Origin: Verrucomicrobiales bacterium
Lineage (GTDB): Bacteria > Verrucomicrobiota > Verrucomicrobiia > Verrucomicrobiales > V1-33
Direction of reading: 5' to 3'
Assembly: GCA_028293125.1 (NCBI GenBank)
Contig: JAQGPJ010000034.1
Coordinates: 22,465-86,464 of the forward strand
DNA length: 64,000 nucleotides
Both the position numbers and the translations under genes were made by a program. The notes under the pieces are model-generated. The model was not told where the DNA came from. It made no database searches and was given only the letters and a program-made list of their open reading frames with translations. Shown piece after piece: positions 1 through 64,000 of this stretch; positions within the stretch are counted from its first letter, which is position 1; each line of letters starts with the position of its first letter.

Positions 1-1386
1 TTTATTTCCCGCATGGAACTGTTCTCCCACTCCAAAGGGCGCACCCCATGGGTGGGCTGGTTCAATCCCGCGGCGGAGGCCTGCGCCCTGGCCGGTGCCG
101 GTTCCCATCCGTCCCCCCCGGATGAACCTGATGCCACGACGGCGGCGCTGGCGCGGGATTTGGATATTATTCCGGCCTTCAGCCTGCATTCGGAAGACGT
201 GGTGCTGGTCCACCGGAAGCCGGACGAAAGCCACCTGCGCCGGCTGCGGGAAGCCGGTTTTCCATTGCCTCAATGGGAGGTGCTGGACACCAGAGGACGG
301 ATTGCCGCGAGTTCCCCGCTGCGCACCCGCCGGCTCGGCCGTCTGAGGCCGTGGGGGTGGTCTGCGGACTCCGCCGCTCTGCTGGCGGATCTGCTGCCGA
401 ACGCGGGGGAGACGGCTTTTGCCAGTATTCCATGGGATGGGGAAATCCGGGCCCTGTATGCCAAAACCACCGCTGTCCAAGCCGCCACGGAACTGGCGGA
501 GGCCCACGGCTTCCCTGCGGAAACTTTTGGAGTGTGCGCGTCCTCCGTGGAGGAAACCGCAGCCGCGCTGGAGAAACTGGCCGCCGCCGGTTATGCCCGC
601 GCCTGTCTGAAGGCTCCTTTCGGCATCGCCGGACGCGGCGTGGTGCAGGTTGCCGCCTCCGGTCTGACGGAGCGCGGTCTGACATGGCTGCGTCCGGTGC
701 TGGCCACCCAGCAGGCGGTGGTGGTGGAACCGTGGCTGGACCGGGTGGCGGATTTCTCCAGCCAGTATGAGCTGACCCCCGGTGAACCGCCCCGCCTGAA
801 AGGCCAGGTGCGGCTGCTCAATGACGCGGGAGGCCGCTTTCTGGGCTGCCGGGCCGGGGCCTCGTTCGGACGGCTGATGCCGGGGGAAACCGTGCGCGAA
901 ATGCAGAGACTGGACATGGAGACACTTTATCGGGATCACCTTCCGGCCCTGCTTCTCAGGCTGCCTGGCTTTCCGCGGCTTTATGGTTCCCTGGGGATCG
1001 ATGCTTTTTTTTACCGGCATCCTCTGGATGGCGGAATCAGACTGCGGCCCCTTGTGGAGATCAATCCCCGCACCACCATGGGGCGGGTGACCCTGGACCT
1101 CAGACGTTTTGCCGCTCCGTCGAAAGTGGTCAGTCTCCGCATTCTCCACCGCCGCGCCTTGAAGGGGGCGGGCTTTTCCTCCCTGGCGGAACAGGCGGAG
1201 GCGCTCACCGCCGCCGATCCGCCGGTCCTGACCGGCACCTCCTCCGGTCCGCGTCTGACCAGCGGCACCCTGCCGCTGAACGATCCGCGGCGCGCGGAGT
1301 CCTTTCTGGCCCTGCTGACTGTTCACGGCACGCCGCCACCGGTGACGGAGGGCGCATGGCGCGCGACGCCGAAGGATCGGGAATAA
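1..1386 (+). CDS. ATP-grasp-fold protein, 5' end probably outside the window (likely C-terminal part of a DUF455/ferritin-like fusion)
   Basis: Frame is open from base 1 (FISRMELFSHSKGRTP). ATP-grasp motifs: LKAPFGIAGRG, VVVEPWLDRVADFS, GIDAFFY, VEINPRTTMG. The DUF455 fusion is recalled from PVC homologues and is not visible here. Confidence 0.6.
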   Translation, partial: FISRMELFSHSKGRTPWVGWFNPAAEACALAGAGSHPSPPDEPDATTAALARDLDIIPAFSLHSEDVVLVHRKPDESHLRRLREAGFPLPQWEVLDTRGRIAASSPLRTRRLGRLRPWGWSADSAALLADLLPNAGETAFASIPWDGEIRALYAKTTAVQAATELAEAHGFPAETFGVCASSVEETAAALEKLAAAGYARACLKAPFGIAGRGVVQVAASGLTERGLTWLRPVLATQQAVVVEPWLDRVADFSSQYELTPGEPPRLKGQVRLLNDAGGRFLGCRAGASFGRLMPGETVREMQRLDMETLYRDHLPALLLRLPGFPRLYGSLGIDAFFYRHPLDGGIRLRPLVEINPRTTMGRVTLDLRRFAAPSKVVSLRILHRRALKGAGFSSLAEQAEALTAADPPVLTGTSSGPRLTSGTLPLNDPRRAESFLALLTVHGTPPPVTEGAWRATPKDRE

Positions 1387-1460
1387 ATCATTGCGCCGCG
1401 CCTTGGCGACCCCACAGTGAAAGGGAACCGCACTGTTTCCCCTCCGTCCACCACCGCATC

Positions 1461-2198
1461 ATGCAGGACAAAAGCACCCGATTCACCTTGGCAGCCACCG
1501 GCATCCTGCTGGCGGCCCTGATGATCCTTGGCTGGGCACTCAGCCGCTCCGCCGCCGCCAAACGCGGAAACTCCGCCTCCCAGGCTCCCGCCTCCCAGAC
1601 CGCAGTGCCGGCTGAGCCTCTGCCGCCCCCTGCGGTTTCCCTCAAGGAGCAGGCCCCCTCCATCCCGCTGGATGCCAGAGGCAAACCCATTGCCCAGTAC
1701 CAGGTGATCACCAGCACCGGACTGGTGGAGGACTCCGCCAATGACGGCGACACGTTTCTCATCAGAACTCCGGATGGTCCCAAACGCTTCTCGCTTTATT
1801 ACGCCGATGCGGTCGAGCCCGACGGCGGCCAGCCGGAAAGCGCCCGCGAAATAGCGGAGAACTTTGGATTCGAGAGCGAGGAGCCGCTGCGCACCCTGGG
1901 TGTGGAGGCGCGGGATTTCAGCCTGCGCCTGCTGAGAAGCACGCCCTTCCGTGTGGTGACCCGCTGGGAGGAAGCTCCCGAGCCCAATTCCTTTTACGCC
2001 TTCATCTTTCTCAAGGATCCTGATCAGGGGCTTATCGATCTCTCCCAATGGCTGGTGCGCTATGGCCTGGGCATGATCCGCCCCTGCGGCCGGGACTGCC
2101 CGGACGGCACCTCCGCGGCTGACTATCTGGAGCGCCTCCGCGCGGAGGAGGCCCGGAGCCAGCAGGAGTCCCACGGCGCATGGAGCCGTAAACCCTGA
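1461..2198 (+). CDS. Membrane-anchored thermonuclease (SNase)-like protein
   Basis: N-terminal TM helix, Pro/Ala linker, NDGDTF, LYYADAVE, DLSQWLVRYGLG, EEARSQQESHGAW (SNase C-terminal pattern). Start taken at ATG 1461. Confidence 0.7.
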   Translation: MQDKSTRFTLAATGILLAALMILGWALSRSAAAKRGNSASQAPASQTAVPAEPLPPPAVSLKEQAPSIPLDARGKPIAQYQVITSTGLVEDSANDGDTFLIRTPDGPKRFSLYYADAVEPDGGQPESAREIAENFGFESEEPLRTLGVEARDFSLRLLRSTPFRVVTRWEEAPEPNSFYAFIFLKDPDQGLIDLSQWLVRYGLGMIRPCGRDCPDGTSAADYLERLRAEEARSQQESHGAWSRKP

Positions 2199-2292
2199 TG
2201 GGGGACCGGTGGCCGCCACCTTCGACCCGTGACGTTGTCCAGTTGCCCGATGGCGGCTTTGAGCTAAAATTTACAAACCCAGATTTTCCGCC

Positions 2293-2688
2293 ATGAACGC
2301 CGTAACCACCGGGAGCAAGATTCAAACCGTCATTATTATTGTCCTTTCCTGCTGTTTGGCGCTCACTCTGCTGATCAAACAGAAAAACAAACGGGAGCCT
2401 CTGCCTCCGGAGCCCGCAGTGACAACCGAACAGAAACCCAACGCCGGCAAAGAGAGACTTCCCAAAATGGTCACTTCGGATTTTTCCGGCACGGGACTGT
2501 CCGACGATGCCTGGAAGCTGGACAGCAGCAGCCATCAGGCCGCGCCTGCGGCATCATCCAGTGACAGTCCGGTGAGTCTGGAAATGCCCGCCACCCTGCC
2601 TGCTCTGGATGCTCCTCCGGAAACCAGCTCCAAACCCGGCTCCGGCGCTTCCCCCCGCTACCAGTCGCTCCTGACCAATCCCGAATAA
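2293..2688 (+). CDS. Hypothetical single-TM protein with disordered tail
   Basis: Hydrophobic N-terminal helix followed by KQKNKR and a Ser/Pro-rich tail; fills the intergenic gap. Confidence 0.55.
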   Translation: MNAVTTGSKIQTVIIIVLSCCLALTLLIKQKNKREPLPPEPAVTTEQKPNAGKERLPKMVTSDFSGTGLSDDAWKLDSSSHQAAPAASSSDSPVSLEMPATLPALDAPPETSSKPGSGASPRYQSLLTNPE

Positions 2689-2768
2689 AGACACCGGGTC
2701 CGGCGCCCCCGTCCGCCCGCTCCGCGGCTTCGTGATTTTTTCAAATCCGATGCGGGAAACCGCCCTCC

Positions 2769-4256
2769 TCACGCCAGACCGCGTGACGGATGCTCCATAA
2801 TGTCCATGATGGGATGGCCGTGGACATCGGTCAGGCGGCGCTCGACGCCATTGTGATAAAAGCTGAGGCGCTCGTGGTCCAGACCGAGAAGGTGCAGGAC
2901 GGTGGCGTGGAAATCGTAAACCGTGACCGGATTCACCTCCGCCTTGTAGCCGAACTCATCGGTGGCCCCGTAGCTGTATCCGGCTTTGACGCCGGCTCCG
3001 GCCATCCAGGCGGTGAAGCCTTCGGGATTGTGGTCGCGGCCGCTGGCCCCTTTCTGGAAGGTGGGCATGCGGCCGAACTCGGTGCACCAGATCACGAGAG
3101 TGTCCTCCAGCAATCCGCGCTGTTTGAGGTCCGCCAGCAGGGCGGCGGTCGGCTGGTCCATCACCTCGCCGTGTTTGGCGTACTGCTCGGCCAGGACCTT
3201 GTGCCCGTCCCAGTTGCTGACGCCCTCCCCGCCGGTCTGATAGGCCCCGTTGAACAGCTGCACGAAGCGCACGCCCTTCTCCACCAGCCGGCGCGCGAGA
3301 ATGCAGTTGCGCGCATAGGCCGCCTTGAGGTCCTTGACCGGATTGCCCCCTTGGTCGGCCCCGTACATTTTGAGGATGTGGGCGGGCTCGTTGGTGAGGT
3401 CGGACACCTCCGGCACGGAAAGCTGCATGCGGGCGGCCAGCTCATAGCTGGAGATACGGGCGGCCAGTTCGCTGTCACCCGGGAAGCGCTCCAGATGATG
3501 GCGGTTGAGGGAGGACAGAAATCGGCGTGTGGCTTTGTCCGAGTCCGGCGTGATACCCGCCGGCCGCGCCAGGTTGCGCACCGGCTGGGAGGCATTGAAA
3601 TCCGTGCCTTGGAACGAGGCCGGCAGGAAACCGGAGCCCCAGAAATTCCCGGCGGACTGCGGGGCTCCGCGGGGGTCGGGAATGGCCACATAGGCGGGCA
3701 GGGTTTCGTTCTCGGTGCCGAGGGCGTAGGTGGTCCACGCTCCCATGCTGGGGAATCCATCCAGCGTGAAGCCGGTGCCCATGAAGTTCTCGCCGGGGCC
3801 ATGGGTATTGGTTTTTCCAGTGAGCGAGTGGATGAAGCACATCTCGTCCGCCAGCGCGCCCAGATGCGGCACCAGATCGGACACCATCTTGCCCGACTGC
3901 CCCCGGGGGTGGAAGGCCCATGGGCTCTGATTCAAATTGCCCTGCTCGCCTTGGAAAGTGACCAGATTCGCCCCGCCCGGCATGGGCTGGCCGTGGCGGC
4001 GGATGAGCTCGGGCTTGTACTCGAACGTGTCCACCTGGCTGACCGCGCCGGAGCAGAAGATCATCAGCACCTTTTTGGCTTTGGGCGTGAAGTGGGAACG
4101 CCGCGTGCCGTTGGGATCGGCGGGATTGATCACCGGACGGATGGGAACGCCGTTGGCCAGCAGGTTCCCCCGGCTCAGGAGGTGGGTGAGGGCAATGCCG
4201 CCCAGACCGGTGGCGGTGTCACGGAGAAAATGGCGTCGGCTGAGCAGCGGATGCAT
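2769..4256 (-). CDS. DUF1501 family (sulfatase-like) Tat-exported protein
   Basis: Tat motif [64 protein letters not shown]. Confidence 0.92.
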
Positions 4257-4352
4257 GGGGGAAAAGTCCGGAAAATGGGGTGGAAAAATGGGGTGCCGGC
4301 CGTCGCATGCGCTGCGGAGCGGATGGCGGCGGGCATGAAAGGGAAAAACCAG

Positions 4353-6986
4353 TCAGAAAACGAAGAGGAACTCGCTGGTGTTGAAGAGGGCGCGGCAGAA
4401 GGCGGGGAGTCCCCCGCTTTCGATGAAGGCGGTGGAGGCCGATTTTTCAAACCCGTCCGGAGCCCGCCCCCAGAGCAGACGGTAGGCGAGCTCCGCCTGA
4501 TCGCCGGGCCGGGAGCCGGCCTCAGTTGTCAGGCGGCCGGCGAAGAGATCCGCCTGCTGAAGCACAAAGCGGCTGTTGAAGAGATTGAGCGCCTGCAAGG
4601 GGGTATTGGAGCGGCTGCGGCGCGGCATGACCAAGCTGCCATCCGGACAGTCCAAGGAACGGAACACGCCGTCATTGGTCTGCCGGATGCGGGTCTGATA
4701 GACCATGCGGCGGAATTCGGAGGGGCTGAATTTCTCCTTGGGGAAATAGTGCATCACGTTCTCATTCTCCACCTCCACCAGATAGAACCCCGGTCCCCCG
4801 GCCTCCTGATTGAGGGTGCCGGAAACGGTCAGCATGCTGTCCCGGATGGCCTCCGCCTCCAGGCGGCGGGGTGGAAAGCGCCAGAGCAGCCGGGCATCGG
4901 CATCTGTCTTCAGCGCCTCCGCACGCGGGGCGGAGGACTGGCGGAAGGCGGCGGAGCGCAGGATGAGGCGCTGCATGTGCTTCACCGACCAGCCGCTTTT
5001 CATGAACTCGTCCGCCATCCAGTCCAGCAGTTCCGGATGGGTGGGGCGCGAGCCGTTGACCCCCAAGTCACTGGGGGTGTCCACGATGCCGCAGCCAAAG
5101 ATGTAATGCCAGATCCGGTTGACCTGCACGCGGGCGGTCAGCGGGTTGTCGGCGGAGGCCATCCAGTCCCCCAGCCGCAGACGGCGCTGCTGCTCGGGGG
5201 TGTCCACGTCCATCCCGGGACCGTTCAGCACGGTCAGGGCTCCCGGAGCCACCACCTCCTTTTTCTGAAGCGGATCACCGCGGTGCAGCCGGAAGGTGGG
5301 ACCCGGCTGACTGAAGGTTCCAAGCCAGGCGGTGGATCCGCCCTCCAGTCCGGCCACGCGGGACCGGAGTTCCGCCACCTCGGCCTTCAACCGGCGGGCC
5401 TCATCCGCCTGCGGGCCGGAAAGCCGGCTGAGTACGCCGTCGGGATCGGCTTTTCCTCCAGCGAATGGCTGGCGGGTTTCCGAACTGGCGACCACGGTCC
5501 AGGCGGCGGCGGCGGCGGCGGCGGCGGGGGCGGAGGTTTCCGAGGTTTCCCTGGAGGAGATCACCGGACCGCCGGCGGGCGGTGCCATGACCTCAAAACG
5601 GTAGGCGGTGGGAAGGCGGTCAGGGAATTGCTCCGTGCGGTCGCGGCTCCACACGATGCGGTGGATGCGGACGGCGGACGGAAAGGAGATTTTCACCCAG
5701 CCGGAGCCCGAAGCGTTTGAAATCCAGCTGCGGTCATTGCCGGTGCGGCCATCGTTGATGTGCTCCTGTTTATGAGCCTCGTAGCCGGGGAGAGTGCCCG
5801 AAACCTCCGCCACGGCTCCGGCGGAGGCGAGGGCCACATTGTTGCCGGCCTCATCGTAAATCTCCACTTCATCCACGCAGGGCTCCGCGCCGGTGGAGGC
5901 GGTGATGGTGAAACGCACCGCAATGGCCGCAGCCGGCGCGAATTCCTCTACATTCATGCGGTGATTGACCGGAGGCCGCAGGGCGGATGCCCCCCCGCCG
6001 GTCAGAGCCGGAGCCGAGGCCATGGTCCGCAGCTCCTCCAGCCGGCCCTCGGTTCCGGCCAGCGTTTTCCGCAGTTCCGCCAGCATTGGCGCCTTGCCGG
6101 GATCCGGCCGGGGATGCCAGGGCCGCTCCCCGTGGGTCACTCCCGCAAACACCGCCTGCATGGCGAAATAATCCTTCTGCAGGATGGGATCGAACTTGTG
6201 GTTGTGGCAGCGGGCGCAGCCCATGGTCAGCCCCAGAAAGGCGGTGCCCGTGGTGTTCACCATGTCCGCCAGCTCGTCCTCCCGCTGGGCCAGCGAGAGA
6301 TTGATGTCGGGGCTTTTGACAATGTCATACGGCCCCGCCACCAGAAACCCCGTGGCGGCGTCCGCTCCCAGGGCATCGCCCGCCAGCTGCTCACGGACAA
6401 ACTGGTTCCACGGCTTGTCGCTGTTGAAGGCATCGATCACATAATCCCGGTAGGGCCAGGCGGTTTTGCGCTCGCGGTTGGTCTCAAAACCGTTGGAGTC
6501 GGCGTAGCGCACCACATCCAGCCAGTGGCGCGCCCAGCGCTCGCCATAATGCGGGCTGGCCAGCACTTCATCCACCAACCGCTCCCAGGCGTCCGGGCGG
6601 GTGTCGGCCGCAAAAGCCTCCACCTGCTCGGGCGACGGCGGCAGACCGTGCATGACCAGATACAGCCGCCGGATCAGGGTGCGGCGGTCCGCGGGGCCGG
6701 AAGGCTCCAGGTGCTGCTCCTGGAGTTTCGCGGCCAGAAACTCATCAATTTCCCCCTGCGCCCAGGCCTTCCCGGTCTGGGGAGCCTCCGGACGCCTGAC
6801 CGGCTGATAGGACCAGTGGCTGGTAGTGATCTTTTCACCGTTCCCCGCCGGTGCCTTCCCCTCCGCGCCGGGGGCCGGCACTGTTCCGGCGGTGGCCGCC
6901 ACCAGGCCCAGCACCAAACCCGCGATCGCGGTGGCGCGGCGGGGACCGGTGGAGGAGTGATCGGTTTTCCAGGAACAGCTCATCAT
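4353..6986 (-). CDS. DUF1549/DUF1553 (PSD1, planctomycete cytochrome c-like) protein with inserted discoidin-like domain
   Basis: HWSYQP, YGERWARHWLDVVRYADSNG, CARCHNHKFDPI heme motif, NPLTARVQVNRIW, PTHPELLDW, RRLEAEAIRD, TPLQALNLFN. Confidence 0.92.
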   Translation of the reverse strand: MMSCSWKTDHSSTGPRRATAIAGLVLGLVAATAGTVPAPGAEGKAPAGNGEKITTSHWSYQPVRRPEAPQTGKAWAQGEIDEFLAAKLQEQHLEPSGPADRRTLIRRLYLVMHGLPPSPEQVEAFAADTRPDAWERLVDEVLASPHYGERWARHWLDVVRYADSNGFETNRERKTAWPYRDYVIDAFNSDKPWNQFVREQLAGDALGADAATGFLVAGPYDIVKSPDINLSLAQREDELADMVNTTGTAFLGLTMGCARCHNHKFDPILQKDYFAMQAVFAGVTHGERPWHPRPDPGKAPMLAELRKTLAGTEGRLEELRTMASAPALTGGGASALRPPVNHRMNVEEFAPAAAIAVRFTITASTGAEPCVDEVEIYDEAGNNVALASAGAVAEVSGTLPGYEAHKQEHINDGRTGNDRSWISNASGSGWVKISFPSAVRIHRIVWSRDRTEQFPDRLPTAYRFEVMAPPAGGPVISSRETSETSAPAAAAAAAAWTVVASSETRQPFAGGKADPDGVLSRLSGPQADEARRLKAEVAELRSRVAGLEGGSTAWLGTFSQPGPTFRLHRGDPLQKKEVVAPGALTVLNGPGMDVDTPEQQRRLRLGDWMASADNPLTARVQVNRIWHYIFGCGIVDTPSDLGVNGSRPTHPELLDWMADEFMKSGWSVKHMQRLILRSAAFRQSSAPRAEALKTDADARLLWRFPPRRLEAEAIRDSMLTVSGTLNQEAGGPGFYLVEVENENVMHYFPKEKFSPSEFRRMVYQTRIRQTNDGVFRSLDCPDGSLVMPRRSRSNTPLQALNLFNSRFVLQQADLFAGRLTTEAGSRPGDQAELAYRLLWGRAPDGFEKSASTAFIESGGLPAFCRALFNTSEFLFVF
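5502..5525. repeat. (GGC)8 trinucleotide run encoding poly-Ala in a loop of the DUF1553 protein
   Basis: ggcggcggcggcggcggcggcggc read directly. Confidence 0.85.
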
Positions 6987-7024
6987 GATGGGATTAGATT
7001 ACGGCCTGCGGGCCCTTTAAACAA

Positions 7025-7040
7025 TTCCCCGATCGGGGGA
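7025..7040 (-). promoter_or_regulatory. Palindromic regulator site 1 (TCCCCCGATCGGGGAA on - strand) abutting the -35 of the DUF1553/DUF1501 promoter
   Basis: Followed directly on the - strand by TTGTTT (7024-7019), a 17-nt spacer, TAATCT (7001-6996), then ATG at 6986. Confidence 0.7.
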
Positions 7041-7150
7041 GGGACTCCCTGCGTCCCCCGAGCGGCCGGCACCGGGTTTTGAAGGCGGGAGGGATAAAAT
7101 CACAAGCCACCGGACCGTGGGGACGGCTGCCGGCGGCGGCTTGGAATGGG

Positions 7151-8173
7151 TCAGGCATCAATGCGGACCGCGCGGTAATAACGCTTGGTCTTTCCCGCCT
7201 TAGAGTAGACCCGGCTGATTTTCACACCCTTGCCGCGCACGTTTTCCTCCACCGGCACCCAAGCGGTCATATCCTCGGATTCCTGAATGGTGTAGGTTTT
7301 GCCATTGGCCGCGTAGAAGCTGAACTCCACCGCGGTCTCGATGACGGCGTTGCCCTCCGGGGTGCTGGCGGGATTCCCGGGATCAAATCCCAGCGCGGTC
7401 TCCACGGTGTCGTCGAATCCGTCGCCATCCTTGTCCAGGGTCACTGTAGCGGGACCGTAGAGTTCGATTTCATCAATATCCGTCCCCTCGCCTATCCCCG
7501 TGGCGGGAACCAGAATCCGCAGGGCGGTGGCCTGCACTCCGGTGCTGCCCGCCCCTTGGGTGATGGCGAACTGATGCCGGTAAAACGCGGTGAACAGTTC
7601 ACCGGGCACGGTGTCATCATTGGCCGCGTAGTCCAGCGTGCCGACCGTCTGCCAGCCGGTGGCCGCATCACCGGTGTCGGGCGTGGTGCCATCGGGAAAG
7701 GAGACGCGGGTGATCTGCACCGTGTAAATGCCAAGACAGCGGTCCGTGAGCTGCCCCAGAAAAACCTCCTGCGGATCTGTGACGTTATTGCCATTGTCCC
7801 GGCCGATGGCGAACGAGGACAGAGTGGTGAGCCCCCCGAGTGAAATGCCCGCAAAGGCATTCGGCGCATTCCCGCCGATCCAGCTGTTGGAGTTGCCGTA
7901 GAGCCCGTCGTTCAGGTTGGCAGCGACATGAAAGGGAATGTTCAGCAGCGGGCCGAGATCACTGGAGGTGAAAGCGGCGGCTCCGGCGGCGGTCGCCAGA
8001 TTGGTGGGCACCGGGGCGGTCTCCTCCTCCGAAAAATGATCAGCTTCATTGCCGTCCCAAGTGAGAGTGAACCCCTCTGAAGCAGTGATCCGCATGTCCG
8101 CCCGCGCGGTGAGCGCGGCCAGAGGCAGAAACGGGATACCAATTAAAAAACCAAGGCGGGAGAGTGTTTTCAT
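7151..8173 (-). CDS. Secreted discoidin/F5-8C-like protein with conserved C-terminal tail domain
   Basis: Signal peptide (MKTLSR...TARA), NLA...NLNDGLYGNSNSWI...ATALRILV...IDEIELYG, then DKDGDGFDDTVETALGFDP tail. Confidence 0.75.
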   Translation of the reverse strand: MKTLSRLGFLIGIPFLPLAALTARADMRITASEGFTLTWDGNEADHFSEEETAPVPTNLATAAGAAAFTSSDLGPLLNIPFHVAANLNDGLYGNSNSWIGGNAPNAFAGISLGGLTTLSSFAIGRDNGNNVTDPQEVFLGQLTDRCLGIYTVQITRVSFPDGTTPDTGDAATGWQTVGTLDYAANDDTVPGELFTAFYRHQFAITQGAGSTGVQATALRILVPATGIGEGTDIDEIELYGPATVTLDKDGDGFDDTVETALGFDPGNPASTPEGNAVIETAVEFSFYAANGKTYTIQESEDMTAWVPVEENVRGKGVKISRVYSKAGKTKRYYRAVRIDA

Positions 8174-8289
8174 AGGCTGCAGGAATAAATGGAGATAAGC
8201 GGTGGGGCGCGGTCTTCCCTGCCCCGGAACCACCGGAGCAGGGAACGCCCTGCGGATGCAGACTGCCAAATGTCCTTATTGTCCTGCCA

Positions 8290-8305
8290 TCCCCCGTACG
8301 GGGGA
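8290..8305. promoter_or_regulatory. Palindromic regulator site 2 (TCCCCCGTACGGGGGA)
   Basis: Perfect palindrome (18 bp including flanks, 8289-8306) in the intergenic region upstream of the 8173 start. Confidence 0.7.
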
Positions 8306-8332
8306 TTTCATTAAAATGACATTTATCAGTTT

Positions 8333-9361
8333 TTACTCCGCCTGACGCACGGAGCGGTAGAAAAGTTTTGTCTGACCGCGCTTGGAGTACAGCCGGGTGA
8401 TTTCCCCGCCCAGACCGGGAATATTCATCTCGACCGCATTCCAGTTCTGAAGATCGCTGGAGGACTCAATGGTGTATTTTTTGTTCTTGGCGGCGTAAAA
8501 GCTGAATTCGACGGCGGTCTCGATGCCGCTGCGCGACTCCGGGGTGCTGGCAGGGCTTCGGGGGTCGAAGCCCAGTGCGGTCTCCACGGTGTCGTCAAAT
8601 CCATCGCGGTCAGAATCCGGATTCAGCGTGGACAGCAGGGTGTCGTCGATGGCGAAGGTATCCGTGAATTCAAAAACCCGCACGGTTTCGATAAGCCCGT
8701 TGAAGCCGCGGTTGTTGCCGGGCCCGACATTGCCGGCCCCGATGCGGATGCCGGGCGCGGGATCGTAATCGGGGGAGTTGGTGCTGGTGGCCAACAGGCC
8801 ATCCACATAAAGCTCCCATTTGCCGTTTTTGTGGACGGCGGCCACGTGCTGAAGCTGGCCGGTGCGCACCGGAGCGGCGGCGGCGCTGATCGCCACATTC
8901 GACTGATGGATGGCCCAGGCGCCGTTGCCGAAAGTCTGGAGCAGAATACCGTTGGTGCCGCCACCCAGTTCCACCACTGCCAGCTCCTGATTCGGATTCG
9001 GAGTGACGTCGATGCGGACAATGGCCTCCACACCCCACTTGGCGATATCGGTGGGATTCACATCCGCCTCCGCACCCTCGAAATACTCTGTGGCGGAAAC
9101 ATTATGGGCACTGTCCGTATTGGCGAAAAGCACCCCCAGAACGCTGCCTGTTGCGGCATAAACCGGGGAGCCGGCCACTGTCAGGTCCAGTTCGCCGGTC
9201 GTGTCCACCAGCGTCTCCGCCGCCGGGGAGCCGGCGGTGCCCTTCTCCTCTTCCCCCATCGTCCAGGTGTGCAGCACGGTGATATCCGCTTTCAGCAGTG
9301 CCGGAATGCCGGCCATGAGCATGCTCAGGAGAGCGGTGGGGAGAGGATGACTTGGTTTCAT
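8333..9361 (-). CDS. Secreted LamG/concanavalin-like jelly-roll protein with conserved C-terminal tail domain
   Basis: Signal peptide, WGVEAIVR, QHVAAVHKNGKWELYVDG, IRIGAG, FNGLIETVRVF, then DSDRDGFDDTVETALGFDP tail. Confidence 0.8.
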   Translation of the reverse strand: MKPSHPLPTALLSMLMAGIPALLKADITVLHTWTMGEEEKGTAGSPAAETLVDTTGELDLTVAGSPVYAATGSVLGVLFANTDSAHNVSATEYFEGAEADVNPTDIAKWGVEAIVRIDVTPNPNQELAVVELGGGTNGILLQTFGNGAWAIHQSNVAISAAAAPVRTGQLQHVAAVHKNGKWELYVDGLLATSTNSPDYDPAPGIRIGAGNVGPGNNRGFNGLIETVRVFEFTDTFAIDDTLLSTLNPDSDRDGFDDTVETALGFDPRSPASTPESRSGIETAVEFSFYAAKNKKYTIESSSDLQNWNAVEMNIPGLGGEITRLYSKRGQTKLFYRSVRQAE

Positions 9362-9490
9362 AGCGATTTTACTGGCAGGGGGAGGAATGCTGGGATTTAA
9401 GAAAGCCGAATGCGTCACAGCCGCGTGTCAGGCAGGAAAAGTCCGGTGCCAGACAGGGCGCATCGTGATTCATGAAGCGTTTGGTGAATA

Positions 9491-9506
9491 TACCCCGTTC
9501 GGGGGA
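9491..9506 (-). promoter_or_regulatory. Palindromic regulator site 3 (TCCCCCGAACGGGGTA on - strand)
   Basis: In the divergent intergenic region; on the - strand followed by TATTCA, a 17-nt spacer and CACGAT. Confidence 0.65.
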
Positions 9507-9550
9507 GAGACTTAATCATCCATCCGGCAAATTGTTTCACCTTAGCCTGC

Positions 9551-12500
9551 ATGAATTCCCGGTTTGCCACTGCCGCCCTGTTTCTGCTGCTGTTACCGGG
9601 AATGCCGGTGTCCGCACAGGCCCGGTTGCCGGGAACCCCTCTGCCCGGCTCCGCCCCGGCATCGGCCCTGCGGGAGCCGGTGCATCCCCGGCGCAATGTG
9701 GAGGAATTCCCCGCCGTGCAGGCGCGTCTCCTCCGCTTCACCATCCTGCGGACCAGCGGACAGGAACCCTGCCTGGATGAGCTGGAGGTTTACGGTCCGG
9801 ACGCGCCGGAGCGGAATCTGGCGCTGGCCAGTGCGGGCACGCGGGCGCGGGCTTCGGGCACCTACCCGGAGTACCGCATCCACGCCTTGGCGCATATCAA
9901 CGACGGCCTCTACGGCAACGGACACAGCTGGATATCCAATACGGCGGTCGGCAGCTGGGTGGAACTGGAGTTTCCCGCACCGGTGCGCATCAGCCGCGTG
10001 GTCTGGAGCCGGGACCGCGAGCGGAAGTTCATCGACCGTCTGGCCACGGAATACCGCATTGAGGTGTCCGAGAGCGCAGCACCGGACGGTGCCGGCAACA
10101 GCTCGCGGCAGGTGGCCTCCTCCGCGGACCGCAGGCCACTGCCGCAGGAGGCCATGGGAGCCGGACTCCTGTTCAATGCACCGGGGAATTTTGCGGCGGC
10201 TCCCGCCCCGGTGGCTCCGCCGGGCAATGACCGGCCCGCAGCCCGCGATTATCTGCTGCGCATCTGGCAGACCGCCGACGGGCTGCCCTCGAACACCGTC
10301 ACCTCCCTGCTGCAGACCGGCGATGGCTGGCTGTGGGTGGGCACCACCAATGGGCTGGCCCGCTTTGATGGCCGGCGGTTCACGGCCTTTGGGGAGGATC
10401 AGGGACTGCGGAATCTGAATATCACCTGCCTGTTCGAGGACCGGGAGGGCACGCTCTGGGCGGGCACAGAGGGCGGCGGGCTGGCCTTCCGGCGCGGCGG
10501 GCGGTTCCATACCCTGCCCACCGGCACCAGTCTGGCCGGCAATACCGTGCTGGCACTGGCCGCGGATGCAGAGGGTGTGCTGTGGATCGCCACGGCGGAG
10601 GCCCTGCTGCAATACCGCAGCGGCCATCTGGAGCGGGTTCTGAATAGCCCGGTCACCGGTCTGGCCATGGGGGAGAACGGCCTCTGGCTGCTGCATGAGT
10701 CCGTGCTTTCACGCTGGGATGGCGGGAAGCTGGTGAAGGCTCCCGCCAATCTCGATCCGTCCTGCTTCTCCTCCATCAGCGCCCTGGCCGGAGGGAAGGA
10801 TGGGGCGCTGTGGTTCGGCGGGGCCAATGGGTATATCGGCCGTCTGGCGGGCGGGGCGGTGACCACCTTCGGCGATGGCCATACGGTGCTGACATCCAAC
10901 ACCTGGCAGTTGCTGGCCATTGCCGGCGGTGATTTGTGGATCGGCACCTCCTCCAGCGGGCTGGCCCGGCTGCGGGGACATGATCTGCTGCCGCTGACCA
11001 CGGATGACGGCCTGCCCTCCAACTGTGTGCGCGCCCTGTGTCAGGACCGCACGGGCAATCTGTGAGCCGGGACGGCGGGCGGAGGGCTGGTCCGGCTCCG
11101 GCCCCGGCGCATCCAGGCTCTGACCACGCACGATGGGCTGTCCCACAATGCGATCATGGCGTTGGCGGAGGACGCGCAGGGATCCGTCTGGATCGGCACC
11201 GACGGAGGCGGACTGAACTGCTGGAGGGATGGCAAGGCGGTGCCGGACACCCCCAGCTATGTTCTGGACAATCAGACGGTCTCCGCTCTGGCGCTGCCGG
11301 CGGATGGATCGCTCTGGCTGGGCACCGCCGGCGGGGGAGTGTTCCACATCGATAAAGGGAAGGTCTCGCATCTCACCACCGCGCAGGGGCTGCCGGGCCT
11401 CATGGTCACCTCCCTGTGCGGGGATTCCAAAGGACGGCTGTGGATCGGCACTCTGGACGGCGGTCCAGCCTGCCTGGACGGCACCCGCATCACCCGGCCG
11501 CCGGCCATCGCGGCGCTGGCGCACCAGCCGGTGACCGGCATTTTGGAGGATGCCGCCGGCGGTCTGTGGTTTGGCACCAAGGGCCAGGGGCTGGCCCGTC
11601 TGGATGCCGGCACCGGCACCTTGGTCTGGTGGACACGTTCCGAGGGACTGGCCAGCGGCTTCATCCGGACCCTGCACGAGGCCCCGGCGGGCACGGTGTG
11701 GGCGGGCACCAATGGCGGCCTGACCCGTTGGCGGAATGGCCGGCTTTTCAATTTCACAGGCCGCCACGGCCTGCCGAATGTGGTGGTTTCCCAGATTCTG
11801 GATGATGGCGCGGACAATCTGTGGCTGGGCACGAGCGGGGGGGTGCTGCGAGTTTCCCTGGATTCCTTTGAGGCTGTGGCGTCGGGCCGGCATGACCGGC
11901 TGCAAATCCTGGCGCTGGGCACGGAAAACGGTCTGCCCAGCCTGGAATGCACCGGCGGCAGCCAGCCGGCAGGCCTGCGCACCCGCGATGGACGGCTCTG
12001 CTTTGGCACCGTGGGCGGGCTGGCGGTGATCCAGCCCCGGGACTTTCAGGGACCTTCGGAATTCCCGCCGGTGGTCATCGAATCCTGGACCTCCGGCTCC
12101 GCCACAGTCCGGCTGGAGCGCGGAGGAGGGACCGGTCCGCTTGAAGTGCCGCCGGGAACGGCGCGGCTGGGATTTGAATTCACTGCCCTGTCACCGGGCT
12201 CCCCGGAGCGCATCCGCTTCCGCTACCGGCTGGCGGGACTTGAGGAGTCCTGGGTGCAGGCGGAGCCGGGAGCGGAGCGCACCGCCACCTACACCCAGCC
12301 GGCACCGGGAAGTTATGTGTTCGAAGTGATGGCCAGCGCGGACAATGGCCCTTGGAGCGGTGTTCCCGCCCGGATCCCGCTGCGGGTGCTGGCTCCATGG
12401 TGGCGGCAGCCGTGGGCGGCGGCGGCGGGGGTGCTGCTGGCCGTGGCGTCGGTGGCCGGGCTGGCCCGTGCGCTGACCCGCCGCCGTCTCCAACGGCGTC

Positions 12501-13243
12501 TGCGGGAGGTGGAGCGCCAGTTTACCTTGGAGCGGGAGCGGTCGCGGATCGCCCGCGATATCCACGACGATCTGGGGGCCAATCTCACCCAGATCAGCCT
12601 GCTCAGCGCCTTGGGGCAGGAGCAGCGGCACGAGCCGGAAAAGGCCCGCGCTCAATTCGCCGCCATCGCGGCCACCTCCGGCGAGCTGGTGCAGGCCATG
12701 GACGCCATTGTGTGGGCGGTGAACCCCAGTCAGGATACCCTCGAAAGCCTGGCCCGCTACCTGGTGCGGTTCGCAGGCGATTTTTTTGAACACACCCAAG
12801 TCCGCCTGCGGCTGGATGTGCCGCCCCAGCTCCCCCGCGCAGACCTGTCCTCGGAGGTGCGGCACAATCTCTTCCTCGCCGCCAAGGAGGCGCTCCACAA
12901 TGCCTTGCACCATGCCGGAGCCGGGGAGGTGCGGTTGAGCCTTTCCGTGGAGGGCCGCACACCTGACATCACCACCACCGCAGGCCGCAATGCCCATGGA
13001 GTGCCGGGAGGCCTGATGGTGGAAATTGAGGACGATGGCTGTGGCTTCACCCCCGAACGGGTGGCGGATCAAGGAGGCAACGGGCTCGGAAACATGCACC
13101 ACCGGCTGACAGAGTGCGGCGGCGGCTGCGTGATTGACTCCATTCCCGGACGCGGCACCCGCGTCCAACTCCGCATCCCCCTGTGCCTGACGCCTCCCCA
13201 GCCCCGGGTTACCCATCCGGCTTCCCTGCGTCCTGTTCCATGA
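9551..13243 (+). pseudogene. Sensor histidine kinase (discoidin-like + Reg_prop beta-propellers + YYY + TM + HisKA_3 + HATPase) interrupted by in-frame TGA at 11063-11065
   Basis: ORFs 9551-11065 and 11156-13243 are in the same frame. The junction reads GNL*AGTAGGGL where the repeat consensus is G.LW.GT.GGGL. H-box RIARDIHDDLGANLT, EALHNA, DDGCGF, GNGLGNM. Confidence 0.85.
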
Positions 13244-13872
13244 ATCCTCCGCCCATCCGCGTCGCCCTTGTGGAGGACAATGCCCGGCTCCGCGAGCAGT
13301 TGTCGGATTTCATCGCGGCCTCAGACGGCTTTGCCTGTGTGGCGGCCTTCCCCACCGCCGAGGCCGCCCTCCAGGGGCTGCCCAAAACCGCTCCGGATGT
13401 GGTCCTCATGGACATCGAACTGCCCAAAATGTCGGGCGTGGACTGCGTGGCCCGCCTCCGGGAACTGATGCCGGAGGTCAGCGTGGTCATGCTGACCGTT
13501 TACGACAACAGCTCCCACATCTTCAAAGCCTTGGAGAACGGGGCCAGCGGCTATCTTCTCAAACGCACGCCTCCCGTGGAGCTGCTGCGCTCCATCGCCG
13601 ATGTGTGCCACGGCGGTGCGCCCATGAACAGCCACATCGCCCGCCTCGTGGTCCAGTCCTTCCACCGGCGCGGCGCCTCGCCCCGGCCCACGGAGAACCT
13701 GACTCCCCGCGAGGAGGAGATCCTCCGCCTCGTCGCCAAAGGCTTCATCAACAAGGAAATCGCCGAGGAGCTCGGCATCGCCCTCGAAACCGTGCGCCAG
13801 CACCTGAAGAACTGCTATTCCAAGCTCCACGTCCGCACCCGCACCGAAGCCGCCATGCGGCTGCTGTCGTGA
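13240..13872 (+). CDS. NarL/LuxR-family response regulator
   Basis: VALVED, DVVLMDIELP, GASGYLLK, LTPREEEIL, NKEIAEELGI; ATGA overlap with the kinase stop. Confidence 0.95.
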   Translation: MNPPPIRVALVEDNARLREQLSDFIAASDGFACVAAFPTAEAALQGLPKTAPDVVLMDIELPKMSGVDCVARLRELMPEVSVVMLTVYDNSSHIFKALENGASGYLLKRTPPVELLRSIADVCHGGAPMNSHIARLVVQSFHRRGASPRPTENLTPREEEILRLVAKGFINKEIAEELGIALETVRQHLKNCYSKLHVRTRTEAAMRLLS

Positions 13873-14298
13873 AGGATCCACCTGATTTTCGAATTTTACA
13901 ATTCCACGCAACTTAAAAGCAAGTTGAGTGAGATCGTAAAGTCACGAAATCACAGTCAAAGTTTTCGCGGAGGAAATTACTGCAGCCCGGGGCAAAATTG
14001 TCCAGTCCAGTGAGCTGGAAACCGCGGGGCGTGTCCCGGACCCGGATTCAGCAACTGGCTGCTTGGACCACCACCGTCCTGCGCCAAGGCACCCGCGGCG
14101 AAGTACGGGTCGAATATATTCATGAGCGCGTTTATTTATAGGATGGCAAAAGGGAGCAGCCCCGTCTGTGGCATCCCATCGCCCGGCGCGCGCTGGACAA
14201 AAACGGCCAGTCGGAGGAGATCTCATGGACCTTGAGCAACGCGCCTGCGGACACTCCCGCCGTGCGCCTGGTGCGCATGGCCTGCAGGCCGATGGCCG

Positions 14299-14634
14299 AT
14301 GGCCGATGTGAGCGATTACGGCCCGGACCATCTGCCTTACCGGGTGGCGGACAACAAGGAGTCCACCATGCGCTCCCCGGGCTCGTGGCTGGCCGCGATT
14401 TCCTGCCTGGCGTTTGTGATGGAGGGCACCACGGGCAATATCGAATCGTTCAAACAGATGGAGCTGCGCAACCACAACAGCCGGATCCTATTTCTCCCGC
14501 TCGAAGGCGAGGATCATTTCAGCGGTCTGCAGAAAACGTCCAAAATCCTGGCGAAACTCATCCTTGCCGATAATGGCCTCAACGTAAATCTGCCCGTGAA
14601 AGGGCATCTTCCGCGGATGCCTTACGGGCGCTGA
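14299..14634 (+). pseudogene. C-terminal fragment of an alpha/beta-hydrolase (S9-like)
   Basis: RSPGSWL..I...FVMEG..GN and EGEDHFSGL (catalytic-His region). No nucleophile elbow or N-terminal half is visible. Confidence 0.45.
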
Positions 14635-14802
14635 CACGCGGCATTTCGGGGGCTCCTGGCTGGAGGCGTTTTTCCTGACTCGCTGGAGCCAATCCGCGTG
14701 GCATTCAGGAACTCCAGGCAATCCCATCTGGAAATGGATTGCCGCTGGAGCTCATGGATGCCCCGCTCCACGGCGGGACACAAGGCCCATGGGACGACGG
14801 GT

Positions 14803-16386
14803 TCAGCGCATCTGCCAGTTATCAGCCACAAGGTCCTTGATCGTCACATACCACCCGGTTTTTTCATCGCCGCTCCATTCCAGCGCCAGCACGACAAAGG
14901 ATTCCACGTCCCATTCCGCTCCGCCTTTGGCGGCGATTTTGTTCTGAAAGTTGGGGTTGCTGAGGTCGGCCCAGACAAACCAGGACTCGTCGCGCATGGG
15001 CGACTCCACACCGAAGGCCTGCCGGGCGGTGCCCTGCCCCGGCACCGCCGGGCCGAAGTAGTGACGGCGGCGCAGCACCACGCGGAACTCGCCGGGCTTG
15101 TGGCCCGGGTTCTCAAAAAACTCCCTCAGCCGCTGCTCGTAGCTCTCCAGAAAGGGAACCCAGTCCACCCGGAAAGATCCATCCTCACTTTCCTCGACTG
15201 CCGTGGGGATGTCCGCCGGATAACCCTGGACCCGCACGCGGAATCCAAAATACCCACGCGCGGTGCCCGGGATGGTGCCTGAATCCAGCAGGGAAATGCC
15301 CTCGACCGGAACAGGACCATCGGGACGGTCCTTGAAATGCACGGCCATGGATTCCTTCAGGCCTTTGACACTCAGGGCATACTTAATCCGCTCCTGCCAG
15401 CCTTCAGCGGCGAGAAACTCCTCCAGCACCTGCCGCGCCTGTCCCAGTTTGGTGGAAGGAATCACCGAGGCCCTGGGCACTCTGCCCGCAGTTGCAGCGG
15501 GGGCCGGGGCCGGCGCGGGAGGACTGACAGGTGCCGCACCGGAGGGCATCACTGTGCCCTGAACTGCGCTGGAAACCGCGGCGGGAGAGTTTGCCGGAAC
15601 GGCGGGAGCCGATGGTTTGCCAGTGTCCGCCCGGCCTGGCGCTGAGGTGGATGCGGTCGATGAAGCTCCCTTCTTTGTGGCTGCGGATGGGCTTCCGCTT
15701 TCCGGCGCTGCCGGAAAGGGTATCAGCCCAAAATGAAAAGCCGCCGCCACGCCGCCGGCCAGAACCGCCAGCACGGCAGCGGCTTTCCAGAAACCAGGGC
15801 GTTTTTCCTGGGTTCCGGCTTTTTCCGGATTCGCCTTGGAATTTCCCGATATTGGAGCCGCCATTGTCTCCGGTTTTGGGGAAGGAGTCTCAACTGGGGC
15901 AGGTGCCAGGAAAGCCACTGCCGCTGGTGGTGCTGATGCCACCAGTTTTGGTGCCTCCTTAAGTTTGGGCGGCAGACCTGCGCCGGATTTCACTTCCTTG
16001 GCCGGTTCCGGTGCGGGCTTCACTCCTTTCCCCATTTCAGACGTGGATTTGGGTTTGGATTCAATTTCCGGTCCCCACCGCAGTTCCGGCTCCCCACTGT
16101 CCCATTGAAACTCCGGCAGCGCCGCCGCTCCCTCCGATGGCGTCGTGGGCGGCCCGGATTTGCCCTCCTGCCCGGCGGTTTTGCTGGAATCCGCACCGGC
16201 TTTCACCGAAATCCACGGCGGGGAGAGTTCCGCCGGGGAGGTTGGTGCCGGCAAGGGGTTTTCAGCCGGGGCTTTGGGTTCCGGCGGCATCAATGGCAAC
16301 CCGCATGCCGGGCAGGAAGCGGCGCGGGCGGCATTTTCCAGCGGGGTGTGACAGCGGGGGCAGACGGTGCGCACAATTTCACTCAT
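14803..16386 (-). CDS. Zinc-ribbon, Pro-rich linker, single TM, extracytoplasmic C-terminal domain protein
   Basis: CPRC...CPAC at N-terminus (start 16386), long P/A/S/K-rich linker, TM (FWKAAAVLAVLAGGVAAAF), globular C-terminus with FRVDWVPF. Confidence 0.75.
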   Translation of the reverse strand: MSEIVRTVCPRCHTPLENAARAASCPACGLPLMPPEPKAPAENPLPAPTSPAELSPPWISVKAGADSSKTAGQEGKSGPPTTPSEGAAALPEFQWDSGEPELRWGPEIESKPKSTSEMGKGVKPAPEPAKEVKSGAGLPPKLKEAPKLVASAPPAAVAFLAPAPVETPSPKPETMAAPISGNSKANPEKAGTQEKRPGFWKAAAVLAVLAGGVAAAFHFGLIPFPAAPESGSPSAATKKGASSTASTSAPGRADTGKPSAPAVPANSPAAVSSAVQGTVMPSGAAPVSPPAPAPAPAATAGRVPRASVIPSTKLGQARQVLEEFLAAEGWQERIKYALSVKGLKESMAVHFKDRPDGPVPVEGISLLDSGTIPGTARGYFGFRVRVQGYPADIPTAVEESEDGSFRVDWVPFLESYEQRLREFFENPGHKPGEFRVVLRRRHYFGPAVPGQGTARQAFGVESPMRDESWFVWADLSNPNFQNKIAAKGGAEWDVESFVVLALEWSGDEKTGWYVTIKDLVADNWQMR

Positions 16387-16442
16387 AGAGGGGACGGGAG
16401 GGCAGTGCCATAAGGACGCTTTCCGCCTCCCCCTGCGGATTC

Positions 16443-16922
16443 TCAATCCCGATTTGCCTGCTGCCTCCGTTTCAGAAAACGCAGAATTCCCAGCGCCAGC
16501 GGCACCGCCAGCAGGCTGCCGGTGATATCCGCCATCCAGTCGTAAACATCCAGACCCGAGCGTCCGGGGGTGAAGCTCTGATGCCATTCATCAAACCACC
16601 CCACTGCCGCGCCGGTCAGCACCACCAGCAGCGCCGATCCGCCCACACTGGCTTGGCGCACGGGCTCCGGAGCCGGATAGGAAATGACAGCAGCCACCCC
16701 TCCTGAATGGGGTTTCCGCGGAAACAACTGCCACAGGGCCAGCACCGCGCCGCCGAGAGCGAAAAACACCGCGTGCTCAACCTTGTCGATATGCCGCACA
16801 TGGATCTCCGGACCCGGATGGCGCATGGAGGAAAGCACGAACAGCGTCAGAAACCAGCCTATCCAGAGAGTCAGCCAGAACCCGCGGCTGCGCAGAATGG
16901 GAAACCGTGGAGCCGGCGTCAT
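16443..16922 (-). CDS. VanZ family membrane protein
   Basis: DKVEHAVFF, DEWHQSFTPGRSGLDVYDWMADITG. Confidence 0.9.
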   Translation of the reverse strand: MTPAPRFPILRSRGFWLTLWIGWFLTLFVLSSMRHPGPEIHVRHIDKVEHAVFFALGGAVLALWQLFPRKPHSGGVAAVISYPAPEPVRQASVGGSALLVVLTGAAVGWFDEWHQSFTPGRSGLDVYDWMADITGSLLAVPLALGILRFLKRRQQANRD

Positions 16923-16943
16923 GCAGAGGGGATAAGGGAGGTA

Positions 16944-17222
16944 TCAGCGCGGACCGTTGTGGAGCTCCGACTCCAGCCGCTCGCTGAGCCACTGCTTGAT
17001 CATGCTCTGGTAGTTCAAATACCGGGAGCGGGCCAGGCGCTTGATGCGGGCCAGCATCCGGGGATCGAAGCGCAGGGTGATGGTGGTGCTCTCCCGCACA
17101 TCCGGGCGGTGCAGGGCGCTGTTCATCAGCCGGGCATCCAGCTGATGGACCGCCCAGAACTCGGCTTCCTCCGTCTCGTCGGCAAATACGGGAACCTCCC
17201 GCCATGACATTATTTTTTTCAT
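16944..17222 (-). CDS. BrnA/CopG-like antitoxin
   Basis: VPVFADETEEAEFWAVH and TITLRFDPRMLARIKRLA...YQSMIKQWLSE (RHH); directly downstream of a BrnT-like gene. Confidence 0.8.
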   Translation of the reverse strand: MKKIMSWREVPVFADETEEAEFWAVHQLDARLMNSALHRPDVRESTTITLRFDPRMLARIKRLARSRYLNYQSMIKQWLSERLESELHNGPR

Positions 17223-17231
17223 TCGTCAGGA

Positions 17232-17507
17232 TCAGAGAAACTCCGTGTTTTTGCGTTCGTAAAAGCTTTTCTCGTCGGGGGTCATCGCCCGCGCGAAAAT
17301 CACCCGGTATTTTTTCCCGTCGGTCCAGAAGACACTGAAAATCGACTGGTTGCCCACCGTTTTGCCAAGGCAGAAATAACGGGTTCCGTTCTCGTCCCCG
17401 GTTTCCGGCAGCAGACGCAGGGAGAATGGATCCTCAAAGGATTCCTCGATTTCCCGGGGGGGAATGAGCTTCAGGTCAAAGGGGGCATCAAGCCAGTCAA
17501 AATCCAT
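17232..17507 (-). CDS. BrnT-like toxin
   Basis: MDFDW, EIEESFEDP, RYFCLGKT, VFW...RVIFARAMT..EKSFYE. Confidence 0.78.
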   Translation of the reverse strand: MDFDWLDAPFDLKLIPPREIEESFEDPFSLRLLPETGDENGTRYFCLGKTVGNQSIFSVFWTDGKKYRVIFARAMTPDEKSFYERKNTEFL

Positions 17508-17558
17508 CGCGTGGGGGACAGCAGAATTGGGGGAAAGAACGGGGTGGCGGACAGCCGC

Positions 17559-17960
17559 TTAAACGGGCAGCCTCGAACCATCCTTGCGGCGCTGGATCAG
17601 TTCGATTTCATAACCTTCCGGCGCATCGACAAAGGCGAACACCGAGCCGGAGGAGGACTCGGTGGGACCGTCGGACAGTGGATAGCCCTTGGAGGCCGCA
17701 TGTTTGGCGAAAGCGTCAAGATCCTCCACCTCGAACGCCAGATGCGTCAGATCCGGTCCCACCACCACCGGGCCGCTGCCGTCGTACTGGCAGATTTCGA
17801 TCAGTTCCTCGCTGCCGGGAGTCTCCAGAAAAACCAGTTCCGAGCCGCGGGGGGACTTGTGGCGGCGCACTTCCTTCAGTCCCAGCACTTCGGTGTAAAA
17901 CTGAACGGTCCGGGCAAGGTCGGCCACACGGTAGCGGGTATGGAGCAGTCGGGTAACCAT
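17559..17960 (-). CDS. VOC/glyoxalase I (lactoylglutathione lyase-like)
   Basis: RLLHTRYRVADL..TVQFYTEVLG, HLAFEVED, FVDAPEGYEIELI. Confidence 0.9.
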   Translation of the reverse strand: MVTRLLHTRYRVADLARTVQFYTEVLGLKEVRRHKSPRGSELVFLETPGSEELIEICQYDGSGPVVVGPDLTHLAFEVEDLDAFAKHAASKGYPLSDGPTESSSGSVFAFVDAPEGYEIELIQRRKDGSRLPV

Positions 17961-18157
17961 ATTTAACAATCAGAATCGAGGAAGGCCTGCGGCAATCCGA
18001 GGGGAGAGCAAAGTCCATGCTTCAACCGGACAGGCAACCCCTTTTATCCCCAATTGTGCCCGCTGACCCCAGTGCCGCGCAAACCTGTCCCCGGAACTGA
18101 GATACACGGAAATGAAACACGGTTGACGTCCCCGGCGGCCTCCCTTTATGAACTAAC

Positions 18158-18643
18158 GTGCCCGCAAATCCCTCCCAGAGCCGTTCCGCCGACCGCTACC
18201 GCCCCTGTGTGGCGGCGGTGCTGCAGAATGACGCCGGCATGATTCTGATCTGCGAGCGTCTGGACTTCGCCGACAGCTGGCAGTTCCCCCAGGGCGGTAT
18301 CGATTCCGGGGAATCCCCCCGCGAGGCGTTGGTCCGGGAACTGATGGAGGAGATTTCCCTGCCGCCCGACGGGTATGAAATCCTGGGCGAAAAAGTGGGC
18401 TACAAATACCACTTCCCCGACCGCCAGCGCCGGCGCGGAAAATTCGTGGGCCAGGAGCAGGTTTATTTTCTCTGCCGGTTCACAGGGCCGGAATCCCTTC
18501 TGAATCTGGAGACCGAGCATCCGGAATTCCGCCGCTGGAAATGGATTCTGCCACACGAGTTCGACCTCCGCTGGCTGCCCGACTTCAAGCGGGAGGTGTA
18601 TCAGCAGGTGCTGCGGGACTTTTTTGAAGTGGAGCCGCACTGA
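18158..18643 (+). CDS. rppH: Nudix hydrolase, RppH-like
   Basis: YRPCVAAV, WQFPQGGIDSGESPREALVRELMEEI Nudix box, GQEQVYFL, PEFRRWKW, FKREVY. Confidence 0.8.
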   Translation: MPANPSQSRSADRYRPCVAAVLQNDAGMILICERLDFADSWQFPQGGIDSGESPREALVRELMEEISLPPDGYEILGEKVGYKYHFPDRQRRRGKFVGQEQVYFLCRFTGPESLLNLETEHPEFRRWKWILPHEFDLRWLPDFKREVYQQVLRDFFEVEPH

Positions 18644-19334
18644 GGGCCGGCGCGCGGTGTTCCCGCAGCAGGTCCGGCCGCATGGCCTGAGTGCGCCGCA
18701 GACTCTGGCCGGCTTTCCATTTGGCGATGTTGGCGTGGTGGCCGCTGAGCAGGATGTCCGGGACCTTCAGGCCGCGGAATTCGACCGGCTTGGTGTAGCA
18801 GGGTGCCTCCAGCAGCCCTGTGGCGGCGGAGAAGGACTCCTCCTGGGAGGAGCGCTCATCCCCCAGCACACCGGGCAGCAGCCGGATGACAGCATCGGTA
18901 AGGATCGTGGCCGCAATGGCTCCGTTGGTCAGCACGTAGTCGCCCAGAGAGATCTCGTCATGCACCAGCGTCTCCACCACGCGGTGGTCGATGCCCTCGT
19001 AGTGGCCGCAGAGAATGATCAGATGCCGGCAGGCGGTGTAGCTTTCCACCACCCGCTGGTCCAGCCGTCGTCCCTGGGGGGTCATCAGCACCACGCGGCT
19101 GTCCGGCGTGGCCAGCGCCTCCACGGCGGCGAACAGCGGCGCGCACTGCATCACCATGCCCTGCCCGCCCCCGTAGGGCGTATCGTCCACCCGGCGGTGG
19201 CGGTCGGTGCTCCACTGGCGCAGGTCATGCACTCCCAGCTCCCACAGCCCCCGTTCCATGGCCTTGCCCAGGATGCTTCCCATCAGCGGGGCACGGCACA
19301 TTTCCGGAAACAGGGTAATGATATCGACTTTCAT
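18585..19334 (-). CDS. trmD: tRNA (guanine37-N1)-methyltransferase
   Basis: ITLFPEM, VDDTPYGGGQGMV, LCGHYEGID, SLGDYVLTNG, VPDILLSGHH. Confidence 0.97.
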   Translation of the reverse strand: MKVDIITLFPEMCRAPLMGSILGKAMERGLWELGVHDLRQWSTDRHRRVDDTPYGGGQGMVMQCAPLFAAVEALATPDSRVVLMTPQGRRLDQRVVESYTACRHLIILCGHYEGIDHRVVETLVHDEISLGDYVLTNGAIAATILTDAVIRLLPGVLGDERSSQEESFSAATGLLEAPCYTKPVEFRGLKVPDILLSGHHANIAKWKAGQSLRRTQAMRPDLLREHRAPALSAAPLQKSPAAPADTPPA

Positions 19335-19601
19335 CTCAAAGCCTCACAGCAGGCAGCGGCAGGGACCGGACGCAATGGGAAAGCCTGCATCGGTTCCACA
19401 GAGGCCTTTTGTTCATTTTTCCGCAATAAAAGCCCGGCCTCTGGTCTGATCCTGGCTTGACGCCGGGGGGCGTATCTTCCTAAAACGTCACTGGCTTTTA
19501 AAAGACGGCACCCGCCGCCCGGCGGCAGCCGTCCCTCCCCGTGACGGCTGACGGTGCCTCTCTTCATTTTCCTATCTTCCGAAGAATTTTCCGCCCCCCT
19601 T

Positions 19602-22600
19602 ATGAAAATCCGTTTTTCCGCCCCCGCCGCGCTGTGGATGGCCGCCACCGCCGCCTGGGCCGCCCCCACCATCGCCAATCTGCCGGCGAACAACTTCACA
19701 CCGGTCACCGCCAGCGCGGGAGTGCGGGTCACCGCCTACACAGGGGTGCCGCCGGCGGTGACACTTTACTACGGCCCTACGGACGGGGGTGCCGACACCG
19801 CGTCATGGGCGGGTTCCGTCAGCCTGGGCACGGTGCGGTTTTCAGCCACCGGCAACATGACCGGCCTTACGCCGGGCACCACTTATTTTTACCGCGCGTA
19901 TGCCACCCACTCCACCGGCAATGCCTGGGCGGAGGGGACCGGAACCTTCACCACGCCGGTTGTCTCCGCTCCGGTTGTGGTGACCCGTGAAGCCTCCGGC
20001 ATCGGACTCAATGCCGCCACCGTCAACTATGAGGTCACCTCCACGGGCGATGAGACGCCGGCGGTCACTCTCTATTACGGCCCCGCCGACGGCGGCACCA
20101 ACGCCGCCGCCTGGGCCGGAAAGGTTTCCGCCGGTGCCGTGGCCGGGCGCGGCACCGCCGCCCTGTCCGGTCTGACGGCCAACACCGTCTATTACTACCG
20201 CGCCCAGGCTTCGAATTCCGCCGGCAGCGTGTGGGCTCCTGGCAGCGCCAGTTTCACCACCGCCGGCGTCACGCCGCCGGCGGTGGACACCGTGGCCCCC
20301 ACCCATGTCCGCCCGACTACGGCCACGCTGAACGGGGAGGTCACCGCCGCCGGCAATGCCTCGCCGCAGACCACCTTTTACTGGGGCTCCACCGACGGCG
20401 GCACCGATGCCGCCACTTGGCAGCACACCGCCCCGGCAGGTGTCTCCAGCGGCGCTTTTTCCCGCGTGCTGACCGGGCTCACGCCGGGCAGTCCCTTGTT
20501 TTACCGCGCCTTTGCGCAGAACGCCGCCGGCGGTGTCTGGGCTCCCAAAAGCCAGGCTTTTGCCACCATGCAGGCCGAGGCTCCGCCCAGCGTGATCATC
20601 AACGAGGTCCACTATGACCCGCTGGATGCCACCAAAAGCCAGGAGTTCGTGGAGCTTTACAATCCCACCGCCGCCGATGTGGACCTCGCGGGCTGGAAAA
20701 TCACGGATGCCGTGGAGTTCACCTTTCCCCCCGGCACCGTGATTCCCGCCGGGGGATACTTCTGTGCGGTCCAAAGCCTGGCCGCCTGGCCGGCAGTGGT
20801 GAACAAGGCCGGGCCCTTCACCGGCAAGCTGAGCAACCAAGGTGAAATCATTGAGCTGCGCAATGCCGCCAACCAGCTGGTGAATGCGGTGGACTACGGG
20901 GCAGGCTTTCCGTGGCCGACCGCCTCCAACGGCCTCGGTCCCTCCATGGAACTGCTGCATCCCAATCTGGACAATGGGCTCGGAGGCTCCTGGCGGCGGT
21001 CCGTCACCAACGCCCCCACTCCGGGGGCCGCCAACTCCGTGCTGCTGACCAATGCCTCCCTGGCCCCGCCGGCCATCCGCGGTGTGAAACACGTCCCGGA
21101 AGCCCCTGTCTCCGGCGTGCCCGTCGCCGTCAGTGCCACCGTGACCGATCCCGACGGCGTGGGAAGTGTGGTCCTGCGCTATCAGATAGTGGATCCCGGA
21201 GCCTACATCCGGAGAACCGACGCCGCCTTCACCAACGCTGCCAACTGGACGGAGCTGCCCATGGTGGATGATGGCACCAGCGGGGATGCGACCGCCGGGG
21301 ATTCCATCTATACGGTGACCATCCCCGCGGAGGTGCAGACCCACCGCCGTCTCGTGCGTTACCAGATTACCATCACCGACGCCACCGGCACCCCTCCGGA
21401 GGTGCCGGGGAATTCCGTGCGCGTGCCCTACGCCGATGATGAGCAGCCGAACTTCGCCTACTTCGTTTACAACGGCGTGCCCGCCTGGAGCGGTGCCATG
21501 CGGCCCGTGGCCTTCTCAGGGAATGCGGCCACGCCCATCCAGGAATATTCACCGGATGTCCTGAACTCCATCGAGCCTTGGCATCTCATCGCCAATGAGG
21601 CCAATATCATCAGCTGCCAGTACGGCGGTTCCGACGGGGTCAAATTTTTAGGCACACTGGTTTACCGGGGCAAGGTCTACGACCACATCACCTACAACGT
21701 GCGCGGCATTGGCTCCACCTATGTCAGCGGCAAAAACAAATGGGGGCTCAAATTCAACCGCGCCCGTGATTTCCAGGCTTATGACAACTGGGGGCGTCCC
21801 TATGCGGAAACTTGGAATTCCCTGGGGCTGAACGCCTGCGCCTCCCCATGGGCGTCCGTGCACCGGGGGGCCGCCGGCCTGGATGAGGCCGCGCCTTACC
21901 GGCTTTATGAACTGGCGGGCGTGCCGTCCCTGCGCACCAGCTACGTCCACTGGCGTGTCATCCGCCGCGGGGCGGAGGTCAATGACGCCACCAAAACCGT
22001 CACCGGCGATCCCATGGGGGCCAATATCCGGGGCCAGTATTCGGGGGATCTCTGGGGGCTCTATCTCGCCTTGGAGCCCACGGAGGGGAATTTCCTGGAT
22101 GAGCGGGGCTTGGAGGACGGGAATATTTACGCCATCGAGGGCGAGGCCGGCGATAAAAAGCACCAGGGCAGCACCCAGCCCGCCACCAGCGCCGACTGGA
22201 CCACCTTCAACAACGCCGTGAAAGCCACGGGAGCCAGCGCCCGGAACGAGCAGTGGTTCCGCGACAACATGGACCTGCCGGCGCTTTACACCTTTCTGGC
22301 TCTGAACCGTCTGACTGGAAACACGGATGTGCGGCCCGGGGACAACTACCGGTATTACCACCGCCCCTCGGACAACCGCTGGGTCATCATGCCCTACGAT
22401 CTCGACATGATGTTTATCCCCGCCCACCACTGGGGCGGAACCATGGACAACGTGGTGGTCGCTGGCCAGCCCAACAGTATCCGCGCCATCATGCGCTGGC
22501 CTGCCTTGGCTTTGGAATACCGGAACCGGTGCCGGGAGCTGCTCAGCCTTGTGGCTTCGGACGCGGCACCCGCCGGAGGGCAGTTCGGCCAGCTGATGAA

Positions 22601-24356
22601 TGAATATGCCCGCATGGTGAACCCCCCGGGCCAGCCACTCACCTGGGCGGACTTGGATGCCGCCCTGTGGAATCTCCACCCCCGATCCCAGGGCAGCGGT
22701 GCCAACTCGGGCCAGTCCAGCCACCGGGGCAACTTCTTCCGCGCTTCCTATCTGGACGGCGGCCGCGGCGGCCTCGCCGGCACTGTGGCCACCGGCACTT
22801 GGATTCGCTCCCTGCCGGATCCCGACAATGACAAGTTCAGTGATCACGAGGGTCTGACCCAGTGGTTCATCAACTTCTCCACCAATTCCTGGCCCGGCGG
22901 AGCCACCGACTGGGTGCGCAAGGCCACCAACAGCTCCGGCGGCGGCACGGACAATGACGTCAACCGCCAGAAGGGATACGGCTACAAATACCTGGAGTGG
23001 GAATCCATCTACGGCGGCTACGCCAATGCCAATGTGAACCCCGCCGCCACCCTGGCCGATTTGGCGTTTCCGCTGACGCCGGTCATCCTCAGCAGCGGGG
23101 CTCCCGGTTTCCCCGCCAACGATCTGCGCTTCACCAGCTCCGGCTTTGAGGATCCGCAGGGACCGGACACCGCCGCCGCCGTGCAGTGGCGTCTGGGCGA
23201 AATCTCCGCACCCGGCATTCCCGGTTATGATCCCGGCCAGCCCGCCATCTATGAAATTGAGGAGGTGTGGAACTCCGGGGAAATCGCCTTGGCTTCGCCG
23301 GTTCCCGCCGAAATCCGCGTCCCCGCCAGCGCTGTCCGCGGAGGCCGCACCTACCGCGCCCGCGTCCGCCATAAGGACAGCACCGGACGCTGGTCCTTCT
23401 GGTCCGCGCCTGTGCAGTTCATTGCCGGCAGTGTGAACACGGATGCCCTGGCCAGCGCCCTGCGCATCACGGAGATTAATTACAACCCCGCCGCCCCCAC
23501 GGCGGCGGAAACCGCCAATGCGGGCTGGAATCCCCTGTGGAATGCCCAGCAGTTCGAATTCATCGAGCTGACCAACATCAGCCCTCAGGCGGTCGATTTG
23601 ACGGATGTGAGGTTCACCAAGGGCATCGATTACGATTTCCCCTCCGGCTTCCAGCTTGCCGCCGGAGCCCGCGTGGTGGTCTGCAAGAATCGCGATGCCT
23701 TCGCCATCCGATACGGCGGCGCAGTGCCAGTGGCTCCCGGCTCCTACGATCCGGACAGTCTCAGCAACAGCGGCGAGGAGCTCAAGCTCAGCTACGGTGC
23801 CGGCACCGCTATTTTTGAATTCGCTTACGGCACGCAGACTCCCTGGCCCTCCAGTGCCGATGGCGGCGGAGCCAGCCTGGTGCTCATCCAGCCCGAAAAA
23901 CCCCGACTGGATCACGGAGACGCCTTTGAATGGCGCGCCAGTCGGACAGCCTATGGCTCGCCGGGCGGCGACGACCGCACCTCCTGGGTGGAATGGGCCG
24001 CGGGGTATCCCGGCATTGGCGGCATGACGGCGGATGATGACCGGGACGGCTTGGTCAATCTGATGGAGTTCACCCTTGGCACCCACCCGCTTCAGCCCTC
24101 CTACAATGCCCTGCCCTCCGCCGGTCTGGACAACGGCCTGCCGGTCTTCACCAGCACTTACAATCCCTGGGCCTCCGGTGCGCTGCGGACGATGGAGTTC
24201 TCGTACGATCTCAGCAACTGGGCCGGCTCCGGACCGCCCATCAGCCGCGTCGTCAACGCCGACGGCACGTTCACGGACACTTGGCGCTCGCCCTCGCCTG
24301 CCGGATCCTCCGCTCCCGCCCGCCATTTCGCGCGGCTGAAGGTGACGGCTTTCTGA
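19602..24356 (+). CDS. Large secreted CotH-kinase / lamin-tail-domain protein with three N-terminal FN3-like repeats
   Basis: Signal peptide; 3x (VTLYYG.TDGG...W...GLT..T.YYYRA.A.N..G..WA) repeats; LTD motifs VIINEVHY/EFVELYN and LRITEINYNP/EFIELTN; CotH motifs NVRG, DNYRYY, PYDLD; C-terminal DDDRDG.NLMEFTLG.P tail. Confidence 0.85.
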   Translation: MKIRFSAPAALWMAATAAWAAPTIANLPANNFTPVTASAGVRVTAYTGVPPAVTLYYGPTDGGADTASWAGSVSLGTVRFSATGNMTGLTPGTTYFYRAYATHSTGNAWAEGTGTFTTPVVSAPVVVTREASGIGLNAATVNYEVTSTGDETPAVTLYYGPADGGTNAAAWAGKVSAGAVAGRGTAALSGLTANTVYYYRAQASNSAGSVWAPGSASFTTAGVTPPAVDTVAPTHVRPTTATLNGEVTAAGNASPQTTFYWGSTDGGTDAATWQHTAPAGVSSGAFSRVLTGLTPGSPLFYRAFAQNAAGGVWAPKSQAFATMQAEAPPSVIINEVHYDPLDATKSQEFVELYNPTAADVDLAGWKITDAVEFTFPPGTVIPAGGYFCAVQSLAAWPAVVNKAGPFTGKLSNQGEIIELRNAANQLVNAVDYGAGFPWPTASNGLGPSMELLHPNLDNGLGGSWRRSVTNAPTPGAANSVLLTNASLAPPAIRGVKHVPEAPVSGVPVAVSATVTDPDGVGSVVLRYQIVDPGAYIRRTDAAFTNAANWTELPMVDDGTSGDATAGDSIYTVTIPAEVQTHRRLVRYQITITDATGTPPEVPGNSVRVPYADDEQPNFAYFVYNGVPAWSGAMRPVAFSGNAATPIQEYSPDVLNSIEPWHLIANEANIISCQYGGSDGVKFLGTLVYRGKVYDHITYNVRGIGSTYVSGKNKWGLKFNRARDFQAYDNWGRPYAETWNSLGLNACASPWASVHRGAAGLDEAAPYRLYELAGVPSLRTSYVHWRVIRRGAEVNDATKTVTGDPMGANIRGQYSGDLWGLYLALEPTEGNFLDERGLEDGNIYAIEGEAGDKKHQGSTQPATSADWTTFNNAVKATGASARNEQWFRDNMDLPALYTFLALNRLTGNTDVRPGDNYRYYHRPSDNRWVIMPYDLDMMFIPAHHWGGTMDNVVVAGQPNSIRAIMRWPALALEYRNRCRELLSLVASDAAPAGGQFGQLMNEYARMVNPPGQPLTWADLDAALWNLHPRSQGSGANSGQSSHRGNFFRASYLDGGRGGLAGTVATGTWIRSLPDPDNDKFSDHEGLTQWFINFSTNSWPGGATDWVRKATNSSGGGTDNDVNRQKGYGYKYLEWESIYGGYANANVNPAATLADLAFPLTPVILSSGAPGFPANDLRFTSSGFEDPQGPDTAAAVQWRLGEISAPGIPGYDPGQPAIYEIEEVWNSGEIALASPVPAEIRVPASAVRGGRTYRARVRHKDSTGRWSFWSAPVQFIAGSVNTDALASALRITEINYNPAAPTAAETANAGWNPLWNAQQFEFIELTNISPQAVDLTDVRFTKGIDYDFPSGFQLAAGARVVVCKNRDAFAIRYGGAVPVAPGSYDPDSLSNSGEELKLSYGAGTAIFEFAYGTQTPWPSSADGGGASLVLIQPEKPRLDHGDAFEWRASRTAYGSPGGDDRTSWVEWAAGYPGIGGMTADDDRDGLVNLMEFTLGTHPLQPSYNALPSAGLDNGLPVFTSTYNPWASGALRTMEFSYDLSNWAGSGPPISRVVNADGTFTDTWRSPSPAGSSAPARHFARLKVTAF

Positions 24357-24481
24357 GGTCAAGGTAACGCCAGGATGATACGGGATATGACGCTGACACC
24401 GCCTAGGTTGGGAAACCATCAGCCGACGACTGCGCGCCGATTGGCAAACCAGTAATCCAGTCAGCCCCACACAGCTTGAGC

Positions 24482-24808
24482 ATGACCAGCACCATGAAAA
24501 CTTTATCGGCACTTATCATTCAACAGAACCTGAGCCCTGCCGGACAGCCAATATCATCCGATGGGTGGCGGTTGATGGACCAGATCCGCACTGAAGGGTG
24601 CATAGTCCTTGTAAAACTGGATGGGGAGAGAACCAAGGATTGCTGGACCGTGGTGATCGAGGGCGGCCCCCTTGGTAAGTGCTTTTTTCACAAAGATGGA
24701 GATGACCCGGAAGCTATGATCCGGGAAGGAGTTAATTTTTACGACAGCCTGATCTGGAGTGCTGGAGGAGGCCAAAAGCCTGCGGCTCCCGAATCGCCAC
24801 ATGCCTGA
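24482..24808 (+). CDS. Hypothetical protein (possible orphan immunity-type protein)
   Basis: Compact alpha/beta ORF with VLVKLDGER...WTVVIEGGPLG..FF..DG in an AT-richer stretch; start uncertain. Confidence 0.5.
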   Translation: MTSTMKTLSALIIQQNLSPAGQPISSDGWRLMDQIRTEGCIVLVKLDGERTKDCWTVVIEGGPLGKCFFHKDGDDPEAMIREGVNFYDSLIWSAGGGQKPAAPESPHA

Positions 24809-24950
24809 ACTCTTTGGCATAAGTTTTACACCAGCGATTTTCCAACCCCTCGTCGCAGTGGTCCGGTGCTGGAACTCCGGAGGCGTGGTCACAACGGAGG
24901 GGCTGAAATCATGGGTTGATAAAGTTGGGGATTTTGACAGTTTTCAGGGT

Positions 24951-25220
24951 ATGACCCGGCTCACCATCGAGATCGAAGCTGAACAGCATCGGCAGATTAA
25001 AACTCTGGCGACTTTTGCCGGCATGACGATCAAGGAATTCATCCTTTCCAAGACTCTGGCTCCTTCGGATAACCGCTCCCTGCGGACACAGGACACGACC
25101 GCCCGTTTATTAGGATCGCCTAAGAACGCCAAACGGCTTCGTGAGGCCATCGCCGCCAAAACCCCGGAGCATCTGGTGTTCGAAACCGCCGAGGATTTGA
25201 AGCGTGCGCTTGGAATTTAG
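24951..25220 (+). CDS. Antitoxin with ParD-like RHH N-terminus and YefM-like C-terminus
   Basis: MTRLTIEIEAEQHRQIKTLATFAGMTIKEFIL followed by TTARLLGSPKNAKRLREAI; overlaps the toxin start. Confidence 0.8.
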   Translation: MTRLTIEIEAEQHRQIKTLATFAGMTIKEFILSKTLAPSDNRSLRTQDTTARLLGSPKNAKRLREAIAAKTPEHLVFETAEDLKRALGI

Positions 25221-25464
25221 AGAGCGGGCCTTTGAGGATCTGCAGTATTGGGTTCAAATGAATCCCAAACTGGCCAGGCGGCTACTGCGGTTGATTGAGG
25301 TGGCCAAGCGGGATCCGTTTGGCGGAGCTGGGAAACCAGAGCCATTGCGGGGTGAACTTTCCGGATGGTGGTCCAAGCGGATTGATCAGGAGCACAGGCT
25401 GATCTATCGGGTGGACGGAGACAGTCTGATCGTGGCTCAAGCGAAAGGACATTACGATGACTGA
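25204..25464 (+). CDS. yoeB: Txe/YoeB family mRNA interferase toxin
   Basis: AFEDLQYW, RDPFGGAGKPEPL, GWWSKRIDQEHRLIY, KGHY. Confidence 0.93.
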   Translation: MRLEFRERAFEDLQYWVQMNPKLARRLLRLIEVAKRDPFGGAGKPEPLRGELSGWWSKRIDQEHRLIYRVDGDSLIVAQAKGHYDD

Positions 25465-25551
25465 TATGAGTCATGTTTTCGGAGGGATCAGCCACTTTCG
25501 GCTATGACGCAGCGCTTGAAATTCCCCGCATAATTGGTATTTTTTTCTCTC

Positions 25552-25809
25552 ATGAAGACCGCGAACGTAGCTGATTTGAGAAACAACTTCGCCGTGATCG
25601 CCGCGTGGATCGCCGATGGTGAAACCGTGTCGATTCAGAAACGCGGCAAACCTTTCGCCAAGCTGGTTCCCGCGAACGAGGGCGTGGAGCGGCCTATGCC
25701 GAAGATCGATTTTGCCGGGCGTTTGCGGAAAATATGGGGAGACCGGGTGTTTTCGGATATGGAAGTGGCGGCCATGCGGGCTGCTGAGCTGGAAGGGGAG
25801 GAAGGCTGA
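25552..25809 (+). CDS. Phd/YefM-fold antitoxin
   Basis: MKTANVADLRNNF...GETVSIQKRGKPFAKLVP; TGATG overlap with the PIN gene. Confidence 0.88.
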   Translation: MKTANVADLRNNFAVIAAWIADGETVSIQKRGKPFAKLVPANEGVERPMPKIDFAGRLRKIWGDRVFSDMEVAAMRAAELEGEEG

Positions 25810-26258
25810 TGGTTTTCCCGGACACATCATTCCTCTGTGGTCTCTATGTCCCACAGAGCACTTCAGCCCGGGCCATCGCCTTTATGAGCCGCCAGCCGAC
25901 GGCTCTGGAGGTGTCCTCGCTGCTGTTTTACGAGTTTCGGCAATCCGTGCAGTTTCAGGTCTTCCGTTACTCAAAGGACCACACCCAAGGCTATTCCCTA
26001 GCTGTGGCACAGTCCGCTCTGGCTGCATTGCAATCGGACGTAAAGGCGGGGGCTTTGCATTTGGCGGCTGTTGATTGGGCGGACGTGCATCAGCATGCCG
26101 AGCGCCTGAGCCTGCAGCATACCCGCAGTGGCGGACATCGCACGGTGGATATTCTGCATGTGGCGACTGCCCTGCATCTGGGAGCCACGGAGTTCCTGAC
26201 GTTTGACTCCAATCAGAAGAAACTCGCCAAAGCAGAAGGGCTGTCAGTGCCAGTATGA
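25809..26258 (+). CDS. vapC: VapC/PIN-domain toxin
   Basis: FPDTSFL, YEF, RTVDILHVATA, FLTFD. Confidence 0.9.
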   Translation: MVFPDTSFLCGLYVPQSTSARAIAFMSRQPTALEVSSLLFYEFRQSVQFQVFRYSKDHTQGYSLAVAQSALAALQSDVKAGALHLAAVDWADVHQHAERLSLQHTRSGGHRTVDILHVATALHLGATEFLTFDSNQKKLAKAEGLSVPV

Positions 26259-26437
26259 TGGAAACGATGCCACGACTGTGATGGCCGCGACTCTTCCTGC
26301 CGGACTTCGGTTGACTTACGACCAGGCCGGCGGAGACATGTTTGCGGCATGACCGCGAAAGTGCCTCCACTCCTGCAGCAAAAGAGCGAAGCTTGAATCC
26401 TATGGAGCTTCCCGCCCGCCGGCCCGGTCGGATCTGT

Positions 26438-27088
26438 TCAGGGCACTTCAGGCTCCAGCAGCTTGGTCAGGTGCGCCAGTTGGGCTTCCGGCTCACTGCC
26501 GTCCGCCTGAACGAGCGGCAGAAAATGGATCCTGACCACTGAAAAAGGCTTGGGAATAAACAACCGGTCCCACGACTTCAGCCGCCATGCTTTGGCATAC
26601 TCAATCCGGACGGGAAGGATGGGTGCCCGGCTTACACGGGAGATTTGGACAATTCCGGGATGCATCCGGTACACCGGGCCACGCGGGCCATCAGGCGTGA
26701 TGCCCACATAGTGGTGCTGCCGCAGCAGGCGGCAGCATTCCATCAGCGCCCGGCCGCCCCGCTTTGATGAGGAGCCTCGCACCGCGCCCAGTCCGAACTG
26801 CCGCATCAGCGCCGCCAGCATGGCACCGTCCCGGCTGGCGCTGGTCAGCACCGTGGCCTTTTGGAATTTCCGGATATAACGGGTATAAATCCATGGCACC
26901 ACCAGCATGCGGTTGTGCCAGAACATCCAGATCGCCCCCCCATCCAGCTTCCTGCCCAGCACCCCGGCCTCATCCGTCATCCTCAGCCGCAGCGTTGCCG
27001 CCAGCAGGCGGATCAGATTGCCGGCCAGCCAGCCGGCCATTCTGGCCTTGAGAGTGGTGTCCGGTTGGGTTTCAGCGGGTTTCAGCAT
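26438..27088 (-). CDS. DUF374 / lysophospholipid acyltransferase-family protein
   Basis: FWHNR, SASRDG, VRGSSSKRG, ITPDGPRGP, SWDRLFIPKPFS. Confidence 0.88.
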   Translation of the reverse strand: MLKPAETQPDTTLKARMAGWLAGNLIRLLAATLRLRMTDEAGVLGRKLDGGAIWMFWHNRMLVVPWIYTRYIRKFQKATVLTSASRDGAMLAALMRQFGLGAVRGSSSKRGGRALMECCRLLRQHHYVGITPDGPRGPVYRMHPGIVQISRVSRAPILPVRIEYAKAWRLKSWDRLFIPKPFSVVRIHFLPLVQADGSEPEAQLAHLTKLLEPEVP

Positions 27089-27301
27089 AGGAAGGACCGG
27101 TTATCCCGGCGGGATGGACAAAAGCTCCGGCAGCCTTGGACGCATTGGACAGCCACGGCCATTCCGATGCGGAAAGAGTTGCGGGTTTCAGGCCGGATCC
27201 GTGGTTATGGAGAAAAGGCCATCCTGCAACCGTCATCGGCGTGGAATGGCAGCCAAGGCCCGGCATCCATCCGGGAAGCCGGCACCGGGCATGTTTGCAG
27301 G

Positions 27302-28801
27302 CTAGAGCCAGCCTTCGGATTTCAGGGAGCGTGTCAACCCCATCTGCCGCTCCAGCTGGGCGGCATAAAGGTCCGCCAGAGCGGGATTGGGCAAGGCGCG
27401 GGTGGTTTCATCCAGCGACACGAGACGCGCGGTGATGTCCGCCAGGGTCAGCTGCTGTCCCGCCTCACTCACCGCCACATACGCCGCCTGCAGGGCCGCG
27501 CCCAGTCCGGCTCCCTCCGCCGTGGCCAGGCTGACCACCGGCACGCCGAACACATCCGCCACCACCTGACGCCAGCCCGCACTGCGGCTGCCGCCGCCGG
27601 TCAGGCGGATTTCGGTGGGCACCACGCCGAGATCCCTGAACCGCTTCAGGCCGTAGGCCAGTCCGGTGGTCACGCCCTCCACCGCGGCGCGGGCCAGATG
27701 CGCCGAAGTGAAGTTGTCCGTGCGCAGGCCGTGCAGCACCCCGCAGCCATTGGGCAGGTTGGGCGTGCGCTCGCCGTTGAGATAGGGCAGGAAGGTCAGG
27801 CCGTCCGCCCCCGGAGGCGCGGCCATGAGCTTGGCCTCCAAAGCGGTATGGTCGAATCCGAACAGACCGCGCACAGCCTCCGTCAGCACGGTCACATTCA
27901 TGGTGCACACCAGTGGCATCCACCGGTCCGCACTGTCGCAGAAGGCCGCCACCTCCCCCTGGGGGTCGGTCACCGGCTGGTCCGCGCAGGCGAACAGAGT
28001 GCCGGAAGTGCCCAGCGACACCGTGACCACACCCGGCTCCACATTGCCCGTGCCGATGGCCCCCATCATATTGTCGCCGCCCCCCGCGCTGACCACGATG
28101 CCCTCCGGCAGTCCCCAGCGCACCCGCAATTCCTCCCGCAGGGTGCCATGCTTCTCCAGTGACGAACCCAGCGGTGGCAGCATGGCATGCAGGCCGGGAT
28201 CGATGAAATCCACCAGCCCGCGGTGCCACTCCCGCGTGCGCACATTCAGCAGGCCGGTGCCTGAGGCATCACCGAACTCCATGCGTTTCACACCTGTCAG
28301 GTGGAAGTTCAAATAGTCGTGCGGCAGCAGCACACTAACGGTGCGGGCGAAGTTCTCCGGCTCATGGCGCTTCAGCCACAGGATTTTGGGAGCCGTGAAT
28401 CCCGGCGGGATCGCGTTGCCCGCCTCCGCAATCAGACCTTCGGCACCGCCGAAAGCCGCCGCGATCAGTCCGCACTCCTCCGCCGTGGAGGTGTCGCACC
28501 ACAGTTTGGCCGCCCTCACCGGCTGGTCCCGCGCATCCAGCGCCACCAGCCCGTGCTGCTGACCACTCACCCCGATGCCCCGGATTTCACTGCGGCGGGA
28601 GCCCAGCTGCTGCAGACAGGATTCAATGGTCTGGTCCACCGCCGCCGCCCAAGTCCGGGCATCCTGCTCCATATGCCCGGGCGGCAATCCCGGCAGGCAT
28701 TCGTATTTCTCCGAGGCATGGGCCACAATGGAGCCGGTTTCATAGTCCAGCACCACGGCCTTGGTGCTCTGCGTGCCGCTGTCGAGTCCGATGAAAAGCA
28801 T
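27302..28801 (-). CDS. xylB: Xylulokinase
   Basis: IGLDSGTQSTK, SGQQHG, LWCD, FTAPKILWL, DASGTG, GGGDN, LPYLNGERTP, GGGSRS. Confidence 0.93.
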   Translation of the reverse strand: MLFIGLDSGTQSTKAVVLDYETGSIVAHASEKYECLPGLPPGHMEQDARTWAAAVDQTIESCLQQLGSRRSEIRGIGVSGQQHGLVALDARDQPVRAAKLWCDTSTAEECGLIAAAFGGAEGLIAEAGNAIPPGFTAPKILWLKRHEPENFARTVSVLLPHDYLNFHLTGVKRMEFGDASGTGLLNVRTREWHRGLVDFIDPGLHAMLPPLGSSLEKHGTLREELRVRWGLPEGIVVSAGGGDNMMGAIGTGNVEPGVVTVSLGTSGTLFACADQPVTDPQGEVAAFCDSADRWMPLVCTMNVTVLTEAVRGLFGFDHTALEAKLMAAPPGADGLTFLPYLNGERTPNLPNGCGVLHGLRTDNFTSAHLARAAVEGVTTGLAYGLKRFRDLGVVPTEIRLTGGGSRSAGWRQVVADVFGVPVVSLATAEGAGLGAALQAAYVAVSEAGQQLTLADITARLVSLDETTRALPNPALADLYAAQLERQMGLTRSLKSEGWL

Positions 28802-29027
28802 GGGAATAATAAAGGAAAGGATAAGGTGGGTCGGGGGTGACCGGATGAAAACCGTTGCGCCCCGAAGCGTCAATCGCTCATGGAATTTTACCAGAATGGC
28901 TTGGTCCTGCGGACAGGCAGCAGGCCGTGTTTTTGTTCAGCCTGATTTATTCCGGACGTATCAACATATCAGGATGCCTTGATATAATCCCCTTGAAGCC
29001 CTGCCTCCGCTTTTTAAGCTGCCCCCT

Positions 29028-34157
<5,130 letters not shown>

Positions 34158-34281
34158 GCGGCCGGTTCATTTCAAGGCCTTCCGGTTGTTAATTCCGGAT
34201 GGCCCTGGTTTTGCAGGCACTCCTGCGCGCTGATTTTATAACGTCGAAACGGATTTCAGACCCATCGTAATGACGCGTTTA

Positions 34282-34929
34282 TTATTCGAAGAAGGATTTT
34301 ACACGATCAGCATCAAACCAAGTCCCAAATACATAGTCCGTGCCAACCGCCTTCCCGTGACATTGAACGCAAGTTTCCAGGCGGCCTGACTCAATCTTTG
34401 ATTTATCCTCAAAATAGAAATACTCCCAATCCCCATGATCGGGATCGAATCCCGCCGCCCGCTTCACCATGCCGCCAACACCGACGGCGGCATTCCCGCT
34501 TCCTGAAAGCAGCTTATGCTTCACAATCACCGATCCCACAGGATACAAGCTGCCTTTTTTGGGGAAAGCTTTGAAGGCTGACTCATTCATATAGATGTGG
34601 ATCAAGGAGCGGGCATGCGGACCTTTCACAATGCGTGCGGCCTGTATCTGATCCTCACTCACGGTGATGCATTGTATTGCCAGTTCATAATTGACATAAA
34701 CAGCTTTGTCCGTGACTTTAATATAACCATTATCGTAACTGGCTGCAATCTCCGCGACAGTCGGTCCGGCTCCACCATCCGCGTTGGGAGAATTTTTTCC
34801 GAGCGCTGCATTCGCGTCCTCCTGCGCGGTGAAAGCTCCGGCTTCCCCCTCCCCTCCCGCTGGCTGTTTTGAGCAGCCCGCTAAAAGAAAAGCCGCCATG
34901 GCGCAGGCAGGAATATTGAAATGGATCAT
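34282..34929 (-). CDS. Cytochrome P460-family lipoprotein
   Basis: Lipobox LLAGC, HIYMN, YPVGSVIVK, GMVKR...GDWEYF, C-terminal CVQCH, DYVF. Start uncertain (34929 or 34899). Confidence 0.8.
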   Translation of the reverse strand: MIHFNIPACAMAAFLLAGCSKQPAGGEGEAGAFTAQEDANAALGKNSPNADGGAGPTVAEIAASYDNGYIKVTDKAVYVNYELAIQCITVSEDQIQAARIVKGPHARSLIHIYMNESAFKAFPKKGSLYPVGSVIVKHKLLSGSGNAAVGVGGMVKRAAGFDPDHGDWEYFYFEDKSKIESGRLETCVQCHGKAVGTDYVFGTWFDADRVKSFFE

Positions 34930-35325
34930 CACGTCCTGGACACGGGCCCAAGGCTTGCCGTTCAAAATTCGCAACCGCATCCGGGATGCTCCAGTGCAGC
35001 CCTTTTTGTCCGGGCCGTCATCCCCGGCCAAGTGCCGTCAGCCAGTGACGCCGCTGCTGATAAAAAGGCGGCGCAGCCCCTTCATCGCCGCGCTGAACGC
35101 CCCGGCGGCTCCGATACCGAAAAACAGAATGGCGACGAACGCCAGTCACCACCGGCCGCCTCTCTCCTTCTCCAGAACCGCCTGCCAAGGGGCCTCCGGA
35201 TTCACCCGGCAGACAGTGGTCTGACCCACCGGATGCCGGCCAGCGGCGGCCTCCGCCGCTCCGCGGTTGCTGCTGGAGGTGGAACCCCGGTCAAAATCCA
35301 GCCCGCCTCACCGTCTGTCCCTGAA

Positions 35326-36192
35326 CTAAATCGAACTCCCGGACCATTTCAGCTTATCCCGGAGCACCTCGTAAAAGGAGTCCTCACGGAAAGCGATCAG
35401 CGGCACTGTCCACGGGGCTTTCCGCAGGATCACCGGCTGGTGCCGTGCCAGCGACCACGCATTGCCGCCATCCACATTGAGCAGCACCTCATCCACCGGA
35501 TCCACCGGCAGGATCTCCAAGGTGATATTATCATTCACCACAAAGGAGCGGTTGGACAGCGCATGCGGACAGATGGGTGTCAGACAGAAGACACCGGCTT
35601 CGGGATTGATGATGGGACCACCGGCGGAAAGGCTGTAGGCGGTGCTGCCGGTGGGGGTTGAGATGATGAGTCCGTCCCCGCTGTAGCGGTTGAGGAAATC
35701 CCCGTTCACCTTCACTTCGAGATGGATCAGCCGGGAAAAGGTGCCGCGCGTGACGGTGACCTCGTTCATTCCACCCTCCACATAACAGGTGCCGTCCTTG
35801 TCAGTGAACTCCGCCTGCACCAAGCCCCGGTGGGAAAGCCGGTAATCGCCTGACAGCACCGCGGTGACAAACCGGGGGATCTCCCGCTCCGTGGAGGTGG
35901 TCAGAAACCCCAGGTGGCCGGTGTTCACCGCTGCCAGCGGCTTCACGCTGGCACCCAGCAGGCGGGCAGTCCGCAAAATAGTGCCATCGCCTCCCAGCAC
36001 CACGATCACGTCGGCACCGGCGGCAAGCTCCTTCAATGAAAGCGGCTCCGGCGCACCGAGCAATCCCGCTGCGGCCTCCTCCAGAATCACTTTTGCCCCT
36101 TGGGCGGTAAAGGCATCCTGCAGACTGCGCACATGGTGTGCGGCCTCGGATTTGGTGGGGTTGGCGACAATGCCGATGACCGGGTGCTCCAT
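35326..36192 (-). CDS. nadK: NAD(+) kinase
   Basis: VLGGDGT, NTGHLGFL, MNE, GDGLIISTPTGSTAYSLSAGGP, PICPH. Confidence 0.96.
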   Translation of the reverse strand: MEHPVIGIVANPTKSEAAHHVRSLQDAFTAQGAKVILEEAAAGLLGAPEPLSLKELAAGADVIVVLGGDGTILRTARLLGASVKPLAAVNTGHLGFLTTSTEREIPRFVTAVLSGDYRLSHRGLVQAEFTDKDGTCYVEGGMNEVTVTRGTFSRLIHLEVKVNGDFLNRYSGDGLIISTPTGSTAYSLSAGGPIINPEAGVFCLTPICPHALSNRSFVVNDNITLEILPVDPVDEVLLNVDGGNAWSLARHQPVILRKAPWTVPLIAFREDSFYEVLRDKLKWSGSSI

Positions 36193-36322
36193 GCGGGAAA
36201 TGTGGGGTTGCCGTGCGCATCCCCTATGGGCGAGGGCCGGCGGACACGCCAGGGAAATCCCGGGGGCCCGCGAAATTCCATAATGCCGCCGGATGGGATC
36301 CGTGCTCCCTCCCAGCGTCCTG

Positions 36323-37480
36323 TCACCGGGGGTGAATTTCGAAATCGTCCTCCGCCAGACGGGTTTGACGGTGAATATTGAGGAGAATGCCCACCGCGGC
36401 GAGACAGGAGAAAAGATTGGAGCCCCCGTAGCTGATAAAAGGCAGCGGCATGCCTTTGTTGGGCAGGCAGCCGGTGGTCACGCCGATATTGATCGCCGCC
36501 TGTCCCACAATCAGGGAAATCAAACCGAATCCCAAAAGCTTGCCAAAGCGGTCAGGCGCCTGAATGGCGATGCCCATGCCGCACAGCCCCGCCATGGCAA
36601 ACAGGAGGAGAACGCCCGCAGTGCCCTTCAGGCCCAATTCCTCCCCCACGATGGCAAACACCGAATCCGTGTGCGGCAAAGGCAGATAATACATCTTCTG
36701 CCGGCTCTCTCCCAGCCCCTTGCCGTCCACGCCGCCGCTGCCGATGGCTATAATGGCCTGCGTCTGCTGGTAGTTCATGTCCTTGATTTCAGCCTTCAGT
36801 TTGCTGACGTCGGGATCATCGAGGTGCAGGAAGGCCGTGACGCGTGCTTTGCGGTTCTCGATCTGATTGATAGTCGCGCCCAGCAGCACGCCGCCCAGCA
36901 GCACCGCGCCCGCCATATAAACCAGCCGGGTGCCGGCCAGAAACAGGATGCCCGCGCAGGCGAGAAAGATAAGCGAGGCCGTGCCCAGATCGACTTCCCC
37001 CGCAATCAGGCCCACCGGGACAGCGATCACTCCCAGCGGATAAATGAATCCCCACAGAATGTGCTTCCGCCGGTCACGGAAACGGGTGCACCAGGCGGCC
37101 AGCCCAATAATGGCCGTGATCTTCGCCAGTTCCGAAGGCTGTCCCTGAACATTGCCCACACCCGGAATGCGGACAGCGATCCAGCGGCTGGCACCGCCCT
37201 TGGTGACACCCAGGCCAGGCACATAGCAAAGAATCAGCAGCACCACCAGCACCCAGAACACCGGCCAGGCCCAGCGCTCAAGCAGGTGATAGTCGGTGAA
37301 CGCCAGGATGCCTGCCACGCCCAGTCCCAGCATCAGCCATGCCGCCTGACGGCTCACACTGGCCATGGCGTCCGCCTGCCCCTCCAGACTGTAGGCCCCC
37401 GTGCTTTGCAGCATCACGAATCCCAGCGCTGTCAGCAGCAGCACGCTGATAACGAGAAATCCGGCAAGTCCGCGGCTCAT
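36323..37480 (-). CDS. ftsW: SEDS peptidoglycan glycosyltransferase FtsW
   Basis: GASRWI, QPSELAK, GKGLGESRQK, PHTDSVFAIVGEELG, LPNKGMPLPFISYGGS; dcw context. Confidence 0.95.
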   Translation of the reverse strand: MSRGLAGFLVISVLLLTALGFVMLQSTGAYSLEGQADAMASVSRQAAWLMLGLGVAGILAFTDYHLLERWAWPVFWVLVVLLILCYVPGLGVTKGGASRWIAVRIPGVGNVQGQPSELAKITAIIGLAAWCTRFRDRRKHILWGFIYPLGVIAVPVGLIAGEVDLGTASLIFLACAGILFLAGTRLVYMAGAVLLGGVLLGATINQIENRKARVTAFLHLDDPDVSKLKAEIKDMNYQQTQAIIAIGSGGVDGKGLGESRQKMYYLPLPHTDSVFAIVGEELGLKGTAGVLLLFAMAGLCGMGIAIQAPDRFGKLLGFGLISLIVGQAAINIGVTTGCLPNKGMPLPFISYGGSNLFSCLAAVGILLNIHRQTRLAEDDFEIHPR

Positions 37481-37506
37481 GGCTGGCTGGCTGGCTGGCT
37501 GGCTGG
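37481..37506. repeat. (GGCT)6 tetranucleotide repeat immediately 5' of the ftsW start codon
   Basis: ggctggctggctggctggctggctgg read directly; (CCAG)6CC-ATG on the coding strand. Confidence 0.9.
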
Positions 37507-37529
37507 AAAAAGGATGGCGGACGGACGGA

Positions 37530-38630
37530 TCAGTGACGGACAGTGATCTTCAGCACCTGGCCCAGCTGCAGCTTGCCGGGGTCCGAGATGTTGTTGGCCC
37601 TCATGACCTCCGACGGTGAAAGTCCGTAACGGCGGGACACATTGTAAACAGTGTCCCCCTTCTGCACAACGTGCGTGCGGCTGCCTCCGCCGCTCTGGGT
37701 GGAGGATTTGGGTTTGGAGGTGTCGGACTTTTCCTTTGTCTGTTTGGTTTTCGGCGGATGGTCCCCGTCCTCATTCACCCGGCCGGCGCGTGGGACGCTT
37801 TTCTCCCTGGCTTTCTCCTGGGTTTTCGAAGCCGTGCGCTCCAAGGGTTTGGCACTGGCGGGGGAGGACCGGGGAACGGAATCCTCCTCCACTGCATGGT
37901 CATCACGCTGGTACGGATTCTCCTGACCGGTCTTCATCGCAAACCCGCGGGCCCCGGGTGCCTGACCGTTGGTGGCGGCGAGGACAGCGACCGGGGGAGC
38001 ACCTGTGCGGGGACCGGTGCCGGGCGTGGGGGTGATCACGCGCTGGTTCGCCTGGGGAATCGTCAGATGGGTGCCGGCGCGGAACTCCATCCCGGGGTTG
38101 GCAGCCTCCAGCTCCTTCATCGTGATGCCGTATCTGGCGGCGACCAGCACCTTGCTTTCGCCCGGCAGCATGACGTGGACCTGATATTGGTTGCCACCCG
38201 TGTCCACAGGAGTGTCCTCGGAAACCTCCCCGGCACGGGGCGCTGCGGCACCGGCGGCCACAGCGGCCGCCAAGCCGGTCGGATTGGGCGCTGCAGGGTG
38301 GCTGGAATCATTGGCCGCCACCGGGCGGGCGGGCGGTGGCACCGCGCTGGCATTCGCCTGGCGGGTGGCCTGCTGCTCGGCATTCTGATCATCCTTCCCA
38401 AAGACATGGAAGGCGAACAGACCGCCGACGGCGACCAGATGCAGCACCAGCATCACGGCGAAGGCACGGGACATGCGGATCTGCGGCTGATCCGGATCCC
38501 AGTCCTCCTCATGCTGCCGCGCCAGACTGGCGGGCAGGCGGTGTCCATGGTCGCGCGCGCTGGCGGGATTCCAGATGCGGGCGGAAAGCCGGCGCAGCGT
38601 GCCGGTGATTTCGGAGGCTGATGATTTCAT
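37530..38630 (-). CDS. Membrane-anchored LysM-domain protein (two LysM domains)
   Basis: MSRAFAVMLVLHLVAVGGLFAF TM, HVMLPGES..VAARYGI, HVVQKGDTVYNVSRRYG...LQLGQVLKI; ATGA overlap with murD. Confidence 0.88.
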   Translation of the reverse strand: MKSSASEITGTLRRLSARIWNPASARDHGHRLPASLARQHEEDWDPDQPQIRMSRAFAVMLVLHLVAVGGLFAFHVFGKDDQNAEQQATRQANASAVPPPARPVAANDSSHPAAPNPTGLAAAVAAGAAAPRAGEVSEDTPVDTGGNQYQVHVMLPGESKVLVAARYGITMKELEAANPGMEFRAGTHLTIPQANQRVITPTPGTGPRTGAPPVAVLAATNGQAPGARGFAMKTGQENPYQRDDHAVEEDSVPRSSPASAKPLERTASKTQEKAREKSVPRAGRVNEDGDHPPKTKQTKEKSDTSKPKSSTQSGGGSRTHVVQKGDTVYNVSRRYGLSPSEVMRANNISDPGKLQLGQVLKITVRH

Positions 38631-39970
38631 GGCATGGTCGGCAGTTGCTGGACAATTTGGCGGAAGACATCCCCGCGGTGGGCATAGCTGGTGAACATGT
38701 CGAAGGACGATGTTCCCGGGGCGAAAAGAATGGACTGGCCGGGGGCTGCGGCGGCGAAGGCACGGCTGACCGCCTCCTCCAGACTGGCGCAGGGCACACA
38801 GGGAGCGGCGGAGGCCCAGCACTCCGCCAGGGCGGGGCCGATCTCCCCGATGGTGAAAACATGGGAGGTTTTCTCCGCGATAAGCGGCAGCGCGGGTGTG
38901 TAGTCCAGACCTTTCTGCTTGCCGCCGGCGATCAGCACCACCGGCTGCTCCTGACCGCGCAGAGCGCTTTCCATGGCGTGCGGATTTGTGGCCTTGGAGT
39001 CATTGAGGAATTCCCTTCCCTGCACCGTGCCCACAGGCTCGCAGCGGTGGGGCGGTGGCACAAAGCTGGCCAGCAGCGGCGGCAGAGTCTTCAAGGGCAC
39101 GCCCCAGGCGGTGACCGCAGCGAGAGCGGCCATGATGTTCTCGGCATTATGCCGCCCGCGCAAAGGAGTGTCCGCCAGGGTGATGACGGCGTGGCCGTGA
39201 TGCCGGATGACCCCGCTGTCATACGTCCAGTCCGTGTCCTGACGCCACGCGCTGAAGGTCACCGGCCGGGCAGCCAGAGGGGGATAGGTTTCAGCTCCGT
39301 TGATCACGGCGGTGTCGGACGGTGACTGGCGCTCAAAAATTCGAAGTTTCGCCGCGCGGTAGGCCTTCAGTGAGGGATGGCGGTCCAGATGATCGGGCGC
39401 GAAGTTCATCCACACCGAGACCCGGGGCTGGAAAGTGTCGATCAGTTCCAGCTGAAAGGAGCTGACCTCCACCGTCAGCACGTCCAGCGGGTCATCCGCC
39501 AGCACCACATCCGCCAGGGCACGGCCATAATTGCCGCAGGGCACCGTGCGCCGGCCGGAGACGTTCAGAAGGTGGGCGATGAGCCCGGTGGTGGTGGTTT
39601 TGCCATTGGTGCCGGTAATGGCGATGATGGGAACCGGACTCTGGCGGGCGGCGAACTCGATTTCACTGATGCAGGGCAACCCGGCCTCCGCCATGCGGCG
39701 GGCCAGCGGCCAGGAGGGATCAATGCCGGGACTGAGCACCGCCAGATCAAAACCGCCGCCGCCGGTGAGCGCCGCCGGGCCTGTGAAAACCGTGAATCCC
39801 TCCTCCCGCGCCGTCCTGGCCGCAGCCTCCAAACGCGTGGCCTCCCCGTCGTCCAGCAGCGTCACCTCCGCTCCCAGACGCTGCGCCAGCCGCGCCGCCG
39901 CCATGCCGCTGGTTCCCATGCCCAGGATGGCGTGGCACTGGCCGGAATATTTGGATGAGGTGGCAAGCAT
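38627..39970 (-). CDS. murD: UDP-N-acetylmuramoyl-L-alanine--D-glutamate ligase
   Basis: GMGTSG, ITGTNGKTTT, EVSSFQL, PDHLDRH, NDSKATN, SSFDMF. Confidence 0.97.
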   Translation of the reverse strand: MLATSSKYSGQCHAILGMGTSGMAAARLAQRLGAEVTLLDDGEATRLEAAARTAREEGFTVFTGPAALTGGGGFDLAVLSPGIDPSWPLARRMAEAGLPCISEIEFAARQSPVPIIAITGTNGKTTTTGLIAHLLNVSGRRTVPCGNYGRALADVVLADDPLDVLTVEVSSFQLELIDTFQPRVSVWMNFAPDHLDRHPSLKAYRAAKLRIFERQSPSDTAVINGAETYPPLAARPVTFSAWRQDTDWTYDSGVIRHHGHAVITLADTPLRGRHNAENIMAALAAVTAWGVPLKTLPPLLASFVPPPHRCEPVGTVQGREFLNDSKATNPHAMESALRGQEQPVVLIAGGKQKGLDYTPALPLIAEKTSHVFTIGEIGPALAECWASAAPCVPCASLEEAVSRAFAAAAPGQSILFAPGTSSFDMFTSYAHRGDVFRQIVQQLPTMP

Positions 39971-39977
39971 GGCGTTT

Positions 39978-41117
39978 CTAGCGGAGTTTCAGCGTGGCCA
40001 GGCCCAGCATGGCGCAGAGCAGGCTGAGGATCCAGAAGCGGACAATCACCTGGCTCTCCTTCCACCCCTTCAGCTCGAAGTGATGGTGGATCGGCGTCAT
40101 CTGGAAAAGCCGGCGCGGGGCACCGTAGATTCTGCGGGTGATCTTGAACCAGCTGACCTGCATCATCACGGACAGGGCCTCCATGACGAACACGCCGCCG
40201 GCGATCAGCAGGACGACCTCCTGCTTGCAGCAGATGGCGACCGACGCGATGCAGCCGCCGATGGCCATACTGCCGGTGTCACCCATAAAAACGCGGGCCG
40301 GATAGCAGTTGAACCACAGGAAGCCCAGGGCGGCCCCCATCAGTCCAAAGCAGACCGGCACGAGTTCGCCGGCCAGGGAGTTGTGCTCGATATTCAGATA
40401 ACCGGCGATCTTCACGTTGCCGGTGACATAGCAGAAAATGCCGTAGGCCAGGGCGGTGCTCACCGTGCAGCCGCTGGCCAGGCCATCCAGTCCGTCCGTG
40501 AGGTTCACCGCGTTGGAGCAGCCCACGATGACGACCGCGAAGAACACGACCGTCAGCCAGCCCATGTTCTGCACCTCGAACAGTTCCTTTTTGATGAAGG
40601 GAAGCTGCAGGTGCGCGAAGTAATTCTCCTGTCCCGGCAGCATGTAGAGCACGCAGCCGGCCCCGAGCCCCACCGCCCACTGCACTGCCAGCTTGCCCCG
40701 GCTGCTGACCCCCCTGGAGTTTTTCTTGCTGACCTTGAGGTAGTCATCCACATACCCCAGTGCCCCCAGACCCAGGGTCACGAAGAGCGTGATCCAAAGG
40801 AACATATTGTTCCACCGGCAGCACAGCAGCGCTGCAATCACGAGGGTGCCGATAATCAGCACGCCGCCCATGGTGGGGGTGCCGGCTTTTTTCCCGTGCA
40901 GCTCAAAGAGTTTGTTGACCTCCTCCCGGGTGCGGATGGGCTGACCCATTTTGAGGGAGATCAGCCGGCGGATCACGCGGTCGCCGAACATCACACTGAG
41001 CGTGAAGGCGATCACCAGGGCCGCAACCGCGCGGAAGGTCTGGTACTGCAGGACGTTGGTAAGCTTAGACACGAAGCCGCCCCGAGTGTCAAAAATTTCG
41101 AAGATCCAGTAAAACAT
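39978..41117 (-). CDS. mraY: Phospho-N-acetylmuramoyl-pentapeptide transferase
   Basis: KAGTPTMGG, DDYLK, NAVNLTDGLDGLA, VFMGDTGS, PIHHHFE. Confidence 0.98.
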   Translation of the reverse strand: MFYWIFEIFDTRGGFVSKLTNVLQYQTFRAVAALVIAFTLSVMFGDRVIRRLISLKMGQPIRTREEVNKLFELHGKKAGTPTMGGVLIIGTLVIAALLCCRWNNMFLWITLFVTLGLGALGYVDDYLKVSKKNSRGVSSRGKLAVQWAVGLGAGCVLYMLPGQENYFAHLQLPFIKKELFEVQNMGWLTVVFFAVVIVGCSNAVNLTDGLDGLASGCTVSTALAYGIFCYVTGNVKIAGYLNIEHNSLAGELVPVCFGLMGAALGFLWFNCYPARVFMGDTGSMAIGGCIASVAICCKQEVVLLIAGGVFVMEALSVMMQVSWFKITRRIYGAPRRLFQMTPIHHHFELKGWKESQVIVRFWILSLLCAMLGLATLKLR

Positions 41118-41120
41118 GGT

Positions 41121-42494
41121 TCAGGCGGCAGCGGATTCGATGACTTTTTCCATGGCGGCGGAGCGGCTGCCCTTGACGAGAATGAGGTCGGCGGGCGTGG
41201 CGGAAGCACGGAGCCAGGCCGCGCATTCCGTCTGGCTGGCGAAAGCGGCATGTCCGGCGGGATCAGCCCCGCTTTCCAGAAAACCGCGGCTGATCAGCCC
41301 GGCATCCCCGCCGCCCACCACGCAAAGGAAATCAATGCCCTCCCGGTTGGCGGCGGCGCCCAGCGCCAGATGCTCCGCCGGTGCGGTGGGTCCGATCTCC
41401 CCCATGCGCCCCAGCACGGCGATGCGCCGGCCTTCGCAGGCAAAGCTGAGCAGGGTGTCCAGGGCGGCGCGCATGGAGTCGGGGTTGGCGTTGTAGGTGT
41501 CGTCGATAAAAGTCAGCCCGGCGGCTTTCCGCATCTGGAGCCGGCCCTTGGTCAGGACAGCACTTTGCAGGCCGTCGGTGATGTCCTCCAGCCTCAGTCC
41601 GAAGTGCCAGCCGGCGGCGGCGGCCAGCGCGGCGTTCCCGGCCATGTGGCGGCCCGGGACGGGCAGCAGGACGGGGCCGGAGGTTCCGTCAGGAAGATGC
41701 AGGGTGAAGGCGCAGCCGGCGGCGGAGCTTTCCACATTCTCCACCCGGATGTCCCCCTGTCCCACACCGGCGGTCAGCACCGTGGCCTGGCAGCGCCGGG
41801 CGAGGCTTGGCGAGAAACGGTCATTGGCATTGAGGATCACGCAGCCGTCAGGATGCACCGCCTCGGCCAGCATGCCCTTCTCCAGCGCGATGGCCTCCTG
41901 GGTGCCCATGTATTCGAGATGGGCGGTTCCGATATTGGTGATAATGGCGGCGTCCGGACCGGCGATATCAGCCAGGGGCCCGATCTCGCCCGGATGGTTC
42001 ATGCCCAGTTCAAAAACACCCAGCATGTCACCGGCATCGGCGCTCAGCACCGTCAGCGGCAGGCCGATGTGGTTGTTCAGGTTCCCGCGGGTGGCGCACA
42101 CTTTGAAGGTGCGGGAGAGCACCGCGCTGGTCAGATCCTTGGTGGAGGTCTTGCCATTGCTGCCTGTCAGTCCCAGCACCAGCCCGCCCCATTCGCGGCG
42201 GTAGGTGGCGGCCATCATCTGCAGGGCCGCCAGGGTGTCCGGCACCCGGATGACCGCGCAGGTCTCCGGCACGCTCACCGGCTTGCTGACCAGCACCGCG
42301 GCGGCTCCGGCCTGGGCGGCCTGCCCTGCAAAATCATGGGCGTCAAACCGTTCGCCAACCAAGGCCACAAACAGCGAGCCCGGCACCAGGCCGCGCGTGT
42401 CCGTGCCCACGTGGGTGATGGCGGTGTGCGGCGGGCCCTGCACGAGCACGCCACCGGCCCATTCGGCCAGGGTGGTCAGTGTTTGAGGAATCAT
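41121..42494 (-). CDS. murF: UDP-MurNAc-tripeptide--D-Ala-D-Ala ligase
   Basis: GERFDAHDF, TGSNGKTSTK, NNHIGLPLT, ELGMNHPGEI, DDTYNANPDSM, VKGSR. Confidence 0.97.
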   Translation of the reverse strand: MIPQTLTTLAEWAGGVLVQGPPHTAITHVGTDTRGLVPGSLFVALVGERFDAHDFAGQAAQAGAAAVLVSKPVSVPETCAVIRVPDTLAALQMMAATYRREWGGLVLGLTGSNGKTSTKDLTSAVLSRTFKVCATRGNLNNHIGLPLTVLSADAGDMLGVFELGMNHPGEIGPLADIAGPDAAIITNIGTAHLEYMGTQEAIALEKGMLAEAVHPDGCVILNANDRFSPSLARRCQATVLTAGVGQGDIRVENVESSAAGCAFTLHLPDGTSGPVLLPVPGRHMAGNAALAAAAGWHFGLRLEDITDGLQSAVLTKGRLQMRKAAGLTFIDDTYNANPDSMRAALDTLLSFACEGRRIAVLGRMGEIGPTAPAEHLALGAAANREGIDFLCVVGGGDAGLISRGFLESGADPAGHAAFASQTECAAWLRASATPADLILVKGSRSAAMEKVIESAAA

Positions 42495-43981
42495 GAGCGT
42501 TCCGGAAGTGTCCAGCCGCGGAGAACCGTGCGGACGACCTGCACGTCATCAAAAGGGGTCACCACACCTTTCACGGTCTGGCCGGTCTCGTGGCCCTTGC
42601 CCGCGATGAGCACGATGTCGCCGCCGCCCGCAAGGGAGATGGCGCGTTCGATCGCATGGCGGCGGTCCGCAATGGTTTCGTGAGTGGCGCCGCGCATGCC
42701 GGAGCGGATATCCGTCAGGATCGCCTCCGGATCCTCACTGCGGGGATTGTCACTGGTGAGAATGGTGTAGCTGCTGCCGTCCTCGGAGATGGCCCCCATC
42801 TGCGGGCGCTTGCTGCGGTCGCGGTCGCCCCCGCAGCCGAACACGGTGATGATCCGGCGGGGGCCGAGATCCTTCAGCGTGCGCAAAGCGTTCTCCAAAG
42901 CGTCGGGAGTGTGGGCATAGTCCACAAAAACGCGGAAGGGCTTGTTCTCCGCCACGGACTGCATGCGGCCCGGCACCTGAGGGGCCTGGGCCAGGGCATT
43001 GACGGACTGGCGCAGATTGAGATCCATGGCCCACGCCGCCGCCAGGGCGCCGACGGCATTGTAAACGTTGAAGCGCCCGATGAAAGGGGTGCGCACCATG
43101 AAGCTTCGTCCCCGCGCCTCCAGCGTGAACGTGGTGCCCTTCATGGTGGTGGTGATCTGGGCGGCGCGGAAGTCGGCGTGCACGTTGGCGCCGAAGGTGA
43201 CGATCTTCAGTTTTCCCTCGTATTCCCGCGCCAGACGGCGGCCGGCGGTGTCATCGGTGTTCAGAATAAGGGCTGGCTTCTTAGGTCCTCCCTGCTCCAC
43301 CAGCTGGGACGCGATCAGAGCCTTGGCCTGATAGTAGTCCTCCATGGTCCCGTGATAGTCGAGGTGGTCCTGGGTGAGGTTCGTGAAGATGGCGGCGTCA
43401 AAACGGATGCTGTGCGTGCGCCTCTGCTGGAGGGCGTGCGAGCTCACCTCCATGGAGGCGGCGACGCAGCTGTTCTCCGTCATGGTGCGCAGCAGGCGCT
43501 GCAGCGTGATGCTGTCCGGCGTGGTGTGGGAGGCGGGCTCCTCCTGTCCGCCGCCGGTCAGGTATTTCACGGTGCCAATGAGACCACAGTCGCCTTTGGC
43601 CTCGTTGATGAGATGCTGAAGAATGAAGGAAGTCGTGGTTTTGCCGTTGGTGCCGGTGACTCCGGCCACCAGCATCCGGTCGGAGGGCTTGCGGTAAAAA
43701 GCGTCTGCGGCCTCGGCCAGTGCAGCCTTGGTGTCCTTCACCGTCAGCCAGGTGCCGCGGAAGTCCTCAGGCACATCCTGCTCCGCCAGAATGGCCGACG
43801 CTCCGCTGCGGATGGCGTCGGGGATAAAGCGGTGGCCGTCGGCGTGCTCTCCGCGGATCGCGGCGAAAAGCACCCCGGGTCCTGCGGTGCGGGAGTCCGC
43901 GCTCAGGGCGCGGATATCCGCTTCCAGCGGGCCGAAAGGGCGCACACGCGGGATATTGTCCAGAAGAGCAGTGAGTTTCAT
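42491..43981 (-). CDS. murE: UDP-MurNAc-dipeptide--meso-DAP ligase
   Basis: GVTGTNGKTT, MEVSSH, DHLDYH, VDYAHTPD, FGCGGDRD, DNPR, AGKGHE. Confidence 0.97.
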   Translation of the reverse strand: MKLTALLDNIPRVRPFGPLEADIRALSADSRTAGPGVLFAAIRGEHADGHRFIPDAIRSGASAILAEQDVPEDFRGTWLTVKDTKAALAEAADAFYRKPSDRMLVAGVTGTNGKTTTSFILQHLINEAKGDCGLIGTVKYLTGGGQEEPASHTTPDSITLQRLLRTMTENSCVAASMEVSSHALQQRRTHSIRFDAAIFTNLTQDHLDYHGTMEDYYQAKALIASQLVEQGGPKKPALILNTDDTAGRRLAREYEGKLKIVTFGANVHADFRAAQITTTMKGTTFTLEARGRSFMVRTPFIGRFNVYNAVGALAAAWAMDLNLRQSVNALAQAPQVPGRMQSVAENKPFRVFVDYAHTPDALENALRTLKDLGPRRIITVFGCGGDRDRSKRPQMGAISEDGSSYTILTSDNPRSEDPEAILTDIRSGMRGATHETIADRRHAIERAISLAGGGDIVLIAGKGHETGQTVKGVVTPFDDVQVVRTVLRGWTLPERS

Positions 43982-43996
43982 CAGGGGGTCGGGGTC

Positions 43997-46033
43997 CTAT
44001 CGGGAGGTGGGTCTCAGAGGGGCGCGGGCCGGTGTGTTGGCGGCCGCCTGCGGCAGTTTGCGCACCTCGGGCGAGAATTGTGGGGCGACCTCATAATAGG
44101 CCATGGCCTTCTCCGCAATGCGGCGGAAGAGGGGGGCCGCAATATGTCCGCCATAGGCGGAGTGCTTCGGGCTTTTGGGCTGGTCCACAATGACCAAACC
44201 GGCCAGGCGGGGCTTGTCGGCCGGCAGAAAACCGATGAATGAGCAGATCACATCCCCGGGAATATATTTTTGTTTGGCCCTGCCTTTCTCAATGACCGTG
44301 GTGGCCTTGCGGGCGGTGCCGGTCTTGCCGGCGATTTCAAACAGCTGGCTGCGGCCGGGCTTGCCGCTGCCGCGCTCCACCACCTGCAGCATGGCCCGGC
44401 GGACCACCTCCGCCGCGCGGGCACTGATGATCTGCGGCGGCTCCGGCCGGTCCATGGCTTCCAGATGGTTGCCCCGGTCATCCACCCAGGACTCCGCAAG
44501 ATGGAGCGGACGCAGCGTGCCGTCGTTGATGATGCAGCCCAGTGCCCCGCACATCTGGGCGGGGGTGACCACAATGGCATTGCCAAACGCCACCCGCGAC
44601 AGCGTCTCCAGCGTCATTTTCCCGGTGCGGTCGCCGCGCTCATTGCCGGCGGTCCAGCCGCGGCTTTCAACCGGGGACTCAAAACCGGTCTTTTGACAGA
44701 ACCCGAACTCCCGGATTTTTTGCTCGAAACGCACGCTGCCCTGCATTCTGGCCAGTTCGAAGGCTCCGATATTGGAGGATTTGACCAGCACATCCGCCAC
44801 ACTCAGCGGCCCGTCATCATGTTCATCCCTGATCGGGGAGACATCCCCGCCATTGTAATAACCGCCATTGGGAATGGGAATAACTGTATTGGCGTTCACC
44901 CGGCCGGTGTTCAGTGCGGTGGCCAGGGTCACGATCTTGATCGTGGAGCCGGGCTCGTAGAGATACTCACTGACCGGATTGGTCAGGAGCGGCTTCTCCA
45001 CGCCGTGGACCTTGTCCCGGCAGCCAATGGCGCGCACGCCCATGGTGGCGGGATCGAAGAGCACCACGATGACGCGCTCCGCGTTCAGCTCATCCAGATA
45101 GACCTCCCCCTGGCGCGGGCCGGTGGCGTCCAACTCCGCCTCCAGAAGACTCTGGAGCCCCAGATCAATGGAAAGGCGGAGGTTTTTCCCGTTCCGGGGC
45201 GGTATGAGGTGGCCGCGGTAGGCGGGGATTTCATTGCGCCAACCGTCGATTTCGTATTCCCGCTCCCCGTCGGTGCCGTGCAGGCTGTTCTCAAAGAATT
45301 TCTCCACGCCGGCCACCCCCTGAGGCGGACGGGGCTGGTCGCCCGCCTTGAGTGTGGGCGGTTCGCCGAAGGCCCCCACGATGTGTGTCAGCGGCACATT
45401 GGCCGGATAGGTGCGGTCAAAACTATTGCGGAAAATCAGGGACCCCTGGGATCCCACATTTTCCCGGTAGCGTCCAAAGCCGGCACTCTCCAAAGCATCG
45501 CGGAGCTTCAGGGCGTCCGCCACGCTGATCTTCCGGCAGATGGGGAACTGGGAGTTGGGCCTGGAGGCCAGACGGGAGGACACCTTTTCCTGAAATTCCT
45601 GTTCCGTCATGCCCATGGCCGGCGCGCAGAGGCGGGCCATATGGGCGATGTAGCGCTGTTGGATGATCTCGAGACTGAAGGTGTGCCGGAGATCCAGGGA
45701 ACTCATGTTCTCAGACTTCTCAATGGCGTCCGCCAGCTTTTCGCCGCTCTGAAGATAGTTGCAGTCAAAGATGACCTTCTGCACAGGCTCATCCACCGCC
45801 AGCAGGCGGTTGCGTGCATCAAGGATGGCCCCGCGGGAGGCATCGAGGGTTTCCGTGCGGCGGTGCAGCTCCACTTCGGCCTGCAGACGGCCGTGCTCTC
45901 TCACTTGGAGATGGACCAGACGCCAGCCCAGAAGGATGAAGATGGACGCTACTCCCGCGCACACCAGGCCAGCCCGGATCCGCAGGCAGCGGTCCCCGGG
46001 CTCCGGAGGACGGACAGGATGGGAAATGCTCAT
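43997..46033 (-). CDS. ftsI: Class B penicillin-binding protein (FtsI/PBP3)
   Basis: N-terminal TM, RGAILD, EPGSTIK (SxxK), KSSN, AGKTGTA; dcw context. Confidence 0.92.
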   Translation of the reverse strand: MSISHPVRPPEPGDRCLRIRAGLVCAGVASIFILLGWRLVHLQVREHGRLQAEVELHRRTETLDASRGAILDARNRLLAVDEPVQKVIFDCNYLQSGEKLADAIEKSENMSSLDLRHTFSLEIIQQRYIAHMARLCAPAMGMTEQEFQEKVSSRLASRPNSQFPICRKISVADALKLRDALESAGFGRYRENVGSQGSLIFRNSFDRTYPANVPLTHIVGAFGEPPTLKAGDQPRPPQGVAGVEKFFENSLHGTDGEREYEIDGWRNEIPAYRGHLIPPRNGKNLRLSIDLGLQSLLEAELDATGPRQGEVYLDELNAERVIVVLFDPATMGVRAIGCRDKVHGVEKPLLTNPVSEYLYEPGSTIKIVTLATALNTGRVNANTVIPIPNGGYYNGGDVSPIRDEHDDGPLSVADVLVKSSNIGAFELARMQGSVRFEQKIREFGFCQKTGFESPVESRGWTAGNERGDRTGKMTLETLSRVAFGNAIVVTPAQMCGALGCIINDGTLRPLHLAESWVDDRGNHLEAMDRPEPPQIISARAAEVVRRAMLQVVERGSGKPGRSQLFEIAGKTGTARKATTVIEKGRAKQKYIPGDVICSFIGFLPADKPRLAGLVIVDQPKSPKHSAYGGHIAAPLFRRIAEKAMAYYEVAPQFSPEVRKLPQAAANTPARAPLRPTSR

Positions 46034-46434
46034 GGGTGCAGGGCGGTGGCCAGATTCCGGTTCCCAGGGGACAGGGCCTCACTTGGAATCACCGGTTCCG
46101 GCAGTTTCACCAGCCGGCCTCCGCGCGGTCCGATGGGAATGGGCTTCAGATCCAGACCGGCTTTGGCCACGCGTTCCTCCAGCGCGGTGCGGTCCAGCTT
46201 TTTCTCAAGGTGCTGCGTGGCCGCCGCAATCTGCCGGTTCAGGTTTGCGATCTCGATCTGGGTGGCCCTGATCCGGGAGGCCCGCTCGTTTTTTTTCACT
46301 CCCAGCCAGACGTAGCAGCCACCGATGGCCGCCAGCAGGACCGCGAAGATGATGCAGTTCATCATCCACGCAGGCCGGAGGGATTCCGGAGCATGGTTTT
46401 GGACACGGGAGCGGGAGCGTGGGCGGGGGTTCAC
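46030..46434 (-). CDS. ftsL: FtsL-like membrane/coiled-coil protein
   Basis: Basic N-terminus, one TM, coiled coil; position between rsmH and ftsI. Confidence 0.6.
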   Translation of the reverse strand: MNPRPRSRSRVQNHAPESLRPAWMMNCIIFAVLLAAIGGCYVWLGVKKNERASRIRATQIEIANLNRQIAAATQHLEKKLDRTALEERVAKAGLDLKPIPIGPRGGRLVKLPEPVIPSEALSPGNRNLATALHP

Positions 46435-46470
46435 GGCTGGTGTCTGGGATTCAGGGTGGGGACAGCAAAA

Positions 46471-47634
46471 TCAGGGGAGCCGCTCGGCCACGCGGAGCCT
46501 GGCGCTCCGCGAGCGGGGATTCCGGGCCAGCTCCCCGTCCGTGGCCACAATGGCCCGGCGGGAAACCAACCGGTAGTAACATTCCGGATTGGGGCGCGGA
46601 GCGGGCCACTCCGGACGGTCAATCTCCGGCTCGCTGTGGCGGCGGAGGTGCTGCTTGACGATCCGGTCCTCAAGCGAATGGAAACTGATCACTGCCAGGC
46701 GTCCGCCCGGTTTCAGCCAGCGGTGGGCCGCGTTCAAAGCACTCCGCAGAACTCCCAGCTCATCATTGACCGCAATCCGCAACGCCTGGAAAATTTTAGT
46801 GGCGGGATGGGTGGGACCTCTTTTGGGAATGACGGTGACCACGGCCTCCGCCAGTTCCTCCGTGGTCGTGAACAGCCGTTCTGCGCGGCGGGCTGCCAGC
46901 ATTTTGGCCACCCGCCGGCCGGCTGGCTCCTCACCATATTCATAAAAGAGGCGCGCCAGCTCCTCCTCCGGCCAGGTGTTCACCGCGTCGGCGGCGGAAA
47001 GCGGGGCATCAGGGTCCATCCGCATATCCAGCGGACCCTGCTTTTGGAATGAAAATCCCCGCTCCCCGCAGTCCACCTGATGGCTGCTGACACCGATATC
47101 CAGCAGAATCCCGTCCAGAACCGCTCCCAGCCCCGCCTCCTCCAGCAATGCCGGAAAGAAGGCGAAATTCAGCCGCACGGTCACCAGGTTTTCATCCATT
47201 CCCGCATCCTTCAGGCGCTGGCGGGCGAAGGCGAGCGCCTCCGGATCCTGATCCAGGGCCACCACCTGGGCACCGGCCTCCAGCAGCCGCAGGGTGTGGC
47301 CGCCACCGCCAAGAGTGCCGTCCAGAATCAGTTTGCCGGGCTGCGGCTCCAAAGCCGCCACCACCTCCTCCTCCAGCACAGGAATATGATAGCGGGCCCC
47401 CGTCCCCTGTGCTCCTCCGGTCTCCACCGGAATGGACCGGCTGTCCACCCGGATACTTCCGGCGCATACCGGGAAAAAACCGGAAAATGATGCGCCGCCG
47501 GATGCCGCCGGCATGGGCATCGGAAAGCAGGTGCGGTCCACCGCCGGGATCCGCACTTCCCAATGACGGAGGTGGCCCAGCCACTGCCTGACCTGACGAA
47601 ACCACTGGTGAAATACCGGAGCCGTCACCATCAT
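46471..47634 (-). CDS. rsmH: 16S rRNA m4C1402 methyltransferase (start uncertain; conserved core begins ~47390)
   Basis: HIPVL, DGTLGGGGH, DIGVSS, GPLDMRM, FQALRIAVN, ISFHSLEDRIVK, NPRSRSARLR. Confidence 0.95.
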   Translation of the reverse strand: MMVTAPVFHQWFRQVRQWLGHLRHWEVRIPAVDRTCFPMPMPAASGGASFSGFFPVCAGSIRVDSRSIPVETGGAQGTGARYHIPVLEEEVVAALEPQPGKLILDGTLGGGGHTLRLLEAGAQVVALDQDPEALAFARQRLKDAGMDENLVTVRLNFAFFPALLEEAGLGAVLDGILLDIGVSSHQVDCGERGFSFQKQGPLDMRMDPDAPLSAADAVNTWPEEELARLFYEYGEEPAGRRVAKMLAARRAERLFTTTEELAEAVVTVIPKRGPTHPATKIFQALRIAVNDELGVLRSALNAAHRWLKPGGRLAVISFHSLEDRIVKQHLRRHSEPEIDRPEWPAPRPNPECYYRLVSRRAIVATDGELARNPRSRSARLRVAERLP

Positions 47635-48083
47635 ACTGAGCGGACGGCGGAGCCGGGGTTGAAATTTTCAGTGATTCCCTGGGGAAAGACTGCGTCAGCA
47701 GCGGTCCGGCCTGCCCGGCCACGATTTTCCCCGGCACGGGGAATGGCGGCGGGGAGGTCCTGCATAGGATCGGAGGGAGACTGGACGGCAACTCTTACAT
47801 CGGATGAGTGATTAATCACACAGGGTATCTAAGGTCAATGAAATTTCAAGATCCGGGGTAGGATTTTCCAATTTAAGCAGGATTTTCCATAATTTCCCGA
47901 AAAAACGATTGGTCTGTTTAAAGCATTTACAGGCTGTTCACCTCATGAAATCGAACAGTATTTTTCAGCGGTTATAAACCTGTTCAACACTGGATCCCGG
48001 CTTAAAAATTGTCAGGTTTCCAAGTTGCATTCCGGGGACCGTTCTGGCACGGAAAGGAGGTCCAGGCGTGCCCTGCGTGCGCC

Positions 48084-48112
48084 TTGACGCTTTCCTCTTA
48101 CCCTTTTATGCT
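48084..48112 (+). promoter_or_regulatory. Sigma70-type promoter, probably leaderless transcript
   Basis: TTGACG (48084-48089), 17-nt spacer, TATGCT (48107-48112); ATG at 48120. Confidence 0.65.
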
Positions 48113-48119
48113 TCGGGCT

Positions 48120-49544
48120 ATGAACCGCGATACCTCCCGTCTCCTCCTCTGCACGCTCACTGCCGCAGTGGTGGTGATGGCCAACGATGCTTCGGCGTTC
48201 CCCAATCCTTTCCGCCGCAAGCCTTTGGACACCCCTCTGGCCCCTGCCCAGCTGCAGGCCTCCGAGGCTGAGGCCGGTGCTCTGTTGAAACAGGCCCAGG
48301 ACCTTGAGACAGCCGGCAAAAGCGGAGCCGCGGCCTCCTCCTACAAGCGCATCGTGGAGCGTTACCCCCTGACCAGTTTCGCTCCGGTGGCCCAGTTCCG
48401 TCTGGCCTCCACCTACGAGCGCGGCGGCAAGTTCAGCAAAGCCTTCGACACCTACCAGGAACTGGTGGAGACCTACAAGCAGAGTGCCCAGTTCGGCGAG
48501 GCCATTGACCGTCAGATGGACATCGCCATGCAGGCCCGTTCAGAGAAGCTGGGCTCCTTCCTGGGGATTGCCAAAAAGCTGGACACCACCCAGCAGCTGG
48601 ACATGTTCCAGAAGGTGATTATCAATGCGCCCCGTGGCCGCCGGGCTGCCGAGGCCCAGTTTGAGATCGCCAAAATCCACGAGGAGCAGAAGGATCAGGA
48701 CGCCGCCATTGCCGCCTACCGCAAACTGGTTGAGGACTATCCCTCCAGCCCGCTCGCGGTGGAGGCCCAGTCCAAGGTCGGCAAGGGCTATCTGGGTAAA
48801 ATGGAGCGCGGCAGCCGCGATGCCGAGAATATCAGAAAAGCCCGCGCCGCCGCCGAGGAGGCGGGGGGGCTTTTCCCGGACACCACCATGCCGGACATCA
48901 ACGCCACCCGCAGCCAGGTGGACGATCTGGCGGCGGAGAACGCCTGGAAGACCGCCAAATTTTATGAGAAGAACGGCAACCGCAAGGCCGCCGTCCTTTA
49001 TTACAGCGATGTCCTCCGCTCCCCCGGCAGCGCCCGTTACGACGCCGCCCGTGAGCGTATCTCAGCCTTGGCCTCCGCGGATCCGAAGCTCCTGGAATCC
49101 GTGCCCAAATTGGCCGTCTCCCAAAAGGATCTGGCAGTGCGGGCGGCGGTCGACCTGAAGGGCAATGCCAATTACTTCGGCCCGCCCGCTCCCGCCACCG
49201 GAGTGGCGGGCAACAGCGTGTTGAAAAAGCCGAAAATGCGGCCTTCCGGCGAGCAGATTCCCACCATCCCCCTGGATGAGCCGGATCTCCCGACCGGTAT
49301 CGACCATACCCTGAAACCGGACAATGGCCTGTTGGATCCCACTCTGCCCACCGCTCCCGCCCCTGACCCGTCGGCTCCGTTGCCGGAGGGAGGGGAATTG
49401 AAGCCCGGCGACTCTGTGCCTGCTACTGAAACTCCGGCAGCCCCTGAGCCGCCTTCCCTGACTCCGCCCAGCGAACCGGAGCCGGCCCCACCCTCCGAGC
49501 CAGCGCCCCCGGTGGAGCCTCCGAAACCAGCAGACGGAAATTGA
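48120..49544 (+). CDS. BamD/YfiO-like TPR outer-membrane assembly protein with Pro-rich tail
   Basis: Signal peptide, TPR repeats (IVERYP..FAPVAQF, LVEDYPSS), AKFYEKNG...AAVLYY; upstream of lptE. Confidence 0.75.
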   Translation: MNRDTSRLLLCTLTAAVVVMANDASAFPNPFRRKPLDTPLAPAQLQASEAEAGALLKQAQDLETAGKSGAAASSYKRIVERYPLTSFAPVAQFRLASTYERGGKFSKAFDTYQELVETYKQSAQFGEAIDRQMDIAMQARSEKLGSFLGIAKKLDTTQQLDMFQKVIINAPRGRRAAEAQFEIAKIHEEQKDQDAAIAAYRKLVEDYPSSPLAVEAQSKVGKGYLGKMERGSRDAENIRKARAAAEEAGGLFPDTTMPDINATRSQVDDLAAENAWKTAKFYEKNGNRKAAVLYYSDVLRSPGSARYDAARERISALASADPKLLESVPKLAVSQKDLAVRAAVDLKGNANYFGPPAPATGVAGNSVLKKPKMRPSGEQIPTIPLDEPDLPTGIDHTLKPDNGLLDPTLPTAPAPDPSAPLPEGGELKPGDSVPATETPAAPEPPSLTPPSEPEPAPPSEPAPPVEPPKPADGN

Positions 49545-49613
49545 TTGGATTCCCGTCCTTCCCCGCCGCACATCCTTTTCCGCTCCGCGCCTGACGGGGC
49601 GCCTTCCCCGCCC

Positions 49614-50240
49614 ATGCAATTGATCCATCTGTTTGGCCGCCTTTCCCTGGCCGCTGCGGCCTGCCTGCTCAGCAGCTGCGCTGGTTATCATCTCGGATCC
49701 GACAAGCCGGCCAGGATGGAGAAAATCACCAAACTGGCGGTCCCCGCGTTCAAAAACCTGACACTGGAGCCCCGCTCCTCGGTGCTGGTCACAAACAACG
49801 TGATCCGCCTTCTTCAAACTGACGGCACCTACCAGGTGGTTGACCCTCAGTACGCTGAGGCCGTGCTTCACGGGACCATCCAGAAGTTCGAGCGCCGGCA
49901 GCTGCGCAGCGCGCGCAACAACACCCTGCGCACCCGGGAAATGGAGCTGAGGCTTTTTATCCATTACACGGTGGATGACCCGGTCACGGGGTCCGTCCTG
50001 TCCCGGGGCAACATCAACGGATCCACCTCCGTTTTTCTGGATCCAAACCTTCAGCTGAGTGAGCGCCAGGCGATTGACGACGCCTCATCCCGGGTGGCGG
50101 AGGAGCTGGTGAGCCGTCTGGCGGAGGGATGGGGCAGCGAGGAGTTTGTGGGCGATCCCTCCCACGGCTCCTCAAAAATCCGCAAAGGACGGAACGAAGG
50201 CAGTTCGCTCCCCAAGTCACTCCAGCAGAAGCAGCGCTGA
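49614..50240 (+). CDS. lptE: LPS-assembly lipoprotein LptE family
   Basis: Lipobox LSSC-AGYHLG, AVPAFKNLTLEP, AEAVLHGTI, ERQAI...AEELVSRL.EGW. Confidence 0.75.
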   Translation: MQLIHLFGRLSLAAAACLLSSCAGYHLGSDKPARMEKITKLAVPAFKNLTLEPRSSVLVTNNVIRLLQTDGTYQVVDPQYAEAVLHGTIQKFERRQLRSARNNTLRTREMELRLFIHYTVDDPVTGSVLSRGNINGSTSVFLDPNLQLSERQAIDDASSRVAEELVSRLAEGWGSEEFVGDPSHGSSKIRKGRNEGSSLPKSLQQKQR

Positions 50241-50327
50241 ATGGTGGGCGGCCGGACACACACCGGCCCCTGCGCCCTGCTGTTTCCGGAATCCATTTGA
50301 AACCCGGACTGAAAAATCAAAAATCAC

Positions 50328-50355
50328 TTGCACGCCGGCTTTTCCTTTCTACTTT
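50328..50355 (+). promoter_or_regulatory. Putative sigma70 promoter of tRNA-Val
   Basis: A-tract UP-like region, TTGCAC, 16-nt spacer, TACTTT, GC-rich discriminator. Confidence 0.45.
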
Positions 50356-50385
50356 TCCCGCCCGCCCCCAAAGGGCCGGAAAAAC

Positions 50386-50460
50386 GCGCGGTTAGCTCAG
50401 CGGTAGAGCACCTCCCTGACACGGAGGGGGTCACAAGTTCGAACCTTGTATCGCGCACCA
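50386..50460 (+). tRNA. tRNA-Val(GAC)
   Basis: Acceptor GCGCGGT/ATCGCGC, D-arm TAGCTCAGCGGTAGAGC, anticodon stem CCTCC/GGAGG with loop CTGACAC, T-loop TTCGAAC, encoded CCA; 75 nt. Confidence 0.97.
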
Positions 50461-50883
50461 TTTCCTTTTGGAAACAGAGGTCACGGTGGCTGAATAAACG
50501 GATACGGTTCCCTCCTCCAATCCCCTGCATGGAAAGCCATGCGCATTCCGCATTTGTTTTCGGAACGGGCAGTCAGGCAGGTATTGGTCATTCCGCGCCG
50601 GAATCGTCACCTGCTGATGAGCCTTTCCAACCAGGTGAACAGCTTTAAAATGCTTTTATACCCGGATGCCCAAGGTCCGGGCGGTCTGATTTTTTTGGAA
50701 AATCCGGTGGGGCCCGGGTGCATTTCCCCTTTTCCGGCACTTGGGGAATGTTCAAAAAAAATCCACCCTCAGGCTCCACCCCGCCCCGTCCCTAACGTGG
50801 TGCTTTCAAGCCAAATTTTTTAAAAAAGTTTCCAGGCGGAGGCAAAAAAATCTTGTCCCGGACCTTAGGCTGGCTACGGTGAC

Positions 50884-50921
50884 GTCCGGTCCGTGGCGAA
50901 GTTAGCAAGCACGGACCGGAC
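50884..50921. repeat. Perfect 12-bp inverted repeat (GTCCGGTCCGTG-N14-CACGGACCGGAC) upstream of dnaA
   Basis: Read directly; not followed by a U-tract on either strand. Confidence 0.8.
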
Positions 50922-51182
50922 AGCCCTCAGCCCCAATCCATGCTCTCCTTTCCCGTGTTCCCCGCTGCCGCCACGCAATCATGGGGAACAGCCGCGTCCA
51001 CGACCGGAAAGGAATGTCCAAGCGCTGAAGTGTTTCCGCTGACCTCCATGCCCGGCCATGCGGCCGCTTTCCGCTCAAACCCCTTTTTTCCCAACGCTTC
51101 CTGTCCCCAGTGCGTTCCTCCGCTCCGGCAAGCCGGAATTTTCTGCTTCTGAACCACCCGTCCGCAGAATCCGCGCCTTTTC

Positions 51183-52652
51183 ATGTCCGACCGATCCTCA
51201 CTGGCCGCGCTTTGGTCGCATGTCGTTGATAATCTGCGGGCTAGGATTTCCCCGGATGCCTACGAGCGCTGGTTTTCCTCGATCTGCCTGACAGAGATCA
51301 CGGAGGAGAGCGCGCGGCTGGCGGTGCCGGACGCCATCCATAAGCTGTGGATCGAGATGAACTATCTCCCGCCTCTGAGGGAGTCCTTCAAAAGCATCAC
51401 CGGCATCATACCTTTGCTGGAGTTGGAGTGCGCCACCAACAACCTGCAGCAGCAAGGCCCGCCCCCCATGGCTTCCCGCAGCCGGGCAGTCAAAGCCCAG
51501 CCGGCAGCCTCTGAAGCCCCTCCCCCCGCTGTCCGGGCAGCGGCGTTGAGACTTCCTGCCCCGCCGGCGCCGAAGGAACCGGAGCCGGTGCCCGACAGCG
51601 CGGTGGAGGAACCTGTCTCCGGGAATGAGGATGGCATTGCCCAGCGCCATACCTTCAATACATTCGTGGTCGGTGCTAACAATCAGTTTGCGCATGCCGC
51701 GGCCATGGCCGTGGCCCAGCGTCCGGCCCGCGCCTACAACCCTCTGTTCCTCCATGGAGGCACCGGTTTGGGCAAAACGCACCTCATGCACGCCATTGGT
51801 GCCCATATCCGCAGCGCGCGCCCCAAGGCCCGGGTGCTCTACATCACCAGTGAGGAGTTCACCAATCAGTTCATCGGAGCCCTCCAGGAGCATTCACTGC
51901 CCAAGTTCCGAAAACGTTTCCGTCTGGCGGATGTGCTGCTGATCGACGACATCCAGTTCCTCGCCGGCAAGGAGCGGTCCCAGGAGGAGTTCTTCCACAC
52001 CTTCAACGCCCTTTTCGACGGCAACAAGCAGCTGGTACTCTCCAGCGACTGCCCGCCGGCGGAGATGCGGAATCTGGAGTCCCGCCTGGCCTCGCGCTTT
52101 GAGTGGGGGATGATGGCGGAGGTGACTCCTCCCGACGAGGAGACCCGGGTGGCCATTCTCCGCAAGCGGGCAGAGTCCCTGCGGGTGGAGGTCCCCCCGA
52201 ATGTGATCGACTACCTGGCCTCCCGCATCCGCAGCAATGTCCGCCGCCTGCATGGCGCGCTGTTCCGTGTGGCCTCCTGGATTTCCCTGCATGGCCCCAT
52301 CTCCCTGGTCCAGACGGAGGACCTGATGCGCGATCTGGTCCAGGAGGAATCGACCAAGCACATCACCATCGACCGCATTCAGAAAACGATCGCCGAGAGC
52401 TTTGACATCCGCATTGCGGACATGACCAGCCGCAAGCGCCCGGCCAACATTGCCTTTGCCCGGCAGGTGGCCATGTATCTTTCCCGGGAGCTGACCGGCT
52501 GCTCCTACCAGGAAATCGGCCTCGCCTTTGGCGGCCGGGACCACGGCACCATCATGCACGCCTGCCGCAGCGTGGATTCGCGGCTGAAGGAGCAGGAATC
52601 CCTGCGCCTGCGGCTGGATTCCCTGATGACCACCCTGAAGCGTAGTTCATAG
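51183..52652 (+). CDS. dnaA: Chromosomal replication initiator protein DnaA
   Basis: TFNTFVVGANN, YNPLFLHGGTGLGKTHL, LLIDDIQF, RLASRFEWG, NVRRLHGA, RQVAMYL, FGGRDHGT. Confidence 0.95.
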   Translation: MSDRSSLAALWSHVVDNLRARISPDAYERWFSSICLTEITEESARLAVPDAIHKLWIEMNYLPPLRESFKSITGIIPLLELECATNNLQQQGPPPMASRSRAVKAQPAASEAPPPAVRAAALRLPAPPAPKEPEPVPDSAVEEPVSGNEDGIAQRHTFNTFVVGANNQFAHAAAMAVAQRPARAYNPLFLHGGTGLGKTHLMHAIGAHIRSARPKARVLYITSEEFTNQFIGALQEHSLPKFRKRFRLADVLLIDDIQFLAGKERSQEEFFHTFNALFDGNKQLVLSSDCPPAEMRNLESRLASRFEWGMMAEVTPPDEETRVAILRKRAESLRVEVPPNVIDYLASRIRSNVRRLHGALFRVASWISLHGPISLVQTEDLMRDLVQEESTKHITIDRIQKTIAESFDIRIADMTSRKRPANIAFARQVAMYLSRELTGCSYQEIGLAFGGRDHGTIMHACRSVDSRLKEQESLRLRLDSLMTTLKRSS

Positions 52653-52790
52653 GGCTCCGCCCTGCTCTGAAATTCCGGACCGGACTCCCTCCGCTGGAGC
52701 CGGAGCGGCGGGGTCCACCGGCTGATTTGTGATAAATCCGCCGGCGGATACGTTTCCTGATCACCGCTGTTCTTTTCCCCCTCCGCCCGC

Positions 52791-54113
52791 GTGTCCCCCT
52801 CCCTGCTTGTTTTCCACCGGTTTTATCCGCTCCCGATACTGATGGCCGCCCTCCTCCCGGTGCCGGCACAGGCCCAGCGTTTCGATTACGAGGAGGAGCC
52901 GCACAACTATTACAGTGCTCCGCTGACGGATGCCGGGACGAAGCTGGACGGAGACCTGCTCACCGGAAGTTTTCAGCTTCCCGGCGGCAGTGATCTGGAG
53001 GCGCTGAAAGCTGTGTTGAACCGGCTGAAAATTCCGGTGTCCAGCCAGGTTCTGGTCTTCTCCAAAACCAGCGTGCAGCGCGACCGCATCCGGCCGGACA
53101 ATCCGCGGGCCATTTATTTCAACGATGAGTGCTACGCCGCCTGGGTGCCGGGCGGCCTGGTGGAGATCGCCTCCACCGATCCGGTGCTGGGCCCTGTCTT
53201 TTACACGCTGGACCTTCACCGGGCGGACCGGACGGTGCCGCGTCTGGACCGGTCCCAGAGCTGTCTGGACTGCCATGGAGGCAGCATGACCAACGGCGTG
53301 CCGGGTCTGATGGCGCGGTCTGTTTTTTCTGGAAGTGACGGCACGCCGCTTTATCAGGCGGGCACCGCGCTGATCGATCAGAACAGCCCCTTTGAAAACC
53401 GCTGGGGCGGCTGGTATGTCACCGGCACCCACGGCGGGAGCCGGCACCGGGGCAATGTGACGGCCACGGCCAATGACCGGAACACGGTCACCATGGACAC
53501 GGCCAAAGGCGCGAATCTGGAGTCGCTGGAGTCCTTTTTCCCGGTCCGGCGTTACGCCCGTGCCGACAGCGACATCGTGGCCCTCATGGTCATGGAGCAC
53601 CAGCTGGGCATGACCAGCCGGCTGGTGGAGGCCTCCTACGCCGTGCGCGGTGCCATGGTGAGACAGGCCGACCTGCGCCGCGAACTGGGCGATCCTCCCA
53701 CGGACGAACTGGTGGGCACGGCCAAAATCATCGCCGACAGCCACGCCGGCAAAATTCTGGAATACCTGCTGTTTGCGGGCGAGGCCGCCCTGCCCGAGGG
53801 CGGAATCGAGGGCGGAGCCGATTTTCAGGCTGGCTTCCGTGCCGGCCGCCCGGCCACGCCGGATGGAAAATCCCTGACTGATTTCCAGCTTCTGACGCGT
53901 CTGTTCAAATACCGCTGCAGTTATCTGATTTACAGCCGGCTTTGGGACACGCTGCCGCCGGAATTTCTGGCCCTGCTGTATCAGCGCCTGTTCGCCATTC
54001 TGACAGCGGAGACGCCTCCCCCCCGTTTTGCCCATCTGTCCGCCCGGGAAAGGCGGGATATTCTCCAGATTCTCCGCACCACCAAGCCCGGTCTCCCGGA
54101 CAGTTGGCAATAA
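52791..54113 (+). CDS. Conserved exported hypothetical protein with one CxxCH motif
   Basis: Signal-like N-terminus, SQVLVFSKTS.Q, PRAIYFND, SCLDCHGG, RWGGWYVTG, SDIVALMV.EHQ, RLFKYRCSYLIYS. Confidence 0.75.
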   Translation: MSPSLLVFHRFYPLPILMAALLPVPAQAQRFDYEEEPHNYYSAPLTDAGTKLDGDLLTGSFQLPGGSDLEALKAVLNRLKIPVSSQVLVFSKTSVQRDRIRPDNPRAIYFNDECYAAWVPGGLVEIASTDPVLGPVFYTLDLHRADRTVPRLDRSQSCLDCHGGSMTNGVPGLMARSVFSGSDGTPLYQAGTALIDQNSPFENRWGGWYVTGTHGGSRHRGNVTATANDRNTVTMDTAKGANLESLESFFPVRRYARADSDIVALMVMEHQLGMTSRLVEASYAVRGAMVRQADLRRELGDPPTDELVGTAKIIADSHAGKILEYLLFAGEAALPEGGIEGGADFQAGFRAGRPATPDGKSLTDFQLLTRLFKYRCSYLIYSRLWDTLPPEFLALLYQRLFAILTAETPPPRFAHLSARERRDILQILRTTKPGLPDSWQ

Positions 54114-54255
54114 ATTTTTACCCGTCCGAAGGCTTGGCGGCGTAATTCAGCGCCGCACTATTGACACCGGAAATCCTGCGGCAAAAAATCAGCGCCGAAA
54201 TCCCTTGGGCATTTTTTCATTTTGGAGGCCGCAGTGCCGGCAAGAATCCCTTGCC

Positions 54256-54270
54256 TGGCACAGGATATGC
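54256..54270 (+). promoter_or_regulatory. Sigma54 (-24/-12) promoter of gltB
   Basis: TGGCACAGGATATGC = GG-N10-GC, about 80 nt upstream of ATG 54350. Confidence 0.65.
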
Positions 54271-54349
54271 GCCGAAGGAACCTGTCCCCCCGGTTTCATT
54301 TTCAACCGAGGTTTCCCTGTCCCTGGAAGCCGCCCCCCATCACAAAGAC

Positions 54350-57300
54350 ATGAACCACCACTATCCCGTCGCGATTCCCAACGAAGGCTCCCTGCACCTT
54401 CCGGAGCTGGAACGTGATGCCTGCGGGGTCGGATTCATCGCCAATATCCATGGGATAAAGAGCCACCGCATCCTGCGCTATGGAATCACCTCCTGCTGCA
54501 ACGTGATTCACCGCGGTGCCGCTGGAGCGGACATGAAGACAGGCGACGGCGCCGGCATCCTGACGCAGATCCCCCACAAGATTTTCCGCACGGTCCTCAA
54601 AGAGGAGTTTGACTATGATCTGCTGAAGGACAGCGACCTTGGCGTTGGTGTGTTCTTTCTGCCCCGTGAGGACGACGAGGAAAAGCACAACGCCAAGCTG
54701 GCCACCAAGCTGATCCTTCAGAATCTCGGCATCAAGGTGATCGGCTGGCGGAAGGTGCCGATCAATGAGAAGGAGCTGGGCCAGTCCGCCCGCGACACCC
54801 GCCCCTCCATCTGCCACCTCTTCGTTGAGCGCGCGGAGGACATGAGCGATGACGAGTTCGAGCGCACGCTCTTCATCGCCCGCCGCCAGATCGGCATCCA
54901 TCTCCGCTCGGAGAAGGTGAAGAATTTCTACATTCCGTCCTTCTCCCACCGGACCATCGTTTACAAAGCTCTGGCCCTGCCCACAGTGCTGTCGAAGTTC
55001 TATCTGGATCTCAACAACCCTGATTTCGAGACCGCGCTGTGCCTCTACCACCAGCGCTTCTCCACCAACACCTTCCCCACCTGGTCGCTGTGCCATCCCT
55101 TCCGGATGCTCTGCCATAACGGCGAGATCAACACCGTGCGCGGCAACCGCAACTGGCTGTCCAGCCGCGAGAGCGATTTCCAGAGTGAGATCTGGGGCGA
55201 CCGCGTGCGGCATCTGCGCCCCATGCTGGATCCCACGCAGTCGGACTCCGCCAGCCTGGACTCCGCGCTGGAGCTGCTGGTCATGTCCGGCCGCTCGCCG
55301 GAGGAGGCCATGGCCCTGCTGGTGCCGCCGGCCTACGGCATTGACCCCTTCACCACTCCGGAGCAGAAAGCCTACTACGAATACAACCAGTGCTTCAGCG
55401 AGCCCTGGGACGGTCCGGCCTCGCTGGTCTTCACGGACGGCCGCACCGTGGCCGCCTGTCTAGACCGGAACGGCCTGCGCCCCTCCCGTTTCAAGCTCAC
55501 GGAGGACGGCATCTTCACGCTCGGCTCGGAGGTCGGCGTGATCGAACTTGATGACAACACCATCATCCGCAAGGGCCGCCTGGCACCGGGCGAGATGGTC
55601 AGCATCAACACGGAGACCGGCCTCCTGCGGTTCAATGACGAGATCAAACAGGCTCTGGCCACCCGCCAGCCGTATGGGGAATGGCTGAGCCAGAACCGGA
55701 TCGCCCTCTCGGACAAGGCGGATCCCGCCCCGCAGCCGCTGGCGGGCGAACTGGACATCCTGACGCTGTCGCAGAAGCAGGCCGCCTTCGGCTACACCAA
55801 GGAGGAGCTGGACATGGGCTTCGTCCCCATGCTGAGGGATGGTCTGGAGGCCACGCACTCCATGGGCGACGACACGCCGCTGGCGGTGCTGAGCACCAAG
55901 CCGCGCCTGCTCTTCACCTACTTCAAGCAGATCTTCGCCCAGGTCACGAACCCGCCGATCGACCCCATCCGCGAGCGGCTGGTGATGTCGCTGTCCGTAT
56001 CCCTCGGCTGGTACCGCAACATTCTGAAGGAGACCCCGGAGCACGCGAAGGTGGTGCATCTGGAAACTCCCGTCCTGTGGCCTCACGAGCTGGAGGCGCT
56101 GAGATCGCTGGAGGATTTCCCCAGCCGCACCATCGACACCACCTGGGCCGCCGCCGAGGGTGAAGCCGGTCTGGAACCCGCCGTGAAGCGCATCTGCGCG
56201 GAGGCCGAACAGGCGGTCAGCGAGGGTGTGCGTATCCTTATTCTCAGCGACCGCGCCACCGATGAAAACCACGTGCCGGTCCCGGCCCTGCTGGTCACGG
56301 GAGCGGTGCACCATCACCTCAACCGCTTCCGCAAGCGCATGAGACTCAGCATCATCGTGGATTCCGGGGAGGCCCGCGACGTCCATCAGATCGCCACCCT
56401 CTTCGGTTACGGAGCCCAGGCCGTGTGTCCCTACCTCGGTTATGAAACTGTGCGCGAACTCGTGGACACCCACAAGGAGCTCGCCGGCACGGATTTCCTG
56501 AAGGCGATGAAAAACTACCGCTACGCCTTGGAGAAAGGCGTGCTGAAGATCATGTCCAAAATGGGCATCAGCGTGCTCGCCTCCTACCAGGGAGCACAGA
56601 TTTTCGAAGCTGTGGGCATCGCCACCCCGCTGATCAAAAGCTGCTTCACCGGCACCCCCAGCCAGATCGAGGGCATCGGGTTCAGGGAAATCGCCATGGA
56701 GTCCCTGGCCCGCCACGCCGGCGGTTATGGCGACGCCATTCCCAAGGGTCCGGAGGATCTCGGGGATCCCGGTTATTACCGTTACCGCCGCGACGGCGAA
56801 CGGCACGCTATCGACGCCGGCTTCATCAAGAACTTCCACACCTTTGTCAAAACCGGCAAGGCGGAGGACTATGCCGCCTACGTCGAGCAGTACACGAAGA
56901 ACCGCCCGGTTTCGCTGCACGATCTGTTCGAACTGGTCCCCGGCGCGTCCGGTCCGGTGCCGCTGTCGGAGGTGGAGCGCATTGAGGACATCCGCGTGCG
57001 GTTCACCACCGCCGCCATGTCCCTCGGCGCGCTCAGCCCCGAGGCCCACGAGATGCTGGCCATTGCCATGAACGAGATCGGCGGCAAGTCGAACTCGGGC
57101 GAGGGCGGCGAGGATCCGGCCCGCTTCAAGCGCTATGAAAACGGCGAGTGGGGCAATTCCAAGATCAAGCAGATCGCCTCCGGCCGTTTCGGTGTCACTG
57201 CGGAATACCTCGCCAGCGCCGAGGAACTGGAGATCAAGATGGCCCAGGGCGCCAAGCCCGGCGAAGGCGGCCAGCTTCCCGGCATGAAGGTGCAGGGCAT

Positions 57301-58912
57301 CATCGCCAAGCTGCGCCGCACCCAGCCCGGTGTGCAGCTGATCAGCCCGCCGCCGCACCACGACATCTACTCCATCGAGGATCTGGCCCAGCTCATTCAC
57401 GACCTGAAGCAGGTGAATCCCCGCGCCCGGGTCTGCGTGAAGCTGGTGGCCGAATCCGGCGTCGGCACCATTGCCGCCGGCGTGGCCAAGGCCAATGCGG
57501 ACATCATCCTCGTGTCCGGCCATGAGGGTGGAACCGGCGCCTCGCCGATCTCCTCCATCAAGCACGCGGGTCTGCCTTGGGAGATCGGCCTCGCCGAAAC
57601 CCAGCAGGTCCTCATGCTCAACGGTCTGCGTGACCGCGTGACCCTCCGCACGGACGGCGGGCTGCGCAGCGGCATGGACATCATCCACGCCGCCATCCTG
57701 GGCGCTGAGGAGTTCAACTTCGGCACCATCGCCCTCATCGCCATGGGCTGCGTGTATGTCCGCAAGTGCCACCTCAACACCTGCCCGGTCGGCATCGCCA
57801 CCCAGGACCCGAAATACCGCGACAAGTTCAAAGGCAAAAAGGAGTCGGTCATCAACTTCTTCAACGCCGTCGCCGGGGAGGTCCGGGAGATCATGGCCAG
57901 CTTGGGCGTGCGCCGCCTGAACGACCTCATCGGGAGAGTCGAATACATCCGCCAGCGGCACATCGAGGGCCATCCCAAGGCCAACACCATCAATCTCAGC
58001 AAGGTGCTGAAGAACGTCGCCGCCGAGCTCGGCGAGGACGTGGCCCGCATCTGTCTGAAAGGCCGGAACGATGGTATCCACCCGCATCCGCTGGACGACA
58101 AGATCATCCAGGAGGCCAAGGACGCCATCACCGACCAGGTGCCGGTGCGCCTCAGCTTCCGGGTCAAGAACACCAACCGCAACATTGGCACCAAGCTCAG
58201 CGGCGAGATCGCCTACCACTGGGGCGACACCGGTTTGCCCGAAGGCACCATCACCGTGAACTTGGAGGGCAGCGCCGGCCAGTCCTTCGGCACCTTCCTG
58301 TGCGGTGGCATCAAGCTGATCCTCACCGGCGAGGCCAATGACTACGTGGGCAAGGGCATGACCGCGGGCGAAATCGTCATCAAGCCGCGTCCGGGCGTCA
58401 AATTCGCCGCCGCCGAAAACTCCATCATCGGCAACACCGTCATGTATGGATCCACGGGCGGCCATCTCTTCGCCAATGGCCGCGCCGGCGAGCGCTTCTG
58501 CGTCCGCAACTCCGGCGGCATCGCCGTGGTGGAGGGCGTGGGCGACCACGGCTGCGAATACATGACCAACGGCACCGTGGTGATCCTCGGCCCCACCGGC
58601 AAGAACTTCGGTGCCGGCATGTCCGGCGGGACAGCCTACGTCCTTGATGAGAACGGGCACTTCGACCAGCTGCACAACACGGAACTGACCGAGCGCGTGC
58701 GCCTGACCGAACCAGCCGACATCGCGGTCCTCAAGTCCCTGATCTTCCGCCACTACGACGCCACCGACAGTGTCAAGGCCCGCGGGATCACGGACAACTG
58801 GGCCAAATACGAGCCGCTCTTCTACAAAGTGCAGCCCCGTCAGGTCACCCCGCCCGCTCCCAAGCCCGCTCCGGCGACGGCGGAAACAGTCACCGAGCCT
58901 GCCAAGGTCTGA
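54350..58912 (+). CDS. gltB: Glutamate synthase large subunit
   Basis: ERDACGVGF, HQRFSTNT, HNGEINT, EPWDGPA, AQVTNPPIDP, KMAQGAKPGEGGQLPG, C-x5-C-x4-C, GXGXG C-terminal domain. Confidence 0.97.
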   Translation: MNHHYPVAIPNEGSLHLPELERDACGVGFIANIHGIKSHRILRYGITSCCNVIHRGAAGADMKTGDGAGILTQIPHKIFRTVLKEEFDYDLLKDSDLGVGVFFLPREDDEEKHNAKLATKLILQNLGIKVIGWRKVPINEKELGQSARDTRPSICHLFVERAEDMSDDEFERTLFIARRQIGIHLRSEKVKNFYIPSFSHRTIVYKALALPTVLSKFYLDLNNPDFETALCLYHQRFSTNTFPTWSLCHPFRMLCHNGEINTVRGNRNWLSSRESDFQSEIWGDRVRHLRPMLDPTQSDSASLDSALELLVMSGRSPEEAMALLVPPAYGIDPFTTPEQKAYYEYNQCFSEPWDGPASLVFTDGRTVAACLDRNGLRPSRFKLTEDGIFTLGSEVGVIELDDNTIIRKGRLAPGEMVSINTETGLLRFNDEIKQALATRQPYGEWLSQNRIALSDKADPAPQPLAGELDILTLSQKQAAFGYTKEELDMGFVPMLRDGLEATHSMGDDTPLAVLSTKPRLLFTYFKQIFAQVTNPPIDPIRERLVMSLSVSLGWYRNILKETPEHAKVVHLETPVLWPHELEALRSLEDFPSRTIDTTWAAAEGEAGLEPAVKRICAEAEQAVSEGVRILILSDRATDENHVPVPALLVTGAVHHHLNRFRKRMRLSIIVDSGEARDVHQIATLFGYGAQAVCPYLGYETVRELVDTHKELAGTDFLKAMKNYRYALEKGVLKIMSKMGISVLASYQGAQIFEAVGIATPLIKSCFTGTPSQIEGIGFREIAMESLARHAGGYGDAIPKGPEDLGDPGYYRYRRDGERHAIDAGFIKNFHTFVKTGKAEDYAAYVEQYTKNRPVSLHDLFELVPGASGPVPLSEVERIEDIRVRFTTAAMSLGALSPEAHEMLAIAMNEIGGKSNSGEGGEDPARFKRYENGEWGNSKIKQIASGRFGVTAEYLASAEELEIKMAQGAKPGEGGQLPGMKVQGIIAKLRRTQPGVQLISPPPHHDIYSIEDLAQLIHDLKQVNPRARVCVKLVAESGVGTIAAGVAKANADIILVSGHEGGTGASPISSIKHAGLPWEIGLAETQQVLMLNGLRDRVTLRTDGGLRSGMDIIHAAILGAEEFNFGTIALIAMGCVYVRKCHLNTCPVGIATQDPKYRDKFKGKKESVINFFNAVAGEVREIMASLGVRRLNDLIGRVEYIRQRHIEGHPKANTINLSKVLKNVAAELGEDVARICLKGRNDGIHPHPLDDKIIQEAKDAITDQVPVRLSFRVKNTNRNIGTKLSGEIAYHWGDTGLPEGTITVNLEGSAGQSFGTFLCGGIKLILTGEANDYVGKGMTAGEIVIKPRPGVKFAAAENSIIGNTVMYGSTGGHLFANGRAGERFCVRNSGGIAVVEGVGDHGCEYMTNGTVVILGPTGKNFGAGMSGGTAYVLDENGHFDQLHNTELTERVRLTEPADIAVLKSLIFRHYDATDSVKARGITDNWAKYEPLFYKVQPRQVTPPAPKPAPATAETVTEPAKV

Positions 58913-58965
58913 CCTGAAGCACTGACTGATATGAGACGCACAGCCCTTCCGCGGCATCCATCCAA

Positions 58966-59550
58966 TCAGCAGGCCGGCATGGCCAGCATGGTCCGGAGTA
59001 TGCCGGACTTGGGGAGAGCACGGTAGCCGATGGCGGGAAACCTGCTGAGGCTTTCGAGCAGCTGTCGGTCCTCCGGGCAGAATTGGCGGGCGGGATCGTG
59101 GCTGACAGCCCAGATGGTGCCGACGGGCTTTCCGTCGATGTAAAAGGGAATGAGCAGCACTTCCTCCAAGGGCGGCAGGATGGGAGCCAGGTAGGTGAAA
59201 TGCCGTTCCGGGTGGATGAAGAGAATGGAGGAGCGGCGGTCGATCACGGTTCCGCAGGGGCCGAAGTCGCTGGGAGTGCCCGATCCGAGGTAGCTCCGGA
59301 GCTGGCCGGCGACCGCAGGCCAGACAAACTGCTTTCTGTTTTCATCCAGCAGGCTGATGCCGGTGGAGCCCGCGCCGGAAAGTTGGAGGGCGGATTTCAC
59401 GAGCTGATCGAAGAAAGTCAGCGGTGAGGTCATGGCTCGGGTGAGATCCGTGAAGGCTTGGGTTTCCCCGGCGAGGTCCTTCCGCCGGCTGGGGCGCTGC
59501 TCCAGCCCGCCGGTGGCAATCACGGATTCCAAATCGCTTGAACACTTCAT
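58966..59550 (-). CDS. Stand-alone GAF-domain protein
   Basis: STGISLL, FGPCGTVIDR, HPERHF.YL, EEVLLIPF..DG..VGTIWAVSH, EDRQLLESL. Confidence 0.8.
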   Translation of the reverse strand: MKCSSDLESVIATGGLEQRPSRRKDLAGETQAFTDLTRAMTSPLTFFDQLVKSALQLSGAGSTGISLLDENRKQFVWPAVAGQLRSYLGSGTPSDFGPCGTVIDRRSSILFIHPERHFTYLAPILPPLEEVLLIPFYIDGKPVGTIWAVSHDPARQFCPEDRQLLESLSRFPAIGYRALPKSGILRTMLAMPAC

Positions 59551-59888
59551 TTCCTACTAATAGACAGAAGCAGCGGAAATGATGTTTTTTTTAGGGTATT
59601 TCAGGAAGGAAACCCGGCGGCGGGACTCACCCGGAGTTTTCCCGATCCAGACGGAGCATGGCCTGCTGAATCCCGTCCGCTGAAATCCTTTGTTTGAGGA
59701 GGCTGAGCACTTTGAGCTCCGGAGAGATGATTAGCCCGGCGGTGCTTTGGTCGGGGAATTCATGCTCGAAACGGTTCGGACTTTCCAGTTCGGGAAGAAA
59801 CGCCGCATGAAAGACCGGACACCCGAACCCTTTTTCCCCTGAGGACCCCAACTTTGCTTTCACCTTCACAATCAATGCTCCCAATGAC

Positions 59889-61623
59889 TTATTCCGGCCG
59901 GTTTTGCAGCCATTCCCGCAGCAGAGTTAAATTGGCGGGCTTGACCATATATTGGTCAAATCCGGCGGCCTGCGCACGGCTGCGGTCCTCCGCGCTGTCA
60001 TACCCGCTGAGGGCCACCAGAAAGACCCCGGACAGTTCAGGCATCGCACGGAGGCGGCGGGCCACTTCAAAGCCGTCCATTCCAGGCAGTCCGATGTCCA
60101 GCAGCACCACCCCGGGCAGAAACTCCCCCGCTGTTGCAATCGCTTCCGGACCGCTGAAGGCGACATGGGTTGTATGGCCCCGGTGACTTTGAAGCCTTGC
60201 AAGGCTTAGGGCCGCATCCCTGTTGTCCTCCACAATCAGGATCCGGCGCGGAGTATCCTTCACGTGTCGTGCGGAGGATGGCGCGGGAGGCGGAGAAGGA
60301 GGGGGCGCTTTCTCAAGCACCGGGAGACGCACCATGAACTCACTGCCGCACCCCTCGCCCCTACTGTGCGCCTCAACGCTGCCGCCGTGCAGCTTCACCA
60401 GCCGCCGCACAAGGGTGAGGCCGATGCCCAGTCCCCCGTGTTCGCGGTCGGACGAGCGGCTGCCCTGCACAAAAAGATCAAAGAGCCGAGGGAGCAGTTC
60501 AGGAGCGATGCCCGCTCCGTCGTCCCGCACACAAATGACAACTTCAGAAGGCTCAACGCCGGAGGTGCGCGCGGCGCTCAGCCGAATATGGCTTCCCTCC
60601 CCGCTGTACTTGCAGGCATTCCCTAAAAGATTACTAAAGACCTGCTCAAGGCGCGTGGTGTCCGCATTCAAAAAGATCGGTCTGTCCGGCAGGGAGAGGT
60701 GCAGGCTCTGGCGGCGTTCGGCGGCTGGAAAATGCGCCGCGCATTACCGCGGTGAGAATGCTCTCAAGGGCCACGGGCGCGCATTTCAGTTCAATTTTCC
60801 CCTCCGTGATCCTCGATACATCCAGCAGATCATCAATCATCCGGCTCATGTTCCCCAACTGACGCAGGATCATGCTGTATGCCTCTCCGCGCTCCTGGAC
60901 ATCCGCCCCGGGAGTCTGCAAAATCTCCAAGGCGTTGCGCACCGGGGCCAGCGGATTGCGCAGCTCGTGGGCCAGCATCGCCAGAAACTCATTCTTGCTG
61001 CGGTCGGCCTGCGCAAGGTCCGCTGCCCGCGCCTGCAGCGACTCCTCAAGAAGCAGGCGCTCGGTGAGATTCGTGTAGCTGGTCAGGATGGACCCGGTTT
61101 CGGAGTCCCGCACCCAGCGGCAGAGCGAGGGAATGCGCCGCCCGTCGCGCGCCGTCTGAACCACTTCTCCAATGAAGGAACCCTCACGGTGAAGCTGCTC
61201 CACGATTTCCTCCATAGGTTTTGGAAACTCCGTCCTCATGAGGCCATGCAGGTCCCGCCCCGCCGCCTCCTGGGCCGTCCAGCCATACATTCTTTCAGCC
61301 CCGGCATTCCACAGCGTGATTCTGTTGTTGGCCCCCCGCACGATGATGGCGTCATTGCTTAGGTCCAGCAGGCGCACTTTTTCGGCCAGCTCCCGCATCA
61401 CCTCCCGGCGTTGGGTGATTTCCGCCTCCAGTTGTCCGTTCAGTTTCCCGGCCTCCTCCGCCAGTTCATGCTGGCGCACCAAACTCAGCATGAGGGCCTC
61501 ATTCACCTCCCTCAGCTGATCCTGACACTCCACAGGTTCAGGCCTCCGGATTACAGCCGTCAAAATTTCCCCGTCCGACCTCAACGGCATGGACTGACCG
61601 TCCGGTGCTACGGATTCTGACAT
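59889..61623 (-). pseudogene. PAS-HisKA-HATPase-REC hybrid histidine kinase, frameshifted near 60730-60750
   Basis: Upstream ORF has PAS (WNAGAERMYGW) and H-box FLAMLAHELRNPL. The continuation SLPDRPIFLNADTTRLEQVFSNLLGNACKY...DDGAGI...GLGIGL...REC (ILIVEDN, LLDIGLPGMDG) is in another frame. Confidence 0.85.
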
Positions 61624-61648
61624 CTAAAATTGCAGGTTCACCTTCTCT

Positions 61649-63205
61649 TTACGCTGACTCCTCCGGTCCGGGCGCAGTTTCCCCGCGCCGCCCGGCCTGT
61701 TCCGGCAGCCCAGTGGTCAGCCTGGCATATCCGGACGCGGCGCGGGGCATCACCTCCATGCCTTTCCCGGTGATGGTGTATTCGCGGATATCCCTGCTGT
61801 GACTGCCGCCCCGCATTTTGATGACCATCAGCACCTTCCGCAGCTGGCCGTCAATTTCCACATAGCGCATCCGGATGATGTCGTCCGTGAGAAACGAGAT
61901 CGCGTAGTGGCTGAAGGGCATCCCGGCAAAGGAATCCTCCACCTCCACCGTGCTGAGAATCGTGACCCCGGCTCCCGTCAGGGCCACGATCATCCGGTAA
62001 AGCGACTCCCGGAAATCCTGCCGGAATCCCGGTGCCAGCGCCATTTCAAAACCCATCAGCGAATCAATCACCAGCCGTTTTGCCCCGGTTCTTTCGATGG
62101 CGTCGAGAATCTCCTGCAAAGTTTCATCCACCGAAAGATCAAGCGGGCGGAGGTAGAGGATTTCCAGCTTTCCATTCCGTTGTGATTCCGAGAGATTGAG
62201 ACCGAAACTGTCAGCGCGCTCCTCATATCCCGAAGGGCGCTCCTCAAAGATCACGATAATCCCCGGTTCCCCGCGACGCAGCCCCTCCGCGATGAACTGC
62301 GTGGCCAGTGCGGATTTTCCTGTCCCGGAAGGCCCGGCCACCAGAAGACTGTCTCCCTCCAGCACCCCTCCCCCCATCATGTCATCCAGCTCCGGAATCC
62401 CGAGGGAAAGCCGGCGGCCCCGCTGCGCGGTCACCTTTTTCCTGCTGAATCCCAGGGTGCGCGGGAATGCCTGCAGCCCGTCCGCGCTGATGCGGATGGT
62501 GTGCAGGCCGGGCACCGAGGCGTGCCCGCGTGACTTCATGATTTCCAGTTTGCGCACCACGGAGTTTCTCTCCGCCAGCTGGGAAAGCCAGAAGAGGCCG
62601 TCCGCGATGGTGAAGACCGGATTGTCCCGGATCTCTTCCAGCGCATATTCCCCGATTAGGAAGGTCGTGGCCTCCCAGCTGGTCAGGAACTGGGCGAGGC
62701 GCTGAACGAACGACTGCATGTCGGGCTGGTTTGGTTCTCCGGGCGCTTTGCGCACCACCGTGCGGAAGGAGTCCACCACTACAAAACCCGGCTGCACAGC
62801 CGTGACCTGTTTGGTGATTTCCTCAAGCACCGCCTCCAAATCCCGCTCCAGCACCAGGTCACCCAGGCTGATAAAACGGATGGCCGAATCAAGGAGGGGG
62901 GCGTCGAAGAAGGAGAACTGCTGCTGATAGCGCAGCATTTTCAGGGCCGGTTCCCCGAGCACCGTGAAATATAGCGCCGGTTTCTGCGGCGTGGCATTGG
63001 CGAAAAGGATCTGATGCGCCAGCGTGGTTTTGCCGCAGCCCGGCATTCCCGCGATGATGTTGAAGGAGAATTCCGGGATGCCGCCGCCCATGATGTCATC
63101 CAGACCGCGCACGCCGGTCGGTATTCTCCGGATCCTGACTTTGCCGGGCTGACCCCCGGTTTCCCCCGCCGGTCCGTCTTTAACCGTATCGGTGTGTCTT
63201 TTCAT
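61649..63205 (-). CDS. KaiC-like double-domain RecA-superfamily ATPase
   Basis: IPTGVRGLD..MGGGIP, GMPGCGKTT, VVVDS, KSRG; second domain GPSGTGKS, FEE, RLVIDS, ISFLTDDII, KMRG. Confidence 0.9.
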   Translation of the reverse strand: MKRHTDTVKDGPAGETGGQPGKVRIRRIPTGVRGLDDIMGGGIPEFSFNIIAGMPGCGKTTLAHQILFANATPQKPALYFTVLGEPALKMLRYQQQFSFFDAPLLDSAIRFISLGDLVLERDLEAVLEEITKQVTAVQPGFVVVDSFRTVVRKAPGEPNQPDMQSFVQRLAQFLTSWEATTFLIGEYALEEIRDNPVFTIADGLFWLSQLAERNSVVRKLEIMKSRGHASVPGLHTIRISADGLQAFPRTLGFSRKKVTAQRGRRLSLGIPELDDMMGGGVLEGDSLLVAGPSGTGKSALATQFIAEGLRRGEPGIIVIFEERPSGYEERADSFGLNLSESQRNGKLEILYLRPLDLSVDETLQEILDAIERTGAKRLVIDSLMGFEMALAPGFRQDFRESLYRMIVALTGAGVTILSTVEVEDSFAGMPFSHYAISFLTDDIIRMRYVEIDGQLRKVLMVIKMRGGSHSRDIREYTITGKGMEVMPRAASGYARLTTGLPEQAGRRGETAPGPEESA

Positions 63206-63216
63206 TTTTTTGGCTC

Positions 63217-63654
63217 CTATACCGATTCATCCTGTTTTTCAATCTGATCATTGAGCGACAGTCCCGGCCATGTCTCACGGACCAGCCGAAGCGTCAGATT
63301 TTCCCCGATGAAGGCCTCCAGCAGCCCAAGCAAATGGGCCACCAGAATCACGCCGCCCCCGGCAATGCCGCCGGATTCAGCCAGTGCCTCCAGTTCGTCC
63401 ACCCCCTCCCATGAGCCGTCAGCGCTGACCCGCACCGCAAGCAGAGCCGGAGCCTCCGCCTGGGTCAGGGAGAGCACGCGCGCAAGCAGCGCGTGGAAAC
63501 CACCATGGCCAACAAGCGCCGTCAGCCGCGGCCCCAGCCGCTCACACACGCTGAAGGCCGCCAGGCTGTTGGTTCCTGAGGATTTATTTGCGGTCATTTC
63601 GCAGGCTATAAGATGCCCGGCAAAAACCCGCATCTTTGGAGTGACCCTGCTCAT
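63217..63654 (-). CDS. Small helical hypothetical protein directly upstream of the KaiC-like ATPase
   Basis: VCERL...LTALVG..GF.ALLAR, LLGLLEAFIGENLTLRLV...WP; 11-nt gap to the ATPase start. Confidence 0.75.
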   Translation of the reverse strand: MSRVTPKMRVFAGHLIACEMTANKSSGTNSLAAFSVCERLGPRLTALVGHGGFHALLARVLSLTQAEAPALLAVRVSADGSWEGVDELEALAESGGIAGGGVILVAHLLGLLEAFIGENLTLRLVRETWPGLSLNDQIEKQDESV

Positions 63655-63769
63655 TTTGCGGGTATCATGGGTGTTCCCAAGCTGCAGGCAACCCCCTTTT
63701 TACTGAACAGGCTGGATTTCAGGCCGTTGGGCACTGAAGGAATTCAGCCGCACCCGGGGCTCCAAGCCT

Positions 63770-63940
63770 TCAGATATCCGGGCCGGCCGGCTGCAGACCA
63801 GCCTCGCCACCATGGGGGACATCCTCCACGACGATTATTTCGTGGGAGACTTCATACTCCACGATCGCCGCCCGGATGGCTGAGAGACAACGGCCAAGCC
63901 AGGCCTGTTCATTATAGGCTGGAATGATGAATGATACCAT
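63770..63940 (-). pseudogene. Truncated family-2 glycosyltransferase N-terminus
   Basis: MVSFIIPAYNE..LGRCL.AI...EIIVVED; similarity is then lost and a stop follows within ~20 codons. Confidence 0.65.
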
Positions 63941-64000
63941 CCCTAAGTAAAAAAGTGACAAATTTCAGTTGATGTGGCAGAATCCGCCATGGCCGGAGCC

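Follow-up and report, generated by a model that had tools for sequence, protein, structure and literature searches.

The genes at positions 2769-13872 of the window, by which we mean the whole 64,000-nucleotide stretch of Verrucomicrobiales DNA that was analysed, may well be a local regulon governed by a two-component system of the NarL family. We lean towards the full proposal, in which a sensor kinase recognises a glycan ligand and its regulator controls secreted binding proteins together with a periplasmic PSD1-DUF1501 complex and the chemistry of that complex. All six genes listed in the earlier note were found where it had placed them, and the three links that it drew between them (a domain, a C-terminal tail and a palindrome in common) were confirmed by alignment and motif counts. 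Judged from related loci, the conserved core is the kinase-regulator pair, the discoidin protein(s) and the PSCyt2/PSD1 protein with its DUF1501 partner. The synteny search suggested for the six-gene arrangement recovered this core and did not recover the LamG gene, whose place is taken in most relatives by an LTD/CotH protein of 1,513-1,720 aa. The description of the cassette as a complete unit was not borne out, as it contains neither a transporter nor a glycoside hydrolase. A polysaccharide-utilisation locus (PUL) is defined by a SusC-like TonB-dependent transporter, a SusD-like protein and glycan-degrading enzymes; the genes at 2769-13872 belong to other families, and there were no SusC/SusD-type Pfam matches in the flanking open reading frames.

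The cassette, its regulatory sites and its relatives

Four genes lie on the minus strand. The 495-aa DUF1501 protein (2769-4256, minus strand) matches PF07394 at 490.2 bits against a cut-off of 27 (E 6.7e-147), and the adjoining 877-aa protein (4353-6986, minus strand) matches the PSCyt2 (DUF1549) and PSD1 (DUF1553) models at 276.1 and 279.2 bits, both above the gathering scores (E 2.8e-82 and 3.6e-83). The gene at 7151-8269 (minus strand; longest open reading frame 372 aa) codes for a secreted protein of discoidin-like type that also has a TSP3-like repeat and a tail at its C-terminus; its probable start, according to the Atlas, is M33 (ATG at 8173). The protein has no Pfam match, is grouped in the Atlas with F5_F8_type_C/TSP3_bac clusters (score 0.95), and is 28% identical to the kinase over 105 aa (E 6e-8). 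The product of the fourth gene (8333-9418, minus strand; longest open reading frame 361 aa, probable Atlas start at residue 20, ATG at 9361) scores 55.6 bits against Laminin_G_3 (PF13385; cut-off 27.6, E 8.8e-15) and carries the same C-terminal tail as the discoidin protein, at 56% identity over 117 aa (E 6e-37). For the identity of this tail, Pfam yields a TSP3_bac hint alone (E 0.6) and the Atlas leads score below 0.9. A sequence search of the PDB gave nothing below E 0.04 for the kinase N-terminal part, the 372-aa protein, the DUF1501 protein or the PSD1 protein, and NCBIfam holds no model for the last two.

The sensor histidine kinase is encoded at 9551-13243 on the plus strand and consists of a signal peptide, a discoidin-like N-terminal domain (9659-10075, plus strand), Reg_prop repeats (91.4 and 87.8 bits), a Y_Y_Y domain (41.6 bits), a transmembrane helix, HisKA_3 and HATPase_c. 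An in-frame TGA (11063-11065, plus strand), which replaces a Trp codon in one of the Reg_prop repeats (the W of GNLW, followed by AGT), splits the gene into open reading frames of 504 and 695 aa. The domains of a HisKA_3 kinase are present in the window genome; one intact membrane protein carrying both is not, the reading frame being split. In the likely source run position 11065 is A (TGG to TGA, depth 14.8), in three further runs that contain related strains it is G, giving TGG, and the kinase orthologues (59-63% identity) are uninterrupted in 7/7 full-length cases. As a correction to the earlier note, the kinase is broken in the window genome, where the premature stop has probably left the sensor blind. 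The fusion of N-domain and propeller occurs in at least 120 clusters of the protein collection; in 400 other genomes of the phylum sample, no match spanned both parts.

The regulator gene (13183-13872, plus strand) overlaps the 3' end of the kinase gene, and its receiver (REC) and GerE helix-turn-helix domains score 87.5 and 65 bits (E 8.4e-25 and 4.7e-18). Its nearest NCBIfam model is NarL, at 136.8 bits against an equivalog cut-off of 250, so the protein is classed as a NarL/FixJ family member and not as a NarL orthologue. The palindrome CCCCGWWCGGGG has four exact copies in the 6.48 Mb genome, three of which lie in intergenic regions of the cassette and precede three transcription units. 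These are CCCCGATCGGGG at 7027-7038, a probable operator with its centre about 46 nt upstream of the PSD1 start codon, CCCCGTACGGGG at 8292-8303, upstream of the discoidin gene, and CCCCGTTCGGGG at 9493-9504 in the divergent promoter region, 47-58 nt upstream of the kinase ATG. The fourth copy, on contig C84, lies inside a long open reading frame and was taken as chance. The 20 kinase loci (288.8 kb) contain 26 exact palindromes, and 139 other loci that the same searches brought in (1,829 kb) contain 2, an enrichment of about 80-fold. An exact or one-mismatch copy is found no more than 130 nt upstream of the kinase in 15 of the 19 loci with upstream sequence and is absent in the other four. 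Moreover, the palindrome precedes PSD1 in 8 of the 9 loci holding a PSD1 orthologue; locus L034 has none upstream of DUF1501-PSD1, and in G013 these two genes follow the regulator, with no palindrome. Tandem copies spaced by 30-33 bp occur in four loci. Because it is conserved at the same places across loci, the palindrome is predicted to be, and probably is, the operator of the NarL-type regulator. A scan for sigma-70-like promoters returned 0 sites, with 1.6 expected, and is uninformative.

Fifteen close loci, defined by a kinase at least 57% identical, were compared; they are mutually related, and counts among them overstate their independence. The kinase-regulator pair adjoins discoidin-type genes in 14 of the 15; nine of them have a PSD1 orthologue (50-66% identity) and seven a DUF1501 gene (67-85% identity), the remaining contigs ending too early in either case. 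Genes beyond DUF1501 are not conserved. In G006, one of the discoidin copies has a PEP-CTERM motif at its end. A LamG-like gene was seen in a single relative (L153), where the N-terminal part matches at 47% identity over aa 7-148. The LTD/CotH gene of the relatives is absent from the window cassette, its nearest copy (about 50% identity) being on contig C49; an LTD/CotH gene at 19554-24356 was rejected as its orthologue, as the LTD domains alone match.

The PSCyt2-PSD1 protein, its DUF1501 partner and the shared domain

The PSD1 protein contains a CxxCH motif (aa 257-261; 6204-6218, minus strand), a putative haem-binding site, in which C257, C260 and H261 are invariant in 27/27 sequences. Its central beta-sandwich domain (aa 333-501; 5484-5990, minus strand) is homologous to the kinase N-domain, with 49% identity between aa 333-470 and kinase aa 37-170 (E 3e-41). 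In the structure model (pLDDT 84) the domain is borne on a helical hairpin formed by helices 296-329 and 525-548, and it resembles the C-terminal beta-sandwich of galactanase BT0290 (residues 637-778; Z 12.4, rmsd 2.9, 131 residues aligned). A Foldseek search of the PDB with the whole PSD1 model gave no match at E<=1e-3, and in a wide VIA-align search with the same model the central domain alone was matched, the other rows being coiled-coil look-alikes at Z<8. Both searches used the whole model and not the PSCyt2 or PSD1 domains singly, and no claim of a new fold follows from them. That the kinase and the PSD1 protein share a domain is clear from alignment. The label 'discoidin' does not reach the threshold of Pfam in these copies: the kinase copy scores 21 bits against PF00754 (cut-off 28.2) and the PSD1 copy has no match. 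Many kinase homologues do carry PF00754. Domains of the discoidin type can have lipids or proteins as ligands, too.

In a tree of the domain, the eight kinase copies form one clade (support 92/68) and the sister of this clade holds all six PSD1 domains from neighbouring genes (support of the joint clade 81/92), which suggests that the sensor domain of the kinase began as a copy taken from the neighbouring PSD1 lineage. The window genome has 38 DUF1501-like loci. On contig C76, a second cassette runs kinase (two F5_F8_type_C domains and HisKA_3), PSD1, DUF1501, NarL-type regulator; by alignment, this kinase again shares its sensor domains with the neighbouring PSD1 protein, whose central domain they match at 36% identity (E 1e-31 and 2e-22), and the same kinase-PSD1 adjacency occurs in G007. 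A kinase that shares the domain accompanies only 2 of the roughly 38 pairs in the genome, and the direct handle that the earlier note saw on what DUF1553/DUF1501 pairs respond to is correspondingly narrow. Two further candidates were set aside. The closest paralogous pair, on contig C15, has a central domain 45% identical and no two-component system, and on C46 the genes of a PAS-HisKA_3 kinase and of a NarL-type regulator are some 2 kb away from WD40, DUF1501 and PSCyt1/2-PSD1 genes, with no common domain in the Pfam lists. Next to the C15 pair are genes for an amidohydrolase and a SulP permease. No similarity links the kinase N-domain of L083 to the F5_F8 protein beside it (E >=1), so domain sharing is not universal.

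The DUF1501 protein carries SRRHFLR close to its N-terminus (aa 6-12), in agreement with the twin-arginine motif consensus, and R7 and R8 are invariant in 34/34 aligned sequences; the protein is predicted to be Tat-exported. Its structure model (pLDDT 83.8) aligns in VIA-align with PafA (Z 19.8), ENPP6 (Z 19.7) and sulfatases (Z 18-19), and the core matches the alkaline-phosphatase superfamily at Z 18-20 over 240-290 residues with 12-17% identity. An alkaline-phosphatase/sulfatase-superfamily fold is predicted from this model. As regards type I (formylglycine) sulfatases, the fold agrees (Z 18-19) and the motif does not, C/S-x-P/A-x-R having no conserved position among the 34 DUF1501 sequences. 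At 80-87% identity, DUF1501 has counterparts in several PVC lineages, in no fewer than 120 clusters, and generic chemistry fits such conservation better than substrate-specific chemistry.

The PSD1 protein and DUF1501 are predicted to form a periplasmic complex. The prediction scored 0.78, against 0.08 for the best of three controls. Among solved complexes 58 of 80 attain this mark, and among mismatched pairs 2 of 110; for the present prediction, made with our own alignments and three chains, these counts apply only roughly. The runs agreed in at least 90% of contacts, with a partner pLDDT of at least 79. The predicted interface contains C257 of CxxCH and DUF1501 residues 149-154, among them the invariant H152, and on the PSD1 protein it involves the PSCyt2 and PSD1 domains, in a run that did not include the central one.

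Proposed mechanism and alternative readings

The periplasmic part of the kinase, with its discoidin-like N-domain, two Reg_prop propellers and Y_Y_Y domain, would bind a glycan fragment, most plausibly one containing galactose or fucose and possibly sulfated, and the kinase would then phosphorylate the regulator. A regulator dimer, to go by the conservation of the site, would bind CCCCGWWCGGGG and so drive its own operon, the genes for the two secreted proteins (discoidin-like and LamG) and the operon of PSD1 and DUF1501. In the periplasm, the stalk-held discoidin-like domain of PSD1 may recruit the ligand, while DUF1501, next to the putatively haem-binding CxxCH, may act as the enzyme, probably cleaving a sulfate or phosphate ester. 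A glycan is proposed as ligand because of the Reg_prop/Y_Y_Y sensor, the PF00754 domains of homologues, the BT0290 fold match and the loci with sulfatases and fucosidase. In three such loci, with kinases 43-46% identical, the palindrome lies upstream of F5_F8 proteins and sulfatases, with a GH29 fucosidase in one of them. The suggestion of sulfated fucose comes from these three distant loci. The kinases at 43-46% identity keep the PSD1-type N-domain (about 47% identity to PSD1 central domains), even when no PSD1 gene lies within 10 kb. Another of these loci has a divergent sugar-acid operon whose lactonase matches the L-fucono-1,5-lactonase model alone (167 against a cut-off of 400) and whose dehydratase is nearest to talarate/galactarate dehydratase, not to fuconate dehydratase, the NCBIfam scores being below the cut-offs.

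The persistence of the N-domain in kinases without a nearby PSD1 gene would also suit a different role, in which the shared domain is a protein-contact module that docks a common partner and the kinase senses the state of the machinery rather than a free glycan. The domain does sit on a stalk in the PSD1 model, and its scores are below the Pfam thresholds for carbohydrate-binding domains. Nevertheless, we consider this role distinctly unlikely, as the predicted interface with DUF1501 is formed by the PSCyt2 and PSD1 domains (in a prediction made without the central domain), the nearest fold match is a galactanase beta-sandwich, and the neighbours are lectin-type proteins, sulfatases and a fucosidase. 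It is less probable still that the system controls a surface or adhesion programme, comprising the discoidin, LamG and LTD/CotH proteins, with PSD1-DUF1501 as a bystander neighbour. Discoidin genes are the most constant neighbours (14/15), giant LTD/CotH proteins are typical of the surface, and both the PEP-CTERM end in G006 and the palindrome-free DUF1501-PSD1 genes after the G013 regulator would fit such a programme; yet the palindrome precedes PSD1 in 8/9 loci, the kinase domain appears to stem from the neighbouring PSD1 lineage, and the C76 cassette consists of kinase, PSD1, DUF1501 and regulator only.

Least credible of all is a reading in which the palindromes serve as intrinsic terminators, or belong to repeat elements, and the genes simply happen to be adjacent. 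A simple terminator scan does flag 7026-7040 and 8290-8304, with 5-bp stems, but the same scan returned 9 sites where 9.4 were expected, the 9493 site lies between diverging starts with nothing to terminate, and a 2-nt centre is unable to form a hairpin loop. In addition, conservation extends beyond the pairing to the sequence itself among loci with kinases only 43-63% identical, and the enrichment in kinase loci is large. More serious, if still on the unlikely side, is the possibility that the cassette of the window genome is a decaying remnant, uninducible or constitutively off, as the TGA in the likely source run (TGG in related strains) and the loss of the LTD/CotH gene and of a second discoidin gene would indicate. 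However, apart from the kinase every gene is intact, and each of the three palindromes is an exact copy; the nonsense change, a single one, is recent and perhaps a variant of a minority or of one strain, and cross-talk or read-through may also occur.

The reading as a glycan-responsive regulon has practical consequences. The cassette offers a dedicated sensor bearing the central domain of the pair itself, and hence a route to the function of the pair, while the short conserved putative operator would define the regulon. Sister loci with sulfatases and a fucosidase, under the same kinase type and palindrome, narrow the candidate ligands, and the predicted complex, with a haem motif at its interface, amounts to a concrete structural hypothesis; were it true, the same logic could assign ligands to other pairs. 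A wider generalisation, offered tentatively and rather unlikely to hold, is that PSCyt2-PSD1/DUF1501 pairs are modular periplasmic haem-metalloenzyme complexes in which a swappable beta-sandwich, borne by a coiled-coil stalk, sets the substrate specificity and is copied onto sensor kinases. The dozens of PVC pairs would then constitute a second, non-glycoside-hydrolase system for decorated (e.g. sulfated) glycans, parallel to PULs, and the ligand of each pair could be learned from the copy of the domain on its kinase.

Comparison with known systems

Modules of DUF1501 with PSCyt/PSD1 occur in Planctomycetes, Verrucomicrobia and Lentisphaerae, with a twin-arginine signal in DUF1501, CxxCH in the partner and sometimes a Laminin_G_3 or F5_F8_type_C insert in the latter (Kamneva et al. 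2012, PMC3542564; He et al. 2017, PMC5615132). They are among the most expanded families of Planctomycetota/Verrucomicrobiota, and in the passages of these papers on the modules their function is still called unknown. The same gene pair and the same expansion are seen in the window genome. Here, in contrast, the pair lies inside a conserved putative regulon and is predicted to form a complex; the passages on the modules name neither a two-component system nor an operator, nor a domain in common with a sensor (PMC3542564; PMC5615132).

In comparison with the alkaline-phosphatase superfamily (PafA, ENPP/NPP phosphodiesterases, type I sulfatases), DUF1501 likewise has conserved D/H pairs, WD350xH352 and GRD408H409. 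It differs in a helical insert (aa 237-285) that is the predicted PSD1 interface, in being paired with a haem-motif partner and in lacking the sulfatase C/S-x-P-x-R. NarL/FixJ systems combine a HisKA_3 kinase, a REC and GerE regulator and inverted-repeat operators. The cassette resembles them in its short inverted repeat with a 2-bp centre, upstream of targets and of its own operon, and differs in the operator CCCCGWWCGGGG and in the sensor architecture.

The Reg_prop/Y_Y_Y hybrid two-component sensors of Bacteroides bind oligosaccharides and belong to polysaccharide-utilisation loci (Martens et al. 2011, PMC3243724). As they are described there, the cassette is like them in its large periplasmic Reg_prop and Y_Y_Y sensor, in adjoining its presumed targets and in its association with carbohydrate-active genes. 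It is no hybrid itself: the HisKA_3 kinase has a sensor part of the hybrid type but lacks the receiver and AraC domains that hybrids carry in the same polypeptide, and the NarL-type regulator is a protein of its own. The kinase also has an extra N-terminal discoidin-like domain, and the output, where Bacteroides loci have SusC/SusD, is the PSD1-DUF1501 pair.

The cassette genes and the interrupted kinase

ORF listing and Pfam scans place four minus-strand and two plus-strand genes at 2769-13872 of the window (G+C ~65%), in exact agreement with the strands and limits of the earlier note. On the minus strand lie genes for DUF1501 (2769-4256), the 877-aa PSCyt2+PSD1 protein (4353-6986; hereafter the PSD1 protein), a 372-aa discoidin-like secreted protein (7151-8269, from the ORF listing) and a 361-aa Laminin_G_3 (LamG) protein (8333-9418), and on the plus strand those for a sensor kinase (9551-13243) and a REC+GerE regulator of the NarL type (13183-13872). 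Twin arginines are invariant at the DUF1501 N-terminus (34/34 aligned family members), and the CARCH motif of the PSD1 protein (residues 257-261) has C257, C260 and H261 invariant in 27/27 sequences. Within the PSD1 gene, a run of GGC/GCC repeats (5496-5554) encodes a poly-alanine stretch (AAAAAAAA), located in a low-confidence linker C-terminal to the central beta-sandwich domain. The Pfam scan of the 372-aa protein returned zero matches. The Atlas, which sets its start at M33, groups it with Verrucomicrobiota clusters (score 0.95) in which F5_F8_type_C occurs in 58% of members and TSP3_bac in 55%. The kinase comprises a signal peptide, an F5_F8_type_C-like domain (sub-threshold, 21 bits against a cut-off of 28.2), many Reg_prop repeats, Y_Y_Y, a membrane helix, HisKA_3 and HATPase_c.

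The kinase is present as two same-frame ORFs divided by a TGA at 11063-11065, which stands at the Trp position of a Reg_prop repeat. Full-length kinase orthologues are uninterrupted in 7/7 cases, and the sole TGA recorded for the kinase of the related genome G011 is its terminal stop. Contigs of public sequencing runs were aligned to the kinase region, with a similarity of 90-99% for runs other than the possible source. Position 11065 is A in the possible source run, at a depth of 14.8, and G, giving TGG, in three other runs, of which one belongs to the source's own study and two to another. The TGA thus represents a genuine and recent nonsense change at the strain level, rather than a recoding signal or an assembly slip. 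The sensor of the proposed sense-and-respond cassette is broken in this genome.

Synteny and the putative operator

There are 38 DUF1501-like loci in the window's own genome, the majority adjoining a PSD1-like locus, and kinase orthologues bearing the N-domain occur in 12/38 family genomes and 3/7 genera. Twenty kinase loci were compared (the window, seven related-genome, six genome-contig and six metagenome loci), of which 15 with a kinase identity of at least 57% form a close set. Within this set, one or two discoidin genes adjoin the kinase in 14 loci, the exception having a sequence that begins at the kinase, while a PSD1 orthologue (50-66% identity) is present in nine and DUF1501 (67-85% identity) in seven, the contig stopping first elsewhere. 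Gene order is variable, with the targets divergent from the kinase in the window's genus and in G017, and downstream of the regulator in G013, L075 and L082. In most relatives a Lamin-tail/CotH protein of 1,513-1,720 aa is encoded between the discoidin gene and PSD1, a place occupied in the window by the LamG gene; a small gene resembling the LamG protein's N-terminal region was found only in L153, and genes past DUF1501 showed no conservation across the compared loci. The idea of a fixed six-gene arrangement has to be given up, and so has that of a unit as complete as a polysaccharide-utilisation locus. The core of the earlier reading is right: the cassette is probably a locally regulated sense-and-respond unit that includes the PSD1/DUF1501 pair.

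Further along the window, a plus-strand gene at 19554-24356 encodes a secreted protein of 1,600 aa that combines CotH and Lamin-tail domains with one resembling purple-acid-phosphatase-N; it was considered as an orthologue of the relatives' cassette gene and rejected, being a paralogue instead. In this genome the LTD/CotH copy closest to the relatives' cassette gene, with ~50% identity, is on contig C49, where a giant LTD/CotH protein (39338-44569) has, internally, two discoidin-like domains that are related to the 372-aa protein.

The promoter palindrome of the earlier note is borne out at three sites: CCCCGATCGGGG at 7027 before PSD1, CCCCGTACGGGG at 8292 before the 372-aa gene and CCCCGTTCGGGG at 9493 between the divergent genes. 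Genome-wide, CCCCGNNCGGGG has 30 copies against ~57 expected from base composition, and only 4/30 have an A/T centre; three of these are the cassette sites and the fourth is internal to a long ORF of contig C84. The 20 kinase loci, 288.8 kb in all, contain 26 exact palindromes, whereas 139 other loci that came from the same searches contain 2 in 1,829 kb. An exact or one-mismatch palindrome stands at most 130 nt upstream of the kinase start in 15/19 loci with upstream sequence, and a palindrome is found upstream of PSD1 in 8/9 loci containing a PSD1 orthologue. Moreover, the sequence persists in L083, L084 and L158, whose kinases have no more than 43-46% identity. Two of the window's palindromes were marked as weak hairpins in a terminator scan, which over all sites gave no excess (9 versus 9.4 in shuffled sequence); the third sits between two diverging genes. 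From its conservation, we conclude that the palindrome is a putative binding site of the NarL-type regulator. In four loci paired palindromes occur 30-33 bp apart, a spacing of about three helical turns, in the divergent promoter region (L035 6149/6182, L036 6150/6180, L080 4027/4060 and L155 1161/1194). In addition, the one-mismatch palindrome CCCCGAACGGGT at 13051-13062 of the window lies inside the kinase coding region, close to its 3' end and just upstream of the regulator gene.

Domain sharing and the predicted PSD1-DUF1501 complex

Both the shared domain and the shared tail described earlier were recovered. Residues 333-470 of the PSD1 protein are 49% identical to residues 37-170 of the kinase (E 3e-41), the kinase domain is 28% identical to the 372-aa protein over 105 aa (E 6e-8), and the 372-aa and 361-aa proteins share 56% identity over their C-terminal ~117 residues (E 6e-37). 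A tree built from 28 copies of the domain groups all eight kinase domains in a single clade (support 92/68), the sister of a clade (93/91) that holds all six neighbouring PSD1 domains and three others, the joint clade having a support of 81/92; the kinase domain thus probably arose by a single copying event from the lineage to which the neighbouring PSD1 gene belongs. In the kinase and PSD1 a strand motif, '...LRFTI...EPC.DE.E.YGP' (9716-9799 versus 7451-7537), comes ahead of the rest of the discoidin-like domain, but it closes the domain in the 372-aa protein, as the second alignment of that protein with the kinase shows; the displacement could reflect circular permutation or a leftover of a first domain copy. 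In relatives, one of two tandem discoidin genes ends with a PEP-CTERM motif (L031 13002-14030, from G006) and the other carries a TSP3-like tail, so that the tail may be an alternative surface-anchoring device.

A second cassette of the same genome (C76:21142-29220; L040 3143-11220) contains, on one strand, a kinase gene and directly after it those for PSCyt1/PSCyt2/PSD1, DUF1501 and a NarL-type regulator. The 745-aa kinase combines two F5_F8_type_C domains with HisKA_3 and HATPase_c and lacks a propeller. Each of the two sensor domains shares 36% identity with the adjacent PSD1 central domain (E 1e-31 and 2e-22), and the kinase-PSD1 adjacency is repeated in G007 at 80-82% identity. By sequence search this shared domain is different from that of the window, because the window kinase as query missed it. 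Domain sharing does not appear to be a universal rule, as C15, with the closest paralogous DUF1501/PSD1 pair, has no such two-component system, C46 has a cytoplasmic PAS kinase, and the L083 kinase N-domain has no detectable similarity to the neighbouring F5_F8 protein.

The DUF1501 model (pLDDT 83.8) matches sulfamidase, LtaS and sulfatases in Foldseek (E 4e-8, TM ~0.35) and, by VIA-align, PafA alkaline phosphatase (Z 19.8, rmsd 4.1, 287 aligned), ENPP6 (Z 19.7) and sulfatases (Z 18-19). A conserved C/S-x-P/A-x-R motif was not found in the 34 aligned sequences; S73 (32/34 sequences), D137, H152, WD350xH352, EFGR and GRD408H409 are retained. The orthologue in the window is unusually conserved, with at least 120 protein clusters 80-87% identical, of which the few bearing a source name are from Verrucomicrobiota, Chthoniobacter, Pedosphaera, Planctomycetaceae and Pirellulales. 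Neither its PSD1 partner (62-66% in the family) nor the kinase comes close to this level of conservation. The PSD1 protein model (pLDDT 84) is helical in its PSCyt2 body and mainly so in its PSD1 domain, with the beta-sandwich borne on a helical hairpin (296-329 and 525-548); a clear PDB match was obtained for the beta-sandwich alone (residues 637-778 of BT0290, Z 12.4). A complex of three chains (PSCyt2 part, PSD1 part and DUF1501), predicted with custom alignments, scored 0.78 against 0.08 for the best of three controls, a mark reached by 58/80 solved complexes and 2/110 mismatched pairs, which is only a rough guide for custom alignments and three chains. The runs share at least 90% of contacts, with a partner pLDDT of at least 79, and the predicted interface sets PSD1 C-terminal helices against a DUF1501 helical insert, also taking in the haem-motif residue C257 and the loop surrounding invariant H152. 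The modelling supports binding of the PSD1 protein to DUF1501.

Distant loci and known systems

Of the distant loci, L084 contains the regulator, the palindrome, two F5_F8/NedA-like proteins, an SGSH_C-domain sulfatase and a GH29 alpha-L-fucosidase, and L158 has two palindromes, a sulfatase and F5_F8 proteins. In L083 one palindrome is upstream of a 1,316-aa F5_F8 protein and a sulfatase, and another occupies the divergent region ahead of SDR, enolase-superfamily, Amidohydro_2 and DHDPS-family genes; the only NCBIfam match of the Amidohydro_2 protein is L-fucono-1,5-lactonase, under the cut-off, and the model nearest to the dehydratase is talarate/galactarate dehydratase. In these three loci an F5_F8 protein and a sulfatase take the place of the discoidin-bearing PSD1 protein and DUF1501 of the window's family, suggesting by analogy that the ligand is a glycan containing fucose or galactose, possibly sulfated.

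The putative operator, the recurrence of domain sharing and the predicted complex add to what was proposed earlier. DUF1501/PSCyt/PSD1 modules with LamG/F5_F8 inserts have been described (PMC3542564, PMC5615132), with a carbohydrate role suspected and the function given as unknown, and the main-text passages of these papers on the modules nowhere mention a regulator. Reg_prop/Y_Y_Y, as found in the window's kinase, is the oligosaccharide-sensing domain of Bacteroides hybrid sensors (PMC3243724).

Follow-up and report, generated by a model that had tools for sequence, protein, structure and literature searches.

Three consecutive intergenic regions of a 64,000-nucleotide stretch of DNA from a Verrucomicrobiales bacterium (the window, by which the whole analysed stretch is meant) each carry one copy of the same short palindrome, and the locus thus raises the question of what this sequence does, which protein reads it and which genes answer to it. 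On the evidence of sequence comparison, we consider it likely that the palindrome acts as operator for the neighbouring NarL-family response regulator, encoded on the plus strand at 13240-13872 as the partner of the kinase encoded on that strand at 9551-13243, and that it serves a class II-like activation. The palindrome spans 16 bp and follows the pattern T[CAT]CCCCG-WW-CGGGG[GAT]A. Reading of the sequence and pattern search bore out the three copies that a preliminary description of this DNA had listed, one per intergenic region. Site 1 (7025-7040, minus strand; TTCCCCGATCGGGGGA on the plus strand, TCCCCCGATCGGGGAA on the minus strand) lies 5' of a DUF1549/DUF1553 gene; site 2 (8290-8305; TCCCCCGTACGGGGGA, perfectly symmetric) lies 5' of a secreted-protein gene at 7151-8173; and site 3 (9491-9506, minus strand; TACCCCGTTCGGGGGA on the plus strand, TCCCCCGAACGGGGTA on the minus strand) lies in the divergent spacer between a second secreted-protein gene, 8333-9361, and the kinase gene.

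The palindrome is specific to this locus. When two mismatches at most were allowed, the window held seven strand-specific matches against 0.78 +/- 1.15 in shuffled windows, and none of the 100 shuffles reached seven. Across the 6,484,321-bp genome, a pattern search with the strict 16-mer returned three loci, all of them the window sites, and the 12-base core CCCCGWWCGGGG returned four, the fourth being inside a 1407-codon open frame. Base composition alone predicts 8.1 loci of the core and 0.28 of TNCCCCGWWCGGGGNA for the whole genome, while the probability of at least three core matches within any 2.5-kb span of it is about 3e-6 to 3e-5; the motif is therefore not enriched genome-wide but extremely clustered. 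The preliminary description had proposed a genome-wide scan for enrichment, and what the scan showed was locus specificity (3/3 strict matches here). It had also named scatter through the genome, like that of a REP element and irrespective of promoters, as speaking against its reading; in relatives G001, G002, G006 and G017 both core matches (2/2 in each genome) again fall in the orthologous locus, and a dispersed intergenic repeat, like chance, can be rejected on these counts. Each test that this description had named as able to refute its reading, where computation could address it, came out in its favour. In a matrix scan of the genome, with a matrix built with the three window sites included, these sites scored 21.7-27.1 bits (site 2, 21.7 bits), and the matches ranked next (18.8, 18.7 and 18.6 bits), considered as candidates for a wider regulon, fell in long open frames or at their margins.

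Weaker matches were also considered. A partial copy had been described near site 1, and a half-site, TCCCCCG, is present at 7054-7069 (TCCCCCGAGCGGCCGG), 29 bp from site 1; its second arm is degenerate, and as a full site the segment scores -2.1 bits versus 21.6-27.9 bits for real sites. It could be a weak auxiliary site, and full or near-full second sites occur 30-33 bp away in five related loci (G017, G020, G041, G042, L056). Two further matches in the window, at 47728-47743 (two mismatches, 14.1 bits) and at 13049-13064 inside the 3' end of the kinase gene (7.8 bits), were taken as chance. That the copies are left over from a tandem duplication of the genes was also considered and rejected. 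A coding repeat of 143 nt (79% identity, spacing 1182) is common to both secreted-protein genes, and the upstream DNA shared outside the palindrome amounts to a 7-nt flank of sites 1 and 3, which argues that any duplication is old and that the palindrome has been retained by selection.

Conservation among relatives also favours an operator. The preliminary description had proposed phylogenetic footprinting, and the spacer between the kinase and secreted-protein genes carries the site, in constant orientation, in 14/14 orthologous kinase loci with upstream DNA (G000, G001, G002, G006, G011, G013, G017, G020, G042, G052, G041 and the metagenome loci L054-L056), where it is the sole invariant block. 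In an alignment of 11 sequences (156-nt segments, mean column identity 46%), 12 columns are invariant; 11 of them belong to the motif, and the one other holds a lone A located 23 nt beyond the site. A second site stands 5' of DUF1553 in five of the six loci having that gene, the orthologous counterpart of site 1 preceding it in G001, G002, G006 and G017. Among 151 genomes sampled for co-occurrence of motif and kinase, the exact 16-mer was found in 8/13 genomes of the family with a kinase orthologue versus 0/24 without, counts that overstate independence because the compared genomes are related. All 14 matches to the 16-mer in the family fall in the orthologous locus, with two matches in the family for a reversed-pattern control, and all 14 off-locus matches to the 12-mer core in family genomes are devoid of the T1/A16 flanks. 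Core loci number 0-3 per relative genome. The regulon would be a small one with sharp limits, and its conservation extends over at least three genera. At a greater distance, six metagenome loci with kinases 44-48% identical (L057-L062) had no site of at least 13 bits upstream of the kinase gene, and no obvious alternative palindrome was found there. In a separate comparison of reads and contigs of four runs with positions 6800-11300, one run contained the whole stretch; this DNA may derive from that run, which is not independent. Related strains occurred in the three other runs.

The surroundings of the sites suggest the direction in which they would act. The -35 and -10 hexamers quoted in the preliminary description were recovered on the minus strand after all three sites: TTGTTT (7024-7019), a 17-nt spacer and TAATCT (7001-6996) after site 1, the elements together covering 6996-7024; TGGCAG (8289-8284), an 18-nt spacer and CAGTCT (8265-8260) after site 2, a weak pair covering 8260-8289; and TATTCA (9490-9485), a 17-nt spacer and CACGAT (9467-9462) after site 3, covering 9462-9490. 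The spacing recurs in other genera, and orthologous DUF1553 promoters have a TAnnnT hexamer at the matching offset (TACCCT, TAAGCT, TATGAT). By a strict definition of the -10 hexamer (A2, T6, at least 3 of 6), 10/18 sites have one at offset 22-24 past the site versus about 0.8 per other offset; the remaining 8/18, among them site 2 and several orthologous sites, have none there by this definition. The dinucleotide TA is found at offset 22/23 in 11/18 sites. The ATG of the window's DUF1553 gene, at 6986, is 9 nt after TAATCT and 38 nt after site 1, and in four of four independent loci this open frame begins 37-40 nt past the site despite differing N-termini. The -10-like hexamers and the DUF1553 start codon are conserved in position, and together their offsets would place the centre of the site near -43.5, a candidate class II-like arrangement; in class II promoters the activator site is centred about -41 to -44 from the start of transcription and abuts or overlaps the -35 element. 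The near-invariant T that opens the -35-like hexamer could be part of the operator instead.

In the mechanism that we propose, a dimer of the phosphorylated regulator would occupy the two inverted heptamers in their 7-2-7 arrangement, the site abutting a weak -35 hexamer and spanning about -51 to -36 at each of three minus-strand promoters, and would activate transcription from there. The predicted targets would be two lectin-like secreted proteins and the pair formed by PSCyt2/PSD1 (DUF1549/DUF1553) and DUF1501, which is probably transcribed with little or no leader. Site 3, in the divergent spacer, probably also drives the kinase-regulator operon, which would amount to autoregulation; here the preliminary description, which had the sites act on the minus strand, keeps its geometry and takes a correction, since site 3 may serve the kinase operon too. 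In G013, where DUF1501 and DUF1553 lie directly downstream of the regulator gene and have no site of their own, the gene order is consistent with the shared site being read from its kinase side.

The position of site 3 also lends itself to another explanation, in which the adjacent regulator is mainly a repressor, or mainly autoregulates the kinase operon, and the minus-strand -35 and -10 elements are coincidental. The best-conserved copy adjoins the kinase gene, and in most loci 41-48 nt separate it from the kinase start downstream; in G013 the DUF1501 and DUF1553 genes come after the regulator gene, on the kinase strand. Moreover, a scan of 6900-9700 for consensus promoters returned no sigma-70-like site at a threshold of 9 of 12, so the proposed promoters are weak by E. 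coli rules, and a passage of PMC4549865 reports that NarL itself acts as a repressor at frdA, through a 7-2-7 site close to the start of transcription. Against this, the asymmetric arms of the palindrome point the same way, toward the DUF1553 and secreted-protein genes, in all loci; the -10-like hexamers peak in the minus-strand gene direction; the DUF1553 ATG keeps its fixed distance; and sites 1 and 2 of the window do not adjoin the kinase gene. We regard this explanation as unlikely.

Activation by the adjacent regulator presupposes that this protein is the one that binds. Its family membership is clear from its domain content, as an N-terminal receiver (Response_reg, E 6.2e-25) and a C-terminal GerE/LuxR helix-turn-helix (GerE, E 4e-18), both above Pfam cut-offs, make it a protein of the NarL/FixJ class, and of its solved relatives E. 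coli NarL (1a04) ranks first, aligned over the full length at E 9.8e-30. No other gene tracked across the orthologous loci encodes a DNA-binding protein, and the core of the regulator's recognition helix, ETVRQHLKNCY, is identical in 8/8 orthologues. Together with its place beside the sites and the co-occurrence in 8/13 versus 0/24 genomes, this invariance gives the predicted binding indirect support. The match of site form to regulator family, also claimed in the preliminary description, was upheld, in that all window sites and orthologous sites consist of two inverted heptamers with a gap of exactly 2 bp. NarL proper was considered and rejected, because the NF007935 score of 137 bits lies below the NCBIfam equivalog cut-off of 250 and because its partner kinase belongs to a type other than NarX/NarQ.

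The palindrome might still be a real, conserved operator bound by a different factor, be it a further protein of LuxR/NarL type or a dimeric regulator of unrelated kind whose gene lies elsewhere. This genome encodes six further NarL-type regulators at E <= 1e-20, and single perfect palindromes occur in other families of the order with no close orthologue of the regulator nearby; no regulator with the same recognition helix was found in these genomes. In one of them, G137, the palindrome stands 33 nt upstream of a DUF1553-DUF1501 pair, and the best regulator matches are only 48% identical; G098 likewise has a single palindrome next to DUF1553/DUF1501 genes. These points are countered by the pattern within the family, where the site occurs only together with the kinase-regulator pair and always immediately adjoins it, by the four closest paralogues in this genome, whose recognition helices differ from that of the regulator, and by the 7-2-7 form, which is that of NarL-family sites. 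Palindromes outside the family (seven) are also no commoner than matches to the reversed-pattern control (nine). A different binder is thus decidedly improbable, and the adjacent regulator is retained as the candidate.

It is most improbable that the palindromes work as RNA hairpins, whether intrinsic terminators of upstream minus-strand genes or 5'-UTR structures, rather than as protein-binding DNA: site 2 does lie 28 nt past the stop of 8333-9361 and site 1 lies 110 nt past that of 7151-8173, a terminator scan flags site 1 (minus strand) and site 2 (plus strand) for a hairpin with a T-rich tail, and the site 2 hairpin is stabler than shuffles (z -2.7), but terminator-like matches in the region show no excess (4 versus 2.8 +/- 1.3 in shuffles), no gene ends on the strand that carries the T-rich tail of site 2, shuffled sequences fold as well as sites 1 and 3 do (z +0.9 and +0.3), the orthologous copies, like site 3, all sit between the starts of divergent genes with nothing to terminate, and no Rfam family was matched (best E 0.1, unrelated models). 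Natural variants such as CCCCCAAACGGGG and TTACCCG...CGGGGGA break the pairing and do not compensate it, which further argues against an RNA helix. The intrinsic terminator is accordingly rejected, given the divergent-start position and two of three hairpins no stabler than shuffles.

If the adjacent regulator acts as an activator at these sites, the nature of its targets and of its partner kinase may indicate the signal. The PSCyt2 (DUF1549)/PSD1 (DUF1553) gene predicted as a target lies on the minus strand at 4353-6986 (Pfam E 2.8e-82 and 3.6e-83), followed by the DUF1501 gene at 2769-4256 (minus strand, Pfam E 6.7e-147), which is probably in the same operon; the pair is syntenic in five relatives. 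The secreted-protein genes, also on the minus strand and predicted as targets, differ in what can be recognized. The product of 8333-9361 is a Laminin_G_3 (concanavalin-like lectin) protein (Pfam E 7.7e-15), and that of 7151-8173, for which no Pfam or NCBIfam match was found, has a discoidin-like region, 28% identical to the kinase N-terminus (E 2e-8), and a C-terminal domain 56% identical to that of 8333-9361. The kinase itself consists of a CBM32-like N-terminal domain (residues about 35-200), a Reg_prop propeller, Y_Y_Y, HisKA_3 and HATPase, and its N-terminus is 49% identical (E 3e-43) to a central CBM32/discoidin-like insert in the PSCyt2/PSD1 protein.

In a structural model (pLDDT 88.9, pTM 0.86), the shared domain, a putative ligand-binding module, has a galactose-binding-like, CBM32 or discoidin fold. 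The best match of the model is the C-terminal domain of the BT0290 galactanase (Z 14.2, rmsd 2.5 A, 132 residues aligned), and Foldseek gave a single match at E <= 0.001, to the BT0290 entry again; CBM32, fucolectin and F5/8 type C modules follow at Z 5.2-7.6, a range that is common according to the tool's warning. With the Pfam F5_F8_type_C family, the domain remained below the cut-off (E 0.0083). Since the fold is common to the kinase N-terminus and the DUF1553 insert, the likely input would be a glycan that the regulated proteins bind too. A bolder version, possible but doubtful, is a self-referential glycan sensor: the module of the kinase would be a copy of the insert in its own PSCyt2/PSD1 target, echoed in a co-regulated secreted protein, so that sensor and effectors would recognize the same ligand through a common CBM32-like module and one symmetric 7-2-7 site, placed between back-to-back promoters, would fire both the effectors, with leaderless mRNA, and the kinase operon. 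In this genome the kinase frame is broken by an in-frame TGA at 11063-11065. The codon is TGG (Trp) in 7/7 kinase orthologues, which are single open frames of 1184-1288 codons; either an impaired circuit in this genome or an assembly error at this base is therefore possible.

In the literature searched, no description of the operator sequence, the regulator or the regulon was found, and supplementary figures on DUF1501 clusters (PMC3542564, PMC5615132) might show neighbouring two-component genes. Pairs of PSCyt2/PSD1 and DUF1501 with the same domain architecture as the target operon are known from Planctomycetes and Verrucomicrobia, sometimes with Laminin_G_3 or F5_F8_type_C, their function being stated as unknown in passages of PMC3542564 and PMC5615132; those passages mention neither a regulator nor an operator of such pairs, and a dedicated two-component system with its site is predicted here. 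The protein families of the regulon are very abundant in both groups, and the predicted operator would open a first way into the regulation of a set of uncharacterised secreted proteins. A sensor that has a carbohydrate-binding-type module in common with its target makes the function of PSCyt2/PSD1-DUF1501 testable, and a self-referential sensor, if true, would offer the first regulatory entry into these abundant and uncharacterised PSCyt/PSD/DUF1501 modules.

The circuit can also be compared with other known systems. In the hybrid two-component systems of Bacteroides, periplasmic Reg_prop/Y_Y_Y sensors control polysaccharide utilisation loci; here, too, a Reg_prop propeller and Y_Y_Y sensor is encoded beside genes for secreted proteins of carbohydrate-binding type, with a glycan as the likely signal. 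The present system has its kinase and its regulator as two proteins instead of a hybrid, a kinase of HisKA_3 type, and a NarL/GerE output domain where theirs is AraC; its kinase also bears, at the N-terminus, an additional CBM32-like domain with homology to an insert in a regulated protein. A second likeness is to LuxR/TraR-type activators, in which a dimer with a GerE-type helix-turn-helix sits on a palindrome overlapping or abutting a weak -35 element, with lux and tra boxes centred near -42.5, for activation of class II type. The same disposition is predicted here from sequence, whereas LuxR/TraR proteins bind a ligand and are not controlled by phosphorylation, and their 18-20 bp boxes are unrelated in sequence to the palindrome.

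A further parallel is E. coli NarL/NarP, and a NarL-family dimer on a 7-2-7 palindrome in a class II-like position would be a textbook mechanism. At napF, yeaR, nirB and fdnG, inverted heptamers with a 2-bp gap are likewise bound by a dimer of a receiver-GerE regulator, as is predicted here. The heptamer TACCCCG of this locus shares 6/7 bases with the NarL heptamer TACCCCT, the inner base being G/C here and T/A in NarL sites, and the aligned recognition helices read TVRQHLKN here and TVKVHVKH in NarL, at positions that presumably contact the bases. According to passages of PMC4549865 and PMC2718512, from which the definition of the 7-2-7 site is taken, activating NarL sites lie just upstream of -35; the former passages add that NarL dimers prefer 7-2-7 sites, such as the engineered TACCCCTAAAGGGGTA, and that NarL activates napF from a site at -40 to -49 and yeaR from -38 to -47. 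The palindrome differs from that engineered E. coli site at two positions. The two systems part at either end of the circuit, where a Reg_prop/Y_Y_Y kinase with a CBM32-like domain stands in place of NarX/NarQ, and secreted proteins of unknown function stand in place of respiratory enzymes.

Three copies of a 16-bp palindrome occupy three consecutive intergenic regions (164, 159 and 189 bp), one per region, and sequence and pattern searches place them exactly at the positions claimed in the preliminary description: site 1 at 7025-7040 (TTCCCCGATCGGGGGA on the plus strand), site 2 at 8290-8305 (TCCCCCGTACGGGGGA) and site 3 at 9491-9506 (TACCCCGTTCGGGGGA). On the minus strand each copy opens with a perfect TCCCCCG arm and closes with CGGGG[A/G/T]A. 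The minus-strand genes here are for a DUF1501 protein (2769-4256), a PSCyt2/PSD1 (DUF1549/DUF1553) protein (4353-6986), a secreted protein (7151-8173) and a secreted protein with a Laminin_G_3 domain (8333-9361). A plus-strand operon, divergent from 9361, carries the genes for a sensor kinase (Reg_prop repeats, Y_Y_Y, HisKA_3, HATPase; 9551-13243) and a receiver+GerE response regulator (13240-13872) whose start overlaps the kinase stop. A further partial copy, proposed at 7054-7065, turned out to be a half-site only (7054-7069; -2.1 bits on the palindrome weight matrix). Sites 1 and 3 also have seven further bases in common on the plus-strand 3' side (GGGGGA-G[G/A]GACT), so that 7024-7046 and 9490-9512 form a 23-nt repeat of 87% identity; since the GGGGGAG continuation is also seen in aligned orthologous spacers, the operator may be longer than 16 bp and asymmetric.

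The palindrome is closely tied to this locus. With up to two mismatches, the window holds seven strand-specific matches versus 0.78 +/- 1.15 in shuffles, none of 100 of which reached seven. In the whole genome (6,484,321 bp, 62.5% G+C), the strict 16-mer occurs at three loci, all of them sites 1-3, and the core CCCCGWWCGGGG at four, the fourth lying on contig C84 within a 1407-codon open frame. Genome-wide enrichment of the core is absent, because base composition predicts about 8 loci; its matches are extremely clustered, the chance of at least three in any 2.5-kb span, genome-wide, being about 3e-6 to 3e-5. A scan of 41 related genomes for the 12-base core placed both matches of each of G001, G002, G006 and G017 in the orthologous locus, together with one of three in G020; genomes without a kinase orthologue had 0-3 matches each. 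None of the 14 off-locus core matches in family genomes has the T...A flanks of the real sites, and most lie inside long open frames. The order, sampled by 151 genomes, was then scanned for the 16-mer TNCCCCGWWCGGGGNA with a reversed-pattern control. Within the family it was found at 14 loci in eight genomes, always in the orthologous locus, versus two matches for the control; it is present in 8 of 13 family genomes having the kinase orthologue and 0 of 24 without, counts that overstate independence given the kinship among the compared genomes, which span three genera. Thus, with all three strict loci of the genome confined here, the palindrome is not a scattered REP-like element, the case that the preliminary description had named as speaking against its reading. 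Outside the family, seven single matches versus nine for the control correspond to background level, and the perfect TCCCCCG-WW-CGGGGGA copies found once each in G137 (L052, G137:C2, 4004-4019), G098 (L051, G098:C1, 3997-4012) and G138 (L046, G138:C29, 4000-4015) may therefore be chance or marks of related circuits. In G137 the copy belongs to an extended palindrome of 28 bp; the divergent spacer that holds it measures 94 bp, and a DUF1553-DUF1501 open frame follows 33 nt later. The G098 copy precedes a DUF1501 gene by about 205 nt.

Gene order is conserved among orthologous loci. In all seven fetched loci the kinase-regulator operon is divergent from at least one homologue of the 7151-8173 protein, and in five DUF1553-DUF1501 is nearby. 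The site stands in the divergent spacer, in constant orientation, at all 14 loci with upstream DNA (G000, G001, G002, G006, G011, G013, G017, G020, G041, G042, G052 and the metagenome loci L054, L055 and L056, the last three with 58-63% kinase identity); G023 and G047, cut at a contig end, were left out. When 11 of these spacers are aligned (156 nt each, mean column identity 46%), the only columns without variation are 11 positions of the motif and one isolated A. A site is also found upstream of DUF1553 in G000, G001, G002, G006 and G017. G017, G020, G041, G042 and L056 have a second site, complete or nearly so, at a distance of 30-33 bp, an arrangement echoed here by the half-site, which lies 29 bp from site 1. 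The site is absent from six kinase relatives of greater distance (44-48% identity), and a further 192 kb of fetched loci contain no matrix match of at least 16 bits.

Promoter geometry was evaluated on 18 sites oriented toward the secreted-protein or DUF1553 gene, dropping G001 and G042 as near duplicates of G006 and G017, respectively, along with distal tandem copies, and keeping L056, though close to G017. In 17 of the 18 a T directly follows the site. As to the weak -35 and -10 elements previously described after each site, a -10-like hexamer (A2, T6, at least 3/6) recurs 22-24 nt past the palindrome end in 10/18, versus about 0.8 per other offset, and 'TA' at offset 22 or 23 in 11/18. The poor -10 of site 2 counts against this promoter reading, as does an E. 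coli-type consensus scan that found no promoter in 6900-9700. The regulator may act by repression rather than activation. With the -10 set at -12 to -7 the site would span about -51 to -36 from the predicted start, much like the positions from which NarL activates napF and yeaR (PMC4549865). In the four DUF1553 promoters that are independent of one another, the full frame (877-971 codons) starts at the first ATG, 37-40 nt after the site, a distance kept although the N-termini differ; as this ATG falls 9-12 nt past the -10-like hexamer, the DUF1553 mRNAs are probably leaderless or nearly so. Unlike its 954-971-aa orthologues (L021, L023, L025), the 877-aa DUF1553 protein encoded here has no N-terminal CxxCH (PSCyt1-like) segment, and its start codon-to-operator distance is unchanged despite this. 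On the other side of site 3, 41-48 nt separate the end of the proximal site from the kinase start at most loci, and in G013 (L024, G013:C63, 12423-17469) DUF1501 and then DUF1553 directly follow the regulator gene on the kinase strand without a site of their own, whereas elsewhere they form a separate divergent unit with its own site. Both features suggest that one palindrome may drive the kinase operon as well.

Binding of the palindrome by a different transcription factor is less likely, there being nothing in its favour. Of the genes tracked across loci, that of the adjacent regulator alone encodes a DNA-binding protein. Among solved structures the regulator's best match is E. coli NarL (E 9.8e-30), and its best NCBIfam model is NarL (137 bits vs a cut-off of 250), which by sequence makes it a NarL-family member and not a NarL orthologue. 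The recognition-helix core ETVRQHLKNCY is identical in all eight regulator orthologues, in agreement with the conserved site, and the recognition helices of the four closest paralogues in the genome differ. According to two papers (PMC4549865, PMC2718512), NarL and NarP dimers bind inverted heptamers 2 bp apart and the engineered high-affinity site is TACCCCTAAAGGGGTA. The palindrome indeed has this 7-2-7 form, as first proposed, and the idealised site here, TACCCCGAACGGGGTA, differs from the engineered one at two symmetric positions. The helix reads TVRQHLKN here and TVKVHVKH in NarL, at aligned positions that we take to contact bases, and the natural reading is a specificity related to NarL's yet distinct. 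In silico evidence thus supports the palindrome as the predicted operator of the adjacent NarL-type regulator.

A terminator or RNA hairpin is unlikely, as divergent starts flank the best-conserved copies, only one of the three hairpins exceeds shuffles in stability, terminator-like matches do not exceed shuffles, and there is no Rfam match. Variants such as CCCCCAAACGGGG (G011) and TTACCCG...CGGGG[G/A]A (G013, G052) break the potential helix without compensation, so the constraint is on DNA sequence rather than RNA pairing.

The predicted regulon also links sensor and targets through a common domain. The kinase N-terminus (residues 37-197; similarity region 9650-10150) matches an insert in the DUF1553 protein (5535-6011; 49% identity, E 3e-43) and part of the 7151-8173 protein (28%, E 2e-8), where two matching segments in swapped order suggest a permuted or rearranged domain. 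A model from 19 homologues (pLDDT 88.9, pTM 0.86) has its closest structural match in BT0290, a Bacteroides galactanase, with whose C-terminal domain it aligns over 132 residues (Z 14.2, rmsd 2.5 A). CBM32, fucolectin and F5/8 type C modules follow at Z 5.2-7.6, values that by the tool's own warning are common. By this model the domain in common is a galactose-binding-domain-like module of CBM32/discoidin-like fold, from which we infer that sensor and targets would bind the same glycan. The two secreted proteins also have a C-terminal domain in common (56% identity), opening with an Asp-rich DxDxDG-like stretch and matching no Pfam or NCBIfam family; it is encoded by a 143-nt direct repeat of 79% identity (7283-7425 and 8465-8607) inside both genes. 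At 11063-11065 the kinase gene reads TGA in frame, where all seven orthologues compared have TGG, the Trp codon of the conserved Reg_prop motif G-x-L-W-x-G-T. The stop divides the gene into 9551-11065 and 11066/11156-13243 and reflects either an assembly error or a nonsense mutation of recent date.

According to two papers (PMC3542564, PMC5615132), PSCyt2/PSD1-DUF1501 pairs are abundant in the Planctomycetes/Verrucomicrobia phyla, sometimes with Laminin_G_3 or F5_F8_type_C domains, and their function is unknown. No description of the motif or circuit was found in the article texts searched. All in all, the interpretation supported in silico is that of a new operator, regulator and regulon whose mechanism is of a known kind.
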